The notes beneath the pieces are model-generated. The model was not told the DNA's origin. It searched no databases and saw only the letters and a list, made by a program, of their open reading frames with translations. Source: an uncultured Desulfobacter sp. (GTDB taxonomy: Bacteria; Desulfobacterota; Desulfobacteria; Desulfobacterales; Desulfobacteraceae). From it: 64,000 nucleotides of DNA. Below are positions 1 through 64,000 of this stretch, one piece after another; position 1 is the stretch's first letter, and every line of letters begins with the position of its first letter. A program made the translations under genes and the position numbers. The DNA lies in contig OY762069.1 of NCBI GenBank assembly GCA_963665095.1, positions 1,760,001 to 1,824,000 on the forward strand, written 5' to 3'.

Positions 1-120
1 CCTCCCCTGCCCGTTCCTGATATGTCCAAACCCGTTCGGCAAATTATATTCTCACAGCCTGTTCAGGTTTAAAACGCTTGAAGGAAAAACCCGGTAATAC
101 AAAACACAAAGGAGAAAAAG

Positions 121-2208
121 ATGCGGATATCCGGTAAAAAACGGCTGGCCGGTCTGGCTGCGGCAATGACGGCTGCAGTATGTCTGACGATGCCGGCAGG
201 AGCAGTGTGGGGGGAACAGGACTCAACGGCGGTGAACCTAGGCAGTGTCGTGGTAACGGCCCAAAAACAGGAAACCCTGGCCAAAGACACCCCCGGCAGT
301 ATATCGGTGGTGGATGCCCAGATCATAGATGAACAGAACATCAGGACCACCGAGGAGATGACAAGGCTTGTGCCCAACCTGTTCTTTAAAACGGCGACCT
401 CCGGCGATGCCTTTGTCTGCCGGGGCCTCTCCACCATAGACACATCACTATACTCGCCCATGGGGTTTTACATCAATGACGTGGCTTATCCCTTAAGCTA
501 TATGCAGTCGCAATTCCTGTTTGACATTGAGCGCATTGAGGTGCTTAAAGGGCCGCAGTCAACCCTTTACGGCCAAAACAGTTCCTCGGGCGTGATCAAT
601 ATGGTGTCTGCCCCCCAGGACAATGCGCCCCGGGCCCGTGTACTGCTGGAGGCAGGGTCCTATGATACCTTTACCGCAGGGGCCATGGTGGGCGGGGCGA
701 TTAAAAAGGATAAGCTGTTTTATACGGTTTCCGCATTAAAAAGCGTGTCGGACGGGTATATGGAAAATACCATTCTTGATTCGGACACAGCCTCTGACAA
801 TGACAGCTTTGCGGGGCGGGCCAGTCTGAGGTTCACGCCCAGTGAAGACCTGGACTTAACCCTGGCCCTGGACGGCACAGACCAGGAAAAGGGGCTTGAC
901 GATTTAAGGTACCTGGACGGTGCCTCTGCCACCCCGGCACTAAAGGTGCTCAACAACCAGGCCTCCCGGGCGGACCAGGACAGCTTTGACCAGTCCCTGA
1001 ACGTCAAGTATTCATTCCGCGGCATGGATCTGGTCTCCGTGACCTCCCACCAGGACTTTAACCGGCAGCATACCATGGATTCGGACAGAAGCGCCATGGC
1101 CCTGGGCGTATCCCACATTGATGTTGACCGGGAATCCTGGTCCCAGGAGATGCGTCTGTCTTCATCTTCAAACGATTTTTTTTCTTCCTGGCTTTTAGGC
1201 GTCTATGCGGCTATGGAAAGCCTGGACAACAACTGGGAGCTGGACCATGTCAGGGCCGCTTTGGCCAACACCCGGGTCACGGAAACGGATACGGACCGCC
1301 TGGCCCTGTTCGGCCAGGCCTCAAAGGCGTTGACCCAAACGTTGACCGCCACCGCCGGCCTGCGCCTGGATTATTCATCTGCATCCGCATCCCAGGTCTA
1401 TACCCGGAGCACGGGCACCACCTTGTATGACGAAGATATTACAGACACTGCGGTATTACCCATGGCCTCCCTGTCCTGGAAATTTTTACCTGATACCATG
1501 GGCTACCTGACTTTTTCCACGGGCTGGCTGGCCGGAGGATATGACATGTACTCCGCCACAAACCAGCAAAACTTTGCCTATGATCCCGAATATACCCGAA
1601 ACTATGAAGCCGGAATTAAGGCTGCATTTTTTGACAACCGCCTCAGGGCTGATTTCAGCGTATTCTACACAACCATCACTGACAAGCAGATCAGAGAAGA
1701 GGTTGCCGGCGGCAGCGTCGGCTCATGGAAAATCACCAATGCCGCCGATGCCCATGCCCAGGGTGTGGAGCTGGAACTGCGGGCATTGCCGGTCCGGGGC
1801 CTGGAACTCTTTGCCGCCATGGGATATACCGAAGCTGAAATTGATGACTGGACCGGGACTTTGAACGGAACCACCAAGGATTACAGCGGCTGCACCCTTC
1901 CCTGGGCACCGGACCTGACAGCCAACGCAGGATTTTCCTATACCCACGAAAGCGGCTGGTACGGCACAGCCAACGTGTTCTGGGCGGGCCGGCAATACTT
2001 TGATGCCGCCAACACCCTGGAGGATGACGGGTATACCCTGGTTAACCTCAAGGCCGGTTACCGGTGGAGCCGCTGGGATGTTTCGGTCTGGTGCAAGAAC
2101 CTGTTTGATGAGGAATATGCACAAAAAATGGTGGAATCCTCCGGGCACACCCTGGTGGAAGACGGCGAGCCCAGGACCCTGGGAATCACCCTTTGCTGGA
2201 GATGGTAA
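121..2208 (+). CDS. TonB-dependent outer-membrane receptor (siderophore/metallophore-receptor type)
   Basis: 695 aa; signal peptide, TonB-box-like VVVTAQK, plug motif IERIEVLKGPQSTLYGQN, C-terminal NLFDEEY...PRTLGITLCWRW; RBS AAGGAG upstream. Confidence 0.93.
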   Translation: MRISGKKRLAGLAAAMTAAVCLTMPAGAVWGEQDSTAVNLGSVVVTAQKQETLAKDTPGSISVVDAQIIDEQNIRTTEEMTRLVPNLFFKTATSGDAFVCRGLSTIDTSLYSPMGFYINDVAYPLSYMQSQFLFDIERIEVLKGPQSTLYGQNSSSGVINMVSAPQDNAPRARVLLEAGSYDTFTAGAMVGGAIKKDKLFYTVSALKSVSDGYMENTILDSDTASDNDSFAGRASLRFTPSEDLDLTLALDGTDQEKGLDDLRYLDGASATPALKVLNNQASRADQDSFDQSLNVKYSFRGMDLVSVTSHQDFNRQHTMDSDRSAMALGVSHIDVDRESWSQEMRLSSSSNDFFSSWLLGVYAAMESLDNNWELDHVRAALANTRVTETDTDRLALFGQASKALTQTLTATAGLRLDYSSASASQVYTRSTGTTLYDEDITDTAVLPMASLSWKFLPDTMGYLTFSTGWLAGGYDMYSATNQQNFAYDPEYTRNYEAGIKAAFFDNRLRADFSVFYTTITDKQIREEVAGGSVGSWKITNAADAHAQGVELELRALPVRGLELFAAMGYTEAEIDDWTGTLNGTTKDYSGCTLPWAPDLTANAGFSYTHESGWYGTANVFWAGRQYFDAANTLEDDGYTLVNLKAGYRWSRWDVSVWCKNLFDEEYAQKMVESSGHTLVEDGEPRTLGITLCWRW

Positions 2209-3239
2209 TGGAAAAACAAAATGAGAATAATGATGTGCCCATGGACCCCTTGTTCGATATCCTGACAGGACCGGTTAAAATGGCGGTATTAGAAGCGGCC
2301 CTGGAACTTAACATTGCCGATGTCACGGAAAACGCCATCTCTGCCCAGGGGATTGCCGGGGCTCTGGGTATCCATACGGACCCACAAGGCCTGGGCTTTT
2401 TTCTGGACAGCATGGCAGCCATGGGGTTCCTGGAAAAACAGGACGGGACGTACCGGAACACAAGCTTTGCCCAAAGATACCTGCATTCCCAAAGCCCCCT
2501 GTACATGAAGCCCTTTGTTACCCGGATGAAGAGCATGCAGCACAAAAATCTTGACCGGATCACCGGTATCATCAGAAACGGCCCGCCAAAAGTGGAGAAA
2601 TTCGAACGGTTGGCCTCTGAAACAAAATGGGAAAAGGCCGTGGCCCATCTGGCCGCCTACCAGCGGGCCGGTATGGCCGGAAAGGCGGCGGATCTGGTCC
2701 AGGCGCTGCCGGAGTTCAGAGACGCCAAAAAACTTCTGGACCTTGGGGGCGGCCCGGGACTGATAGGCGCAGAAATGGTCCGCAGGCACCCGAACCTTAA
2801 GGGGGTACTCCTGGACCAGGCCGCCATCATACGCCTGGCAGAAAAAGAGATCCGAAAAGAGGGGCTGGAACAACGGATCTCCTTTATCCCCGGGGATTAC
2901 AATGAAACCGATTTCGGCAATGGGTACGATATTGTCTGGGCCAGCCACAATCTTTATTATGTACGCGACCCTGAAATTTTCTACGCCCGTCTTTGGCAGG
3001 CCGTCACAGACAACGGCGTAGTGGTCTGCCTGCACGAAGGACTGACCCGTGAACGAACCCGGCCGGCCGGCATTGTTCTGTCCAGGCTCTCCCTGGCCCT
3101 GGAGGGGCAGGATGTCTCCTTTGAACATGGGCAGATTGCAGGTTATCTGAAAAGAGCCGGCTTTGCCCGGGTTCAAAGCCGTACCGTCAATCTCGGCGTG
3201 GATGAATGGGAGCTGGTCACGGCCAGAAAAACAGCATGA
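2208..3239 (+). CDS. SAM-dependent O-methyltransferase, class 2 (N-terminal dimerisation domain)
   Basis: LLDLGGGPG SAM motif, FIPGDY, YDIVWASH; ATG at 2208 overlaps the receptor stop (TAATG); ATG 2202 is an alternative start. Confidence 0.85.
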   Translation: MEKQNENNDVPMDPLFDILTGPVKMAVLEAALELNIADVTENAISAQGIAGALGIHTDPQGLGFFLDSMAAMGFLEKQDGTYRNTSFAQRYLHSQSPLYMKPFVTRMKSMQHKNLDRITGIIRNGPPKVEKFERLASETKWEKAVAHLAAYQRAGMAGKAADLVQALPEFRDAKKLLDLGGGPGLIGAEMVRRHPNLKGVLLDQAAIIRLAEKEIRKEGLEQRISFIPGDYNETDFGNGYDIVWASHNLYYVRDPEIFYARLWQAVTDNGVVVCLHEGLTRERTRPAGIVLSRLSLALEGQDVSFEHGQIAGYLKRAGFARVQSRTVNLGVDEWELVTARKTA

Positions 3240-4174
3240 AACCGGCCGTGGCGTTCTGGATCTGCATGGTATTATGGCTGCCGGCAAACCTTGGGGCCTC
3301 AGCCACTGGTGGCCGCCCCTTTGTCATCTCAGGGCCACCCGTGGCCGAAAGCCTGGTTTTTGCCGTCATGGCGGACCAGGGGTTTTGCAGGGAACCCGTA
3401 AAATTTGTAACCTGGCACTCCCCGGACCAGGCAAGGGCCATGATCGCGGCCGGCAAAACCCAGGGGTCCGTGGTAACCACGTCCGCAGCTGCCACCTTTT
3501 TCAACAAAGGGGTCAAAACAAGTATAGCCGGGGTATTTGCATCGCCGTTGTGGATCGTCAGCATCCGGCCGGTTCCCAAAGGGCCGCTGCAGGGCTCCTT
3601 TCTGTTTCCTTTCGGCCCCGGAGAAATGCCTGAAATTTTATTCAATATTGTAATGCAGGACAGACAGCCCCACCTTGAAACCCGGCACACCGGCGGTGCC
3701 CTGGAGGCGGTGAACCTGATGCTCATGGGCCGGGCAGACCATGCATTGCTGGCTGAACCGGCCGCCTCCCTGGCCGTGTCCCGTTCCAGGGATATGGCCG
3801 GGCCGGAACTGGCCAAAAACCTGGATATGCGAAAACTTTGGGAAACCCGGTTTGGGGGGAGCCCCCTGTGCGTGTCTGCCTTTGCGGTGTTCGGTGATGC
3901 CGTGGGGAAGCCCGGGCGGGTAAAGGCCATCCTCAAGGGATACAGCCTGGCCAGGGAGTGGATGGCGGCCCATCCGGACAAGACCCGGGCTATTGCGGAT
4001 AAAACGACAAAGGCCCTGGCCGGTCCCGGCGTGCCCCTGTCCGGGGCCCCGGTCCTGACGGGACAAAAGGCCTTTGCTGCGGCCCGGCTGTTCCTTGAAA
4101 AAATCCATGACCTGGACCCCGGGGCCGTTGGCGGGCCACTGCCTGGACCGGAACTGTTCACGGCATATCCATGA
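3236..4174 (+). CDS. ABC transporter substrate-binding protein, NitT/TauT type
   Basis: Signal peptide MKPAVAFWICMVLWLPANLGA; ADHALLAEP motif; ATGA overlaps with both neighbours; precedes permease and ATPase. Confidence 0.75.
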   Translation: MKPAVAFWICMVLWLPANLGASATGGRPFVISGPPVAESLVFAVMADQGFCREPVKFVTWHSPDQARAMIAAGKTQGSVVTTSAAATFFNKGVKTSIAGVFASPLWIVSIRPVPKGPLQGSFLFPFGPGEMPEILFNIVMQDRQPHLETRHTGGALEAVNLMLMGRADHALLAEPAASLAVSRSRDMAGPELAKNLDMRKLWETRFGGSPLCVSAFAVFGDAVGKPGRVKAILKGYSLAREWMAAHPDKTRAIADKTTKALAGPGVPLSGAPVLTGQKAFAAARLFLEKIHDLDPGAVGGPLPGPELFTAYP

Positions 4175-4941
4175 AAAACTTTTCACCTTTCAGTTCCCCG
4201 GGGATACAGATATTCCGGCTTTTGGGAATCCTTGGACTGTTTCTGGCCTGGTACCAGGCGTCCTGCGCTTTTTCAGGGCTGGTGGTGCCCGCACCCCAGG
4301 AAACCCTGGCAGCGGCGGTGAAGCTCTTATCCGATACCGGATTCTGGGCCGGTCATTTATGGGTGAGCCTCAGGCGCATGGGCCTGGCCCTGGGTACCGG
4401 GATCCTTGCCGGAGGCACCCTGGGGCTTATGGCCGGACTGGTCCCCGGGATCCGGGCACTGGTGGAGCCGGTGCGCTGGATTTTGACCACAGTGCCGGGT
4501 GTGGTGATCGTCATTGTGTTTATGCTCTGGTTCGGCATGGGAGATGTGATGGTGATCTCCATTGCCGCCAGCATGGGCGCCCCCATTATCTTTGTCAACC
4601 TGGCCGATGCCATGGGCCGGGTGGACCGTCACCTTCTGGAAATGGCCCGGGTCTACCGGTTCACTCTTAAAATGCGGATTATCAAAATCTACGCCATGGC
4701 TGCGGCCGGTCCTTTTTTTTCGGCCCTGGTCATTGCCGGGGGCAATATTGTCAGGGTCTGTGTTCTGGCAGAGGTTATGGGCGCGGACAAAGGCATCGGC
4801 CACTGCATGGCCGTGGCCCGGACCCGCCTGGATACCCCTGCACTGTATGCCCTGGCCCTGATCAGCATGTGCGTGGCCGCTGCCGTGGAGTTCTTAGTTT
4901 TCCGTCCCCTGGAGCGGCGGGTGAAAGGCCGGGGCGCATGA
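4171..4941 (+). CDS. ABC transporter permease, NitT/TauT (SsuC/TauC) type
   Basis: Multiple hydrophobic segments; EAA-loop-like VDRHLLEMARVY; AEVMGADKGIG. Confidence 0.9.
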   Translation: MKNFSPFSSPGIQIFRLLGILGLFLAWYQASCAFSGLVVPAPQETLAAAVKLLSDTGFWAGHLWVSLRRMGLALGTGILAGGTLGLMAGLVPGIRALVEPVRWILTTVPGVVIVIVFMLWFGMGDVMVISIAASMGAPIIFVNLADAMGRVDRHLLEMARVYRFTLKMRIIKIYAMAAAGPFFSALVIAGGNIVRVCVLAEVMGADKGIGHCMAVARTRLDTPALYALALISMCVAAAVEFLVFRPLERRVKGRGA

Positions 4942-5582
4942 TGACAAAACCTGCGGTGGCGTTTGAAAATGTATCCATGGCCTTTGGACGGCATACTCTT
5001 TTTGAAAATCTAAACCTTGATATCGGCCCGGGACAGGTGGTCGGCATCCAGGGTGCCAGCGGGGCCGGGAAATCCACCCTGCTGAAGATGGCGGCGGGAT
5101 TGATCCGGCCGGTTAAAGGCCGGGTTAAAGTTCATGCGGCTCCCCTGGGATATGTGTTCCAGGAGCCCCGGCTGCTTGAATGGTATACGGCCCGGGAAAA
5201 TATCAGCCTGGTCCTTAAGGCGGCCGGCATGTCCGGTAAAACTGCCAGGGAAACCGCGTTAAGGTCTCTTGCGGACCTGGGCCTGGCCGGGTTTGACTCC
5301 CACTACCCCCGGGAATTGTCCGGGGGAATGAACCAGAGGATCTCCATTGCCAGGGCACTGTCTGTATGTCCGGGACTGCTGCTGTTGGACGAGCCTTTTA
5401 CCGGGCTGGACCCGGCCCTTAAAACCCAGGTCAAGGAACAGGTCCGGGCCATGGTGAAAAAGACAGGGGCCTGCGTGATCCATGTCACCCATTCCAAGCA
5501 GGAACTTTTGCCGGAAACCCATACCCTTTTCACCCTGGAAAAAGGCCGGCTATATCCTTATAACGGCCACGGGCGGACCTGA
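4938..5582 (+). CDS. ABC transporter ATP-binding protein
   Basis: Walker A GASGAGKST, signature LSGGMNQR, Walker B LLLLDEPF, H-loop VTH; start placed at the ATGA overlap. Confidence 0.93.
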   Translation: MMTKPAVAFENVSMAFGRHTLFENLNLDIGPGQVVGIQGASGAGKSTLLKMAAGLIRPVKGRVKVHAAPLGYVFQEPRLLEWYTARENISLVLKAAGMSGKTARETALRSLADLGLAGFDSHYPRELSGGMNQRISIARALSVCPGLLLLDEPFTGLDPALKTQVKEQVRAMVKKTGACVIHVTHSKQELLPETHTLFTLEKGRLYPYNGHGRT

Positions 5583-5773
5583 CATATCAGCTGCCAAGCT
5601 TCGACCAACAACAAGGCAAGAAAGTATACCAGTGACTTTTTATTTGGTTATTTGGGTCGAACCAAGTTAACAGGATCTTAAATAAAAGCGAATACGGCAT
5701 TGCATCTGACGCACATCGGTTCTCTGCGCCATAAAAACCATTATTAAATAAGTCAAATCAAACTTAAACAAGT

Positions 5774-5802
5774 TGACACGTCTTTTTCGTTCTGCAATAA
5801 TT
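5774..5802 (+). promoter_or_regulatory. Candidate sigma70 promoter of the AraC gene
   Basis: TTGACA-17 nt-AATAAT about 46 nt upstream of ATG 5849. Confidence 0.45.
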
Positions 5803-5848
5803 TTATATGACAATGTAAAAATATCTGTTTTGACGCAGGGTATACACA

Positions 5849-6799
5849 ATGCAGCAAATGCAAATTACACAGGACACCCATGTAGAAAATATGACGGGTA
5901 CAGGGCTCAAAGAGATGCCCCTGCCCATGGATATCGGCAAAGGAAGTGTTCATCTTCTGGCGTTGAGTACCGGCATTCGGCTGAGCATATGTGATTATCA
6001 GCTGCATCATCCAACACAATTGATATACAATGCTTTTCCACGGGTTTTTGGTTTTGGATTCTGCCTGTCAGGGGATATCATCAATAAACCGTCTGAGTTC
6101 AGGGATTCCGGCGTTATCCGCCCGGGGCAAAGCGCTGTGTTTCATTTTGACGGCGGAGATATGCAGGAAACCGTAAGTACCGAACGGGTGATACGGGTGG
6201 ACCTGATTCTGGACCCGGATCAATTCCAGGATATTATCTGCAATGACACCCGGTTGAATTTTCCATCCCTGCAAAAAGTGTTAACCAGTCCCGGACGCCT
6301 TTTTCAGCCGTTAATCCCTGCCATGCAAAGCGCGCTGATGCAAATGCTCAATTGCCCCTACCATGGTGCGACACGCAACTTTTTCATGGAGGGCAAAGCG
6401 CTGGAACTGGTTGCGTATAAACTGGATCAGCTTGGAGAGAAAAAAAACCGGAATACAGCCACGCCTCCTTTGGATGATGAGCTGGTGGACAGGACGCGAT
6501 ATGCCGGCCGGTTACTGACCCGGGATCTGGAAAATCCGCCCTCTATTTCCGAACTTGCCGGCAACGTCGGCATGTGCCGCAGTAAACTGCATTTTTGTTT
6601 CCAGCAGGTTTACGGCACAACACCCTTTGAATACCTGCGCCTAAAGCGCCTGGAAACCGCCCAGCGCCTGCTGCACCAGGGCATGAACGTAACCCAGGCC
6701 GCCTTTGCCGTGGGCTATTCCAGTTTAAGTCATTTTACCAAGGCGTTTAAGCAATACACCGGTTGTCTTCCCAGCCATTACCGTCCCGGAAAAAACTGA
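5849..6799 (+). CDS. AraC-family transcriptional regulator (PchR/YbtA-like)
   Basis: MLNCPYHGATRNFFMEGKALELV and C-terminal double HTH ending NVTQAAFAVGYSSLSHFTKAFK; lies between two TonB receptors. Confidence 0.92.
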   Translation: MQQMQITQDTHVENMTGTGLKEMPLPMDIGKGSVHLLALSTGIRLSICDYQLHHPTQLIYNAFPRVFGFGFCLSGDIINKPSEFRDSGVIRPGQSAVFHFDGGDMQETVSTERVIRVDLILDPDQFQDIICNDTRLNFPSLQKVLTSPGRLFQPLIPAMQSALMQMLNCPYHGATRNFFMEGKALELVAYKLDQLGEKKNRNTATPPLDDELVDRTRYAGRLLTRDLENPPSISELAGNVGMCRSKLHFCFQQVYGTTPFEYLRLKRLETAQRLLHQGMNVTQAAFAVGYSSLSHFTKAFKQYTGCLPSHYRPGKN

Positions 6800-7134
6800 T
6801 TTTCCGGCCTGCCTTTTCTTCAGAATTTTCATCCGACATTTTTCATTTCGGAAAAATGCAGCTCGTTTAAAAAAAACAAAACACCGCTAAAAATTAAGGG
6901 CAGAAAAACAAAATACCGTTAGCAAAATTTTAGTAACTATATTAGAAACGCCTAATAATTTAGCTTAAAACAATCTTTTGTGGACACCCATGAAAGTGGG
7001 GGTCAATGACCTGGCTTTTGCAGACTGCTCGGCCGTATAAGAGACCAGCCATTTTTGATTGTTGTATGATTAGGCTTAATAATTTGTTTGGAAAAATGTG
7101 AAGACGAACTTTGCCGGTTGAAAAGGAGACCATT

Positions 7135-9321
7135 ATGATCTGTCCGACTATACCCTTTCCAGGAAATCCTCTATTGCCCCGGGCATACCGCAGGGCATTA
7201 TTTACACTGTTGTGTTTTTTTGTACTAAGCCTTTGTGGCATTGCAACGGCTTCAGAAAAGAGCCTGGAGACCGTTTCCGGAACCCGGGCCGGCAATGCGT
7301 CAGACCCAAATGCCCAAAGCTCAGACTCAGAGGAGAAAAACGATGCGGTGCTATCGGAAATCATAGTCACAGGAGAAAAAGTAGATAAAAGTGTGCTGGA
7401 TTCAGGTGCCAGTGTCCAGGTGTACGATGCCCAGCGGCTTGAAACTTCCGTGAATGCCACCAGTATTACCGATCTTTTAAAAATGACCCCCAATATCGTG
7501 GACACGGGGAACGGCAATTTCCTGCCTGTGATCCGGGGCAGTGACGGCGCCGGGCCCGGCCGGGGGGCGGTGGCCTTTGTCACCGGTACCCGTCCCCGGC
7601 TGAACATGTCTTTGGACGGCCGGTCCCTGACATATAATGAGGTGGCTTTTGGCCCCCAGTCTTTGTGGGATGTGGCGCAGGTGGAAATTTTTTTAGGGCC
7701 TCAAAGCTATATTCAGGGCAGGAACTCCATTGCAGGTGCCGTGCTTGTTACCTCAAAAGATCCCACCTTTGACTGGCAGGAAGGGTTCAGATTCGGGTAT
7801 GGAGAGCAGGAGTACCTCCAGACCGCTGCCTATATTTCCGGCCCCATTGTCAAAGATGAACTGGCCCTGCGTGTCAGTATCGACCGCCAGACACGTGAAA
7901 GTTTTACTGAACTTGAGTCCTATGACGCGGCAGGCGATCCCCGGGAAATTGAAGTGATCACGGCCCGGGCAAAGCTTTTATACCTGCCCCAAGCCATTCC
8001 TGAACTTGAGACAAAACTGACGGTCCAGCATTTTGATACCCGGGCCCCCCAAAGCGAGGCTGATGTGGCCCCGGCTGGCTCGGGATCCAAATTCAGCGGT
8101 CCCCGGCCGGTATGGGAGACAGAATCCACCAGTGGTATCTGGGATCTGAGCTGGGGGGGAATTAAAAATTTTTCATTTGAAAACAAGCTGATCTACACTG
8201 ATTTTTCCAATGAGCGCCTGACCCTGCCCACAGATTCCTACGCAAATATTGACGGTCGGGAATTCCAGGTGGAACCCCTGTTGCGTTATACCGGTGAGGG
8301 CCGCCTGGTCCGCGGGTTGCTGGGCCTTTGGTATTTCAACTCTTCCCAGGATGAGTTCGTCAATATTTACGGCGGCAGTACCTTTGATGATAAAACAGAA
8401 ACTGCGTCCGCCTTTGCCGAAATTACCTATGAAGTGATTCCCCGGGTGGAAGTAACGGCCGGCGGCCGCTTTGAACGGGAACACCGGGAGCGGCAGGGTG
8501 GCGGTGCCGGGCTTAACTACGGCGGTACCATCTATAATGTGGAAGTGGATTTTGACGAAACCTATTCGGTATTCCTGCCCAAACTGGATGTGGCCTGGAA
8601 AGTAAAGGACAACCATACCCTGGGGGCCAAAGCAGCCAAGGGCTACAGGGCCGGCGGTGCAGGCATCACCTTTGACGTTCCCTGGACCAGTTATGCCTTT
8701 GATGAAGAGTATGTCTGGACCTATGAGCTGTATACCCGCCACAGGGTGCTAAACGACATTCTGGAGCTTACCACAAATATTTTCTACAACGATTACAAAG
8801 ATATGCAGTTGCCTTACTACATCAACTCAAGTGCTGTAACCATTATCAACGCAGATGAGGCCAAAAGCTATGGTGCCGAACTTGGCATGCGCTGGCTGCC
8901 TGTTAAAGAGCTGGCACTGTCCTGGGGCGTAGGCCTTCTGAAAACGGAAATAGAAAAAATATCCATTGAATCCTATGTGGGCAATGAACTGCCCCGGTCA
9001 CCGGGATTTACCGCCAATTTCGGTGTCGTGTATCAGCTGCCTCTGGGTTTTGATGTCAGCGCAAACGTCAATTATAAGGACGAGTACTACTCCTATTATG
9101 ACAATGACGAGCTTGGTGCCATTGATGATTACTGGACGGCGGATCTTCAGATCGGATACAACATCCAGGGCTGGGGCTTTATAAAACACGGGCGTGCCAC
9201 CCTTTTTGCACGTAACCTGTTTGACGAGGACCAGACCATTCTGATTGCCGGAAATGATACGGATGCCCCGTTAAAACAGCAGCCCAGAATGATCGGCATG
9301 TCTTTGGAGCTGCATTTTTAA
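7135..9321 (+). CDS. TonB-dependent outer-membrane receptor
   Basis: IIVTGEK TonB-box-like, plug motif QVEIFLGPQSYIQGRNSIAGAV, C-terminal RNLFDE...PRMIGMSLELHF; RBS AAGGAG before ATG 7135. Confidence 0.92.
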   Translation: MICPTIPFPGNPLLPRAYRRALFTLLCFFVLSLCGIATASEKSLETVSGTRAGNASDPNAQSSDSEEKNDAVLSEIIVTGEKVDKSVLDSGASVQVYDAQRLETSVNATSITDLLKMTPNIVDTGNGNFLPVIRGSDGAGPGRGAVAFVTGTRPRLNMSLDGRSLTYNEVAFGPQSLWDVAQVEIFLGPQSYIQGRNSIAGAVLVTSKDPTFDWQEGFRFGYGEQEYLQTAAYISGPIVKDELALRVSIDRQTRESFTELESYDAAGDPREIEVITARAKLLYLPQAIPELETKLTVQHFDTRAPQSEADVAPAGSGSKFSGPRPVWETESTSGIWDLSWGGIKNFSFENKLIYTDFSNERLTLPTDSYANIDGREFQVEPLLRYTGEGRLVRGLLGLWYFNSSQDEFVNIYGGSTFDDKTETASAFAEITYEVIPRVEVTAGGRFEREHRERQGGGAGLNYGGTIYNVEVDFDETYSVFLPKLDVAWKVKDNHTLGAKAAKGYRAGGAGITFDVPWTSYAFDEEYVWTYELYTRHRVLNDILELTTNIFYNDYKDMQLPYYINSSAVTIINADEAKSYGAELGMRWLPVKELALSWGVGLLKTEIEKISIESYVGNELPRSPGFTANFGVVYQLPLGFDVSANVNYKDEYYSYYDNDELGAIDDYWTADLQIGYNIQGWGFIKHGRATLFARNLFDEDQTILIAGNDTDAPLKQQPRMIGMSLELHF

Positions 9322-9322
9322 T

Positions 9323-9622
9323 ATGAAAGAGATTTACAAGGCCATGGCCGCCCCGGAAAAAAGCGGCGGCCATATTGGCTGGTTCCGGGCATTGTGTGCT
9401 GTTTTCGGCGGCCTTGCCGTGGCCTATTCTGCCATGACGCTCTTTGTGTTGCTTTCCATTTCGAAAACAGCCCACGCCCTGTTTATTCCGTTTTTGTTCA
9501 CCCCCTTTGCCTGGGCCTGTGCGGCATTGTGGATTTCATTATCCCCCACACGGCTTGGTGCGCTGTTGCGCAGTCTTGTGCCAACCTTTGTTTTTTTTCT
9601 GGCAGCAGCTGTGATTGTATAA
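9323..9622 (+). CDS. Small three-helix membrane protein associated with PepSY-TM iron-uptake modules
   Basis: 99 aa, strongly hydrophobic, between TonB receptor and PepSY-TM gene. Confidence 0.65.
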   Translation: MKEIYKAMAAPEKSGGHIGWFRALCAVFGGLAVAYSAMTLFVLLSISKTAHALFIPFLFTPFAWACAALWISLSPTRLGALLRSLVPTFVFFLAAAVIV

Positions 9623-9634
9623 AAGGCCCATCCA

Positions 9635-11173
9635 ATGCAACCCATACTTTCAAAATTACACCGGCAGAAGCTGTTTACCTGCCACACTTATTCAGGCATT
9701 ATTCTATCGTTTTTCATCTACCTTTGTATTTTTTTTGGTTTGTTTGCCATCTTTCTTCCCTATCTCCAGACCTGGGAAAAGCCGTCACGGCATATTGCGC
9801 CGGCAGATATCACAACCATTGATTACGAACCCATGCTGGCAGAGGTGTTGTCCGATCCGGACATCCCCGACGACCGGATTTTTATGGATGTTCCCGGATA
9901 CAAGGGTGATCCGGCCCTGGTCATCTACCACATGTTTTCAAAAAAGTTTCTGTTTGATCCCAACACGGCAAAGCAGATCAAGGATGAAGGGCGGACTACC
10001 CAGCTTGCCTGGTTTTTAAACGGCATGCATTATGGCAGGCCCTTGATGAAACCTGCTATTGTTTTTTTCGGGTTCATTGCCACAGGGGCCTTGTTTTTAA
10101 TGGTGTCAGGGATCGCGATGGTCCTGGAGTTTACCTATAAGACCACGGGCAAAACCCTGCGGGGAAAGGCGTCATGGCTGCACCGTAAAATTTTTACCTG
10201 GACCTTTCCCGTCTTCACCATGATTTTGATCTGTGCCACGGTCATGGGGATCAGCTTTGACGGTATGGGGCTTATGACCCGCCTGGCAACAAAGGGCGAG
10301 CAGACCAATATCCGTCAGGTCCTGGGCCCGATTCTGTTTCCTGAAGAAAAGGCCGAGCCCAAAGCCTTTCAGCCGGCCCGGATGATGCCCATTGCCCGTC
10401 TTGTTCACCTTGGACAGGAAAAGGCCCCATATCTTAGTATCCAGCGCCTGGTGCTTTACAACTGGAACGATAAAACCGCAAGGATTCAACTGGAAGGAAT
10501 GGACCGTCGGGCACCGTTTCTCAACGGGGTGACCAACAAACCCTATATCATCCTGAATGCTGTGAACGGCGCGGTACTCAAAGAGGTCCGTGTCACGGAC
10601 CGGCCCTGGAGCGTCTGGCTCACCGAAGGCGTTTACTGCATCCATCTGCTTTTTGGCATGAACATCTATTGGCGCCTGGCTGTTTTTGGCATTGCTCTGG
10701 CAAGCCTTGTTGCCGTGGGCTGCGGGGTGCTGCTCCACCTTGAAAAAAAGGTGAAAAAATTTAAAGGCCGGACCCACTTCTACCACTGGCTGGAGAAATT
10801 CGCCCTGGCCTTTATGATCGGAGTGATTCCGGCCACAGGCCTTTTGTTCAACCTGCAGTGGGTCCTGCCCTTTGATGTGAAAGACCGGCTTGTCTGGCAG
10901 CAGGGACTGTTTTTTGATCTCTGGGCGGCCACACTTTTCTGGTCTTTTTACCGGATGAACACCCTGGATGCGGCAAAACAGCTGCTGGGCTTAAGTGGTC
11001 TTTTCTTTATCCTTGCCCCGGTGCTGCATTGCCTGAAGACCGGGTTTTCCCCTTTAGCCTTACTGCAGAACCATATGACCGCTATTTTCTGGGTGGATAC
11101 GGGCCTTTTGATTTTCGGCCTGGTTTTAACGGCTGCAGCTTTTAAGACGAACCACAGGAGACAACATGTTTAA
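9635..11173 (+). CDS. PepSY-associated TM helix domain protein (possible ferric-chelate reductase)
   Basis: Conserved His in TM helices: CHTYSGI, FLNGMHYG, WLHRKIF, IHLLFG; downstream of TonB receptor. Confidence 0.85.
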   Translation: MQPILSKLHRQKLFTCHTYSGIILSFFIYLCIFFGLFAIFLPYLQTWEKPSRHIAPADITTIDYEPMLAEVLSDPDIPDDRIFMDVPGYKGDPALVIYHMFSKKFLFDPNTAKQIKDEGRTTQLAWFLNGMHYGRPLMKPAIVFFGFIATGALFLMVSGIAMVLEFTYKTTGKTLRGKASWLHRKIFTWTFPVFTMILICATVMGISFDGMGLMTRLATKGEQTNIRQVLGPILFPEEKAEPKAFQPARMMPIARLVHLGQEKAPYLSIQRLVLYNWNDKTARIQLEGMDRRAPFLNGVTNKPYIILNAVNGAVLKEVRVTDRPWSVWLTEGVYCIHLLFGMNIYWRLAVFGIALASLVAVGCGVLLHLEKKVKKFKGRTHFYHWLEKFALAFMIGVIPATGLLFNLQWVLPFDVKDRLVWQQGLFFDLWAATLFWSFYRMNTLDAAKQLLGLSGLFFILAPVLHCLKTGFSPLALLQNHMTAIFWVDTGLLIFGLVLTAAAFKTNHRRQHV

Positions 11174-11726
11174 GCAAACCACGCAACGCCCAGGGGTTTT
11201 ATTCAGGTACGATTTCATTTTATCCACGCTGCTGGTTTTTTTCTTTGCCGCTGACGCCTTTTCCCACTCGCTGATTTTAGGGGCTTACGGCAATGGGGAT
11301 GACACCATTACGGTGGAGGGTAAATATGACACCGGCGCCACAGCCCAGGGCGCCCAGGTGAGACTTGAATCTTTGAATACAGGGGAAGTCCTGTTCAAAC
11401 AAAGACTGCCTTTGGAAAGCGAGCTCACCATCACCATCCCGGAGGAGCCATACCGGATTGTCCTTGACGGCGGTCCCGGCCATGTGGCGGTTAAACAGGG
11501 CATTGCCCCTGAAAATGGATTTTCGGTAACGCCTGGTTCAACGCCTTCCGGTAAAAAGCAAACCACCGCCTCCCCGGGGCATGGTAAACCCGGATTGAGC
11601 CGGGCCTATCTTGTCACCCTGGGCCTTGTTTTTTTCTTTTTGGGTTTAACCCTTTTTATCTGCAGGCAGAACACCAATAAAATTATCAGCACAATATCCC
11701 AACAGCCGGGCAACAACTGCGATTAG
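11166..11726 (+). CDS. Exported protein with C-terminal membrane anchor, function unknown
   Basis: Signal peptide ending AFS-H, LDGGPGH motif, C-terminal TM helix; overlaps the PepSY gene end. Confidence 0.6.
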   Translation: MFKQTTQRPGVLFRYDFILSTLLVFFFAADAFSHSLILGAYGNGDDTITVEGKYDTGATAQGAQVRLESLNTGEVLFKQRLPLESELTITIPEEPYRIVLDGGPGHVAVKQGIAPENGFSVTPGSTPSGKKQTTASPGHGKPGLSRAYLVTLGLVFFFLGLTLFICRQNTNKIISTISQQPGNNCD

Positions 11727-11747
11727 CCTTAAAAGAAAGCCTTAATT

Positions 11748-13097
11748 ATGCAGGCTTCGGCTATTACATCAGGCAAAGAGGGTCCGGTCATCTTAAAACT
11801 TGCCGGGCCCATGGCACTGGGCATGCTCGGGCTGATTGTGTTCAATCTGGTGGATACCTTTTTTGTGGGCCGGCTGGGCGGGGATCAGCTTGCCGCCCTG
11901 ACCTTTACCTTTCCTGTTATCATGGTACTTGGCAGCATTGCCCACGGACTGAATGCCGGGATCACAGCATCGGTTTCACAGGCGGCAGGGCAGAGAAATC
12001 AGGATCGAACAGCTGCTTTGGTGACCCGGGGGCTGCTGCTGGCCCTGATGGTTGTGGCGGTCTTTTCCACAGCGGGCATCCTGTCCATGGAGATGGTCTT
12101 CACCCGGCTGGGCGCAGATGAAACTATTTTGTCCCATATAAAAGCCTATATGCGGATATGGTATCCTGGCGCGGTTTTTTTTGTTATCCCTGCAGCAATC
12201 AATGCGGCCCTGTATGGACTGGGAGATACCCGGACCCCGTCAAAGATTACCCTTGCCACAGCCTTGTTCAATGCAGTGCTTGACCCTTTTCTTATTTTTG
12301 GCATCGGCCCTTTTCCTGCCCTTGGCGTGGCCGGGGCCGCCACGGCCACAGTCATTGCCAGGGGGCTCGGCCTGATTTATCTGCTCCGGGTTCCGGCCAT
12401 TAAAAAGATGATTGCCGGATCCCTGCGGCAACAGTCCAGTTCCCTTTTCAAAGACTGGGGCCAGATGATTCAGGTGGGGCTGCCCAATATGGTCATTAAG
12501 CTGGTAACACCTTTTTTTTCAGGCATGATCACCAAAATGGTTGCGGCTTTCGGCAGTGCTGCCGTGGCAGGTTTCGGCATTGCCCTGCGCCTTGAAATGC
12601 TCGGTCTTATCGCAATCACTGCGGTTGCCCAGGTTATGCCCGTTTTTATCGGACAAAACATGGGGGCTCGAAAAAAAAAGCGCATGCAAACAGGCATTTC
12701 ATTTGCCAACCGAACTGTTTTGGCTTTAGGCGCTGTTGTCTGTCTCTTTCTTTTTGTTGTAACTAAGCCTGTGGCACGTCTGATCAATCCTGCGCCTGAC
12801 ATCGTATGTGTAACAGTTCTGTATATGAAAATAGTGCCCGTGGCCTATGGGTTCTACGGGGTGATGCAAATAGCGGTATCCGTATTAACCGTCATGAAAA
12901 AGCCCGTTCTTTCCACGGCCATTGTTCTGGGTCAGGTATTTGCGGTCTTTCTTCCTCTATCCGTCACCGGCACCGCATGTCTGGGACTGGCAGGCATATT
13001 CGGCGCCGTTGCTGTCTCCTGCATCATTGCCGGCATTATCGGTGCCAGGCTGAATGCGGGAGTCATAAATAAAATCCCTCACAATAATTCTGCTTAG
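11748..13097 (+). CDS. MATE family efflux transporter
   Basis: 449 aa; NLVDTFFVGRLG, GDTRTP, LDPFLIFGIGPFPALGVAGAATAT, GQNMGA. Confidence 0.93.
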   Translation: MQASAITSGKEGPVILKLAGPMALGMLGLIVFNLVDTFFVGRLGGDQLAALTFTFPVIMVLGSIAHGLNAGITASVSQAAGQRNQDRTAALVTRGLLLALMVVAVFSTAGILSMEMVFTRLGADETILSHIKAYMRIWYPGAVFFVIPAAINAALYGLGDTRTPSKITLATALFNAVLDPFLIFGIGPFPALGVAGAATATVIARGLGLIYLLRVPAIKKMIAGSLRQQSSSLFKDWGQMIQVGLPNMVIKLVTPFFSGMITKMVAAFGSAAVAGFGIALRLEMLGLIAITAVAQVMPVFIGQNMGARKKKRMQTGISFANRTVLALGAVVCLFLFVVTKPVARLINPAPDIVCVTVLYMKIVPVAYGFYGVMQIAVSVLTVMKKPVLSTAIVLGQVFAVFLPLSVTGTACLGLAGIFGAVAVSCIIAGIIGARLNAGVINKIPHNNSA

Positions 13098-13340
13098 GAC
13101 GCCAGACCGCCACCTGGGGTCATGGATGTATCTTTAATCCCATGGGCCTTATCAATCCGCTTACCCCCGCAGACCTGGTATTTTTTTTAAAATAGACTCA
13201 CTTTGCATCCCTTTAACATAAAAATTCACCCACAATTCGGAAGGCTAATTCGGGGAATATCAGCGCAATAAAAAAGCGTTTCATAATTTCTTCAATCGTG
13301 ATAAGGCCTTAGAAAAATCAACAGTTAAAGCGGGGCTGAT

Positions 13341-14861
13341 ATGGATCAAACCCGAATGGACCGATTTTTCCGATTTTTTTATCAAAAGCAGAACTTCCCG
13401 GCAGGCGGGCCTGAATATGACGCGTTGCTATGCAGCGTGCTGATGGAGGCGTCCCAAGCGCAGGAAGCCTCCATCTGGCAGCTGGCCCGGGACAACCGTC
13501 TTTACCTGAAATACGGTTCCAATATCACGCCCCAGGATGCTTCAGATTTTTCTCTGGCACTAGGTGAGGGCATCACCGGCGCCGTGGCCATGGCCAGAAA
13601 AGCGCTCAAGGTAGAGGATGCCTGGTCCTTTCACAACCATAATCGTCACATGGATACCAAGATTCGTTTCAGAACCTTTTCCATGATTTCCGCGCCCATT
13701 CTGTGTCAGAATCAGCTTTACGGTGTGATTAATCTCTTGAATCATCTTAAAAAAGAAGAGTTCTCCCAACATTGGAAAGAGTTGCTGGCTGCAGCCGGAA
13801 TCATGTATGGGCTGGCATTGAAAAATGCAGGAAAGCTTGTCACGAAACCTGCCGGCTTAAAAGGAAAAGCTGCTGGTAAAGGTGATGGCAAGACTGTGAT
13901 CATCGGGCTGAGCCGGTCTATTCAGGAAGTTCTCCATCTGGCTTTGAAAGCAGGAAAATCCAATATCCCTGTGCTTATTTACGGTGAGACCGGGACGGGA
14001 AAAGAACTGGCTGCCAGGAAAATCCATGAAAACAGCCGGTTCAGGTCAGGTCCGTTTGTCAGTATCAATTGTGCGGCCCTGGCAGAAACGATTTTGGAAA
14101 GCGAGTTGTTCGGTCATGTCAAAGGGGCCTTCAGCGGTGCCGTATCCAACCGTCAGGGAAAGTTTGTCAGCGCATCCAGCGGAACTCTTTTTCTTGATGA
14201 AATTGCCGACATGAGCCTGTCGTGTCAGGCAAAAATACTTCGGGCGTTACAGGAAAAAACCATAACCCCGGTGGGTTCGGATAAAGAGGTGAAGTTCCAC
14301 GCAGCAATTATTGCCGCAACCAATAAAGACCTGGAAAAGCTGGTAAGTCAAGGCCGGTTCAGGCAGGATCTCTACTTCCGGTTATGCGGGCTTGAAATAA
14401 AAATGCCTGCGCTCAGACATCGGGTGTCTGACATTCCTTTGCTGGCACAATATTTTATTCGCAAAGCCTGTGAAGAATCAGGAAATGATTCCCGCGGGCA
14501 ATTGGCGCCCCGGCTATCTGATGACGCAATAACCGCACTGGCAGGTTATTCATGGCCGGGCAATGTCAGACAGTTGGAACAGGCGGTAATGGCTGCCCTG
14601 GCTGTTTGTGAAAACAAAGACATTATGATTTCTGATTTTCCTTCATGGCTGGTGAAAAAAGAACCCGAAGCCACAGATGCTGTTGTCCACAAGGTCGGAA
14701 CCCTGACCAGCCGGCAAAATGAAAAAATTCGTTTTTTAAAAGTGCTGGAGGAGACAAGGTATCCCGGGACCGGCCGGTGGAACATTGCCGCTGCCGCCCG
14801 GAAGCTGGACATGCCAAGAAAGACGTTTGCCTACCAGCTCAAAAAGCTGAACATAAAATAG
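13341..14861 (+). CDS. GAF-domain sigma54-dependent transcriptional activator (bEBP)
   Basis: N-terminal GAF (GEGITGAVA...SMISAPI...GVINLLN); GETGTGKE, ESELFGHVKGAFSGA, LFLDEI, RFRQDLYFRL, WPGNVRQLE; C-terminal Fis-type HTH. Confidence 0.93.
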   Translation: MDQTRMDRFFRFFYQKQNFPAGGPEYDALLCSVLMEASQAQEASIWQLARDNRLYLKYGSNITPQDASDFSLALGEGITGAVAMARKALKVEDAWSFHNHNRHMDTKIRFRTFSMISAPILCQNQLYGVINLLNHLKKEEFSQHWKELLAAAGIMYGLALKNAGKLVTKPAGLKGKAAGKGDGKTVIIGLSRSIQEVLHLALKAGKSNIPVLIYGETGTGKELAARKIHENSRFRSGPFVSINCAALAETILESELFGHVKGAFSGAVSNRQGKFVSASSGTLFLDEIADMSLSCQAKILRALQEKTITPVGSDKEVKFHAAIIAATNKDLEKLVSQGRFRQDLYFRLCGLEIKMPALRHRVSDIPLLAQYFIRKACEESGNDSRGQLAPRLSDDAITALAGYSWPGNVRQLEQAVMAALAVCENKDIMISDFPSWLVKKEPEATDAVVHKVGTLTSRQNEKIRFLKVLEETRYPGTGRWNIAAAARKLDMPRKTFAYQLKKLNIK

Positions 14862-14890
14862 ACCCATAGACCGGACAGGATGACCGACCA

Positions 14891-17800
14891 ATGAAGAAAC
14901 GCTCTTTTTTTCGCAGATGGGGTATCGTTTGTCTTGTTTTTTTTACCGTCAGCCTGATGTTTGAGACGGGATGGACCCAGGACAGCCTTTCCGGTGATTG
15001 GGCAGGCATCATTGTCCGGATACAGGGCCGGGTTGGCATCATATCCTCTCAGGAAAAAGAATGGCAGCCTGCAGGACCGGGCACCCTTCTTCGGCCCGGA
15101 GACATGATCAGCACGGACCAGGACGGATGGGCAGGGATTATCTTTTCCGATGAGTCCATGGTCCAGCTCAATAAAAATTCCCTGCTGATCATTAAACAGG
15201 TCGCACCCAAGGCCGGATGGCTTGAAAAGATAAAGACAGCACCGGGCAGTCATGTTCCGGACCGTTCCGAATATTTATTGAAAAAGGGGCACCTGTGGTT
15301 TCGAAACAAGAATAAAGACCAGCACGTGGACATTCAAACCCCTTATGTCTCCACCAGTATCAGGGGAACCGAACTGGATATCAGGATAACAGACACCCAA
15401 ACCGTTACCGTATCGGTTCTGGAAGGGGAAGTGGCAGCCTTTTTTAATGAAAAGGCAACACGGATCCAAGCGCAGGAACAACTGACTGCCGGTCCCGGAT
15501 CACAAGCCGTCAGGCAGGTTCTGATACAGCCTGCCGGCAGGGTTCAGTGGACCCTGTCGGTGTCATCCACCCTGGACCTGCTGTCATCCGGCACGCCCCT
15601 TTCCACGGCCCTTTCCAGGGCTGTGTCATATATGCTTGACCGTGAGTATGAGGCTGCCATGGCATACTTATCCGGCCTGGACCGTTCCGGACCGGATGCC
15701 TCGCTGATCTGGTCTCTGGAAAGTCTGATCCATCTGATCGCCAATGACACATTCAATGCTCTGGAGGCTGCCGGCAAGGCGGTTCAGGCGGATCAAAAAT
15801 CACCCGTTGCCCGGCTGGTCCAGGCTCTGGCTTATCAGTCCCGGTTTGACCTGGAGCAGGCAGTTGAATCAACCCAGACTGCTCTGGCGCTTAACCCGGA
15901 ATTCATAGGCGCACGCCTGAACCTGGCAAAACTTGCCTTTGGCAGGCAGGATATGGATCAGGCAGATCAGCTTGTCAATGCTGTTCTCTCCCAGGCCCCG
16001 GACAATGGTCAGGCCCTGACACTTAAAGGGTTTTTACTTTTGTCGACCTTTAAAACCGTTGACGCCTTATCAATATTTGAAAAGGCGGTAAAGCAAAATC
16101 AGGCCCGCGGACTGATTTCCGGGGAGCCCCATCTGGGACTGGCTCTGGCCTGGATGCGCCGGGGCTGCATGGCCGACGCCTTTAAGGAAATTACAACCGC
16201 AGTGCTGTTGGAGCCCCAGCGCTCCCTGTTTTTAAGCTATTGGGCAAAAATGCTGTATGAGGCCAGGCGGTTTAAACAGTCCCTTGATATCCTGAATCAG
16301 GCAAAGCTCATGGATCCCGATGATCCCACCCCCTGGCTGTATCAGGCCCTTATTTACAAGGATTTAAACCGCTACCACGAATCGATCCAGGCCATGCAGA
16401 CGGCGATTGAGCTGAACGACAACCGGGCCGTGTACCGTTCGCGCATGCTCCTTGACAAGGATCTGGCAGTTAAAAACGTTAACCTGGCTTTAATCTACAA
16501 GCAATTGGGGATGTCTGAATGGGGCCTGGCCAAGGCAATTAAATCCCTGAAACAGGATAACAATAATTTTGCGGCCCACCGCTTTCTTGCGGATCAACTG
16601 GAATATCTCCAGGGGTACAATGGTTTCGGGGCAAGAAGCGCCCGGCTCAAGGCCTTTCTTATGCAGCCGGCCAACCTCAATACCTTCAACACCTTTAATG
16701 ACTATACCGCGTTTCTGGAAAAGCCGGCCCTTGGCGGCACCCTGGCCGCCTATGTCGGCAACATGGGATACCTGGACAAGGAGCTCAAACTTTTTGGTGC
16801 CATGCCGGACTGGAACATCTCTTTTGACCTCAAGGGGGAAACCTTTGATTCCGACGGCCGGCAGGAGGTTGACTGGCAGGACGCCTGTTTGGTGGAAGCC
16901 CGGGGCAAATGGGACATCAGCCACAGGGATACCCTGTCAGGCAGTTTGTATTACAAGGATGTCAGTACCGGGGACCTGTCCGTGCAGACCAGTTATGACG
17001 AATCTCCTGATTCGCAAACCACTGCGGACTCCCGGCTTGCCAATTTTTCACTGGGGTATCTTAGAAAACTGTCCCTTCATACGGATCTGCTGTTTCATGT
17101 CAAAAGGCAGTATATCAATGAAACAACAGCAAGGACCCACACTTCCGGCAGCGGCGTGACATTCATCTCTGCCTATGAGTATGATTATGTCTACAACACC
17201 AACACCGTCCAGTGGCTGGATGCCCCCTTCACAATCATCCAGGCCATGCAGACCACCCGTGTGGAAACCCATCAGCTTTCCTTTGGCGGCATGTACTATG
17301 AATCAGACCGGGATTACAGGATCACCGCCACCACGGTCACAGACCTGTCCTGGGAATGGTCCGATGATACCTTCAGTTTTACGGAAACCGACACGGTAAA
17401 TTCAAACCTGGTTAAGGACCATCTCAGTGTGTATATCCAGGATATCTGGAATCCTGCAGAAAAGCTGACCCTGGAGGGGGCGCTGTATGTGGACAAGATG
17501 AAAAATGCCAACAGCCTGGAAAAGCTGACCTGGTCCCAGACCCTGGTCAATCCGAGAATCGGCATGACGTATCGTCCCACGCCCCGTGACAGTATCGCCG
17601 TCTCCTGGTACAGGTACCTGGAACCCTATGAATCGGTTGACCGAATAGACAGTATTGACGTGGCCGGTCATGTGCTGTCCACTTTTTATGAAGGGGCCCT
17701 TGTTGAGGAGACCGATCTGGGCTTCCAGCACGAATGGTCAAGGGGCCTTGTTATGACACGGATTTTCAGGAATGAGCCCGACTATACATATAAAACAATG

Positions 17801-18241
17801 GAGAATGATACCCCTATCACCAAAACCCTGAAAAACCGGTATACCGGGGTCGAGACGGCCGTGAATCAGCTTTTGTCCGACGATATGGGGCTTGCGGCCG
17901 GTTATACCTTTTTTGATATTGATCAGGACCAGGCAACACCGGGACTTGAAGGCCGCAACCACTGGGGATGGGCCAGGCTCACCAAGGGGCTGGCCAACGG
18001 CCTGACCCTGTCGGCCGGGATCAGTTACTATCATACAAATTATGAGGATGATGCGGTTGAGGACCAAAGTTTTCTGATCCTTGCTTCGTTTGTTGAATAT
18101 GAACTTCCCAAAAAGCTGGGCAAACTCAGGTTTGAGATAAACAATATCTGCAATGAACACTTTAACGGTACACCACTGTCTGATGCGGCCGGGCTTCTTC
18201 CGGAACGGTTTTTCATGGTCATGGCCCGTGTGAATTTTTAG
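14891..18241 (+). CDS. FecR-domain / TPR-repeat / TonB-receptor-like beta-barrel outer-membrane protein
   Basis: 1116 aa; signal peptide, FecR motif IQTPYVSTSIRGT, TPR helices (DPDDPTPWLYQA, LNDNRAVYRSRMLLDKD), beta-rich C-terminal half ending ARVNF. Confidence 0.85.
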   Translation: MKKRSFFRRWGIVCLVFFTVSLMFETGWTQDSLSGDWAGIIVRIQGRVGIISSQEKEWQPAGPGTLLRPGDMISTDQDGWAGIIFSDESMVQLNKNSLLIIKQVAPKAGWLEKIKTAPGSHVPDRSEYLLKKGHLWFRNKNKDQHVDIQTPYVSTSIRGTELDIRITDTQTVTVSVLEGEVAAFFNEKATRIQAQEQLTAGPGSQAVRQVLIQPAGRVQWTLSVSSTLDLLSSGTPLSTALSRAVSYMLDREYEAAMAYLSGLDRSGPDASLIWSLESLIHLIANDTFNALEAAGKAVQADQKSPVARLVQALAYQSRFDLEQAVESTQTALALNPEFIGARLNLAKLAFGRQDMDQADQLVNAVLSQAPDNGQALTLKGFLLLSTFKTVDALSIFEKAVKQNQARGLISGEPHLGLALAWMRRGCMADAFKEITTAVLLEPQRSLFLSYWAKMLYEARRFKQSLDILNQAKLMDPDDPTPWLYQALIYKDLNRYHESIQAMQTAIELNDNRAVYRSRMLLDKDLAVKNVNLALIYKQLGMSEWGLAKAIKSLKQDNNNFAAHRFLADQLEYLQGYNGFGARSARLKAFLMQPANLNTFNTFNDYTAFLEKPALGGTLAAYVGNMGYLDKELKLFGAMPDWNISFDLKGETFDSDGRQEVDWQDACLVEARGKWDISHRDTLSGSLYYKDVSTGDLSVQTSYDESPDSQTTADSRLANFSLGYLRKLSLHTDLLFHVKRQYINETTARTHTSGSGVTFISAYEYDYVYNTNTVQWLDAPFTIIQAMQTTRVETHQLSFGGMYYESDRDYRITATTVTDLSWEWSDDTFSFTETDTVNSNLVKDHLSVYIQDIWNPAEKLTLEGALYVDKMKNANSLEKLTWSQTLVNPRIGMTYRPTPRDSIAVSWYRYLEPYESVDRIDSIDVAGHVLSTFYEGALVEETDLGFQHEWSRGLVMTRIFRNEPDYTYKTMENDTPITKTLKNRYTGVETAVNQLLSDDMGLAAGYTFFDIDQDQATPGLEGRNHWGWARLTKGLANGLTLSAGISYYHTNYEDDAVEDQSFLILASFVEYELPKKLGKLRFEINNICNEHFNGTPLSDAAGLLPERFFMVMARVNF

Positions 18242-18269
18242 CCGGGAAATCCGGCCGCCGGGATCAAAT

Positions 18270-20060
18270 ATGAAACGAGCGTTTTTCATATGTACAAGTC
18301 TTGTGATCGGCCTGCTTCTGGCCATCTCTTCTCTGGGCACTTTTTTTAACCGGCTGGTTTACGACAATCTGATGATTTTCAGCCATCCGCGGCCCATGGA
18401 ACACCGGATCATTATTGTTGCCATTGATGAGCCATCCTTTTCTTCCATTAAACAACAGTGGCCCTGGGCACGGTCCATCCACGCCCGTCTGCTGGAAGCG
18501 CTTCAACGCTCGGGTGCTGACACCATCGGGTTTGACATATTGTTTGCAGAGCCGTCTCAGGATCCCGGGGCAGACACCTTGCTGGCACAAAGTTTCAAAG
18601 CCCATGGAAATGTTGTCCTGGCGGCGGGCCTGGAGACCAGCGCCTCACACACCCACACAACGCTCATGCAGATCAGGCCGCTGCCGATACTGGAACAGGC
18701 TGCCCGCATGACGGGATTAGATACCATGCCGCTGGATTCCGACGGTTTTTTACGGCAATGTTTTTTAAAGCACAATGGATTAATTAATTTTGGCATTGCG
18801 GCGGCCCGGGCCCACCGCCCCCTGTCCCCGGAATCAGCTGAACGGTCTGGCAAAAAGAACGGTCCCTGTCTGGTGAATTTTTACGGCCCGCCCGGCACAT
18901 TTCCCACGGTTTCCTACTACCAGGCCCTTGACCCGGAGCAATATCTTCCTGAAGGCTTTTTTAAAGGGGCACTGGTGCTGGTGGGGCTTAACCTGCGCAG
19001 CAGTGCAGATCCGAGCTCGGGAAAGGCCGATCACTATGCGACCCCCCATGTGAGGGCAGGCTTTCCTTACATGTCCGGGGTTGAGATTCAGGCCAACATT
19101 ATATCAAACATCCTATCGGGAAAATTCATCCGCAAAGCACCGGTCCTGGGGCAGGCAGCCGCAGCGCTCATGGTCTGGGGCTTGGCCGTGCTGCTGTTTT
19201 TTTCGCCGGTAAAACGCATGATCTTTCTACCTGTTTTAATTGTGTCAGGTTACAGCCTGACAGCGATCTGGCTGTTCCAGCAGCACGGGATTATTTTATA
19301 CCCGGCAATCATCCTTGTTCCGGCCGGGGTAATGGCCCTGTCATCCATTGGATGGATGGCCTGTCAGGCTATAGCGGAAAAAACAATGACAAAGGCGGTT
19401 TTCTCAAAATATCTAAGCCCGGGGTTTGTGGATTATATGTTGGATCCCCCCTGCAAAAACGACCTGATCCTGCCGGCTGAAGGCACGGTCCTGTTTCTGG
19501 ATCTCAAGGATTTCTCGAAGCTTTCACAAACAGTGCCCCATGAACAGTTGATACAGATACTCAGCCGGTACCTTGGCGGATTTTCCGATATTATTATTGA
19601 AAATCACGGACACATCGATAAGATTGTGGGCGACGGCATCATGGCGGTGTGGGGCATGCCAACCCCTTCTGACCGCCATGCCCGGGATGCCTGCAGGGCA
19701 GCACTGGCTATTCTTGACCATTTGCATCAGCTCCAGGCCGAAGATACCCGGGATAAAAAAAATCCTCTGGATATCAGAATCGGTATTAATTCGGGTGTCA
19801 TAACAGCCGGAAATATCAGCGGGAAGTCGTTTTCCGATTTCACTGTTCACGGCATGGAAGTGAATCTTGCCAAGCGCCTGGAACCCCTTAATAAAATTTA
19901 CCAGACCCGCATCCTGATCAGCGAACATACCCGTGAAAGAATCAAAGAGTGGTTTGGATCCCGGCAGGTGGACACCGTCCGGGTAAAGGGATATGACGGT
20001 CCGGTAACCATTTATGAACTGATGCCGCCCGGTACCCCGGGCCTGATAGCAAACCGTTAA
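18270..20060 (+). CDS. CHASE2-domain membrane adenylate/guanylate cyclase (class III)
   Basis: CHASE2 motifs VAIDEPS, WPWARS, GFDILFAE, MSGVEIQAN; three TM helices; catalytic VLFLDLKDFS, IDKIVGDGIMA, VNLAKRLE, VKG. Confidence 0.92.
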   Translation: MKRAFFICTSLVIGLLLAISSLGTFFNRLVYDNLMIFSHPRPMEHRIIIVAIDEPSFSSIKQQWPWARSIHARLLEALQRSGADTIGFDILFAEPSQDPGADTLLAQSFKAHGNVVLAAGLETSASHTHTTLMQIRPLPILEQAARMTGLDTMPLDSDGFLRQCFLKHNGLINFGIAAARAHRPLSPESAERSGKKNGPCLVNFYGPPGTFPTVSYYQALDPEQYLPEGFFKGALVLVGLNLRSSADPSSGKADHYATPHVRAGFPYMSGVEIQANIISNILSGKFIRKAPVLGQAAAALMVWGLAVLLFFSPVKRMIFLPVLIVSGYSLTAIWLFQQHGIILYPAIILVPAGVMALSSIGWMACQAIAEKTMTKAVFSKYLSPGFVDYMLDPPCKNDLILPAEGTVLFLDLKDFSKLSQTVPHEQLIQILSRYLGGFSDIIIENHGHIDKIVGDGIMAVWGMPTPSDRHARDACRAALAILDHLHQLQAEDTRDKKNPLDIRIGINSGVITAGNISGKSFSDFTVHGMEVNLAKRLEPLNKIYQTRILISEHTRERIKEWFGSRQVDTVRVKGYDGPVTIYELMPPGTPGLIANR

Positions 20061-20063
20061 TGT

Positions 20064-20113
20064 GGCCAAAACGGCAATAATGCCCTTGCCGCTTTGGCCG
20101 CTCAGGCCAAAAC
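20064..20113. promoter_or_regulatory. 14-bp inverted repeat plus an extra half-site; candidate bEBP enhancer (or weak terminator)
   Basis: GGCCAAAACGGCAA-N8-TTGCCGCTTTGGCC (one mismatch), further GGCCAAAAC at 20105-20113; no U-tract; about 120-165 nt upstream of a sigma54-like promoter. Confidence 0.45.
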
Positions 20114-20229
20114 CAAAATCCTTTCGGGACAGTTCTTCTTTTATCCATAAAATTTATAACCGCGACCAGGCAAGGCTTTCGGGTCATAACAGCCTTGAAC
20201 CGACCAGGGTCCGTACTCTCATTAAAACA

Positions 20230-20245
20230 TGGCATATAATTTGTA
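20230..20245 (+). promoter_or_regulatory. Candidate sigma54 (-24/-12) promoter
   Basis: TGGCATATAATTTGTA versus consensus TGGCACG-N4-TTGCW; correct spacing, -12 GC replaced by GT. Confidence 0.55.
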
Positions 20246-20336
20246 CTGCTTAAGCAAATAGGATATCGCCGTTTTCAGGCGGTTAGTTTTTTAAAGCAGG
20301 CTTTTTTATGGTTTTTTATTTTAAATGGGGGAGAAT

Positions 20337-20888
20337 ATGAAACGGTTAATTTTTTTGATTTTAAGTATATTGTTATTATTGATTATCAGCACCCCTTTGT
20401 GCGCAACAACGATTTTTTATAATGTCAGCAATACCGGTGGGAATACATGGGAGTTCAGTTATACGGTTAAAAACGACAGCCTTAGTGTAGATATTGAAGC
20501 ATTCAGTATCTTTTTTGATTATGGGTTGTACGAAAATATTGCAGTAACCGGGGTTGCCGATGACTGGGAGGCCGACGGGGTTGAACCGGACGATATTTAC
20601 GGGTATGAGGATGACGGATACTATGACGCATGGACCTATGATGCTGCAATTGCAGTGGACCAGTCATTATCCGGTTTTTCCGTCAGCTTTGATTGGCTTG
20701 GTGATGCAAATGAAACCCCCGGTGTTCAATATTTCGAGATTTATGATGTGGATTATAGTGTGCTTGATGAAGGATATACGCAACTGGCAGATCAGGGCGG
20801 CAGCGATCCTGTACCTGAACCCTCAACCTTGATTTTATTTGCCACGGGTCTTCTGGGTTATTTGTTGTCCCGAAGGAGGGTATCATGA
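20337..20888 (+). CDS. PEP-CTERM sorting-domain surface protein, acidic
   Basis: Signal peptide; Asp/Tyr-rich body; C-terminal VPEPSTLILFATGLLGYLLSRRR. Confidence 0.93.
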   Translation: MKRLIFLILSILLLLIISTPLCATTIFYNVSNTGGNTWEFSYTVKNDSLSVDIEAFSIFFDYGLYENIAVTGVADDWEADGVEPDDIYGYEDDGYYDAWTYDAAIAVDQSLSGFSVSFDWLGDANETPGVQYFEIYDVDYSVLDEGYTQLADQGGSDPVPEPSTLILFATGLLGYLLSRRRVS

Positions 20889-23800
20889 GGGTTACCCGCA
20901 TCAAATCATATTTTTTATTAGTGTTGTTTATCCTGTTATGCTCGGCAACAGCGGCCCAGGCTGTTGACCCTGTCATTACAGGATACGAATTAACGGACCG
21001 GACCCGGGTGAGCCGGACCGATTATCAGTATACTTATAAAGCTGTTGCGCAGAATTCAGGCACTGATGACTACACAGATGTCAGTGCTGTGCTGACAAGT
21101 TCTGTATCCACCACTGTTGTGGTTGATGATTCATTGACATTTGGAGATATCTCCTCCGGCCAGAGTGTTCAAAGCAGTGATACTTTTTCAATCCGTGTTA
21201 ACAGACGCTATTCTTTTGATGAGACTGCACTGACCTGGACTTTTTCTTATGAAACTGTAACAGATCCGGGCGATACCGGAACACCGGATCCCAAAGATGT
21301 TGCGCCGCAATTTAAGATGACGGCAACAACGGGTTTCATGGATGGCATCGCCTTTCTCTATACAGGAGCCAATCCGATTCAAACCGGAGTGGCTGAAGAC
21401 ACCATTGTCGAAAAACGCGCCGCTGTTATCCGCGGTATGGTGAAAGACAATACAGGCTCCCCCATCAAAGATGTTATAGTGACGGTTCTTAATCATGGTG
21501 AATATGGCCAGACACTCACACGTGCTGACGGTGAATATGATCTTGCCGTAAATGGTGGCGGGACGTTCACTCTAAATTTTTTTAAATCCGGATACCTTAC
21601 ATCCCAAAGAACAGTTGTGCCTGACTGGCAGGACTACACTGTTGTCAACGATGTTGTTCTCGTTGCCGTAACCGGGGAAATTCATACAATATCCTTTGGT
21701 ACAGGAAGCGAACTTCAGACAATCCTGGGCAAGTATGAAAGCGATGATGACGGTGACCGCAAGGCCATTCTTCTGGTCCCCGGCGGGACAAGCGCAACCC
21801 TTCATTATCCGGACGGAACAGAACAAGCCCTTGCAAATGCCCATATGAGCATTACAGAATACACTGTCGGCGACCTGGGACCAGAAGCCATGCCAGCAGA
21901 TCTACCCGCTTCCAGCGCCTATACATATGCGGCGGAATTCCTTGTGGAGGAAGTCGCGGCCAGGGGAGCAACTTCGGTTACTTTTGATCAGCCCCTGTAT
22001 GGCTATATTCAAAATTTTCTTGGGTTTCCAACAGGCACACCTGTTCCGGCAGCCTATTATGATCGGACAACAGGGGCCTGGATCCCCACCGCTGACGGCC
22101 GGGTCATTGAAATTTTAAGCATAACCGAAGGTGTCGCTCAAATTGATGCCAATGGCGACGGAACAGTTGACAACGGCATTTTTAATGCGGACACAGCAGA
22201 TGATGGAATTGTTGAAATTGATTTGGGCATGACAACTGAAGAACGCCGGGAACTGGCTGCCAACTTCCCGGCAGGCCAGACCATCTGGCGCGTGCCTGTG
22301 CAGCACCTTTCTCCCCATGATTGGAATTTCCCATATTATCTTACATCATTATCCGGATCAGATAAGCCGACAATGCCCCACCCGTCACACGGCACAACAC
22401 CGACAGACACGCCAAAAAAAATTGACGACTATGGAATCATTGAAGTTGAGAATCAGATCTTCCGGGAAAGTTTGGGACTGACAGGGACACCCTTTACCAT
22501 CAATTACTCCAGCGGCCGCGTTGATGGGAACAAAAGCGCTGCCACGTTGAGCATTCCCCTCACCGGCAGCACACTGCCGTCCGGCCCTCTTAAAGATGTT
22601 AAAGTCACCATCTCGGTTGCCGGTCAACGGCATGTGTATTCTGTTGTGGACTCAGCGCAGGGAATTTCGACAAATATGACTTACTCCTACACCTGGGACG
22701 GTTTGGACGCCTATGGACGTAAGGTACCTGGAGAAGTTCCGGTCACGGTGGATTTATCCTATGTGTATGAAGGGTATTACAGCATTCCAAGAACGTATGC
22801 GGGCTGGTACAGTTTTTCCCTTCCCGGCTATGACCAGGATACCATTCTTATCCCGACAAGAGAGGATTTTTACCAGACCCAGACTTTTGAAACAACATTT
22901 GACGCCTCCCAGTTGTGGTATGCAAAAGAACAGGCCCTTGGTGGATGGACCATTGACGCCCATCATGCGTACGACCCCAATGGACGGACACTCTACAGGG
23001 GGGACGGGGCCCAATACAGTGCTGTTAATTACGGTGTCGGTGTTCTTGAACGCCTGGCCGGAACCAACACGTCGTTAGAGGCAACCGGTGACGGCGGGCC
23101 GGCTTTGGAAGGAACAATTGAGGATTTTCTATCTGTTGCTGTTGCGTCGGACGGCGCCATCTATTTTTCAGACACCAATACCATCCGTAAGATCGATCCC
23201 GACGGCATCATTACAACAGTCGCGGGTCAGGCCTACAGTGGCTACGATGGAGACGGCGGACCGGCAGAGAACGCTTCATTTGCTGGTCCCTTCGGTCTTG
23301 CCTTCGGCCCTGATGACAGTCTTTATATCGCTGATACAGACAATGGGGTTGTTCGAAAAATCAATCCTGGCGGCATCATCACGACAGTTGCCGGAGATCC
23401 TGACTTTGAGTTTGCCCAAAACAATGCCGTCCCGGATTTTAATATCTGCCTGGTCTTTCAACAGCCCAAAAAGTTTTTACAATGGGTTGCGGCAAAAATA
23501 GAGTCTGTCTTTCATATCAAAGAAGCCATCGCTGCGTTTGCCCAAACAGATTACGGTGACGGCAGACCGGCAACAGAGGCATACCTGGAATCTCCAACAG
23601 CAGTTGTTGTTGATAAAGACGGCAGCCTGTACATCGGGGAGTATTGTAAAATCCGCAAAGTTGCCACGAACGGAATCATCACAACCTATGCCGGATCTGA
23701 TGTCGGAGGCTCTTCAGACGATAATATCCCTGCAACAGACGCATCCATCCCCCAAATGCAAAGCATGGCCATCGGACCTGACGGCAGCGTTTATTATACA

Positions 23801-26800
23801 CAAGTCGGATGGCTGCCCAATCAACATCTTGTCCGCAGAATTTACCCTGACGGCATTGTCACAACCATTGCCGGCGGGGGAACATACCAAAACCCTGACG
23901 GTCAACCGGCAACAGAGGCGCTGCTCGACTATCCGGAAAATCTTGCTGTCACAGATGACGGCAGCGTATATTTTTCAGATACTTCATCCAGAGTTTTTAA
24001 AATCAACACCCGCGGAATTATCTTGACCGTTGCCGGCGGGGGGGCAACACCATTCAGTGAAGCCGAAGGTGCCCAGGCCCCTGCCATTGATTTTTCAGAA
24101 TTTTATTTACGGCCGGCCCTGAACCCTGACGGCGAGCTTATCATCTGCGCGGGGTACGTGCCTCCCTGGGGGACCACATCGCTTTCAGATTTATACAATT
24201 CCGTCTGGAAATTGAAAGAAAATTCTTTGCCGGAAAGATCCGGTGATGCGGATATTGTTATTCCAGCCCGGAACGGAATGGGCCTTTACATTTTTGATGC
24301 CGGTGGACGACATCTGGAAACCCGGAATGCATTAACAGGCGCTGTCACCTTATCTTTCGGATATGACAGTGACGGCCGGCTTATAACGGTCACAGATGCC
24401 GACAACAACGTCACAGCCGTCAACCGCGATGGCTCAGGAAATCCGACAAGTGTCACAGCCCCGGCCGGACAGACAACAACAGTCAACGTGGATGCCAACG
24501 ATTATCTGGAAACCATAACCAATCCGGCCGGGCAAACCGTGACGTTTGATTATACATCCGGCGGGCTTTTGACAAGCATGTTCCGGCCAAAAGGAAATGA
24601 GTATACGTTTGAATATGACAGCATCGGAAGGCTGATCCGTGCCGACAAGCCGGACGGCAGCTTTGACACGCTGACACGAAAGTCGTTGAATGATGACAAC
24701 AGCAGCAGTTACGAAGTCGTCAAAACAAACAGCCTGGGGCACCAGACCACTTACCGGACCGAATATCTCGAAGACGGGGATGTCCAAAAAACAGTGATTC
24801 AACCCGACGGGCTGCAAAACCTGACCTTGCAGAGAACCGACGGCAGCGAGGAACACACCTCCCCGGACGGTGTTGTCACATCCATAACCCGGTTGCCCAG
24901 TCCGCGTTTCGGCATGCTTGTTCCGGTGATCAGCAATGTGACGGTCACAACCCCGGATGGCATTGAAACCATTGTCGAATCCACACGGGAAACAACACTG
25001 TCCGACGCCTCGGATCTAACAAGCGTTACTTCCTTGATTAATACAACAACCGTCAATGGCCGCACGTTCACGGAAAGTTATGACGGTTTCACCCGTCAAT
25101 ACACCCGAACAACGCCAACAGGACGGACCAGCACCATGACCATTGACGAAGTCGGACGCATCATTGAATCACAAACGAGCAGCTTTGAAGCCGCTGTCTA
25201 CGCATATGACAGTGATGACGGGCAGCTCTCCTCTGTCACTCAGGGGGCCCGTTTTGTTCAATATGGATATGACGAGTTTAACAACCTCAACAGCATCACC
25301 AACGTGATGGGTGCTTCAGAAACGCTCAGCCATACGGCTTCCGGAAAAATCGATGTTCATACCAACGCCCTTGGCAACACAGTCGGTTTTGACTACGGGC
25401 TGAACGGCAAAGTAACAGGCGTGACCACCCCCCGGGGCCATCTGCATCAATATGGATATAATCCTGTTGATATGATGGAAAGTTACACAGATCCTTCCGG
25501 CAACTCAGCGGCATATGAGTACGATGGTGAACAGAATACAACTCAAATCACCCTGGCCGGCAACAAGACAATGACATTCGGATACGATTCCATGGGTCGG
25601 ACAACCAGCATCACAGATCCATCCGGGGTTGTCACAACATCCACTTTTGATGCTGTCGGCCGGTTAAGCGCTATTGAACGTGCAGGAGAAAAGGTTGAAT
25701 ACAGTTATGACGGACACCTCCCGGTTCAAACCGACATATCCGGATCTGTTGCACAACGTATCGGCGTTATATACAATAACAACATTCGCAGGGAATCCGT
25801 GACTATAGACGGCGAAACTGTCAACTATACCTATGACGACGATGGTCTAGTGACCCAGGCCGGGGAGTTGATTATCTCCCGAAATACGGAAGACGGGTTG
25901 ATACATTCCCTGACTTTAGGCCAGACCACTGTAGATTTCAACTATAACGCTTACAGTGAACAAACAGCCTGTACGGTGTCCCATTCAGGAACAACCATGT
26001 TTTCACAAAACTACAGGTGGAATGACCTGGGACAAATCACAGAAAAACAAGAATTCTACGATTCAACAACAAACACCTATGAATACGCCTATGACCTTAT
26101 TGGACAACTGACCGGCGTTGAAAAAGATGACAGCCTTGTTGAAGCGTATTCCTATGACGCCAACCATAACAGAAACCCGTCAGATGCGACATATGACAAT
26201 CAGGACCGGCTTATTTCCGATGGCGGAACAAGTTACGCCTATTGTGATAACGGGTTTCTGACTGAGTCCGTCAGCACCGGAGGCACAACAAGGTACAACT
26301 ACATAGAAACCGGCGAACTCACATCTGTTTCCCTGAGCGACGGCACTGACGTCACTTATATATATGATGGAATGGGACGACGGATTTTAAGAGACCTTTC
26401 AGGGCTTTCCACGCAAAAATTTGTGTATCTTGATCAGCTCAGCCCGGTTGCGGAACTTGATGCCTTTAACAATGTTGTCAGCCGCTTTATTTACGCGACA
26501 GGCGACAATGCGCCTGATTATATGGTCCGGAACGGCATCAATTATCTCTTTGTCAAAGACCAGATCGGAAGCATTCGGCTGGTTGTTAATACATCGACAG
26601 GGAACGTTATTCAAAAAATCGACTACGATGCATTCGGGCAGGTGCTCAGCGATTCAAATCCCGGGTTCCAGCCCTTTGGTTTTGCCGGAGGCATGTATGA
26701 CCCGGAAACCGGTCTTGTCCACTTTGACAGACGGGATTATGACCCAATCACCGGACGCTGGACAGCCAAAGACCCGATCCGGTTTAACGGAGGCAGCACA

Positions 26801-27322
26801 AACCTCTACGCTTACGCAAATAACAATCCTGTTTCCTTCAAAGATCCATCCGGCTTAAAATCTGAATCCACATACAGCGATATTATCGATAAAGCCGACC
26901 AATCCGCCAATTATGAAGGCATTGTTTGGGATGGCGCTGAAATGATCGCCAAGGATGGTTTCAAAAATGCCTCAGCCGGAGGATTCTTCAAAACATTGGG
27001 AAACGTGACAGGTGTCCTTTCTGCAGGTACCAGTTTTCTGAAATACGTGGATACCGCCAATGCCTATTATTACGATGGGAAAGGATCGTTGTGGGATGTG
27101 GCCCACGACTTTGTCTCTTTGGGAGCGAATACGGTCGGGCTGATTCCTTTACCGCCCACACAGATGGCATGCAAAGCTTTAAGTTATCTCGATACCGCGT
27201 CAACACCGATCATGACAGCAATGTTTACGCAATACTACATTCAGCAATCCAGTAATTTGCCAACCGCACCATCCCAGGCGCAAATGACCGGCCCCGGGTA
27301 TGGAAACGGCCCAAAACCCTAA
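20885..27322 (+). CDS. Secreted teneurin-like protein (carboxypeptidase-regulatory-like domain, NHL repeats, YD shell, RHS core, C-terminal domain)
   Basis: 2145 aa; Sec signal ...SATAAQA; GWTIDAHHAYDP motif; repeated GDGGPA/RKIDPDGIITTVAG NHL units; many YD repeats; RHS core PFGFAGGMYDPETGLVHFDRRDYDP...NNPVSFKDPSGL. Confidence 0.9.
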   Translation: MRVTRIKSYFLLVLFILLCSATAAQAVDPVITGYELTDRTRVSRTDYQYTYKAVAQNSGTDDYTDVSAVLTSSVSTTVVVDDSLTFGDISSGQSVQSSDTFSIRVNRRYSFDETALTWTFSYETVTDPGDTGTPDPKDVAPQFKMTATTGFMDGIAFLYTGANPIQTGVAEDTIVEKRAAVIRGMVKDNTGSPIKDVIVTVLNHGEYGQTLTRADGEYDLAVNGGGTFTLNFFKSGYLTSQRTVVPDWQDYTVVNDVVLVAVTGEIHTISFGTGSELQTILGKYESDDDGDRKAILLVPGGTSATLHYPDGTEQALANAHMSITEYTVGDLGPEAMPADLPASSAYTYAAEFLVEEVAARGATSVTFDQPLYGYIQNFLGFPTGTPVPAAYYDRTTGAWIPTADGRVIEILSITEGVAQIDANGDGTVDNGIFNADTADDGIVEIDLGMTTEERRELAANFPAGQTIWRVPVQHLSPHDWNFPYYLTSLSGSDKPTMPHPSHGTTPTDTPKKIDDYGIIEVENQIFRESLGLTGTPFTINYSSGRVDGNKSAATLSIPLTGSTLPSGPLKDVKVTISVAGQRHVYSVVDSAQGISTNMTYSYTWDGLDAYGRKVPGEVPVTVDLSYVYEGYYSIPRTYAGWYSFSLPGYDQDTILIPTREDFYQTQTFETTFDASQLWYAKEQALGGWTIDAHHAYDPNGRTLYRGDGAQYSAVNYGVGVLERLAGTNTSLEATGDGGPALEGTIEDFLSVAVASDGAIYFSDTNTIRKIDPDGIITTVAGQAYSGYDGDGGPAENASFAGPFGLAFGPDDSLYIADTDNGVVRKINPGGIITTVAGDPDFEFAQNNAVPDFNICLVFQQPKKFLQWVAAKIESVFHIKEAIAAFAQTDYGDGRPATEAYLESPTAVVVDKDGSLYIGEYCKIRKVATNGIITTYAGSDVGGSSDDNIPATDASIPQMQSMAIGPDGSVYYTQVGWLPNQHLVRRIYPDGIVTTIAGGGTYQNPDGQPATEALLDYPENLAVTDDGSVYFSDTSSRVFKINTRGIILTVAGGGATPFSEAEGAQAPAIDFSEFYLRPALNPDGELIICAGYVPPWGTTSLSDLYNSVWKLKENSLPERSGDADIVIPARNGMGLYIFDAGGRHLETRNALTGAVTLSFGYDSDGRLITVTDADNNVTAVNRDGSGNPTSVTAPAGQTTTVNVDANDYLETITNPAGQTVTFDYTSGGLLTSMFRPKGNEYTFEYDSIGRLIRADKPDGSFDTLTRKSLNDDNSSSYEVVKTNSLGHQTTYRTEYLEDGDVQKTVIQPDGLQNLTLQRTDGSEEHTSPDGVVTSITRLPSPRFGMLVPVISNVTVTTPDGIETIVESTRETTLSDASDLTSVTSLINTTTVNGRTFTESYDGFTRQYTRTTPTGRTSTMTIDEVGRIIESQTSSFEAAVYAYDSDDGQLSSVTQGARFVQYGYDEFNNLNSITNVMGASETLSHTASGKIDVHTNALGNTVGFDYGLNGKVTGVTTPRGHLHQYGYNPVDMMESYTDPSGNSAAYEYDGEQNTTQITLAGNKTMTFGYDSMGRTTSITDPSGVVTTSTFDAVGRLSAIERAGEKVEYSYDGHLPVQTDISGSVAQRIGVIYNNNIRRESVTIDGETVNYTYDDDGLVTQAGELIISRNTEDGLIHSLTLGQTTVDFNYNAYSEQTACTVSHSGTTMFSQNYRWNDLGQITEKQEFYDSTTNTYEYAYDLIGQLTGVEKDDSLVEAYSYDANHNRNPSDATYDNQDRLISDGGTSYAYCDNGFLTESVSTGGTTRYNYIETGELTSVSLSDGTDVTYIYDGMGRRILRDLSGLSTQKFVYLDQLSPVAELDAFNNVVSRFIYATGDNAPDYMVRNGINYLFVKDQIGSIRLVVNTSTGNVIQKIDYDAFGQVLSDSNPGFQPFGFAGGMYDPETGLVHFDRRDYDPITGRWTAKDPIRFNGGSTNLYAYANNNPVSFKDPSGLKSESTYSDIIDKADQSANYEGIVWDGAEMIAKDGFKNASAGGFFKTLGNVTGVLSAGTSFLKYVDTANAYYYDGKGSLWDVAHDFVSLGANTVGLIPLPPTQMACKALSYLDTASTPIMTAMFTQYYIQQSSNLPTAPSQAQMTGPGYGNGPKP

Positions 27323-27356
27323 TGGATAAAGGGTCAGAATAATAAAGACATCTTTA

Positions 27357-27396
27357 GAGGGGATACGAGATAAATAATTCGTATCCCCTCATTTTT
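27357..27396 (+). terminator. Rho-independent terminator after the teneurin-like gene
   Basis: GAGGGGATACGA...TCGTATCCCCTC 12-bp stem followed by ATTTTT. Confidence 0.7.
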
Positions 27397-27485
27397 CGAT
27401 TAATCACTGAACACAAATGGGAGCTCTTTATTCATTTTAGCTTCATACATTGCCGGCATTAACGGTGCCAGCCTGAATGCGGCAG

Positions 27486-27959
27486 TCATAAATAAAAGGC
27501 CGCCTGGTCGATCTGATCTTCCCCGAATACCCTGATCCCGTTTTCCCTGAGCAGGAAGGTTGTCACCCCTGCGCCGTCCACAAGTGTGCGGGAAAAATTA
27601 CCGTCATATATTACAACACTGCCGCAGGAGGGGCTTTTCTGCTTAAGGATGGCCGTTGTTATGTTTAAAGATACGGCTTTGTCCAAGGCTGCCTGGGCAC
27701 CTTTAATAAAAAAATTAGTGACATCGGTCTGTTGGGTTTTCACCCGGGCGGTTCCGGCCCAGACAGCGGCGCCACCGCCAAAGCAGATCTCTGCTGGGGG
27801 CCGGGGGACAGGAAGGCCGCCCTCCATTTCCGGGCAGACCGGCACCAGCCGTCCCTGCTTTTGCCATTGTATTATCAGGTTATGGTCAAACGGGCATGAT
27901 TTGCCATCGTAGCGCACCGGCTGCCCTAAAAGGCAGGCTGAAATAAGTATCAGTTCCAT
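27486..27959 (-). CDS. DUF523 family protein (2-thiouracil desulfurase/YbbK-like)
   Basis: ISACLLGQPVRYDG, VCPEMEGGLPVPRPP, LKQKSPSCG. Confidence 0.9.
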   Translation of the reverse strand: MELILISACLLGQPVRYDGKSCPFDHNLIIQWQKQGRLVPVCPEMEGGLPVPRPPAEICFGGGAAVWAGTARVKTQQTDVTNFFIKGAQAALDKAVSLNITTAILKQKSPSCGSVVIYDGNFSRTLVDGAGVTTFLLRENGIRVFGEDQIDQAAFYL

Positions 27960-28026
27960 GAAAAATTCTTATACCAGCATTGCAGATGTTTGTAAAAATT
28001 TCTTGACTATGGCGGGGAATTAGTGC

Positions 28027-28044
28027 AATGAATGGCTATTCATT
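28027..28044. promoter_or_regulatory. Palindromic operator upstream of acyl-CoA dehydrogenase
   Basis: AATGAAT-GGCT-ATTCATT; related ATGAA-GGCTAA-TTCAT at 28177-28192. Confidence 0.5.
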
Positions 28045-28215
28045 CAGAAAAATCCTTGGACTCTGAATGATACAAGATTTGGCTTTTACTTGCAACATAC
28101 TGTTATTGAAGCGTTATTATAAAAATATCATCACGCGGACAATAGAGAACATACGAGAATAAGCCATTTCATAACGATGAAGGCTAATTCATTAACAACC
28201 CCCAGAGGAGGACAC

Positions 28216-30030
28216 ATGGCACAGGTAATTTCCGATCAGCGGGACATTGATTTCGTTGTCCATGAACTGCTTGAGGCAGAAACCTTGGCAGAACTGAATG
28301 ACAACTATGCCGACTTTAACAAGAAAACCATTGATATGGTGATTAAAGAGGCAAAAAACCTGGCAGTCAAAGAGCTTCTGCCCATCAACAAAGAAGGCGA
28401 TGAAATCGGCTGCACACTTGAAAACGGTAAAGTCACCACCCCGCCGTCTTTCAAGCGCGTATTTGATCTGTTCAACGAGGGCGAATGGCTCGCACCCACT
28501 GAGGATCCGGAATGGGGCGGCCAGGGTATGCCCTACACTGTTGCAGCAGCTGCTGCCGAATATTTCAACGGCGCCAACTACCCGTTCATGATGTACTTCA
28601 GCCTCACCCAGGGTGCAGGCCACCTGGTGGAGCATTTCGGCACAGAAGAGCAAAAAAGAGTATTTCTTAAAAATATGTATACCGGCAAGTGGAGCGGCAC
28701 CATGTTGCTCACCGAACCGGGCGCAGGTTCCGATGTCGGCGCACTGACCACCAAAGCCATCCCCAACGGCGACGGCACTTACAATATTGTGGGTGAAAAG
28801 ATTTTCATCTCCGGTGGGGAACATGACCTGGCCGAAAACATCATCCATCCGGTTCTGGCCCGCATTGAAGGCGCGCCTGCCGGCACCAAGGGCATCTCTT
28901 TGTTCCTGGTCCCCAAATACAGAGTCAACGAAGACGGTTCCTTAGGTGAATTCAACGATGTTATCTGCACCGGTATTGAGCACAAGATGGGCATCCACGG
29001 CAACTCCACCTGCTCCTTGTCCCTAGGCTCCAAAGGCAACTGCGTAGGAACCCTGCTGGGCGAAGAGAACAAGGGCATGAAAGCCATGTTCCTGATGATG
29101 AATGCCGCCCGCCTGCACGTGGGTGTTCAGGGTTTTGCCTGCGCCACAGCCGCTTATATGTATGCTCTGGACTATGCCAAGAACCGCATCCAGGGCAGAG
29201 ACCTCATGGAGATCATGAACCCGGATGCCCAGGCCGTATCCATCTTCCGTCATCCGGATGTCCGCCGCCAGCTCATGGTCATGAAATCCAATGTGGAAGC
29301 CATGCGCGCTCTGATCTACTATGTGCATTACTGCGTTGATATGTCCAAGTACGCAAAAACAGATGAAGAAAAGGCAAAATACCAGGGATTCCTTGAAGTG
29401 CTCACCCCCATTGCCAAGGGCTATGTCACAGACCGGGCCTTTGAGATCTGCTCCCAGGGTATGCAGGTATATGGCGGATATGGGTTTATTGAAGAGTATC
29501 CCATGGCTCAGCTGCTGCGCGACGTTCGCATTACGCTGATCTACGAAGGCACCAACGGCATCCAGGCCATGGACCTTCTGGGCCGCAAACTTGGCATGAA
29601 CAAGGGCAAGCCCATCATGGACCTGTTTGGAGAAATGCAGAAAACCATCGCCCTTGCCAAAGATATTCCGGCCCTGGAAAAAGCAGCCGCCAAGGTTGAA
29701 GAGGTGGTAAACAAACTGGGCGAAGTGGCCATCCACATGGGCACCACCGCCATGAGCCCCAAAGTGATGGCTGCCTTTGCCAATGCCCATCCCTTCCAGG
29801 ATGCCACCGGCGATGCCATCTTTGCATGGATGCTTTTGTGGCGCTCTGTTGTGGCTGCCCAGAAACTGGAAAAGGCCAAAAAGAAAGACATCCCCTTTTA
29901 CCAGGGTGTGATTAAATCCCTTGAGTTCTATGCAGAAACCGTACTGCCCGTCACCATGGGTCGGTTTGCAGCGCTTTTGGGAACCAGTTCCGTAGCTGTG
30001 GACATTGAAGACGATATGTTCCCCGGCTAA
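28216..30030 (+). CDS. Acyl-CoA dehydrogenase
   Basis: LTEPGAGSDVG, GEKIFISGG, EHKMGIHG, QVYGGYG, IYEGTNGIQ; RBS GAGGAGG before ATG 28216. Confidence 0.95.
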   Translation: MAQVISDQRDIDFVVHELLEAETLAELNDNYADFNKKTIDMVIKEAKNLAVKELLPINKEGDEIGCTLENGKVTTPPSFKRVFDLFNEGEWLAPTEDPEWGGQGMPYTVAAAAAEYFNGANYPFMMYFSLTQGAGHLVEHFGTEEQKRVFLKNMYTGKWSGTMLLTEPGAGSDVGALTTKAIPNGDGTYNIVGEKIFISGGEHDLAENIIHPVLARIEGAPAGTKGISLFLVPKYRVNEDGSLGEFNDVICTGIEHKMGIHGNSTCSLSLGSKGNCVGTLLGEENKGMKAMFLMMNAARLHVGVQGFACATAAYMYALDYAKNRIQGRDLMEIMNPDAQAVSIFRHPDVRRQLMVMKSNVEAMRALIYYVHYCVDMSKYAKTDEEKAKYQGFLEVLTPIAKGYVTDRAFEICSQGMQVYGGYGFIEEYPMAQLLRDVRITLIYEGTNGIQAMDLLGRKLGMNKGKPIMDLFGEMQKTIALAKDIPALEKAAAKVEEVVNKLGEVAIHMGTTAMSPKVMAAFANAHPFQDATGDAIFAWMLLWRSVVAAQKLEKAKKKDIPFYQGVIKSLEFYAETVLPVTMGRFAALLGTSSVAVDIEDDMFPG

Positions 30031-30063
30031 TCATTGACAATCGGTTTACACCGTTCGTCACTC

Positions 30064-30100
30064 AAAAGGCTGTCCCACGCCCCCCGGGACAGCCTTTTTT
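30064..30100. terminator. Bidirectional rho-independent terminator
   Basis: AAAAGGCTGTCCC...GGGACAGCCTTTTTT between convergent genes. Confidence 0.85.
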
Positions 30101-30103
30101 CTA

Positions 30104-32875
30104 TCAGGCAACGTTGACGCTTATTTTCCGGGTAAGATAAGAGAGAAATTCCTCATAGGGCATGGGCCTGGCAAAAAGATATCCCTGGATCATATCGCAG
30201 CCTTCCGCTGCCAGGAAATCCATCTGGCTTTTGGTTTCCACCCCCTCGGCCACGGTCTGAAGGGCCATGGCCCGGGCCATGGCAAGGGCGGCCCTGACAA
30301 TGGCCTTGCTGGATTCTTCCTTTTCAATTCCGTTGATAAGAGAGGCATCCAGTTTCAGAGCGGTCAGGGGCAGATTTTTAATGGAATTCAGCGACGAATA
30401 CCCGGTTCCGAAATCATCCAGTTCCACCCTGAGTCCCATGTCCCGAAGTTCCTGCATAATACTTTTAGCCCGGTCCATATTCTGCACCAGACAGGTTTCC
30501 GTCAGTTCGATTTTAAGACGCTGCGGCGTGGCCCCGGTCTGTTGGAATACGGTTCTCACACGGTCAATGAATGTCTCATCCGCAAACTGCATGGCGCTGA
30601 TATTCACAGCCAGGGCAAACTCATCAGGAAGATGATATTTTTCCAGATCCATGGCAATGGTGCATGCCTGCCTGAGCACCCAGTCGCCCAAAGGCAGAAT
30701 AAATCCGGTACTTTCGGCCACCGGGATAAATGACTCCGGGGACACTGGCGCCTTGTCCAGGGGCTGCCAGCGAAGCAGGGCCTCTGCACCGCACAGCTCA
30801 CCGCTTTTTGATACCTGGGGCTGCAGATTCAGGCTGAACTCGTTATTATCCAGGCCGGTTTTCATATCCAGGGCCATGGCAGTGCGTGTATTCACCATGG
30901 CCTGACGTGCTTTATTATAAAAACAGATCCGGTTGCGGCCCATATCCTTGGCTTCGTACATGGCCACATCCGCCCGTTTAATCACCTCGCTTTTATCCCG
31001 ATCCTGACCGTAAAAAAGGGCCACACCCACCGAGGCACTGGTGTGATGCACATGCTGGGCCTCTCCCAGGATATAAGGCCGGTTCAGTACGCTGCGAATC
31101 TTTTCCGCCACAGCCATGGCTTTTTCATGGCTCACGGTTTCGTCACTGCCCAGCCACTCCAGGAGCACAACAAATTCATCTCCGCCCAGACGGGCCACTG
31201 TATCGGTCTCCCTGACGCAGGCACTCAGCCGCTGGCCCACCTCTACAAGCAGGGCATCCCCGACATCGTGCCCCTTGGTGTCATTCAGACTTTTAAAATT
31301 ATCCAGATCCAGCATGAGTAAGGCACCGTGCAATTTTTTTCTTCCTGCCATGGCCATGGCATGGGAGAGTCGGTCCATAATCATACGCCGGTTGGCAAGC
31401 CCTGTTAAAGCATCATACAGGGCCAGTTTACGAATCCGGTCTTCCGCCTGTTTGCGTTCGGTAATATCCCAGATATATCCGTACCACAAGGTACCGCCAT
31501 CCATCATCCGTTCCGGGGTGGCATGCCCCTCCAGCCAGATCTTTCCTTTGTCCGGATGGTTGATCCGAAACTGGGCTTTCCAGGTTTTCAAGGATGCCGC
31601 AGACGTGTCAATGCTTTCAATCACCTGTTGCAGATCTTCCTGGAAAATAAGCCTGGAAAAAATTCGGGCATCTTCCTCCAGTCTTCCGGCACTGGCCCCA
31701 CATGTCTGCTGCACCCCGGAGCTGACATAGGGCATACAGGAGTGCCCTTTTGTATCCCGTTTAAACTGAAAAATAAATCCGGGAATATGCCGTGACAACT
31801 TGTCCAGTTTATTTGACAGCTCCTTGCGCTCTGTAATGTCATGAATGGTACCGGAAATTTTCTCCACCCGGCCGGTCTCTCCCTTCACAGAGGCTGACTT
31901 CTGATATACCAGGCGCTCTGCACCGTCGGGACGGATAATCCGGAATTCCATATTTAACGCCTCAGGATTACGATAAAGTGCATTATACTGATTTTTTACC
32001 ATGCCCCTGTCATCCGGATGAATAAATTCAAGGACATTTCCCTGGATCAACTCCGTATTTTTCCTGGACCTGCCCAAAATATCGTAGACCTGATCTGAAC
32101 AGCTTATATTACCGGATGCCATATCTATTTCCCAGTCACCCACCAGGGCCAGCTTTTGAGCTTCCTCCAGACGTTTTCGGGTATCCGTGAGCTGGGATAC
32201 TGAAGACTGCAGGTGCACCAGAGCTTTTTCCACCTGTTTTTCCAGGGGCCGGAATATAAATCCTGCCTCAATCAGCAGCGCCAGAAGGGCGGCCAGCCAT
32301 ATAAACCGCTCAAACCGTTCAATTTTCACAATGGCGGCCCTGCCAATGCGTTCATATTCATCCACAGCAGCATCCAGCAGCGGCTCAAGCACATGAGGCC
32401 CGTAATTAACCAGATAGATATACGCCACAGAGCCTGTGGTCAGGCTTTCCATATCCGCGTCATACACCTGACGTGCCCGTTCCAGAAAACGAGAAAGCGC
32501 CAGATCCAGACCCATCATGGAATCCTCATAAATATTTATCAGGGTGTCATTGGTGAGTTTAGGGATTTTGGTTTCAGGATCACCGTTACGAAGGGCCTTA
32601 TGGGCAGCCGCCATCTTGTGAATGGTCAGCCCCACCTGGGACCGTGCCTGATTAAACTCTGTTTCGTCATCGGTTGCAGCCATCAGGCTTGCAAAATAGG
32701 CAATCCGGTTGGTCAGGCCCGCCTGGTGCCCTGCCAGGCTCACAAGCCTGGAAAAATCACGCTGTTTTGAAATCACATGCTGCATACTGAAAAAAGAAGC
32801 TGTCACCAGAAGTGCTATGGCGCTTAACCCCAGGACATAACGCAACCGCAGTTTTCCAACAATGCTCAAAGACAA
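30104..32875 (-). CDS. Membrane-anchored PAS-PAS-GGDEF-EAL diguanylate cyclase/phosphodiesterase
   Basis: Two TM helices flanking a four-helix sensor region, two PAS/PAC units, intact GGDEF, EALLRW and DDFGTGYSS; TTG start with GGAGG RBS. Confidence 0.93.
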   Translation of the reverse strand: MSLSIVGKLRLRYVLGLSAIALLVTASFFSMQHVISKQRDFSRLVSLAGHQAGLTNRIAYFASLMAATDDETEFNQARSQVGLTIHKMAAAHKALRNGDPETKIPKLTNDTLINIYEDSMMGLDLALSRFLERARQVYDADMESLTTGSVAYIYLVNYGPHVLEPLLDAAVDEYERIGRAAIVKIERFERFIWLAALLALLIEAGFIFRPLEKQVEKALVHLQSSVSQLTDTRKRLEEAQKLALVGDWEIDMASGNISCSDQVYDILGRSRKNTELIQGNVLEFIHPDDRGMVKNQYNALYRNPEALNMEFRIIRPDGAERLVYQKSASVKGETGRVEKISGTIHDITERKELSNKLDKLSRHIPGFIFQFKRDTKGHSCMPYVSSGVQQTCGASAGRLEEDARIFSRLIFQEDLQQVIESIDTSAASLKTWKAQFRINHPDKGKIWLEGHATPERMMDGGTLWYGYIWDITERKQAEDRIRKLALYDALTGLANRRMIMDRLSHAMAMAGRKKLHGALLMLDLDNFKSLNDTKGHDVGDALLVEVGQRLSACVRETDTVARLGGDEFVVLLEWLGSDETVSHEKAMAVAEKIRSVLNRPYILGEAQHVHHTSASVGVALFYGQDRDKSEVIKRADVAMYEAKDMGRNRICFYNKARQAMVNTRTAMALDMKTGLDNNEFSLNLQPQVSKSGELCGAEALLRWQPLDKAPVSPESFIPVAESTGFILPLGDWVLRQACTIAMDLEKYHLPDEFALAVNISAMQFADETFIDRVRTVFQQTGATPQRLKIELTETCLVQNMDRAKSIMQELRDMGLRVELDDFGTGYSSLNSIKNLPLTALKLDASLINGIEKEESSKAIVRAALAMARAMALQTVAEGVETKSQMDFLAAEGCDMIQGYLFARPMPYEEFLSYLTRKISVNVA

Positions 32876-33197
32876 AATATCCTCCCGGCCCCACAGGAAA
32901 TTTACCGTTTATTCATCAATTTTTCCCTTATACCGGGCCGGCACAAAACTTGCCCGGCCACCGGGTGTAATCTAAATTACGCTTCGGTAACAGTTTCTTA
33001 TCATTCTATTATTAGCGTAAGATTAAAGAATGATGCGAACCACAGATTTTATATTAAAGTTTTAAAAAAGGCGGTCCGCCCTGACCAGCCCCTCCTTTTT
33101 TATTGAATCCTACCCTGTTTCCAATTAAATTAAGGGCCGGCACGACAAAAGAAACTGGCAACTGCAGGACCCAGACACCGGGAGCAGATGAAAAAGT

Positions 33198-35477
33198 ATG
33201 GAGTTAAAAAAACCGGACCATTTAAACCTTTTGTGCGATATGGGAGAGCTTGCCTCCATTATCACCAGCGGATCTGATATTGAAGCATTTCTGGCAGGCG
33301 CCACTGAACTTGTGGCCAAACACCTTAAGGCACATGTCTGCTCCATCTACCTGTTTGATACCCATTCCGGAAATCTGGTTCTCAAGGCAACCCGGGGCCT
33401 GAATCCGGATGCGGTCAACCAGGTCAGAATGCTGCCGTCAGAAGGTCTGGTTGGCCAGTGCTTTTCCACGGACCGCATTTTACGTGTGGGAAATGCCCGG
33501 ATCTCCCCGGGATTTAAATATTTTGACAATGCCGGAGAAGAACCGTTCAATTCGTTTCTTTGCGTGCCCATCCGCCGGGGCGTGGTAAAAATCGGGGTGC
33601 TGGTGGTCCAGCACCGGCAGATGGACCATTTTACCCTGCTGGATGAACGGGCATTGAGAACCGCTGCCACCCAGCTGGCCGGCGCCATTGAAAATGCCCG
33701 CCTGCTCATGGCCCTGTCACCGGAGTCAGCCGATCCAACGGAAAAAGAGACAGGGGCAGCCAATGGATTCCCAGCCTTTATCAAAGGAAAATCCGATGGA
33801 TCAGGCTCAGCGCTTGGCACCATCCGGCCTTCCAGAAGAAAGCGCAAAGCCTGTCTGTATGACCTGGACCAAAGCGGTATCACCTATACCCTGGCCGATT
33901 TTAAAACGGCTGTGGAGAAAACCATCCAGGAACTGAAAAACCTTCAGGACCGGTTTGCCGCAAGTCTGCCGGAAAGTGCCTCGTTGATCTTCACCGCCCA
34001 TTTCATGATGCTCAAGGATAAAAATTTTACCGGGAAGATGGCCGCTCTGGTTCAACAGGGACACGCTCCGGTGGAAGCCGTCCAGCAAGTAGTCCAGAAA
34101 TACATCAAAATATTTTCAGACACCCCCCATGCCTATATGCAGGAAAAAGCTGTGGATGTGGAGGACTTGGGCATTCGTCTTCTCAGCCACCTTAAGGCAG
34201 TTCATACCCCTGCAACGAAGGACAGAGGTTCAATTTTTGTCACCCAGGACATCTACCCGTCGGACATGATGAAGCTGACAGCCGACGGCATCAGGGGTAT
34301 CGTACTTGTGGGCGGGGGCGTCACTTCCCATGTCACGATTCTTGCCCGCTCTTTGTCCATCCCGCTGATTATTGCCGACGACACAGGCCTGCTGGACCTG
34401 CCCGACAACACACGGCTGCTCCTGGACGCGGGCCAGGGCAATATATACATCAACCCGGACGACAATACCCTTGCTGTATTCAAATCCAAACAGGAGGCGG
34501 AAACCCGGGCCAGGACCCGGGAGATGGCGCCAGCCACCTATACCATAGATAATAAACGAATCCGGCTTCTGGCCAACATCAACCTGCTCAGTGAAATCCG
34601 CCTGGCCCGGGAGCTGAAATCCGAAGGCATCGGCCTGTACAGAACTGAATTTCCCTTTCTGATCCGCAGCGGGTTCCCGTCTGAGGACGAACAGTACCTG
34701 ATTTATAAGGGACTGTTTGACAAAACAGATCCCAACCTGGTCACCACAGTGCGGACCCTGGATGCCGGTGGCGAAAAAGTGATACGGCATGCCGATTTCG
34801 TACAGGAGGCCAACCCGGCTTTGGGGCTTCGCTCCATCCGCTTTGTCCTCAAACACCGCCAGATCTTCTATAACCAGGTGAAGGCCATTCTTCGCGCGGC
34901 CTGTGGACGGGACAACGTGCGGCTGATGTTTCCGCTGATCTCCTCCATTGACGAATTTGAAGCGGCGAAACAGGTGGTGACCGATTGTTCAAAGGAGTTG
35001 ACGACAGAAGGCATAGACCATAACAGCGCCCCTGAAATCGGCATGATGATAGAACTGCCGTCAGTGCTGGCGACCCTTGACGAATTTGCCAGGATGGCTG
35101 ATTTCTTTGCCATTGGTACCAATGATTTTGTCCAGTACATGGTGGGGGCGGACCGGGGCAACAAACTGGTAGCAGAACACTATATCCCGTACCATCCGGC
35201 CGTAAACCGTGGCATCGCACAAATAGCAGACACCGCCGCCAGACACAGCATTGACGTATCGGTTTGCGGCGAAATGGCCCATGATCCCGACTACATTCCC
35301 TTTCTGATCGGTACCGGCATCAGCACCTTAAGCGTCAATCCCCAGTTCCTGCCAGAAGTTCAGGCTGCCATCACGGGCATTCGGTTTTCCGAGGCAAAAG
35401 CGTATGCCCAAACGCTTCTGGCCCAGACCCGGGTAAAGGATGCGGCCCGCATCCTGAAGCAGCGGCCCGGGGCCTGA
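33198..35477 (+). CDS. ptsP: GAF-containing phosphoenolpyruvate-protein phosphotransferase (EI-Ntr type)
   Basis: N-terminal GAF; phospho-His motif TSHVTILARS; GIGLYRTEF, NPALGLRSIR, IGTNDFVQY, VCGEMA. Confidence 0.92.
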   Translation: MELKKPDHLNLLCDMGELASIITSGSDIEAFLAGATELVAKHLKAHVCSIYLFDTHSGNLVLKATRGLNPDAVNQVRMLPSEGLVGQCFSTDRILRVGNARISPGFKYFDNAGEEPFNSFLCVPIRRGVVKIGVLVVQHRQMDHFTLLDERALRTAATQLAGAIENARLLMALSPESADPTEKETGAANGFPAFIKGKSDGSGSALGTIRPSRRKRKACLYDLDQSGITYTLADFKTAVEKTIQELKNLQDRFAASLPESASLIFTAHFMMLKDKNFTGKMAALVQQGHAPVEAVQQVVQKYIKIFSDTPHAYMQEKAVDVEDLGIRLLSHLKAVHTPATKDRGSIFVTQDIYPSDMMKLTADGIRGIVLVGGGVTSHVTILARSLSIPLIIADDTGLLDLPDNTRLLLDAGQGNIYINPDDNTLAVFKSKQEAETRARTREMAPATYTIDNKRIRLLANINLLSEIRLARELKSEGIGLYRTEFPFLIRSGFPSEDEQYLIYKGLFDKTDPNLVTTVRTLDAGGEKVIRHADFVQEANPALGLRSIRFVLKHRQIFYNQVKAILRAACGRDNVRLMFPLISSIDEFEAAKQVVTDCSKELTTEGIDHNSAPEIGMMIELPSVLATLDEFARMADFFAIGTNDFVQYMVGADRGNKLVAEHYIPYHPAVNRGIAQIADTAARHSIDVSVCGEMAHDPDYIPFLIGTGISTLSVNPQFLPEVQAAITGIRFSEAKAYAQTLLAQTRVKDAARILKQRPGA

Positions 35478-35484
35478 TTCGTTT

Positions 35485-36270
35485 ATGACACAGGATTACA
35501 ATTTCGACCAGCTGGCCTCCCGGTTCCAAACCAAAGTGTATGGCGGACTCAAAGGGCGGATAAGAATCGCAGTGCTTGAACGTGACCTTAATGAATTTTT
35601 TCCGGAAATAGTTGCCCCTGCCCCGAAAGTGTCCTTAAACATCCTTGACGCTGGCGGCGGATTTGGTCCTTTTTCAATTCTGCTGGCCGAAAAAGGGCAC
35701 AGGGTGACCATCTGCGATCTGTCTGAAAAGATGCTTGAGAAGGCCCGGGAACTGTTTCTGGCCCAGGGCGTAGATCGGAACCTTTCCATCTGCCACGGCC
35801 CGGTCCAGAAGTTAGACCGAAAACTGGACGGTCAATTCGATCTGGTGCTCTGCCACGGGGTTTTAGGGTGGATAAAAGAGCCTGCGCCCTTTATCTGCCG
35901 CATCATGGATCTTATGGCTGAAAACGGTATTCTTTCTTTGAGTTTTTACAATCTCAACGGCATGATTTTCAAAAATCTGCTCCGGACAAATTATAAAAAA
36001 ATCTTAAAGAAAGCATATACCGGATATCCGGGCAGCCTGACACCCTGCTGGCCCCGGACAGCTGACCAGGTGACACAGTGGCTTGACGCGCACCCTTTTG
36101 AAATCCTTTGCCAAAGCGGCATACGGGTATTCCATGATTATATACTGGACCCGTTGGACCGTGAACGTGATCCGGAAAACCAGGTCCAAATGGAACTGAA
36201 ATTCTCCCGTCAACCACCCTTCAGAGATTTGGGAAGATACCTGCATATTCTGGGCAGGAAACGAATTTAA
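35485..36270 (+). CDS. cmoM: SAM-dependent methyltransferase, SmtA/CmoM-like
   Basis: N-terminus NFDQLASRFQTKVYGGLKGRIR, ILDAGGGFG, FDLVLCHGVL, SGIRVFHDY, LGRYLH. Confidence 0.75.
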   Translation: MTQDYNFDQLASRFQTKVYGGLKGRIRIAVLERDLNEFFPEIVAPAPKVSLNILDAGGGFGPFSILLAEKGHRVTICDLSEKMLEKARELFLAQGVDRNLSICHGPVQKLDRKLDGQFDLVLCHGVLGWIKEPAPFICRIMDLMAENGILSLSFYNLNGMIFKNLLRTNYKKILKKAYTGYPGSLTPCWPRTADQVTQWLDAHPFEILCQSGIRVFHDYILDPLDRERDPENQVQMELKFSRQPPFRDLGRYLHILGRKRI

Positions 36271-36786
36271 GTTCTATGGCAGAAATTTCAAACGCCAGCT
36301 GTAAAAAGTAACGGGGCAGACATTCCGGGGTCTTTTTCCATAATATAATAAATTTATATATAAGCCTTGCCCCAGATGAGCTTCAATCGGGTATCACAGG
36401 GATTTGAAAAAAAATTCCCCTTAATTTTGCTTTTTCCTCTTGTTTTTATCGCTGTTTTATGCAAAATTTTAAAACACATTAATTAGCATAAATTTTTAGT
36501 TTTCAAAGAGATTAGCAATTTCGCATTATTCTCTTTCATAAAAGTATAACCTGGGTTTTTCCGTTATTTCTCCAACCCGTTAAATATTGATTAAATATTG
36601 TCCCCAGGCACTGGTTCAAAGCATTTAATTAGAATTTAAAAAAAACACTATAACTTCAGACACAAATTTTACGAAAAATGGGCAGTGTGACTGTCTTGCT
36701 GTCAGTCTTTGCCTGCAGCAGGTTCCAAGATACTATCTTTTAGCCTGCCGGAAAATTAAATTCAAATAAACTACGGAGTGACGATC

Positions 36787-37674
36787 ATGAAAAAATGCAC
36801 ATTCTTACTGGCCGTTGTATTTATGTTTTTTACCATTCAGACAGGCTTTGCTGCGGATAGTTACAAAATTGGGGTATTGGCCAAACGCGGGCCTGTCAAA
36901 GCCCTTAAACAGTGGGGCAGTACCGGGAAATATCTCACCGAAAAAATCGGGACCACGTTTGAGATTGTCCCCCTTGATTTTGATGCCGTCAACCCGGCCA
37001 TCGAAAAGGGAACTGTGGACTTTTTCCTTGTAAACTCTTCCATGTTTATTACTGCCAAAGCCAAGTATGGTGCCTCTGCCATTGCCACCATGATCAATTC
37101 AAGACAGGGCAAGCCTTTGAAGTCTTTTGGCGGTGTTATTCTGACCAACGATGAAAACGACGATATCAACTCTCTGGCAGACTTAAAGGGAAAATCTTTT
37201 GCCGCAGTTGAAAAATCGTCCTTCGGCGGCTGGCAAATGGCGTACATGGAATTGTTAAACCAGGGGATTGACCCATTCAAGGATTTCTCAGAGGTACAGT
37301 TTGTAGGCAAGCATGACAATGTTGTGCTGGCTATTCAGAACGGAGCCCAGGACGCCGGAACCGTAAGAACCGACACCCTTGAACGTATGCAGGCAGAGGG
37401 GATTATCGACATGGAAGATTTTAAAATTTTAAATGCCCAGTCTCACAGCGACTTCCCTTTTGTATGCAGCACACAGCTGTACCCGGAATGGCCTATGGCA
37501 AAAACCTCTGCTGTTTCCGACGCGATTGCCGCGAAAGTACTTGCCGCGCTCAAACAGATCAGGCCTGGCGATTTGGCTGCCAAGGACGCCAAAATTGTAG
37601 GCTGGACCGATGCACTTGACTATCAGGGTGTTGAAGACCTGCAAATGGCATTGAAAATAGGCGCATACAAATAG
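36787..37674 (+). CDS. Phosphate/phosphonate-type (PhnD-like) periplasmic binding protein
   Basis: Signal peptide; DLKGKSFAAVEKSSFGGW, HDNVVLAI, DAGTVRTDTLERM, STQLYPEWP. Confidence 0.85.
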   Translation: MKKCTFLLAVVFMFFTIQTGFAADSYKIGVLAKRGPVKALKQWGSTGKYLTEKIGTTFEIVPLDFDAVNPAIEKGTVDFFLVNSSMFITAKAKYGASAIATMINSRQGKPLKSFGGVILTNDENDDINSLADLKGKSFAAVEKSSFGGWQMAYMELLNQGIDPFKDFSEVQFVGKHDNVVLAIQNGAQDAGTVRTDTLERMQAEGIIDMEDFKILNAQSHSDFPFVCSTQLYPEWPMAKTSAVSDAIAAKVLAALKQIRPGDLAAKDAKIVGWTDALDYQGVEDLQMALKIGAYK

Positions 37675-37784
37675 CCCGTTTTAAAAAATTCCGACAATGA
37701 CTTGTCCGGATATATAAAACCCGTATTGATTTTTACGCACCCAGAGGCCACAACCTGTTAATACAGTCTAGGAGCAATACAACC

Positions 37785-39827
37785 ATGAGAAAAACAGCCG
37801 GCAACATTAAAGCCCTTTCACCTGAAAAAGGCGGTCGCCTATGGATAAAGCTTCTGATCCCCATGACGGCCATTCTTGCAGTTGCTCTTTTAGGGCTGGC
37901 TTTAATCATCATCGCATCTCAATCAAGTTCATTGAATAAGATGGGAAACAAAATCCAGGGCATGCTCACTGAGTCCGGTAACCTTATTGATACAGATTTG
38001 AAAAAAATGGAATCGGATGTAAGGCAAAAAATGGACCAGATGGCCCAGACCACAACCGATCTGTTAACAAAATCCTGCACAGAATCCCTGACCCGGATTA
38101 AAACAAACGTCAAAACTGCCTGGATGAGTAGTATTGAAGAGGACGCAAATTCCATGGCAGACCTGTTGGCCAGTGTTGCACCTCCGGCCATTTTAAATGG
38201 CGACTACACCGCCCTGCTTGGCTATGTCAAATCAGCCTGTTCCAACCACAGTGTCGTTTATGCCCTGTATCTAAAACCCGATGGGAAGCCCTATATCAAA
38301 TACCTGGACCAGGAACATAAAAAAATTACGCACTATATTAAAACCGGCCAGGGCAAAAAGAAGTATCAAAAGGTCCTCCAGGCATCAGGTAGTGATCCTG
38401 ATGTATATGTGGTTAAAAAAGTTATCCAATTGGAAGGCAAAGCCCTGGGAGATCTTGTGTTCTGCCTTGATAAAACAGAAATCAACCAGAAGCTGGCTGC
38501 CATGTCCGGCGACTTTGACAGCCTGATTCAGGAAAATTCACAGAAAATCGGCTCCACACTGAGAGAAGAGTCCCGTGTGGTTATCAGCAGCATTGCCACA
38601 ATCATTGAAGATGTCTCCGACAACAATCGAACTGTTGTCAGCAAAACCAGTGCCAGCATTGTTGATTCCAGCCACCAGGTTAAAAATAAAACAAAAATCC
38701 GGCTGGCTATTTTTGGTACAGCCTGCTGTCTTTTGATCCTGGGTTTGAGTTTTCTGCTTCTTGAGACCCTTGTGATTGTACCGGTGGGCCAGATCAGCAA
38801 GAGCCTTGAAAATATTGCATCCGGAGAGGGAGATTTAACCCGGCGGATCAAAATTAAAAACCAGGATGAACTCGGGGCACTGGTTCACTGGTTCAATGCA
38901 TTCATCCAGCGTTTGAACAACATTATTCTGGACATCGGAACCAATTCGGAAACCGTTACCATGGCATCCCAGGAACTTGTAACCGCTTCCGGTCAGGTGG
39001 CGGATGATGCAAGGGATCTTTTAACTAAGGCCAGTACAGTCACCGAAGCTTCGAAAAAAATGAGTACCAATATGGAGTCGGTGGATGCCACATCAACCCA
39101 GGTATCTGAGAGTGTAAGGTCTGTTGCGCAATCATCTGCCCAGATGCAATCCACTTTCCAGGATGTGGTCAAAAACTGTGAACATGCCAGGGAAATTTCC
39201 GATGAAGCCGCGGCCCAAGTCAACCAGGCCTCAGAACGGGTGGAACATTTAGGCTCTTCTGCCAAGGATATCTCCAGGGTCACAGAAGCCATCACCGATA
39301 TTGCGGAACAGACCAATCTGTTAGCCCTGAATGCCACCATAGAGGCAGCCCGGGCCGGAGAAGCGGGCAAAGGGTTTGCCGTTGTGGCCGGTGAAATTAA
39401 AAGCCTTGCAGAACAAACAGCCCAGGCCACCAACGATATCAGGTCCAAAATCCTGGATATACAAAACTCCACAGACAACACGGTCCACGATGTTAAAAAA
39501 ATCGCCACCGTCATTATACAGGTAAATGAGCTTGTCTCTTCTGTTGTCACGGCCATGGAAGAGCAGTTTACCTCTGCAGCACAGATGACACAGAACATGG
39601 AACAGGCATCTGAAGGCATTCATGATGTCAGTAACAACATATCCTCAAGCTCCCAGGTGTCATCTGAAATTGCCAGGGATATTGCCAGCGTGAATACGGT
39701 GTCGGAGGATATATCACAAAAGAGCAGCCAGATGGATGAAAACGCAAGGAACCTGGCCGAGCTGTCAACAAAATTAAAGGATATGATTTCCGTGTTCAAG
39801 GTCTCCAGGGAAGAAACGCCGACATGA
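37785..39827 (+). CDS. Methyl-accepting chemotaxis protein
   Basis: Two TM, HAMP (GEGDLTRRI...DELG), signalling domain [34 protein letters not shown]. Confidence 0.95.
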
Positions 39828-39853
39828 CATCCCGCCATACAATTCAGGGCGGT

Positions 39854-40642
39854 TCAGACTTCTATTGATTTTGTTGGCCCCAGACAAAGCGTGTCCACCA
39901 CCAACCCTGCAATGGTCAACCCGAAACATCCGGGAACCCAGGCTGCCGATCCAATGGGCGGCCTGGGTCTGCCATGGCCCTCAAGGAGATCCACAGCATC
40001 CTTATCTTCAAACGGCTCTTTATTCAGCGGCGGCTCAATGGAGTAGACACAGGGCACACCATGTTCAAGCCCTCTGCGGCGCAGTCGTCTTCTCACCATC
40101 CTTGCCAGGGGGCAGACTTCGGTATCAAACAGGTCCCCGGACCGGATCATCGAGCAATCTGTTCTTCCGGCCGCACCCATGGATGATATGATATTCAGGT
40201 TCATCTGTTTTGCCCCCAGAATCAGACTGACCTTTGCATTGAGTCCGTCAATGGCATCCACCACCATATCCAGATCATCGCTCAAAAACTCAGACAGTGT
40301 ATCCGCATTGACAAAAGAGTTTTTCAGATCCACCTCACACAACGGGTTGATATCCATGACCCGCTGTCTGGCCACAGCGGCTTTTTCCAAGCCCATGGTA
40401 GAGTGAAGGGCATAGATCTGCCGGTTGATGTTGGATGCATCCACCCGGTCAAAATCCACCAGCCGCAGATACCCGATCCCGGAGCGTGCTAAGCCCTCCA
40501 CCACAAAGGAACCCACGGCACCCAAACCAAATACGGCCACACGCCCACCTTTCAGCCGGTTTACACACGCCTTGCCCAGCAACTGCTCCAGCCGGGCAAA
40601 GGGATTTATGCCTTTGTTGATCTTGTCGGACTCTTTAACCAT
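39854..40642 (-). CDS. tcdA: tRNA threonylcarbamoyladenosine dehydratase (ThiF family)
   Basis: VAVFGLGAVGS, LVDFDRVDASNINRQ, VVDAID, ISSMGAAG, CPLARMVR. Confidence 0.88.
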   Translation of the reverse strand: MVKESDKINKGINPFARLEQLLGKACVNRLKGGRVAVFGLGAVGSFVVEGLARSGIGYLRLVDFDRVDASNINRQIYALHSTMGLEKAAVARQRVMDINPLCEVDLKNSFVNADTLSEFLSDDLDMVVDAIDGLNAKVSLILGAKQMNLNIISSMGAAGRTDCSMIRSGDLFDTEVCPLARMVRRRLRRRGLEHGVPCVYSIEPPLNKEPFEDKDAVDLLEGHGRPRPPIGSAAWVPGCFGLTIAGLVVDTLCLGPTKSIEV

Positions 40643-41053
40643 GGGGCTTTTATTTATAGTTCAATGGCGTCATTTTTATGCCTTTCCAGGATGGAAGGCC
40701 TATATCAATGTTTATATCAACTGGTCAAGATAATTCCACCGGACACTTTTTACAGTTTCCTTTCAATCAGGACCATAAAACTCAAAAATATGTAAAAAAA
40801 TATTTAATTTTATTCTTTATTGACATCACCATACATAGCAGATATATCGCCATCCGGGAGTTTTTAAATCAACTAGGTATTGTGCCCTATATAGCTTATA
40901 AAACCTTGCATTGCATTTTTCATGGTTTATATGATCAGACATTATACTTCGCCCGGGCAATAAAGATTATATATTGTTTTTCGTCTGATTGTATATGCGT
41001 ATTCTGATTTCATATTCCATCTGGCTTGCATTGCTGGTGAGCAGTGTCCCCCC

Positions 41054-41182
41054 CCCCAGGGACTGAAAGGTGACACCATTCCATTGCCCGGAAGAATTAT
41101 GGCTGTGGCCGACGTGTATGATGTATTGATCAGCCACAGGGTTTACAAGCCGGCCTTTTCCCATGAACAGACTAGTAATTAA
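41054..41182 (+). pseudogene. Remnant of an HD-GYP phosphodiesterase gene
   Basis: Translates PQGLKGDTIPLPGRIMAVADVYDVLISHRVYKPAFSHEQTSN*; no start or HD motif upstream. Confidence 0.8.
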
Positions 41183-41268
41183 AGAAGATAATAAGACAAG
41201 GGTAGGCCACAGATTGCTTGTGCTGTTTTGTGGCATTTTAATTTTAAAGGAAAAATAAGGTATTATTT

Positions 41269-43257
41269 ATGAAGCTGTCGTTGAGATCCAAACTGATTCT
41301 CGGAGGGATAATCGCCTCCATGCTCCCTTTGGCCATTGTTGGCTATTTTGCTGTAAGTAAATCCACCAACGCTCTGGTAAAAAACGCTGAATTCCAGGCG
41401 ATGCAGATTTCTGAGGATCTGGCGTTACTGGCTGAGGAGATTGTCGGCCAGGAAAAAATTTATGCCGCTTCCATTGCCCAGACACCCGTATTAATCAACG
41501 CCGTTTCCCAGGCCCATAATATTGAGACGGGGTTTGCAGAACAGGCTTTGGCTGATTTACAAAAATTTCTGGGTGCCATTTTTGAAAAATGCAACGGACG
41601 CTATGAAAAAATTATAGTCACAGACAGGAACGGAAAGGTGATCGCTGATAACACCCGGAAAGTCCTATCACTCGACCTTGGAACCAGGGACTATTTTCAG
41701 CAGGCAAAACAGGGGAAGGAGACCTTGAGCGAACCCATTATATCAAAAGTCTCAGGCGCGCCAATCCTCTCTCTTGCCATGCCTGTCAATACGTATGAGG
41801 GTACTTTTGGCGGTGCCATTGTATTTGTTATCAAGCTGGATGGCCTAAGTAATAAAATCACCGCCATAAAAATCGGTGAAACCGGATACCCGTTTATGAT
41901 TGATAAAACGGGTCTGGTAATTGCCCATCCACATCCTGAAAATATTTTTAAGACAAATATTGCTCAGTCTGATGGCATGGAGGCCATTGCAAAACGCATG
42001 ATTGCCCAGGATGCGGATGTGGAAACGTATCGCTTTAAAGGGGTGGCCAAAATTGCCGGATTTGCCCCTGTCAAGTCCACAGGCTGGAGCATTACCGTCA
42101 CCCAGAATGAAGATGAATTTTTAGGGGCGGTCCATGCCATTCAAAAACTGGTGATCATTGTGGGTCTGTTCTTTCTTGTCATTGTGGTGATCGGCATTCT
42201 TTGGTTTGTCAAAGGCATCATGGACCAGCTCGGTGGAGAACCCAGTGATATCGCCGGCATTGCAGACAGCATTGCCGAGGGTAATTTGACTGTTCAATTC
42301 CAAAAAAATGCCGGGAAGTCAACCGGTGTTTATGCCAGTATGGAAAAAATGACCGGAAATCTAACCGGGATGCTTACGGAAATCACCGGTGGCATCGGGA
42401 CCCTTACCTCATCTTCCACTGAATTGTCAGCTATCTCGGAACAGATGGCCGGTAATGCGGAAAGCACCTCGGAAAGAGCCAATACGGTTGCTGCAGCATC
42501 AGAGGAGATGACCTCAAATATGAATGGTGTGGCGGCGGCCACAGAAGAGACCTCGGCAAACATCCAAATGATTGTGGCTGCTGCCGAAGAGATGTCTTCG
42601 ACCATCTCAGAAATTGCATCCAACACGGCAAAAGGCAGCCATACGACCACAGAGGCGGTTAAAAAGGCTGAAGAGGTCTCTAAAAAAGTGAACGACCTGG
42701 GTCTGGCCGCATCTCAAATCAGTAAAGTAACTGAGACCATTGCTGATATTTCCGAGCAGACCAATCTTCTGGCATTAAATGCCACCATTGAAGCAGCAAG
42801 GGCCGGTGAAGCCGGCAAAGGGTTTGCCGTAGTGGCCGGAGAGATCAAAGCCCTGGCCCAGCAGACAGCACTGGCCACCAGTGAGATCGGCACCAGAATC
42901 AGCGAAGTGCAAAACACCACCAAAGAATCAGTCAGCGCCATTGAATCCATTGTGGAGGTGATCAATGAAATTAACGACATTGTAACGACTGTGGCAGCGG
43001 CCATTGAAGAACAGAGCGCCACCACCCAGGAAATTGCCAACAACGTCAGTCAGGCAGGCTTGGGCGTTCAGGAGGTGAACGAAAATGTTAACCAGGCATC
43101 TGCAGTGGCCGGAGAAGTCAGCCAGGAGATCCATCAGGTCAGCCAGGCCTCTGATGAGATGAGAACCGGCAGCCTGCAGGTCAATGAAAGCGCTTCAGAC
43201 CTTTCCAGACTGGCTGAAAGCCTTAATCAGCTGGTGTCAAAATTTACCCTGGAATAA
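41269..43257 (+). CDS. Methyl-accepting chemotaxis protein with Cache-type sensor
   Basis: Two [20 protein letters not shown]...AHP Cache motifs; [28 protein letters not shown]. Confidence 0.95.
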
Positions 43258-43273
43258 ATTTTATAACCATTCG

Positions 43274-43319
43274 AAGACTATCTTAGGGCTCTTTCCGGGT
43301 CCTAAGATAGTCTTTTCTT
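43274..43319 (+). terminator. Rho-independent terminator after MCP
   Basis: AAGACTATCTTAGG...CCTAAGATAGTCTT then TTCTT. Confidence 0.75.
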
Positions 43320-43419
43320 CAAATTGTCACCCTAAAAATTGTCCTCATTGACACCGGTCAGCATTCGCGTACCGGGAAATTGTCCATGGTTGAGATGGTA
43401 ACCGTCGTTATTATTATTC

Positions 43420-43469
43420 CTACAACCTGTAGAGTAACCCCTAAAAAAATCCTATAATTCATCGGCTTT
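43420..43469 (+). promoter_or_regulatory. Bipartite regulon motif, copy 1 (DUF4136 gene)
   Basis: CTACAACCTGTAG-N25-TTCATCGGCTTT. Confidence 0.75.
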
Positions 43470-43570
43470 ATTTGTCTCATATCTTTTCCTATAAATAGCA
43501 CAATATTGTTCCGATAAAGGGAGTAACAATTTATTACTCGTTCATTTCAAAAGGAGGTAATTTAACAACC

Positions 43571-44143
43571 ATGAAAAAACTCTTATTTTGCGCGATCATT
43601 TCTTTAACCTTTCTTGTCAGCTCCTGCAGCACCATTAAAGTCTCTGCCGATCTGAATAAAGATACAGATTTCACTCAGTATAAAACTTATTCCTATCTGG
43701 GTTGGAATGAAGAGAGCTGCCAGCTGATGAAGGAAAAAACCAAAAAACTGATTGAAGCTGCTTTCTACAATGAATTCACATCCCGTGGCATGACCTATGT
43801 TAAAACAGGCGGAGATATTGAAATCTCTTTGTTTATGGTAACCGATCAGAAAAAAGCAACAGCGTCTTATGCCGCTTTTTGCACCAAAGAACATGCAGGA
43901 TACAATGTTTCCCAGACCTGGAGCTGGGGTCAGGGCGTTGACGACACCACATACGAAGCATGCGATTATACCGTTGGAACCCTGGTATGTGACATAATGG
44001 ACAGCAAAACCAAAGCTCTTGTGTGGCAAGGTGTTGGCTCCGGAACAATCAATAAAGACGCAAGTGACAGCCAGAAAGCAAAAAACTTACCAGCAGCCAT
44101 AGCCAAAATCATGGCGCTTTATCCGGTTGCCCCATCCAAATAA
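43571..44143 (+). CDS. DUF4136-family lipoprotein
   Basis: Lipobox-like LVSSC; DFTQYKTYSY, YTVGTLVCDIMD, LVWQGVG, IMALYP; RBS AGGAGG. Confidence 0.85.
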   Translation: MKKLLFCAIISLTFLVSSCSTIKVSADLNKDTDFTQYKTYSYLGWNEESCQLMKEKTKKLIEAAFYNEFTSRGMTYVKTGGDIEISLFMVTDQKKATASYAAFCTKEHAGYNVSQTWSWGQGVDDTTYEACDYTVGTLVCDIMDSKTKALVWQGVGSGTINKDASDSQKAKNLPAAIAKIMALYPVAPSK

Positions 44144-44182
44144 AACAGGTGCTCCCCCGGCATTTATAACTGCCTCATCAGA

Positions 44183-44220
44183 TGCAAGACCTTTACCGGG
44201 AATCCGGTAAAGGTCTTGCA
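44183..44220 (+). terminator. 17-bp perfect hairpin after DUF4136 gene; probable terminator
   Basis: TGCAAGACCTTTACCGG-GAAT-CCGGTAAAGGTCTTGCA; only a weak U-tract follows. Confidence 0.6.
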
Positions 44221-44416
44221 CCTATTTTCGTCCTTCACCCTTTCTTACGACACCGCGATTCATCGCATACAAACCGGAATCCTTCTTTTTCCGGGCAACA
44301 CCATGTCATTTCCAAGGCACGGCTGGAAATAATAATGCAACATGTGTGAAGTGCCCCATATGCAGGGCGCACTTCCATGCAAATATAACTTAAAAACCAA
44401 ACAGTTAACCCATCTG

Positions 44417-44467
44417 CTACAATTTGTAGAACAAACCCTGATAAAAATCCTATAATTCATCGGCTTT
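44417..44467 (+). promoter_or_regulatory. Bipartite regulon motif, copy 2 (GPH transporter)
   Basis: CTACAATTTGTAG-N26-TTCATCGGCTTT. Confidence 0.75.
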
Positions 44468-44557
44468 CTTTACTCCCTGTCTTTTTTTATTAAATGACAA
44501 ACACGGCCCTATTCAGGGACTAACATTATTATTAGTTCATTTTCATAAGGAGGTAAC

Positions 44558-45949
44558 GTGAGTACGGAAGAAGGAAGGCTGACCAACTACGAAGTTCTAA
44601 GTTATGCATTTGGCGAATTTACTCTGGGTTTAATGATGTGGGTACCCATAGCATATCTGGCCTATTATTTTACAGATGTAGCAAAAATTGCAGCTGCAAC
44701 AGTAGGCACCATTATGCTGATCACCCATATCGCTGATGCGGTATCAGTACCCCTGGCAGGCAGCATTATCCAGAAAATTCATATGAAATGGGGACAATTC
44801 AGGTCCTGGCTGATTTTCGCCCCCATTACCACGTTTATTTTCTTTTCACTGCTGTTTGCCCCGCTGGATATATTTGGATATACAGCCAAGTGTATCCTTA
44901 TCTGTGTTTTCTACATCACTGCCCATGTCAGCATCAACTTTGCTTACGTTGCTCACCTTGGGCTTATTTCAGTTATGGGAACCAACCCTAAAGACCGCGT
45001 CCGCCTGTCTACCATCAAGTCGGCAGGGGCCACCAGTGCGTCTATTGTTTTCAGTGTTCTGGTGATTCCTGTACTCAACAAACTGAACGCAACCTTAGGG
45101 CCCCAGACCGGCTTCTTTTTAGCGGCGGTTGCCCTTTCCGCCACACAGATCGCAGGATACTGGACCTCAGCTAAAATCGCAAAAAAATACGATGTAAACA
45201 CACCCCAAAAAGCCGATACCAAAGAGACGAAACTGAGCTGGCCTGAAATGATGCAGGCACTTTTCGGCAACAAGCATCTGCTGCTCATGATGTTCTCCGA
45301 CTGTTCAAAACAGATCTCTGCATTTGTCATCCTTGGCATGGCAGCATACTACTTCCAGTATATTGCCGGCAGCATGGCATTAATGAGTATGTTCATGCTG
45401 CTTACTACCATCACAGCCTTTGGGTATTCCGTGTCTGCCCCATACCTTTTGAAAGTAATGGATAAAAAGCAGGCATATATTTTTTCCAGTGCAGTTGCAG
45501 GCGCTTCTTTCTTTGGCATCAGCGTACTTGGCACAAACTCAACCGCTTTTATCGTTCTGTCATGCATTGGCATGATCGGCTATGCGTTAGGTATTGCCAT
45601 TGGACCGGCCATGTATATGGATGCCGCTGAATACAGCAACTATCTTACCGGCAAAGACTGCAGTGCATTTGTCATGTCCATGTTTACACTGCCCATCAAG
45701 ATCGGGACAGCCATGGCAACCACCATCATCGGATACGGCCTGGCATATATCGGATTTACAGCAGGGATGGAAGCAAGCCCTGAATTTGTGGGAGACCTCT
45801 TGAAATTGATCTCCTATGCACCGGCTTTTGTCTGTTTCCTTTCAGCAATATTGATGTGCTGGTACAAACTCAACGACACGACAGTTGCAGATTATATGCA
45901 AAAAAATGCAGACAGAAGAAATGGGGGCGCTGAAGTTCCGGCAAGTTAA
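44558..45949 (+). CDS. MFS transporter, glycoside-pentoside-hexuronide (MelB/GPH) family
   Basis: LSYAFGE, YYFTDV, KWGQFRSWL, MDAAEYS...TGK, KIGTA; about 12 TM; GTG start with AGGAGG RBS. Confidence 0.9.
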   Translation: MSTEEGRLTNYEVLSYAFGEFTLGLMMWVPIAYLAYYFTDVAKIAAATVGTIMLITHIADAVSVPLAGSIIQKIHMKWGQFRSWLIFAPITTFIFFSLLFAPLDIFGYTAKCILICVFYITAHVSINFAYVAHLGLISVMGTNPKDRVRLSTIKSAGATSASIVFSVLVIPVLNKLNATLGPQTGFFLAAVALSATQIAGYWTSAKIAKKYDVNTPQKADTKETKLSWPEMMQALFGNKHLLLMMFSDCSKQISAFVILGMAAYYFQYIAGSMALMSMFMLLTTITAFGYSVSAPYLLKVMDKKQAYIFSSAVAGASFFGISVLGTNSTAFIVLSCIGMIGYALGIAIGPAMYMDAAEYSNYLTGKDCSAFVMSMFTLPIKIGTAMATTIIGYGLAYIGFTAGMEASPEFVGDLLKLISYAPAFVCFLSAILMCWYKLNDTTVADYMQKNADRRNGGAEVPAS

Positions 45950-45970
45950 AGTGTAAGGGCTTCACAAATC

Positions 45971-46010
45971 AAACGAGGGGCTAAAAAACTTCAAGCCCCT
46001 CGTTTTTATT
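45971..46010. terminator. Bidirectional rho-independent terminator
   Basis: AAACGAGGGGCT...AGCCCCTCGTTTTT between convergent genes. Confidence 0.8.
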
Positions 46011-46030
46011 TTTCACTTATTTGACCCAAC

Positions 46031-47593
46031 TTAAAAATTATAAGCAGGGCTTTTCTTCTCCATAATTTTAAAGGAGATCGCAAGATAAAGCCATTCATCC
46101 ACGGAATCAAGGGAAATCTTGGAAATTTCCTGGATACGTTCCAGCCTGTTAAGAAAAGAGCTGCGATGAATATACAGCTTCTTGGCCGTGGCGGATGCGT
46201 TAAACCGGCACAAAAAGTATGTTTTCAAGGTCTTATAATACTCAGTATTTTTTTGTTCATCGTGCTCTTTAAGCAGTAACAGTTTTTCACTGCAGACATA
46301 TTCCGGTCCAAATTCAAGATACCCTTTTCTCAGCAGTCCGAGTAACGCATAATTATCAAAACTGAACAGCCATCGGGTCGGTGTTTCCACAACCCCGATT
46401 TCAATGGCTGTTTCCACCTGCTTATAGGCTGGATATAGATCTTTCCATGCATGAATCTCCCGACTGACTCCAGCCACCAGCAGGCTTTCGCGCAAAAAAT
46501 GGGCCAGGGCCTGGCGGAAAAGCTGTGTCTCTTCCCTGACGCTGAATTGATCCTTATTCACCAGCATCATTAACCGACCCTGATATTCAAAGCAGATACA
46601 CCCCTGCCACCGGCGCTCAATCTCAGTGGTCAGATAATCTCCGTATATATTTTTATCATAACGGGAGTTGGGCCGAAATTGAACCAGCAGATACATGTCC
46701 TCTTTGGCCCAACCCATCTGCGAAATCGCCTCTTCCCACTCCAGACCGGGGCCAACGCCTTTTTCATCCAGAGCAGCCAGAATAATACGACGCAGACTGT
46801 TTCTACGGTCTTCATTCTGGCTGAAGGAGCCGTGAAAACGATACAACTTGGCCACAGCCTGTGTCAGGTATGCCAGTAACGGACTGTGATAGGCAATTGC
46901 ACTTTCGCTCTTATCATAAATCCGTATGGCAAGCCTGCCGACAACATTATTGTCATAATAGACATTGCAGCACAGAAGAAAGGCATCATTCATGGCAAAT
47001 GAAAACACACCGGTTTTTTGGGATATTTCAGCATAGACATTGCTGATAACCCAGTCGTTAACAGTCTCGGAAGGCACATTTCCCTGGGCATCCACATGTT
47101 TTGCCACCAGGCCTTTCTTCAAAGAGAGGCTGCAATAGGCAATATAATGAAATGCCATATCCATAAGGGAGATCGGATCAAACAGCACAGATTCGGTACA
47201 GTCAATCAAGTCTTGGAAGGTACCCCCATCCCGGCAAATGCGTGTCAACTGGGCATCCCAAAGGTCAAACTTGTTGAATATATCCTGGAGCAGATTGAAC
47301 AGAGCAGAAAAAGAGACGCCTTCTTCCACACTGATGACAGAACAACCCGGGATGGTCAGATTTTCATTTGAAAGCCCTGCACAGATCAACAGACAGCCCA
47401 CAGGAGGGGGGACGTCAAGACCAGCCATGTCCTCCACAATATCTCTGTCAAGGACCACCACATTAAATGACGCAGGGTTCTCCTCGTCAAAAAATAAAGG
47501 GCGTCCGACCTCAAGCGTCTGGATCTTACAGACATAATGTGCCTTGAACTTGATCTGAACCTGATGAAAAATAATATCCTGAGGCAGTTGCAT
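46031..47593 (-). CDS. PucR/CdaR-family transcriptional regulator
   Basis: C-terminal HDEQKNTEYYKTLKTYF...NASATAKKLYIHRSSFLNRLERIQEI (HTH_30-like); start at MQLPQD with GGAAGG RBS. Confidence 0.9.
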   Translation of the reverse strand: MQLPQDIIFHQVQIKFKAHYVCKIQTLEVGRPLFFDEENPASFNVVVLDRDIVEDMAGLDVPPPVGCLLICAGLSNENLTIPGCSVISVEEGVSFSALFNLLQDIFNKFDLWDAQLTRICRDGGTFQDLIDCTESVLFDPISLMDMAFHYIAYCSLSLKKGLVAKHVDAQGNVPSETVNDWVISNVYAEISQKTGVFSFAMNDAFLLCCNVYYDNNVVGRLAIRIYDKSESAIAYHSPLLAYLTQAVAKLYRFHGSFSQNEDRRNSLRRIILAALDEKGVGPGLEWEEAISQMGWAKEDMYLLVQFRPNSRYDKNIYGDYLTTEIERRWQGCICFEYQGRLMMLVNKDQFSVREETQLFRQALAHFLRESLLVAGVSREIHAWKDLYPAYKQVETAIEIGVVETPTRWLFSFDNYALLGLLRKGYLEFGPEYVCSEKLLLLKEHDEQKNTEYYKTLKTYFLCRFNASATAKKLYIHRSSFLNRLERIQEISKISLDSVDEWLYLAISFKIMEKKSPAYNF

Positions 47594-47772
47594 GGCTATC
47601 CTTCCATATAATTTATACAATGTATACGAAACGTCAGACTTATCACCGAAACCAAGCGTTTTCTATGTATTACTCGAAAATTCAGGATGTTATTTAAACA
47701 AGCGAACCACATCAACAACATAAGCGCCATGTCGGACTCTAAAACCGCAGTCTCTCCATCCAGAGAAATACC

Positions 47773-47823
47773 ATACAATATGTAGGATGAAAAGCGTAAA
47801 ATTTCTGCTAATTCATCGGCTTT
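47773..47823 (+). promoter_or_regulatory. Bipartite regulon motif, copy 3 (MFS transporter; divergent from regulator)
   Basis: ATACAATATGTAG-N26-TTCATCGGCTTT. Confidence 0.75.
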
Positions 47824-47956
47824 TTTTCCCGGTTGACTTTACCATATAGTGCTTAACTGTCATTAACCGTCAACCGTACAGCCAAAGGAGCACATTAATT
47901 CAATGAAAGTCAAACACACCACCGGAATATTTTCACCATTAAGGAGGTCTTAACAC

Positions 47957-49144
47957 ATGGAAAAAGGAAAAATTAAATTAGCCATCTTATCGTCTGCGAC
48001 ACTGATTATGGGCGCCCAGATCATCACCGGAATCATTGCAGCCGTGGCCGCCCATTATCCGGATGTACCCCAGGGCAGGGTTACGCTGCTTCTCACCCTG
48101 CCGTTTCTGATTGGAACGTTGTTTGCCCTGGCAGCAGGTCCTCTGTCAAAATTCATTTCCAAAAAGAATCTGGTAATCGCCAGCCACATAGCCCTGCTGA
48201 CCGGCTGTATAGTGGCATATATGTTCGGAGAGATGAGCATCAACGCGCTCTTGGCCACAAGTGTTCTCATGGGTGTCAGCCAGGGTATGCTCTCTACGCT
48301 GACCATGGGGCTCATTGCCGATTATTTCGAGGGGGATGAACGGGGGGCTCTCATGGGGCTTCAGTCCTCATTTACCACATTTGGCGGCATGATCATGGTT
48401 TTTGTCGGTGCGGCCCTTGCCGGTATTTACTGGAAAAACACCTACCTGATTCTGCTGGTTGCAGTGCCTTCCCTTCTTATTGTTTTAAAAAACCTTCCGG
48501 CAACCACGCCGGTGCAAAATGTGGATGCTTCCGGTTCTGGGACGCGCGGTTCTATTACCAAGGCAGCCTGGTTTTACATCTTTATTGATTGTGTATACGG
48601 CGTTTTTTGCTTTATCTTCCAGGCAAACCTTGCCTTCTTCATCACCCAGCAGGGATATGGCGGTGCGGATGTCGCAGGCTATGCCAACTCCACGCTGGTT
48701 GCCGCAGGCGGTATTACCGGATTTCTATACGGCCGCTTGAGCAAAATTTTTGGCAGATTCATCCTCCCCTTAGGACTGTTTGTTTCGGCTGCGGGTTACC
48801 TGCAGCTCTACCTCATTGGCTCCCTGCCTTCAGTTTTTATTGCCAGCGCCTGTATTGGTTTCGGCCTGACAGCCACAGTGGCCACAGTGATGTTTAATGC
48901 ATCAAACGTGGTTTCACCCTCCTCTTCAACCATGGCCATTGCACTCGCCAATACCTTTGGAAGTATCGGCATCTTTGCTTCCCCGATCATCACTGGATAT
49001 ATCATGAAAGCCATTGGATCCGGAGAACTGCAGACGCAATTTATTATTGGCACTGCGGGAATGGCCGCACTGGCTGTCATCTATATGATTGGAGACGCAG
49101 CCATAGCCAAACAGTACGCGGACCCTGCCCCCCAAACCAATTAA
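47957..49144 (+). CDS. MFS transporter
   Basis: 395 aa, about 12 TM; LIADYFEGDERGALMG motif; RBS AGGAGG. Confidence 0.9.
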   Translation: MEKGKIKLAILSSATLIMGAQIITGIIAAVAAHYPDVPQGRVTLLLTLPFLIGTLFALAAGPLSKFISKKNLVIASHIALLTGCIVAYMFGEMSINALLATSVLMGVSQGMLSTLTMGLIADYFEGDERGALMGLQSSFTTFGGMIMVFVGAALAGIYWKNTYLILLVAVPSLLIVLKNLPATTPVQNVDASGSGTRGSITKAAWFYIFIDCVYGVFCFIFQANLAFFITQQGYGGADVAGYANSTLVAAGGITGFLYGRLSKIFGRFILPLGLFVSAAGYLQLYLIGSLPSVFIASACIGFGLTATVATVMFNASNVVSPSSSTMAIALANTFGSIGIFASPIITGYIMKAIGSGELQTQFIIGTAGMAALAVIYMIGDAAIAKQYADPAPQTN

Positions 49145-49285
49145 ACTGCTGCATTATTATCTTAAACACTTCCCTGGCCTGACTTCTCACAGGCGGGCCG
49201 GGGAAGACAATTGACTCCCGCCCTTCCCTATTTCGCCTGCTTTTTTCTATAAACAATCATAAATTAGTGCCTGAATGAAAACCCC

Positions 49286-49324
49286 CGTGTTTGGTGTTTG
49301 GACGAAAAGTTGCCCAGATGCAAG
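49286..49324. repeat. Left end of dispersed TIR (MITE/REP-like) element
   Basis: GTGTTTGGACGAAAAGTTGCCCAGATGCAAG matches the left arms at 58581 and 63138. Confidence 0.7.
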
Positions 49325-49681
49325 AGCGTTAGAAATTCGTTTGCCACAACTTCTTAATACCATATTAAATTTGTTTTAAGGGTAGTTGAAAGGCGGGAAC
49401 TTACTATTCAGACTTCGCATGTGCGATTCAACACAGTCGGCAGATTTGAACAAATTGCAAGGGATTGCCATATTGGCAGCTTAGAAAACTTTGACAATTT
49501 CGGTTAAATCAATTTATATTTACAGACATAAACAAATTTGGCTGTGAACAACTATCCATGTTTGTTGGCGGCTATAAAACGTGTCAACAATGATGATAGA
49601 ATTCCGGCCTATATTGCTAAAACCTTGGCAGCTAAAACTTGTAGTAAGACGACTTAACTTAAGAAAGGAAAGGAGATTTAC

Positions 49682-50053
49682 ATGAAGATTCAAGCTCGAC
49701 TGGAGGTATTTCTGAAGCACAGAGTTATTCTAACCCTGATGATAATAAGTGTTCTCAGCCTTGTTACACCAAATATCTATGCCCAGACTGAAAACACCGG
49801 CAATTTCATTAATGCCAGGCAGGTTATTGTAACCCATGACATTTCACGCTACCCCGATGCAGAATTTATGGGACATATTCAGTCATCCCTGTGCCCTGTT
49901 TACATGCAAAGCGCGTTCGGCCATGCAGCAGCCATAGAAGAAATGAAAGTGGATATCGCCCAACAAGGCGGCCACATCCTTGTGATTGACGGTTTCACAG
50001 AAGCAAGGGGAGAAAAACCACCCCAAGGAAAAATGTACAAACTGACAAAGTAA
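49682..50053 (+). CDS. Hypothetical exported protein
   Basis: 123 aa; hydrophobic signal-like segment ending NIYA; RBS AAGGAG. Confidence 0.6.
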   Translation: MKIQARLEVFLKHRVILTLMIISVLSLVTPNIYAQTENTGNFINARQVIVTHDISRYPDAEFMGHIQSSLCPVYMQSAFGHAAAIEEMKVDIAQQGGHILVIDGFTEARGEKPPQGKMYKLTK

Positions 50054-50101
50054 TTGAAGCCTGTACGAAATATCAGGCGACCATGCAACTCATCCAAATT
50101 T

Positions 50102-50134
50102 AAAAGGGGGTGCCCATGACGGGCACCCCCTTTT
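50102..50134. terminator. Bidirectional rho-independent terminator
   Basis: AAAAGGGGGTGCCC-ATGAC-GGGCACCCCCTTTT. Confidence 0.85.
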
Positions 50135-50168
50135 ATCGGGTATGCAAAATCTGACTTAATACCCGTTT

Positions 50169-51338
50169 TTAAAACAGGAACATGATCTGACAACCGACGT
50201 TAGTGGTTGTTCCCTCATCCACGGCAGCTTCACCAGCCGGTTTTCTGTCCTGCCAGTCCGTAAGGTTGATAAAGGGAATAAGTGTCATATATTCGGTCAT
50301 TTTGTAGCAGTAGATAAAATCATAGCCAATGACCTTGTCTTTATTGTTTTGATCATCTTCGGTAAATCCCTGGCTTACCCCAAAGTGGACACTGTTTTTG
50401 GGATTGATAAACCAATTGACACCCAGGGCATACCCGAGATAGTCGTTGCTGATAATAGAATCTGATGTGGCGTCATATCTGGGATCTCCGTAATAATCAG
50501 ATCTGTAGTTCGTATAGGCGTAAAACCAGTTGTATCCTTTTTGATTTGGCGGCCCCCCATGGCTGTAGTTGTTATGGTCAGCATACAGGGTGGCTTCAAG
50601 AATCACTTTGGGAGCAAAATACCGTAAAGATGCGCCGTACATGTAGGACTCAATGTCATATTCCTTACCACTGGCAACCTCTTCCGTATAAATGTCATAT
50701 CCACCGGAGACACCTAATTTAAATTTCCCGAACTTCCAGTTGAGACGTGCTTCAAGGGAGGGAATCTCATTGTCAGAATCCACTGCGCCGTCTACGATAT
50801 AACCACCGGCACATGACTCAGACCAGTCGTCAGGCCTCAGTGCAGCAAATTGGAGTTCTACATCGTTACTAACAGGAAAACTTAAGCGGATCTGCTCATT
50901 GGGATAATGGCCCAGCATATGGGAAATGCCGGATTTTAAAGGCGGAGGCAGAAGAATGGCATCCCAGGTGATCGGGTCATTACAACCAACCAGCACACGG
51001 CCCATTCCAAAATTATATTCAACCCAATAGTAGTATATGGTGTCAAGCGTCGTGTCTTCGCCATTTGCACGGAATTCAAATAAGCCTTTATATTTATCAT
51101 TCTGGAAATTAAAGATTAAACGGCTCTGGCCAAGACCATAGGTCATTTCAGTACCATCATCAACTCCGGTTCCGTTCTCCGCCGGGACATCATTATTTAC
51201 TGTGTAATACAACGGCAGATAAATCTGGGCATTAAAATCAAGCTTCCATCCCCTTGCTTCAATTTCAAATGCAGACGCAGGCGAGGCCATAGTCCAAAAC
51301 AAACCGACAATTAATACAAACAATAACGACTTACGCAT
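50169..51338 (-). CDS. Putative outer-membrane porin
   Basis: Signal peptide ending ASPASA, amphipathic beta-strand pattern rich in Y/D/G, C-terminal Phe. Confidence 0.7.
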   Translation of the reverse strand: MRKSLLFVLIVGLFWTMASPASAFEIEARGWKLDFNAQIYLPLYYTVNNDVPAENGTGVDDGTEMTYGLGQSRLIFNFQNDKYKGLFEFRANGEDTTLDTIYYYWVEYNFGMGRVLVGCNDPITWDAILLPPPLKSGISHMLGHYPNEQIRLSFPVSNDVELQFAALRPDDWSESCAGGYIVDGAVDSDNEIPSLEARLNWKFGKFKLGVSGGYDIYTEEVASGKEYDIESYMYGASLRYFAPKVILEATLYADHNNYSHGGPPNQKGYNWFYAYTNYRSDYYGDPRYDATSDSIISNDYLGYALGVNWFINPKNSVHFGVSQGFTEDDQNNKDKVIGYDFIYCYKMTEYMTLIPFINLTDWQDRKPAGEAAVDEGTTTNVGCQIMFLF

Positions 51339-51586
51339 TTTTTCCTCTCTCCAAGGTTGGGAACCTGTAAAAAAATTTAAACTGTCTTATTCACCATTTT
51401 CCTACAAGTTCATTAAGATTTAACTCACTTAAATGAAATGGTAACACAACTTGGCTGATCCAATAGCCTCTACACTCCGTCATCTCCTTTCTGTCTTTAA
51501 CAAATTCAACTGTTGATTATTTCCCTTATCCTTAAAAAATCTGTTTGAAAGTATAGTACAAACAATATCAAATGTAAATAAGTCCT

Positions 51587-52570
51587 CTAGAAGAATATTT
51601 GACTTTGAATATCAATCTGCTTGCTGGCTTCAGCATAAACTCCGGGATAAATACTGTCAGGTCCCCCCATGGTAAGACAGGGGATGTACGCGCCCTTGCC
51701 GTATGCATTGCAGGCCTTCTCCACCTCCGCACCCACCGATTCCGGTGTCCAGTCAGGCAAATCAACCTTAGCACTCTCAATGCCGCCCATAATGGTAATT
51801 TTGTCGCCATATTTTTTCATCAGGTCGGCAATATCATTGGTGGGGACAGCCCCCTGCCAGATATCAATACCCATCTCAATCATGTGCGGCACCAGGTTCG
51901 CGGCGTAGGAGTCACTGTGATGAACAACCACCTCAACCCCGTTTTCCTTATAAAAGCCGTAGATCTTCTTATATGCAGGCACGATAAACTCATTAAACAT
52001 ATCCGGAGATAAAAAGGAGTTAATGGCGCTGCCCCAGTCATCATGATGAAACAGCGCATCCGGCTGAATCATTTCAATGACCTTTTTGGCATAGTCCAGT
52101 TCGTACGAAGTGATGTAGGCAATCAACTCATGCATAATTTCAGGTTCTTCGTAAAACGCGACCAGAGCATCCTCCATGCCCATCATGTGATGCACCCTTT
52201 CAAAGACACCGGGGGCCACCATGGCCGTAACGAATTCTTCCTTTCTATCCACAGCGTTTGCATGGTCCACAGCAGGTTTCCAGGCATCGCCATCAGGAAT
52301 GGGCGGCGCTTTCACCACCTCTTTCCACTGGGTAATATCCTGTAGCAGCCTGTGTTCGTCATCATGGAGGGGGAAAGGACCAATCTGCCCTTCAGGAAAA
52401 GACCAGGCCACCCCCCAGCCATCTGTTGAGCTTAGCCCCGGCTTACCGGGAATTCCCTGCATGGGGAATGCCGCCTCAAAAATCATATGCATGAATTCGT
52501 ATTGTTTCACGAAGCGATCAGGGTTTCCCCCTTTAATCGTTTCCACAAGGTTTTGTCTGATGGTCAACAT
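51587..52570 (-). CDS. UroD/MtaA-superfamily protein; putative substrate:corrinoid methyltransferase
   Basis: TDGWGVAWSFP, GVFERVHHMMGMEDAL, FHHDDWG, HHSDS, ITIMGGI; start at MLTIRQN. Confidence 0.82.
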   Translation of the reverse strand: MLTIRQNLVETIKGGNPDRFVKQYEFMHMIFEAAFPMQGIPGKPGLSSTDGWGVAWSFPEGQIGPFPLHDDEHRLLQDITQWKEVVKAPPIPDGDAWKPAVDHANAVDRKEEFVTAMVAPGVFERVHHMMGMEDALVAFYEEPEIMHELIAYITSYELDYAKKVIEMIQPDALFHHDDWGSAINSFLSPDMFNEFIVPAYKKIYGFYKENGVEVVVHHSDSYAANLVPHMIEMGIDIWQGAVPTNDIADLMKKYGDKITIMGGIESAKVDLPDWTPESVGAEVEKACNAYGKGAYIPCLTMGGPDSIYPGVYAEASKQIDIQSQIFF

Positions 52571-52655
52571 AGTTGCTTTCCTTATATTTAGATAAACACA
52601 TTCAAACGCTTTTGCGCATTTGCATTCATCTATAGGAGAATACATGGGGAGGCGT

Positions 52656-52706
52656 AAAGCCGATGAAATAGAGGAAATTTCATATTTGTTATCATACATT
52701 GTGTAG
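52656..52706 (-). promoter_or_regulatory. Bipartite regulon motif, copy 4
   Basis: Minus strand reads CTACACAATGTAT-N26-TTCATCGGCTTT, pointing to the 52570 start. Confidence 0.75.
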
Positions 52707-53270
52707 GAGAAGTATATTTAAGGGGGCTGACAGCTTCCAGCAAACCGGACAGGACACGTGAGTTGATGCATCTTAACTTATGATTCAGCCTGTCGAACCC
52801 GCATGACGCTTAAAACGAAACCCACAATTTGGCCAGTATCCGGAAATGATAAAGATCACCTTTTCCCCAAGCGGACAAAATCTAATGCGCTATTATCAAT
52901 ATAACACCGACAAACAGATTTTTTTCGACATGCCGGATAAACCGGTTAAAATTTTAAATCTTTATTAAATACATACCATTAAAATTCATCCAAACAGAAC
53001 ACACAAAAAAATCAAGGCAACCCGAAGCCGATTTGAAAGTTTAAAGCGGATCAAAAAGAGACCGTCGCATTTTTCGGCATCAGATAAATTATACTAAGAA
53101 ACCGACACACGCGGAGGCGGATTGACGAACACATTCCACAAGAAAACAGATCAAAAACATAAAAACGAACTCCGATCAAAAAACTTTATTATTTATAAAC
53201 AAGTAGTTAAATCTAATAAAAGCCTAACAAAACTATACTCCACCGAACATTCCCCCAGGCGTTTATTATC

Positions 53271-53321
53271 CTACAATATGTATGATATTCCCACTCTTTT
53301 TTCCCATATTTTATCGGCTTT
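53271..53321 (+). promoter_or_regulatory. Bipartite regulon motif, copy 5
   Basis: CTACAATATGTAT-N26-TTTATCGGCTTT upstream of ATG 53402. Confidence 0.72.
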
Positions 53322-53401
53322 CCGTTTGTCGGATTCTTATCTATATATCTACAATCTTGAACCTTGCAGTTATTTATTTACTTGAAACGGAGGCATTAGA
53401 C

Positions 53402-54505
53402 ATGAGTATTCCAAAGTTTGATCCAAGCGAGCTTGAAGTCGTAGGAGAAGAACTCAATATCTTAGGCGGAGACCCCATCCCGGTTTACAATTTTCCCGTG
53501 AGCAAAAAAGAGGCCGGTCTTGCCTTATACAGAAAAGAGCCCATCTGGCACCTGATTCCCGGCATTGGCGTGGAATCTTTGACCTTTATGCCAAAGGTTA
53601 ATCCGGACAATATTGCCCGGGCCTTTGTCATGGACGGAACCTTTAACCCGGAGACCAGCAACAAAAGCGGCGGCCTTGACATGTTCGGCATTGACTGGGA
53701 GTACGTTCCCGAGGCCATGGGCTCCATGGTAAGGCCGGGAAAACCCTTTATTGAGGATGCCAACGAGATTAAGGACAAAGTGGTGTGGCCGGACATTGAC
53801 GCCTGGGACTGGGAAGGATCCGCCAAGATCAATGAGGCGTACCTGAACACGGACAAGCTGGTTTACTGCATGTTTTTCAATGGCTGGTACGAACGGCTGA
53901 TCTCCTTCATGGATTTTGAAGGCGCTGTGGTTGCCATGATTGATGACGACCAGCAGGATGCAGTTAAAGCATTTTTTGACCAGCTGTCAGATCTGTACTG
54001 CCGGATTCTGGAAAAATATTTCACCTATTATCCCCAGATCGACATTATGTGCATGCACGATGACTGGGGGGCACAGAAAGACACTTTTTTCTCCCCTGAT
54101 ACCGCAGAGGAGATGATTGTGCCCTACATGAAGCGGTGTACCGACTTCATCCGGTCAAAGGGGAAATTTTCCGATCTGCACAGCTGCGGCCAGAACTTCA
54201 AGCAGGTTCCCAATATCATTAAGGCAGGATGGGATTCATGGTGTCCCCAGGCAATGAACGATACCGAAAAAATATACGAACTGTATGGAGATCAGCTGCT
54301 GATCGGCGTTCTGCCTGAAAAATATGATATCAAAACCACATCAGAGGCGGAACAAAGAGCCTATGCAAAGGCGCATGCAGAAAAATTCTGCAACCCGGAG
54401 AAACCGTGTTCCTTAAGCTCATATGCCTTTTTTGACAACGATATTCTGACAAAGGCATATCGTGAGGAATTATACAAACAGTCCAGAATTCAGTACGCCA
54501 AATAG
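53402..54505 (+). CDS. UroD/MtaA-superfamily protein; putative substrate:corrinoid methyltransferase
   Basis: DMFGIDWEYV, WYERLISFMDFEGA, HDDWG, LHSCG; GGAGG RBS before ATG 53402. Confidence 0.82.
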   Translation: MSIPKFDPSELEVVGEELNILGGDPIPVYNFPVSKKEAGLALYRKEPIWHLIPGIGVESLTFMPKVNPDNIARAFVMDGTFNPETSNKSGGLDMFGIDWEYVPEAMGSMVRPGKPFIEDANEIKDKVVWPDIDAWDWEGSAKINEAYLNTDKLVYCMFFNGWYERLISFMDFEGAVVAMIDDDQQDAVKAFFDQLSDLYCRILEKYFTYYPQIDIMCMHDDWGAQKDTFFSPDTAEEMIVPYMKRCTDFIRSKGKFSDLHSCGQNFKQVPNIIKAGWDSWCPQAMNDTEKIYELYGDQLLIGVLPEKYDIKTTSEAEQRAYAKAHAEKFCNPEKPCSLSSYAFFDNDILTKAYREELYKQSRIQYAK

Positions 54506-54535
54506 GCTGTTAGCCAGTGTGTAAAAAAAACATTC

Positions 54536-54569
54536 CCGGTCTGATTCTTAATTTTTCAAATCAGACCGG
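54536..54569. other. Intergenic hairpin inside the operon
   Basis: CCGGTCTGATT...AATCAGACCGG 11-bp stem, no downstream U-tract. Confidence 0.5.
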
Positions 54570-54630
54570 AAACCATCAATATAGCCTCTCAAGAGGCCAT
54601 AGAAGAATCATAGGATAATATGAGGGTATT

Positions 54631-55434
54631 ATGATCATTATTGGAGAAAAAATTAACGGAGCCATTCCTTCAGTGGCAGAAGCCATTGTAAACAAAGATG
54701 AGGAATTTATTAAAAATTTGGCTGTAACCCAGTCAGAAGCCGGTTCCACCTTCATTGATGTCTGTGCATCAGTGGATGTTAAGATTGAACTTGAAACAAT
54801 GAAATGGCTTATTGACCTGGTGCAGGAAGTCACCGAGACACCCATTGCAGTGGACAGCCCGGATGCTGGCATCTGTGCGGCAGCCATTGATTTCTGCAAC
54901 AAACCGGGCCTGGTCAATTCCGTATCCATGGAAGGGGATAAAATTGATGTGGTTTTCCCCAAAATAGCCGACACCAAATGGGAGTGTGCTGCCCTCCTCT
55001 GCGATGATACCGGCATTCCCAAAACTGCGGAAAAGCGTCTGGAAGTATTTTCAGACCTTATGGAGAAAGCCAAAGAGTATAAAATTGATCCCTCCCGTCT
55101 TCACATCGATCCTCTGGTTGAGATGCTGTGTACCTCTGAAGACGGTATCAATCCGATTATAGCAGTGATGAAGGAGATCAAGCGCCAGTATCCCACCATT
55201 CACATCACCGGCGGCGCCTCCAACATCTCCTTTAATCTGCCCGCCAGAAAGTTTGTCAACCAGGCCTTCCTTATTCTGGCCATGGGCGCAGGTATGGACT
55301 CCGCAATCATCAATCCTTTGCACAAGCACATGATGGGCCTGATTTATGCCACTGAAGCCCTGAAAGGAATGGATGACTACTGCATGGAATATATTCAAGG
55401 CTATCGCGAAGGTCTATTTGGCCCTGTAAAATAA
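54631..55434 (+). CDS. Methyltetrahydrofolate:corrinoid methyltransferase (pterin-binding, AcsE/MT2 type)
   Basis: MIIIGEKING, PIAVDS, LVNSVS, IDPLV, GASNISFNLP, GMDSAI. Confidence 0.92.
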   Translation: MIIIGEKINGAIPSVAEAIVNKDEEFIKNLAVTQSEAGSTFIDVCASVDVKIELETMKWLIDLVQEVTETPIAVDSPDAGICAAAIDFCNKPGLVNSVSMEGDKIDVVFPKIADTKWECAALLCDDTGIPKTAEKRLEVFSDLMEKAKEYKIDPSRLHIDPLVEMLCTSEDGINPIIAVMKEIKRQYPTIHITGGASNISFNLPARKFVNQAFLILAMGAGMDSAIINPLHKHMMGLIYATEALKGMDDYCMEYIQGYREGLFGPVK

Positions 55435-55458
55435 ACGTAACTTATAAGGATTTAAAAA

Positions 55459-56097
55459 ATGGCGAAAATTGATGAAGTAAAAACACTTGTTGAAAAAGGT
55501 AAGACAAAACTGATTACAGATGCGGTTCAGGGCGCCCTTGATGAGGGCTGCACAGCAGACCAGATTCTTGATGCCATGGTATCTGCCATGGGTATTGTGG
55601 GTGACAAATTTTCATCCGGCGCAATTTTTGTTCCTGAAATGCTGATTGCAGCCAAAACAATGTCCAAAGGCGTTGACGTGATCAAACCACTGATGGCAAG
55701 CGACTCCGGCCCCTCTTTTGGCACATGCATCATTGGTACGGTAAAAGGCGATTTGCATGACATCGGGAAAAACCTTGTCAGCATGATGATTGAAAGTGCC
55801 GGGTTCAAAATGATTGACCTGGGCGTTGATGTGCCGCCTGAAACTTTTATCCAGGCCATTAAAGACAACGAAGGTGTGACCCTGGTGGCCTGCTCCGGCC
55901 TGCTGTCTACAACCATGCCGGCGCTGAAAGAAACTGTTGAACAGCTCAAATCCTGCGGTCTGGAGGGCTTCAAGGTCATTGTGGGCGGCGCTCCGGTTAC
56001 AGAAGATTTTGCCAGTGAGATTGGTGCGGACGGATTTGCATCAGATGCAGGTGGTGCAGCCATCAAAGCCAAAGAACTGGTCTCTGTCGCAGCTTAG
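55459..56097 (+). CDS. Corrinoid (B12-binding) protein, MtaC/MttC type
   Basis: Cap domain FVPEMLIAA; GDLHDIGKN (DxHxxG), SGLL, VGGAP. Confidence 0.95.
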   Translation: MAKIDEVKTLVEKGKTKLITDAVQGALDEGCTADQILDAMVSAMGIVGDKFSSGAIFVPEMLIAAKTMSKGVDVIKPLMASDSGPSFGTCIIGTVKGDLHDIGKNLVSMMIESAGFKMIDLGVDVPPETFIQAIKDNEGVTLVACSGLLSTTMPALKETVEQLKSCGLEGFKVIVGGAPVTEDFASEIGADGFASDAGGAAIKAKELVSVAA

Positions 56098-56302
56098 GTT
56101 AGGCATCACACAAATTGCCCTGCAGTTTTAAGGGCACTGCTCTCGGATATTTTATGACATTTTGACAGATTTGAAAATATTATGAAATATCCTGGGATCT
56201 TGTTTCATTTAAAGCAATTGAAACAAAGTATTACAACAACAAAATCCTTCCCAAATATTTTCGACCTGACACCCAGGCCATAATCAGTAAAGGAGTTATA
56301 TC

Positions 56303-58078
56303 ATGGCATTAGATCCAACCAAGCACGCGGATTGGGAAATTGCAGAAGATGCAGAAAAAAACATGCTCACCATCTATGAGATCGGTGAGAAACTGGGTTT
56401 GACCAAGGAAGAGCTTCTTCCCCAGGGGCATTACATTGGTAAAATCGACTTCATCAAAGTGCTTGACCGCCTTAAAGACAAACCCAATGGAAAATACGTT
56501 GATGTCACAGCCATCACCCCCACCCCGCTTGGGGAAGGCAAATCCACCTCTACCATGGGCCTGGTACAGGGTTTAGGCAAAATCGGGAAAAGCGTATCAG
56601 CTGCCATTCGTCAGCCTTCCGGCGGACCCACCATGAACATCAAAGGCTCTGCCGCCGGCGGCGGTCTGGCCCAGTGCATCCCTTTAACTCCCTTTTCCTT
56701 AGGGTTTACCGGGGACATCAATGCCATCATGAACGCTCACAACCTGGCCATGGTGGCGCTGACGTCCCGTCTGCAGCATGAGAGAAACTACACGGATGAG
56801 CAGCTCGAACGTCTTTCCGGCATGAAAAGAATCGACATTGACCCCACCAATATTGAAATGGGCTGGGTCATTGATTTCTGCTGCCAGTCGTTGCGCAACA
56901 TCATCATCGGTATTGACGGCGTGAACGGCAAAGCTGACGGTTTCATGATGAAATCAAAATTCGGTATTGCCGTATCTTCAGAGGTGATGGCGATTCTGGC
57001 TTTGGCCTCAGATCTCAAAGACATGCGCGAAAGAATGGGCAAAATCGTTGTGGCCTACACCAAAAAAGGCAAACCCGTTACCACGGAAGACCTGCAGGTG
57101 GCAGGAGCCATGACCGCCTGGATGGTGGATGCATTGAAACCCTCTTTGATGCAGACCCTGGAAGGCCAGCCTGTTATCGTTCATGCCGGCCCCTTTGCCA
57201 ACATTGCCATTGGCCAGAGCTCCATCATCGCTGACAAAGTAGGCCTTAAACTGGCGGACTACCATGTCACAGAGTCCGGTTTCGGTGCGGACATTGGTTT
57301 TGAAAAATTCTGGAATCTGAAATGCCGCTACTCAGGACTTACCCCTGACTGCGCGGTTGTTGTCGCCACCATCCGGGCATTGAAATGCCATGGCGGCGCG
57401 CCGGTGCCTGTTCCGGGCAAACCCATGCCCGAAGAGTACGCTTCTGAAAACGTTGAGTGGGTGGCCAAAGGCTGCGCCAACCTCATTCATCACATCCGCA
57501 ACGTCAGAAAAGCCGGTATCTCACCGGTTGTCTGCATCAATGCATTCTACACGGATACCGATGCTGAAATCGCCAAGGTCCGCGAGCTGTGTGAAGCAGA
57601 GGGTGCCAGGGTTGCGCTTTCCCGTCACTGGGAAAAGGGCGGCGACGGTGCCATTGAATTTGCAAAAACAGTTGTGGAAGCCTGCGAGGAAAAAACAGAG
57701 TTTAAATTCCTGTATGAACTGGATATGCCGCTCAAACAAAGAATCGAACTTATTGCCAGGGAAGTTTATGGTGCTGACGGCGTTGACTACTCCATGGCAG
57801 CCGAGAAAAAACTGGCCCAGCTCCAGGCGGACCCTGAGCTCTCCAAGATGGGTATGTGCATGGTGAAAACCCATCTGTCCCTGTCTGACAACCCGGCCCT
57901 TAAGGGTGTTCCCACAGGCTGGAGACTGACCATCCGCGAAGTTCTGACATACGGTGGTGCAGGTTTCATCGTACCTGTGGCAGGCGCCATCTCTCTGATG
58001 CCCGGCACCGGCTCCAACCCGGCCTTCAAACGCGTTGATGTAAACGTAGAGACCGGCAAAGTCGAAGGTGTATTCTAA
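56303..58078 (+). CDS. fhs: Formate--tetrahydrofolate ligase
   Basis: [47 protein letters not shown]. Confidence 0.97.
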
Positions 58079-58148
58079 TTAATTCCCGCATCCGGGGGCT
58101 TTCCATGTTGCCCCCGGATACCCGAAAATTTTATCAAAAGGAAACAAA

Positions 58149-58569
58149 ATGACTGCAGAAATCATTAGCGGTACCGAGATAAGAAAGACCATTCTGGCAG
58201 AAATCAAGGAAGATGTAGACAAGATGAAGGCTGACACCGGTAAAGTGCCGGGCCTGGTTACCATCCTTGTGGGTAAAAACCCCGCCTCTGTCAGCTATGT
58301 CACCCTGAGTGCTCAACGCCATCAACCCGGACAAAGATGTGGATGCATTCCATCCTGTCAACGTCGGCCGTCTGATGATCGGTGGCGATGAAGCCAAATT
58401 TCTGCCCTGCACTCCTGCCGGCATCCAGGAGATGATCGTTCGCTCAGGCACGGAAACAAGCGGTGCGGAAGTGGTTGTTGTGGGCCGGTCCAACATCGTT
58501 GGCAAACCCATTGCCATGATGATGAAAAACACCCTGAAATCCGCACAATACGCTTTGGCTGGTAAATAG
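58149..58569 (+). pseudogene. folD: folD pseudogene with two internal deletions and a frameshift
   Basis: N-terminus ...VPGLVTILVGKNPASVSYV jumps out of frame to [20 protein letters not shown]...LPCTPAG...[15 protein letters not shown], then directly to the C-terminal-like KNTLKSA. Confidence 0.9.
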
Positions 58570-58580
58570 GGCTGAAGACC

Positions 58581-58646
58581 TGTGTTTGGGCGCAAAGTTG
58601 CATAGATGCAAGGCTCAGGTGAATGACTTTGCGTTCAAACACGAAA
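58581..58646. repeat. Compact TIR element (MITE/REP-like)
   Basis: GTGTTTGGGCGCAAAGT...ACTTTGCGTTCAAACAC imperfect terminal inverted repeats; homologous to 63135-63211. Confidence 0.75.
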
Positions 58647-58688
58647 CAGCACTTATCCTTGATGACATTTTCAATAGGAGGGATTGAA

Positions 58689-59654
58689 ATGATAACCAAA
58701 AAAGAAAACTATTTAATGGCCGCAAGGGGCGAAAAGCCAGAGTGGGTTCCGTCTTTTGTGGAAGAGAGCAACATCTTTATGCCCCCTTTCTGGGATGAAG
58801 TGAACCCGGAAACCGGAACAGATTTCTGTAACGTCAAATGGGTTGAAAATGATGCCGGAAAGATGCCGGATGAACGCTGGAAAGCCATGGAACATATTGG
58901 GATGTGGCGGCAGACAGCTAAGTTTCCGGATCTGGCCACGCTTGACTGGAAGGCCATGGCTGAGCAGTTCAAAAAGCAAAGTGATCCGGAACAGGTGAAC
59001 ATTGCCATGCTCAACACCAACGGTATTTTTCTGATCCCCATCAACATGATCGGATGGGTGGACGGGCTTTGCGCCATCTATGAAGAACCTGAAGAGTTAG
59101 AGGCATTTGTCTCCAGAATTACTGATTTTCTGGTCGAGGTTGTTGGCTATTTTGGAGAATACATCCATCCGGACATTGTATTTACAGGCGATGATGTGGC
59201 CGCCGGCAACGGACCGCTGATCTCCATGCAAATCTGGGAAGATATGTATAAGCCCTATTTCAAAAAAATCATTGATGCCGTTCATGATATCGGTGCGCTG
59301 GCAGAATTTCACTGTTGCGGTAATTGCCAGGGCTTTATTGATGAATTTTTGGAAATCGGCAGTGATATCTGTCAGTTACCGGTCCCCAATGAAGCCCTTT
59401 TACAGTCAAAGGAAAAATACGGAAACAGACTGGTGATGACCGGCGGCTGGGATCGCCGCTCCAAAGCATCTCTTCCCGGTGCGCCGGAAGATGTTGTCCG
59501 GGAATCCGTGCATACCGCCATTGACACCTATGGCAAAGATGGTGCCCTGATATTCTGGGACGGCGGTGTCGTGGGCAGCAGCCAGGACTCAAAACAGAAG
59601 CTTGCATGGATATTGGACGAGCTCAGTATCTATGGGAAACAGGTTTATAAATAA
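58689..59654 (+). CDS. UroD/MtaA-superfamily protein; putative substrate:corrinoid methyltransferase
   Basis: TDFCNVKW, FTGDDVA, EFHCCG, VMTGGWD; AGGAGG RBS before ATG 58689. Confidence 0.82.
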   Translation: MITKKENYLMAARGEKPEWVPSFVEESNIFMPPFWDEVNPETGTDFCNVKWVENDAGKMPDERWKAMEHIGMWRQTAKFPDLATLDWKAMAEQFKKQSDPEQVNIAMLNTNGIFLIPINMIGWVDGLCAIYEEPEELEAFVSRITDFLVEVVGYFGEYIHPDIVFTGDDVAAGNGPLISMQIWEDMYKPYFKKIIDAVHDIGALAEFHCCGNCQGFIDEFLEIGSDICQLPVPNEALLQSKEKYGNRLVMTGGWDRRSKASLPGAPEDVVRESVHTAIDTYGKDGALIFWDGGVVGSSQDSKQKLAWILDELSIYGKQVYK

Positions 59655-59672
59655 ATATGCGGGAATAAGAAC

Positions 59673-60125
59673 ATGACGCACCACCATGATTGTAAAAGCT
59701 GTAACAGCGATACGCCCGATCATCATGATCACCACCATCAGGGACATGATCATCATGGCCACCACCACTCTTCTGATAAGAAAACGTTTCATGTGCATGT
59801 GCATGACGGGGCCACCGTTGCATCCGGTGTATTCACGGTTCCCTTAAAATACCAGGCAGTTGTTGTTTATATGCAAAACCAGCTGAAGCTGATTGCTGAA
59901 TGGGTGGATGCAGAAGGCGGCATCATTGGCCACATCAAGGCATACTTAAAGCGCAGTGATGCAAATACGCTGATGTCCATTACAGATTGTGACGAAGAGG
60001 TCAGCGTCAAAAAGAATGAGCGTGAAAGTGTAGAGATCAGTTTTACCGCAATTGTCTATGCCATTAAACCCGACGTCCTTGACTCAAGGCTGTTTGAAAT
60101 GATTCATGCCATAGAAAAATTATAA
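59673..60125 (+). CDS. Histidine-rich small protein, putative metal-binding partner of the CobW-like GTPase
   Basis: N-terminal HHHDCKSC...HHDHHHQGHDHHGHHH; GGIIGHIKA motif. Confidence 0.75.
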   Translation: MTHHHDCKSCNSDTPDHHDHHHQGHDHHGHHHSSDKKTFHVHVHDGATVASGVFTVPLKYQAVVVYMQNQLKLIAEWVDAEGGIIGHIKAYLKRSDANTLMSITDCDEEVSVKKNERESVEISFTAIVYAIKPDVLDSRLFEMIHAIEKL

Positions 60126-60155
60126 AACCATCTTTGAACTGTGTGGGAATAAGAA

Positions 60156-60755
60156 ATGAAAATAGTTATTTTAGGCGGATTTCTGGGGTCAGGCAAGACC
60201 AGCGTACTTCTTCCCATGGCCCATTTTTTAGTTGATCACGCTGAAAATTCCGACAGGAAAGTGAAGGTTGCCATCATTGAAAATGAAATCGGTGACATCG
60301 GAATTGATGACCAGTTTATACGCAACGACGGGTACAACGTAAGAAATCTTTTTGGCGGATGTGCCTGTTGTTCCCTTGCCGGAGAACTGGCAACCAGTAT
60401 TCACGCCATACGCAATGATCTGAATCCGGAGTGGCTTATCATTGAGGCCACAGGCGTGGCCTATCCAAACGGGATTCGGCAGGAGATCAAACATCTGTTT
60501 GAGTTTGAATCCAAGATCATCTGCATTGCAGATGCCAAACGATGGGCCAAAATCGCTGTGGCCCTGAAACATGTGATCACGGGCCAGGTGGAAGATGCAA
60601 CCGCTGTCTTCATCAACAAAACTGACCTGGTGGATGCCCAGGTACAAAGCAGCGTGGTCCGGGATATCCGTGCCCTGAATCCAGACACCCGGATTTATCC
60701 AATTTGCGCAACACAGGGGATTGAAGAAAATATATTTAAAGAAATCTTACTATAG
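60156..60755 (+). CDS. CobW/HypB/UreG-family (G3E) P-loop GTPase, short form
   Basis: GGFLGSGKTS, IIENEIG, GCACCS, IEATGVA, NKTD; 199 aa with no CobW C-terminal domain. Confidence 0.9.
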   Translation: MKIVILGGFLGSGKTSVLLPMAHFLVDHAENSDRKVKVAIIENEIGDIGIDDQFIRNDGYNVRNLFGGCACCSLAGELATSIHAIRNDLNPEWLIIEATGVAYPNGIRQEIKHLFEFESKIICIADAKRWAKIAVALKHVITGQVEDATAVFINKTDLVDAQVQSSVVRDIRALNPDTRIYPICATQGIEENIFKEILL

Positions 60756-60990
60756 ATTGGCCCGAGTCTCTTCCTGGACCTTAATCCCCGGCGCCAGGAG
60801 ACAATTATTTTCAAATAACATACGTCATGCCGCGAAACTGCCCGTGGCTGGCGTGCCGGATCTGTCAGGGGAAAGGCCTGCATAAACCTCCTCCATTCGC
60901 TGCTCTGATGGGTCCGGCCTTCACCCCCCAAAAAAGATCAAACCCAAACCCCATCGCATTCCAACCAGCTGAACCTCAACCGACGTCTAA

Positions 60991-63027
60991 TCAATCCGGC
61001 CGGCCGATGACCTGCCTGGGCCGCACCCCGTCAGACGGGGCCACGATCCCCTGCTTTTCCATCAGATCAATGATCCGAGCGGCCCGGTTATAACCGATCC
61101 GTAACGCCCGCTGCACCCCGGAAATGGATGCCTGCCGGGTGGACATGACAAAATCCAGGGCCTGCTGATATTTCTCATCATACTCATCGTCTGATATCTC
61201 CACCTGGTCTGCCGGGGCCTCCTCCGGTTCTGTGGTAACATCCGCCACATATTCAGGTTTACCCTGGGCCTTGACAAAGTCGGTAATGGTGTTCAACTCT
61301 TTTTCAGACAAATAGGTCCCGTGGACCCGTTTGAGCCGGGCGGTTCCCGGGGGAACAAACAGCATATCACCCCGGCCAAGCAGGGTTTCAGCCCCATTGG
61401 CGTCAATAATGGTCCTGGAATCTGTTTTAGACGAGACCTGGAAAGAGATCCGGGTAGGAAAATTGGCCTTAATAATGCCGGTCAGCACATCCACAGAGGG
61501 TCTCTGGGTGGCCAGAATCAGATGGATACCGGCAGCGCGTGCCATCTGGGCAATACGGGTCAGGGAGTATTCAATATCTTTGCCGGCAGTCATCATAAGA
61601 TCTGCCAGCTCATCAATGATCACAATAATATAGGGAAAGGGCGTGAACGCTTCCTTGTCTGCAAGGTCTTTTGTCCGGATCTTTCTATTGTACTGCTCGA
61701 TATTCCTGACATGAAGCTGGGCCAGCTTTTCATAGCGCAGCTCCATCTCCCGGACCACCCATTGAAGTGCAATGTTGGCCTTTTTCATATCCGTAATCAC
61801 CGGCGTGATCAGATGGGGAATATCGTTGAAAAGCGACAGTTCAATGCGCTTGGGATCGATCATGATAAACTTGACCCGGTCCGGAGAAGATTTGTACAGG
61901 ATACTTGCGATCATGGCATTGAGCGCCACACTTTTGCCGGTACCTGTGGCGCCGGCGATGAGCAGGTGGGGCATTCTTTCAAGGCCTACCACCACGGGTC
62001 TGCCAATGATATCCTTGCCAAGACATATGGGAGCCGGAGATTTTATGTCGGAAAAGGCCTGGGATTCCACAACATCCCGGAACGGCACAATACTCATGCT
62101 GGGATTGGGAATCTCAATGCCGATGACATCCTTGCCCGGGATGGGTGCCACCAGGCGGATGCTCAGCGCACTTAACGCCAGAGCCAGGTCATCGGCCAGG
62201 TTAACTATTTTACTGATCTTTATACCTGGGGCAGGCTTGTACTCAAAGGTGGTGATGACAGGGCCCGGCAACACCTCCATGACCTCTCCCTTAATGCCGA
62301 AATACCCCAGTTTCTGCTCCAGCAGTTCCGCATCCCGCCGGATGGCCTCCTGGTCCACCACCTGCTCCCGACCACCCTCTTCAAGAAAATCAAAGGAGGG
62401 CAGACAAAATTTTCCGTCCTCCCGGGCCTGGGCGACCAGGGTCTGCCGGGAAGCACTGTTTTCAGAAATTCTGGATTTCTTCAGGGTATCAAGAACCTGT
62501 GTGACCAAAGGTCCTGGCTTTGCCGGCAATTGAACTTTTTTATCCTCTGGCGCTCCGGCCGGCGCAAGGGTGGGGATGTCACTTAATTCAGAAATGAGCA
62601 GGGAGGATTCACTGGCGTCAGGTGCAAATGTGACATTGGCAGCCTCTTCCTCTTCAGGAATAGATTCTTTTTCAATCTCCGCCTCCGGCACATTTTCTGA
62701 TTCCGGAGTATCTGCCAAATCAACCGTTATGGGGGGCTGGCTGTTTTTGAGTGCATCATGCGCTTTGAGCAGCTCATCATATCTGTTTTTAAGTCTGACA
62801 AACCGGTCCGCCAGGTTCAGGTTGGTCAACAGCAGCTTGACATAAGGATTGGATTTGCCTTGCCCGTCAAAGGCCTTATCTGCTTTTTCCATCTCCCCGG
62901 TCATCACCTTGGCAATATGTTCAGCATCGGCAGCACCGGTTTCACCGCTGATCTGAAATTTATACTCCCCGCATTCGGTTCTCAAACACAGAAGGTTGTT
63001 CTCTAAACTGTATTTTTTATTTTCCAC
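60991..63027 (-). CDS. ftsK: FtsK/SpoIIIE DNA translocase lacking the N-terminal membrane domain
   Basis: MPHLLIAGATGTGKS, IDPKRIEL, IIDELADLM, LATQRPS, gamma domain SISGVQRALRIGYNRAARI; no hydrophobic segments. Confidence 0.9.
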   Translation of the reverse strand: MENKKYSLENNLLCLRTECGEYKFQISGETGAADAEHIAKVMTGEMEKADKAFDGQGKSNPYVKLLLTNLNLADRFVRLKNRYDELLKAHDALKNSQPPITVDLADTPESENVPEAEIEKESIPEEEEAANVTFAPDASESSLLISELSDIPTLAPAGAPEDKKVQLPAKPGPLVTQVLDTLKKSRISENSASRQTLVAQAREDGKFCLPSFDFLEEGGREQVVDQEAIRRDAELLEQKLGYFGIKGEVMEVLPGPVITTFEYKPAPGIKISKIVNLADDLALALSALSIRLVAPIPGKDVIGIEIPNPSMSIVPFRDVVESQAFSDIKSPAPICLGKDIIGRPVVVGLERMPHLLIAGATGTGKSVALNAMIASILYKSSPDRVKFIMIDPKRIELSLFNDIPHLITPVITDMKKANIALQWVVREMELRYEKLAQLHVRNIEQYNRKIRTKDLADKEAFTPFPYIIVIIDELADLMMTAGKDIEYSLTRIAQMARAAGIHLILATQRPSVDVLTGIIKANFPTRISFQVSSKTDSRTIIDANGAETLLGRGDMLFVPPGTARLKRVHGTYLSEKELNTITDFVKAQGKPEYVADVTTEPEEAPADQVEISDDEYDEKYQQALDFVMSTRQASISGVQRALRIGYNRAARIIDLMEKQGIVAPSDGVRPRQVIGRPD

Positions 63028-63134
63028 GCTGACTTACTCTTTCCTTGAATCATTGTCCCGGCATAACTTAAAGATGGCATGCAGGCGTTTATGAAAAAAC
63101 AATGCAAAACTTGGGGGTAACTCAAAACCCAGAG

Positions 63135-63211
63135 TTTCGTATTTTGACGCAAAGCTGCCCAGGTGCAAGGCGCAAACAACACCGCAGGTGGATGACTTTG
63201 CGTTCAAACGC
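63135..63211. repeat. TIR element (MITE/REP-like)
   Basis: TTTCGTATTTTGACGCAAAGCTGCCCAGGTGCAAGGCGCA...CAGGTGGATGACTTTGCGTTCAAACGC. Confidence 0.75.
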
Positions 63212-63350
63212 TATCTAAATAACACGGGTGGGGGTTATAGCACAATTCCGGTATGTATTCCAGAAAGATGGCTGCCCGCGGAAAAATACGCCACCTGTCA
63301 GTTGCCGGCAGGCTGCGCATCAATGGAAACCCCTGTGGAACAATATCTTC

Positions 63351-64000
63351 CTATTTCCTTTGACACCTGTTCAGCAGCCGGTCAATGCACTGGATATACT
63401 CTATGTTCCTGCAGGGTTTAGACAGATGATCAATGCAGAGATCTTTTTGAGTAAGATCCTTTATGGATTCCAGGAACTCAATATTTCCGGATATAAAAAC
63501 AACAGGAGTACTGGTATCTTTTTTTCGGATGTAACGGTAGATGTCCATGCCGCTTATTCCGCCGGGCAGCATATAGTCCAGACTGATAATATCATACGCA
63601 TTCTGCTCAATCAGTGCCATGGCCTTTTTACCTGTGTCAACCACATCCACCCGGTGGCTGCACGGGGCCTGGGTCAGAATCCGGTACTGGACATCGGATA
63701 TGGCTGGCTCGTCTTCCACCAGAAGAATATATCTGCCCGTGCAGACACCATCCGTTGCAACCTGCCGGATCTCCTCCGGGGTTAATTTTTTCTCAATCAC
63801 CGGCAAAGAGATCTCCACCCGGGTACCTTCCCGGACTTTGGAGGAAACATCAATCCGGCCCTGGTGCTGGGACAGATATTTTTTCACATTGGCCATCCCG
63901 TAACCAGTCCCCTTGATCCCGCCTTTATAGACCTTTGCCTTGTCCCGGGTGCCTTTAAGGGTAAAGGACGGCTCGAAAATCCGGTCAAGATACGCGTCAG
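63351..64000 (-). CDS. Hybrid sensor histidine kinase/receiver, 3' part (runs off the window)
   Basis: IFEPSFTLK...GTGYGM HATPase motifs followed by receiver ILLVEDE...ISLDYMLP...FISG...KP. Confidence 0.88.
   Translation of the reverse strand, partial: DAYLDRIFEPSFTLKGTRDKAKVYKGGIKGTGYGMANVKKYLSQHQGRIDVSSKVREGTRVEISLPVIEKKLTPEEIRQVATDGVCTGRYILLVEDEPAISDVQYRILTQAPCSHRVDVVDTGKKAMALIEQNAYDIISLDYMLPGGISGMDIYRYIRKKDTSTPVVFISGNIEFLESIKDLTQKDLCIDHLSKPCRNIEYIQCIDRLLNRCQRK

What the first reader, a model, noticed from the sequence alone, without database searches (positions are those of the whole stretch)
13341..27322. Apparent complete trans-envelope signalling circuit (FecR-TPR barrel, CHASE2 cyclase, GAF-sigma54 activator) wired to a PEP-CTERM plus teneurin-like payload
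Seen: five co-directional genes; the first three are separated by under 30 bp, followed by an inverted repeat, a -24/-12-like promoter and two translationally coupled (ATGA) exported proteins. Known: a FecR/TPR/barrel protein paired with a CHASE2 cyclase resembles Sinorhizobium NsrA-CyaK, whose output is the Crp-like Clr; GAF domains can bind cyclic nucleotides; PEP-CTERM genes are usually driven by the PrsK/PrsR two-component system. Inference: a surface signal raises cAMP, which the GAF-bEBP reads to switch on a surface protein and an RHS-type protein. I do not know of a description of this wiring.
Basis: partly seen in the sequence, partly recalled or inferred. Interest (0 to 1): 0.88.

Follow-up and report, generated by a model that had tools for sequence, protein, structure and literature searches.

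The report
Outer-membrane sensor, cAMP, sigma-54 switch
This gene cluster encodes an outer-membrane FecR/TPR barrel protein, a CHASE2 adenylate cyclase and a sigma-54 activator whose GAF sensor domain most resembles cAMP-binding GAF domains. It likely uses cAMP to switch on the neighbouring operon for a PEP-CTERM surface protein and a teneurin-like RHS protein, a wiring my literature searches did not find described.

Summary

**Conservation.** The bEBP, FecR/TPR-barrel and CHASE2-cyclase triad is intact and co-linear in 6 of the 10 lineages that carry an ortholog of this GAF-bEBP. It is decayed in a seventh and rearranged in an eighth.

**The GAF domain.** Its best solved matches are cyclic-nucleotide-binding GAFs: Lcd1 bound to cAMP, PDE10A, PDE2A and CyaB2. 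Three other GAF-bEBPs from the same genome do not behave this way.

**The cyclase.** It keeps every class III catalytic residue, with a Lys/Thr specificity pair.

**The inverted repeat.** It is unique in the 6.9 Mb genome. It recurs beside the triad in other lineages, about 130-155 bp upstream of sigma-54 promoters, so it looks like an enhancer rather than a terminator.

**The output.** A ~200 aa PEP-CTERM gene is the neighbour in 5 of 10 lineages. The teneurin-like gene is a neighbour only here.

**A telling second locus.** The closest teneurin-like homolog, in genome G060, also sits beside a FecR/TPR-barrel and CHASE2-cyclase pair. There a Crp-like regulator and a CRP box replace the bEBP.

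**Weak points.** The window's -12 element is GT rather than GC, and no binding or expression data exist.

**Verdict.** This is a plausible, undescribed variant of NsrA-CyaK-type signalling.

The parts
13341..14861 (+). Sigma-54 enhancer-binding protein (506 aa): N-terminal GAF of the cyclic-nucleotide-binding type, AAA+ domain (Walker A GETGTGKE, GAFSGA loop), and a C-terminal Fis-type HTH
   Evidence: Pfam, translation, ortholog alignment. PDB sequence searches, with controls.
14891..18241 (+). Exported FecR-domain + TPR + C-terminal TonB-dependent-transporter-like beta-barrel protein (1116 aa), with no plug domain detected
   Evidence: The paralog L006 and the G024 homolog both hit PF00593. 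Model and Foldseek.
18270..20060 (+). CHASE2 (periplasmic) + class III adenylate cyclase (596 aa). Metal-binding D411 and D455, K451, T525, N532 and R536 are all present.
   Evidence: best solved match is P. aeruginosa CyaB, 3r5g, E 1.3e-27; these residues are invariant or nearly so in 21 CHASE2 cyclases.
20064..20099 (.). Inverted repeat of TTGCCG(Y)TTTGGCC, the predicted enhancer (UAS) for the bEBP, 131-166 bp upstream of the -24 element
   Evidence: Unique in the genome. The same motif lies next to the triad in L017/L054, L018, L020 and L181.
20230..20245 (+). Sigma-54-like promoter TGGCAT-N5-TTTGTA. The -24 GG is present; the -12 element is GT rather than GC.
   Evidence: Weak on its own.
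20265..20283 (+). Small hairpin followed by a T-run in the predicted leader. Role unknown.
20337..20888 (+). Small acidic exported PEP-CTERM protein (183 aa from the ATG at 20337, which has a GGGGGAG Shine-Dalgarno; the ORF opens at 20325)
20885..27322 (+). Teneurin-like YD/RHS protein (2145 aa): signal peptide, TTR, weak FN-plug, NHL, YD shell, Rhs-associated core ending in ...KDPSGL, then about 155 aa of unknown family. Its start overlaps the PEP-CTERM stop (ATGA).
27357..27390 (+). Intrinsic-terminator-like hairpin (13 bp stem followed by a T-run) that closes the output operon

Best explanation
The cluster encodes an outer-membrane FecR/TPR barrel protein, an inner-membrane CHASE2 class III adenylate cyclase and a GAF-type sigma-54 activator. 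These are predicted to form one pathway: an envelope or surface signal would raise cAMP, cAMP would likely bind the activator's GAF domain, and the activator would then turn on the adjacent PEP-CTERM and teneurin-like operon.

**Shown by the sequence and the calls**
- The domain architectures and the operon layout.
- Intact catalytic residues in the cyclase.
- The GAF domain's closest solved relatives are cAMP/cGMP-binding GAFs.
- Synteny of the three regulator genes across lineages.
- A genome-unique inverted repeat that recurs beside the triad in other lineages.
- Translational coupling of the two output genes.

**Inferred**
- The barrel protein's periplasmic FecR/TPR part contacts CHASE2, by analogy with S. 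meliloti NsrA and the CHASE2 cyclases.
- The product is cAMP, from the Lys/Thr specificity pair.
- cAMP controls the bEBP's ATPase or oligomerisation.
- The bEBP binds the repeat at 20064-20099 and activates the sigma-54 holoenzyme at 20230-20245.
- The sign of the control (activation rather than de-repression).
- The nature of the signal, which is unknown.
- The PEP-CTERM protein would be processed by the genome's single exosortase.
- The teneurin-like protein would be exported as an adhesin or toxin-delivery shell.
For: 1. **Synteny.** The bEBP-FecR/TPR-cyclase order is found in L017, L018, L019, L020 and L036. Identities to the window are 49-57% (bEBP), 40-53% (FecR/TPR) and 40-51% (cyclase), with overlapping or abutting genes. 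L054 and L046 hold parts of the same arrangement. G024 has all three genes within 10 kb but rearranged. G143 has a truncated bEBP, cyclase remnants and a PEP-CTERM gene. Overall, 8 of 10 bEBP lineages have a CHASE2 cyclase beside the bEBP and 7 of 10 have the FecR/TPR barrel.

2. **GAF type.** The single sequence against PDB gives CyaB2 at 3.7e-8, PDE2A GAF-B at 5.5e-8 and Lcd1 at 4.8e-7, but the bEBP GAF of Nlh2 only at 0.38. A profile of 6 orthologs gives Lcd1 (5w10, titled "in complex with cAMP") at 2.9e-18, PDE10A GAF-B at 1.5e-12, PDE2A at 3.7e-10 and Nlh1/2 at 3e-4 or worse. As controls, three other GAF-bEBPs of the same genome gave NifA/Nlh as top hits, or no hits at all.

3. **Cyclase.** D411, K451, D455, T525 and N532 are invariant in 21 CHASE2 cyclases and R536 is nearly invariant. 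The best solved match is the CyaB adenylate cyclase.

4. **Enhancer.** T[TC]GCCNTTTTGGCC occurs once in 6.9 Mb. The pattern taken from the window alone, with <=2 mismatches, falls in the intergenic region next to the bEBP or its cargo in L017/L054, L018, L020 and L181. The expectation is 0.1-0.5 hits per whole locus. Spacing to the sigma-54 promoters is about 130-155 bp in the window, L018 and L020. The HTH region is strongly conserved among orthologs.

5. **Output.** Good sigma-54 promoters precede the neighbouring PEP-CTERM genes: TGGCATGGTCTCTGCT in L018 and L046, and TGGCATGCAACTTGCC in L179. L036's divergent gene has TGGCATCAAAGTTGCT.

6. **Regulator swap.** In G060 a FecR/TPR barrel (37% identical) and a CHASE2 cyclase (39%) sit next to a Crp-like cNMP_binding+HTH_Crp_2 gene and the closest teneurin-like homolog (40-41%). 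The only TGTGN8CACA site in 19.9 kb lies 132 bp upstream of that teneurin-like gene. Other FecR/TPR-cyclase loci carry a cNMP-binding MscS channel, a stand-alone cNMP-binding protein, or Metallophos/MBL-fold proteins.

7. **Host capacity.** The genome has one rpoN and one exosortase.
Against: - The window's -12 element is GT rather than GC, and a match of that quality occurs about 1805 times per Mb.
- The cargo is not orthologous across lineages. The five small PEP-CTERM proteins share little beyond the tail, apart from L018/L046/L020.
- No homolog of P0002 or of the teneurin-like protein lies in any of the 85 FecR/TPR loci, apart from one NHL-only match in L027.
- The teneurin-like gene accompanies the triad in 1 of 10 lineages.
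- The window-derived motif was not found beside the triad in L019, L036 or L046 at <=2 mismatches.
- In L017/L054 and L181 the motif lies upstream of the bEBP itself, which speaks for autoregulation as much as for cargo control.
- Two bEBP orthologs, G334 and G089, show no cyclase nearby, though both sit on short or cut contigs.
- The NKFDE signature of cNMP GAFs (recalled, not from a call) is only partly kept: N and F align, while K, D and E do not (alignment).
- Fold comparison does not separate cNMP GAFs from others. The PtsP GAF ranks first.
- No ligand-binding, DNA-binding or expression data exist.
Confidence: 0.5

Rival explanations
1. The sensor pair makes cAMP for other receptors in the cell. 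The GAF-bEBP would respond to a different ligand, or to none, so its place in the operon would reflect shared regulation rather than direct cAMP sensing.
For: bEBP GAF domains are known to read other signals; the NifA, NorR and FhlA examples are recalled rather than taken from a call. The NKFDE signature is incomplete (alignment; the motif itself is recalled). The fold search does not discriminate between GAF types. The genome has 4 further CHASE2 proteins and about 58 bEBPs.
Against: The sequence and profile searches rank cAMP/cGMP GAFs far above bEBP GAFs, and three control bEBP GAFs do not behave this way. The bEBP is translationally linked with the cyclase pair in 6 lineages. In G060 the same slot is filled by a Crp-like cNMP-binding regulator.
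Confidence: 0.2
2. The bEBP does read cAMP, but its target is its own operon or distant genes. The PEP-CTERM and teneurin-like operon would simply lie next door and use another promoter.
For: The window's -24/-12 match is weak. The motif lies upstream of the bEBP gene itself in L017/L054 and L181. The cargo differs between lineages, and the teneurin-like gene is unique to the window among the triad loci.
Against: In the window the repeat lies downstream of the cyclase, 131-166 bp upstream of the only -24/-12-like site that faces the output genes. No copy lies upstream of the bEBP. Small PEP-CTERM genes with good sigma-54 promoters neighbour the triad in L018, L046 and L179. Sigma-54-type promoters or REC-bEBP genes precede other teneurin-like genes: L140, L141, L143, L149 and L152.
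Confidence: 0.15
3. The messenger is cGMP or another nucleotide rather than cAMP, and the rest of the pathway is unchanged.
For: Several of the best GAF matches bind cGMP, such as PDE2A, PDE5 and PDE6. The S. meliloti relatives are called AC/GCs in PMC13001267 (passages seen).
Against: The cyclase carries the Lys/Thr pair typical of adenylate cyclases. That assignment is recalled; the residues themselves are seen. Its best solved matches are adenylate cyclases. The best profile match of the GAF is the cAMP-bound Lcd1.
Confidence: 0.1

Closest known systems
Sinorhizobium meliloti NsrA with the CHASE2 cyclases CyaK/CyaD1/CyaD2 and the Crp-like regulator Clr
   Same: An outer-membrane FecR+TPR+barrel protein is encoded immediately upstream of a CHASE2 class III cyclase. 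On pSymB a 1235 aa FecR+TPR ORF overlaps the start of a 649 aa CHASE2-cyclase ORF. cAMP then reaches a transcription factor (PMC13001267, passages seen).
   Different: Only the FecR domain (25% identity) and the TPR region align with P0001. The output is a surface-protein operon next door. The pSymB record carries no gene names, so calling those ORFs NsrA and CyaK rests on the literature. Garnerone 2018 itself was not held.
Lcd1 of Leptospira interrogans (GAF-GGDEF, cAMP-activated diguanylate cyclase; PDB 5w10)
   Same: Its GAF domain is the best solved match to the profile of this bEBP's GAF, at E 2.9e-18. The PDB title reads "in complex with cAMP". It is described as cAMP-binding in bioRxiv 10.1101/600031 and PMC11800159 (passages seen).
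   Different: The output domain is GGDEF rather than a sigma-54 AAA+ ATPase with an HTH.
CHASE2-cyclase clusters of Campylobacterota (PMC9239204) and LysM-FecR + CHASE2 histidine-kinase operons of Burkholderia (PMC5192318)
   Same: A FecR-domain envelope protein is paired with a CHASE2 sensor. In Campylobacterota the cluster also holds a TPR protein and a phosphodiesterase (passages seen). The window's own genome has comparable variants.
   Different: The passages read mention no GAF-bEBP, no sigma-54 link and no defined output genes in those clusters.
FecA-FecR-FecI trans-envelope signalling
   Same: A FecR-family domain works with a TonB-dependent-transporter-type barrel to carry an outside signal inward.
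   Different: Here the FecR domain is fused to the barrel and no plug was detected. The relay would run through a cyclase and a second messenger, not through an anti-sigma/ECF sigma pair.
PrsK/PrsR control of PEP-CTERM/exosortase genes
   Same: A sigma-54 activator would drive PEP-CTERM protein genes. The window's bEBP scores 257 bits against TIGR02915, below that model's cut-off of 502.6.
   Different: There is no receiver domain and no histidine kinase. The input domain is a GAF.
Bacterial teneurin-like YD proteins (Jackson et al. 2018, PMC5851990)
   Same: The architecture is TTR, FN-plug, NHL, YD shell and Rhs core followed by a 100-150 aa variable C-terminus. The paper describes these as widespread in bacteria and of unknown function (passages seen). 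Here 82 of 401 genomes of the class have a match.
   Different: The passages read describe no regulatory context for these proteins. Here, and in G060, the gene sits beside a cAMP-generating envelope sensor.

Membership tests
NsrA-type outer-membrane sensor paired with a CHASE2 cyclase | Signal peptide, FecR domain, TPR repeats and a C-terminal outer-membrane beta-barrel in one protein | tested here: met
   Homologs hit PF00593.
NsrA-type outer-membrane sensor paired with a CHASE2 cyclase | The gene lies immediately upstream of a CHASE2 class III cyclase | tested here: met
   A 28 bp gap in the window. The same layout is seen on S. meliloti pSymB and in many of the loci.
NsrA-type outer-membrane sensor paired with a CHASE2 cyclase | Sequence homology to the S. 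meliloti protein over its whole length | tested here: inconclusive
   Only the FecR domain (25% identity, E 4e-13) and the TPR region (E 1e-8) align. The barrel does not.
NsrA-type outer-membrane sensor paired with a CHASE2 cyclase | Required for signal-dependent cAMP synthesis | not testable with these tools
   This needs genetics or biochemistry. The complex prediction could not be run.
Bacterial enhancer-binding protein (sigma-54 activator) | AAA+ Sigma54_activat domain with Walker A/B and a GAFTGA-type loop, plus a DNA-binding HTH | tested here: met
   PF00158 at E 3.9e-64 and HTH_8. GETGTGKE, LFLDEI and GAFSGA are present in the sequence. The motif names are recalled.
Cyclic-nucleotide-binding GAF domains | Closest sequence relatives are experimentally cNMP-binding GAFs | tested here: met
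   with controls.
Cyclic-nucleotide-binding GAF domains | NKFDE signature (recalled from the literature) | tested here: not met
   In the alignment to PDE2A GAF-B, N and F are kept while K, D and E are replaced. Membership is therefore claimed as "resembles", not as shown.
Cyclic-nucleotide-binding GAF domains | Binds cAMP or cGMP | not testable with these tools
   This needs purified protein.
Class III adenylate cyclase | Two metal-binding Asp, a substrate Lys plus Asp/Thr, and transition-state Asn and Arg | tested here: met
   D411, D455, K451, T525, N532 and R536. The role assigned to each residue is recalled.
Sigma-54 promoter | GG at -24 and GC at -12, spaced 10 nt apart | tested here: not met
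   GG is present, but the -12 doublet is GT, and the score is common by chance. The neighbouring promoters in L018, L046, L036 and L179 do have GG-N10-GC.
PEP-CTERM/exosortase substrate | C-terminal PEP motif, a transmembrane helix and a basic tail, with an exosortase in the genome | tested here: met
   PF07589 at E 4e-8 and TIGR02595. One exosortase at 4.35 Mb.
Bacterial teneurin-like YD protein | TTR, FN-plug, NHL, YD shell and Rhs-associated core in one chain | tested here: met
   The FN-plug hit is below the cut-off (19.2 bits against 27.8).
RHS polymorphic toxin with cognate immunity | A recognisable C-terminal toxin domain and an immunity gene directly downstream | tested here: not met
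   The C-terminal 156 aa have no Pfam family, and the only lead is a sub-threshold atlas hit. No downstream ORF precedes the terminator at 27357-27390.

The most novel reading that the evidence does not exclude
This is a previously undescribed class of cAMP-activated sigma-54 enhancer-binding protein. With a FecR/TPR outer-membrane barrel and a CHASE2 cyclase it forms a self-contained, three-compartment pathway (outer membrane, inner membrane, DNA) that deploys exosortase-sorted surface proteins. In this genome it also deploys a bacterial teneurin-like protein. That would be the first regulatory handle on what bacterial teneurin-like proteins are for.
Probability: 0.45. Interest if true: 0.8.

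Novelty: new variant of a known kind. Interest (0 to 1): 0.68.

Why it matters
cAMP signalling in bacteria is read almost always through Crp-family proteins. A GAF-type sigma-54 activator as the cAMP receptor would add a new kind of effector and link second-messenger signalling to enhancer-dependent transcription.

The cluster also offers a compact, testable model for how FecR/CHASE2 envelope sensors work. These are widespread, with NsrA studied genetically in one rhizobium.

It further gives bacterial teneurin-like proteins, relatives of the animal teneurins whose function in bacteria is unknown, a defined inducing pathway. That pathway could be used to find out when and why they are made.

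The regulator swap is a natural experiment that makes the model directly testable. The same sensor pair and the same cargo class are wired through Crp in G060 and through a GAF-bEBP here.

Tried and rejected
- **Complex prediction.** A FecR domain (residues 35-235) with CHASE2 (residues 26-292) job was never accepted because the queue was full. There is no result either way.
- **Expression data.** No RNA holder was listed for window:18000-22000. Only DNA contigs were offered, and no reads were laid.
- **Earlier findings.** The look-up returned nothing.
- **P0002 against teneurin-like N-termini.** P0002 has no significant similarity to the N-terminal parts of 20 teneurin-like homologs, nor to the G060 protein. 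The idea that it is a split-off N-terminal module was dropped.
- **C-terminal 156 aa of the teneurin-like protein.** There is no Pfam hit. The atlas gave a colicin-like cluster at 0.87, below the tool's lead threshold, so it is not used.
- **Second cluster of the loose motif at window 42044-42066.** It lies inside a 662 aa ORF (41269-43257), read by eye as a chemoreceptor and not scanned, so it is taken as chance.
- **CRP-box pattern in the window.** There are two matches, both far from the locus.
- **Alternative -12 for the window promoter.** The next GC lies 15 nt from the GG, which is too far (read).
- **More distant GAF-bEBPs.** Six loci with GAF matches at E 1e-16 to 1e-21 showed no cyclase within about 8 kb by tblastn. 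They were not pursued or Pfam-scanned.
- **Conservation in the genus.** Only 2 of 24 congeners gave matches to P0001, and both were partial. The locus is accessory.
- **Literature.** No paper describing a cAMP-binding GAF-bEBP or a CHASE2-sigma54 link appeared in the searches. For one search only the 15 listed titles and abstract starts of 33 hits were seen. No paper joined teneurin, bacterial and PEP-CTERM.

Full report
**Observation.**
The window is positions 1,760,001-1,824,000 of a single-contig 6.9 Mb genome. Five co-directional ORFs lie at 13341-14861, 14891-18241, 18270-20060, 20325-20888 and 20885-27322. The first three are separated by 29 and 28 bp. The last two overlap in ATGA, with a GGAGG eight bases upstream.

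- GAF + Sigma54_activat + HTH_8
- FecR + TPR
- CHASE2 + Guanylate_cyc
- PEP-CTERM
- TTR_TEN, TEN_NHL, TEN_YD-shell, RHS repeats and Rhs_assc_core

The likely start of the PEP-CTERM gene is the ATG at 20337, which follows GGGGGAG. A 13-bp-stem terminator at 27357-27390 closes the output operon, and no ORF lies between it and the teneurin-like stop.

**The barrel.**
The C-terminal half of the 1116 aa protein has no Pfam family of its own. Three results support a barrel:
- A paralog elsewhere in the genome and a congener's homolog both hit TonB_dep_Rec_b-barrel.
- An AlphaFold model built on 14 homologs shows a beta-rich FecR part (39-210), an all-helical TPR part (225-608) and 26 long strands (614-1115). 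Mean pLDDT is 67.5, and higher in the strands.
- Foldseek matches that half to TonB-dependent transporters such as FhuE, PqqU and FoxA, at E 5e-14 to 1e-10.

No plug domain was detected. The protein ends in ...RVNF.

**Is the pair a known kind?**
Yes. S. meliloti pSymB carries a 1235 aa FecR+TPR ORF whose stop overlaps the start of a 649 aa CHASE2-cyclase ORF. This fits the published NsrA and CHASE2-cyclase system, in which the cyclases make cAMP on sensing a plant signal through the outer-membrane barrel NsrA, and Clr reads the cAMP (PMC13001267, passages seen). The original NsrA paper was not held. Only the FecR and TPR parts align with the window's protein.

FecR-domain proteins beside CHASE2 sensors have also been noted in Campylobacterota (PMC9239204) and Burkholderia (PMC5192318); passages were seen for both.

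The window's own genome has five CHASE2 proteins:
- two preceded by FecR/TPR barrels
- one by a small FecR protein plus an OmpA-like protein
- one by an M48 peptidase
- one followed by a GAF-HD-GYP protein

**Conservation of the triad.**
The locus is accessory. Only 2 of 24 congeners gave matches to the barrel protein, and both were partial.

An alignment of the closest homologs found 22 loci in genome contigs and 63 in metagenome contigs. tblastn with the five window proteins gave these results:
- The bEBP-barrel-cyclase order is present in L017, L018, L019, L020 and L036.
- L054 and L046 hold parts of it. Their identities and neighbours match L017, so I count L017, L054 and L046 as one lineage.
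- None of the 85 loci holds a homolog of the PEP-CTERM protein or of the teneurin-like protein. The single exception is an NHL-only match in L027.

A profile of the GAF region, searched over 401 genomes of the class, separates seven ortholog-level matches (E <= 2e-53) from everything else (E >= 1e-21). The new ones are these:
- **G143:** a truncated bEBP, fragments of a CHASE2 cyclase and a PEP-CTERM gene.
- **G024:** a congener with the bEBP, a FecR/TPR barrel and a CHASE2 cyclase within 10 kb, but rearranged.
- **G334:** a 5.7 kb contig with no cyclase.
- **G089:** the downstream side is cut after 628 bp.

Tally over the 10 lineages:

| Feature beside the bEBP | Lineages |
|---|---|
| CHASE2 cyclase | 8 of 10 |
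| FecR/TPR barrel | 7 of 10 |
| ~200 aa PEP-CTERM gene | 5 of 10 |
| Teneurin-like gene | 1 of 10 |

The family is rare. The word-indexed search of 5.8 billion proteins with the GAF region returned 7 other GAF-bEBP clusters and one GAF-GGDEF protein.

**What the GAF domain looks like.**
Searched against all solved chains, the window's GAF region gives CyaB2 (3.7e-8), PDE2A GAF-B (5.5e-8) and Lcd1 (4.8e-7). The bEBP GAF of Nlh2 scores only 0.38.

A profile of six orthologs sharpens the ranking: Lcd1 2.9e-18, PDE10A GAF-B 1.5e-12, PDE2A 3.7e-10 and Nlh1/2 3e-4 or worse. PDB entry 5w10 is titled "Lcd1 GAF domain in complex with cAMP ligand", and two papers describe Lcd1 as cAMP-binding.

Three other GAF-bEBPs of the same genome served as controls. 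One hit NifA and Nlh1/2 first, with cNMP GAFs at 3.6e-4 or worse. Two hit no cNMP GAF at all.

The segments GEGITG and FRT align with the corresponding PDE2A, CyaB2 and Lcd1 segments. That these segments line the nucleotide pocket is my recollection. The recalled NKFDE signature is only partly kept.

The model of the domain is confident (pLDDT 87.6). However, fold comparison does not separate GAF subtypes.

**The cyclase.**
The best solved match is the catalytic domain of P. aeruginosa CyaB (1.3e-27). In an alignment of 21 CHASE2 cyclases from these loci, D411, K451, D455, T525 and N532 are invariant and R536 is nearly so. The Lys/Thr pair points to ATP as the substrate; that assignment is recalled.

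**The repeat is probably an enhancer.**
The arms at 20064-20077 and 20086-20099 are 93% complementary and are not followed by a T-run. The motif T[TC]GCCNTTTTGGCC occurs once in the whole genome.

I took a pattern from the window alone (TTGCCGNTTTGGCC, <=2 mismatches). Its hits fall in the following places, against an expectation of 0.1-0.5 hits per whole locus:
- L017/L054: about 114 bp upstream of the bEBP
- L018: upstream of the PEP-CTERM gene
- L020: in the divergent intergenic region
- L181: about 100 bp upstream of the bEBP

It was not found beside the triad in L019, L036 or L046. Looser variants are visible by eye in L036 and L046.

The spacing from the motif to the -24 element is about 130-155 bp in the window, L018 and L020. 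The HTH region of the orthologs is highly conserved.

**Promoters.**
The window's TGGCATATAATTTGTA has GT at -12, and matches of that quality are common. By itself it proves nothing.

The neighbouring genes in other lineages have better sites:
- TGGCATGGTCTCTGCT in L018 and L046
- TGGCATCAAAGTTGCT in L036
- TGGCATGCAACTTGCC in L179
- L020 shares the TTTGT form seen in the window

The genome has one rpoN.

**Cargo.**
The small PEP-CTERM proteins of L018, L046 and L020 are homologous to each other and CBM_4_9-like. Those of the window and G143 share little with them beyond the sorting tail. L036 has a divergent 857 aa lipoprotein-like gene, and L019 has an SBBP propeller protein. The genome has one exosortase.

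Teneurin-like proteins are common in the class, with matches in 82 of 401 genomes. Bacterial ones were described as widespread and of unknown function, with variable 100-150 aa C-termini (PMC5851990, passages seen).

I examined 20 upstream regions of homologs:
- None had a PEP-CTERM gene directly upstream.
- Three had a REC-sigma54 activator directly upstream: L143, L149 and L152.
- Five had strong -24/-12 sites: L140, L141, L143, L149 and L152.
- One, G060, had a FecR/TPR barrel and a CHASE2 cyclase.

**The G060 locus.**
G060 holds the closest teneurin-like homolog (40-41% identity). The locus L155 reads as follows:
- FecR/TPR barrel, 37% identical to the window's
- CHASE2 cyclase, 39% identical
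- on the other strand, a cNMP_binding + HTH_Crp_2 protein
- the 2569 aa teneurin-like gene

The only TGTGN8CACA in the 19.9 kb locus is TGTGACTTGGGACACA, 132 bp upstream of the teneurin-like start.

So the same sensor pair and the same cargo class are wired through a Crp-like regulator in one lineage and a GAF-bEBP in another. I take this as the strongest single argument that the bEBP occupies the cAMP-reader position.

Other FecR/TPR-cyclase loci carry a cNMP-binding MscS channel in the bEBP's position (L022), a stand-alone cNMP-binding protein (L072), or Metallophos or MBL-fold proteins next to the cyclase (L078, L056, L057).

**Mechanism and odds.**
I commit to this chain: envelope signal, then FecR/TPR barrel, then CHASE2 cyclase, then cAMP, then GAF-bEBP bound at the repeat, then the sigma-54 promoter, then the PEP-CTERM and teneurin-like operon. 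The joint probability is about 0.5.

The architectures, the synteny, the GAF relatedness, the catalytic residues and the recurrence of the motif are shown. Every physical interaction, the ligand, the sign of control and the signal itself are inferred.

The teneurin-like protein's C-terminal 156 aa have no family and no immunity gene follows. I therefore do not file it as a polymorphic toxin system.

**Novelty.**
The sensor pair and each domain are known kinds. A cAMP-type GAF on a sigma-54 activator, encoded with the cyclase that would feed it and with an identifiable enhancer and output, did not turn up in my literature searches. I rate it a new variant of a known kind.

Noticed in passing
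L006 (G000:C1:3226001-3244000), 5724-11050: A second FecR/TPR barrel (1097 aa, 35% identical, hits PF00593) and CHASE2-cyclase pair in the same genome. It is flanked by two metallo-beta-lactamase-fold genes and a SelO gene, with no bEBP beside it.
   Followed up: partly
L007 (G000:C1:2148001-2164000), 6354-9573: A small FecR protein (170 aa), an OmpA-like protein and a CHASE2-HD-GYP protein in a row. The FecR-CHASE2 pairing appears here with a different output.
   Followed up: no
L009 (G000:C1:3966001-3984000), 6816-12918: A CHASE2 cyclase followed by a GAF-HD-GYP protein and a caspase-domain protein. This is another possible cAMP-to-GAF link in this genome.
   Followed up: no
window 20265-20283: A short hairpin followed by a T-run lies between the -12 element and the PEP-CTERM start. 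TATCGCCGTTTT at 20264-20275 also repeats half of the enhancer motif. It could be a leader attenuator or an extra binding site.
   Followed up: no
L020 16352-16367 (- strand): A perfect sigma-54 promoter, TGGCACGCATTTTGCA, lies upstream of two HSP20 genes that are convergent with the cyclase of that triad locus.
   Followed up: no
L179 (G143:C1:6192000-6211900), 12572-15611: A decayed copy of the system. The bEBP lacks its HTH, only CHASE2 and cyclase fragments remain, and there is no barrel gene. An intact PEP-CTERM gene and a good -24/-12 site are still present.
   Followed up: partly
class-wide search: About 140 of 401 genomes hold proteins whose GAF matches this GAF profile at E 1e-15 to 1e-21. 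Most are ~500 aa bEBPs and some are ~800-900 aa proteins. Six loci examined had no cyclase within about 8 kb.
   Followed up: partly
L027 4334-8353 and L019 3540-5612: Large secreted propeller proteins sit next to FecR/TPR barrel genes in other lineages: an NHL/SBBP protein with a TTR-like domain in L027 and an SBBP protein in L019. Their domains recall the teneurin-like cargo.
   Followed up: no
G000:C1:3.755-3.809 Mb: A cluster of further RHS/YD-repeat ORFs, up to 2478 aa, lies elsewhere in the genome.
   Followed up: no
window 30104-32875 (- strand): A PilJ-PAS-GGDEF-EAL protein is encoded about 3 kb downstream of the teneurin-like gene.
   Followed up: no
window 38640-38655 (- strand): The only perfect TGGCAC-N5-TTGCW match in the window lies inside a 680 aa + strand ORF.
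   Followed up: no
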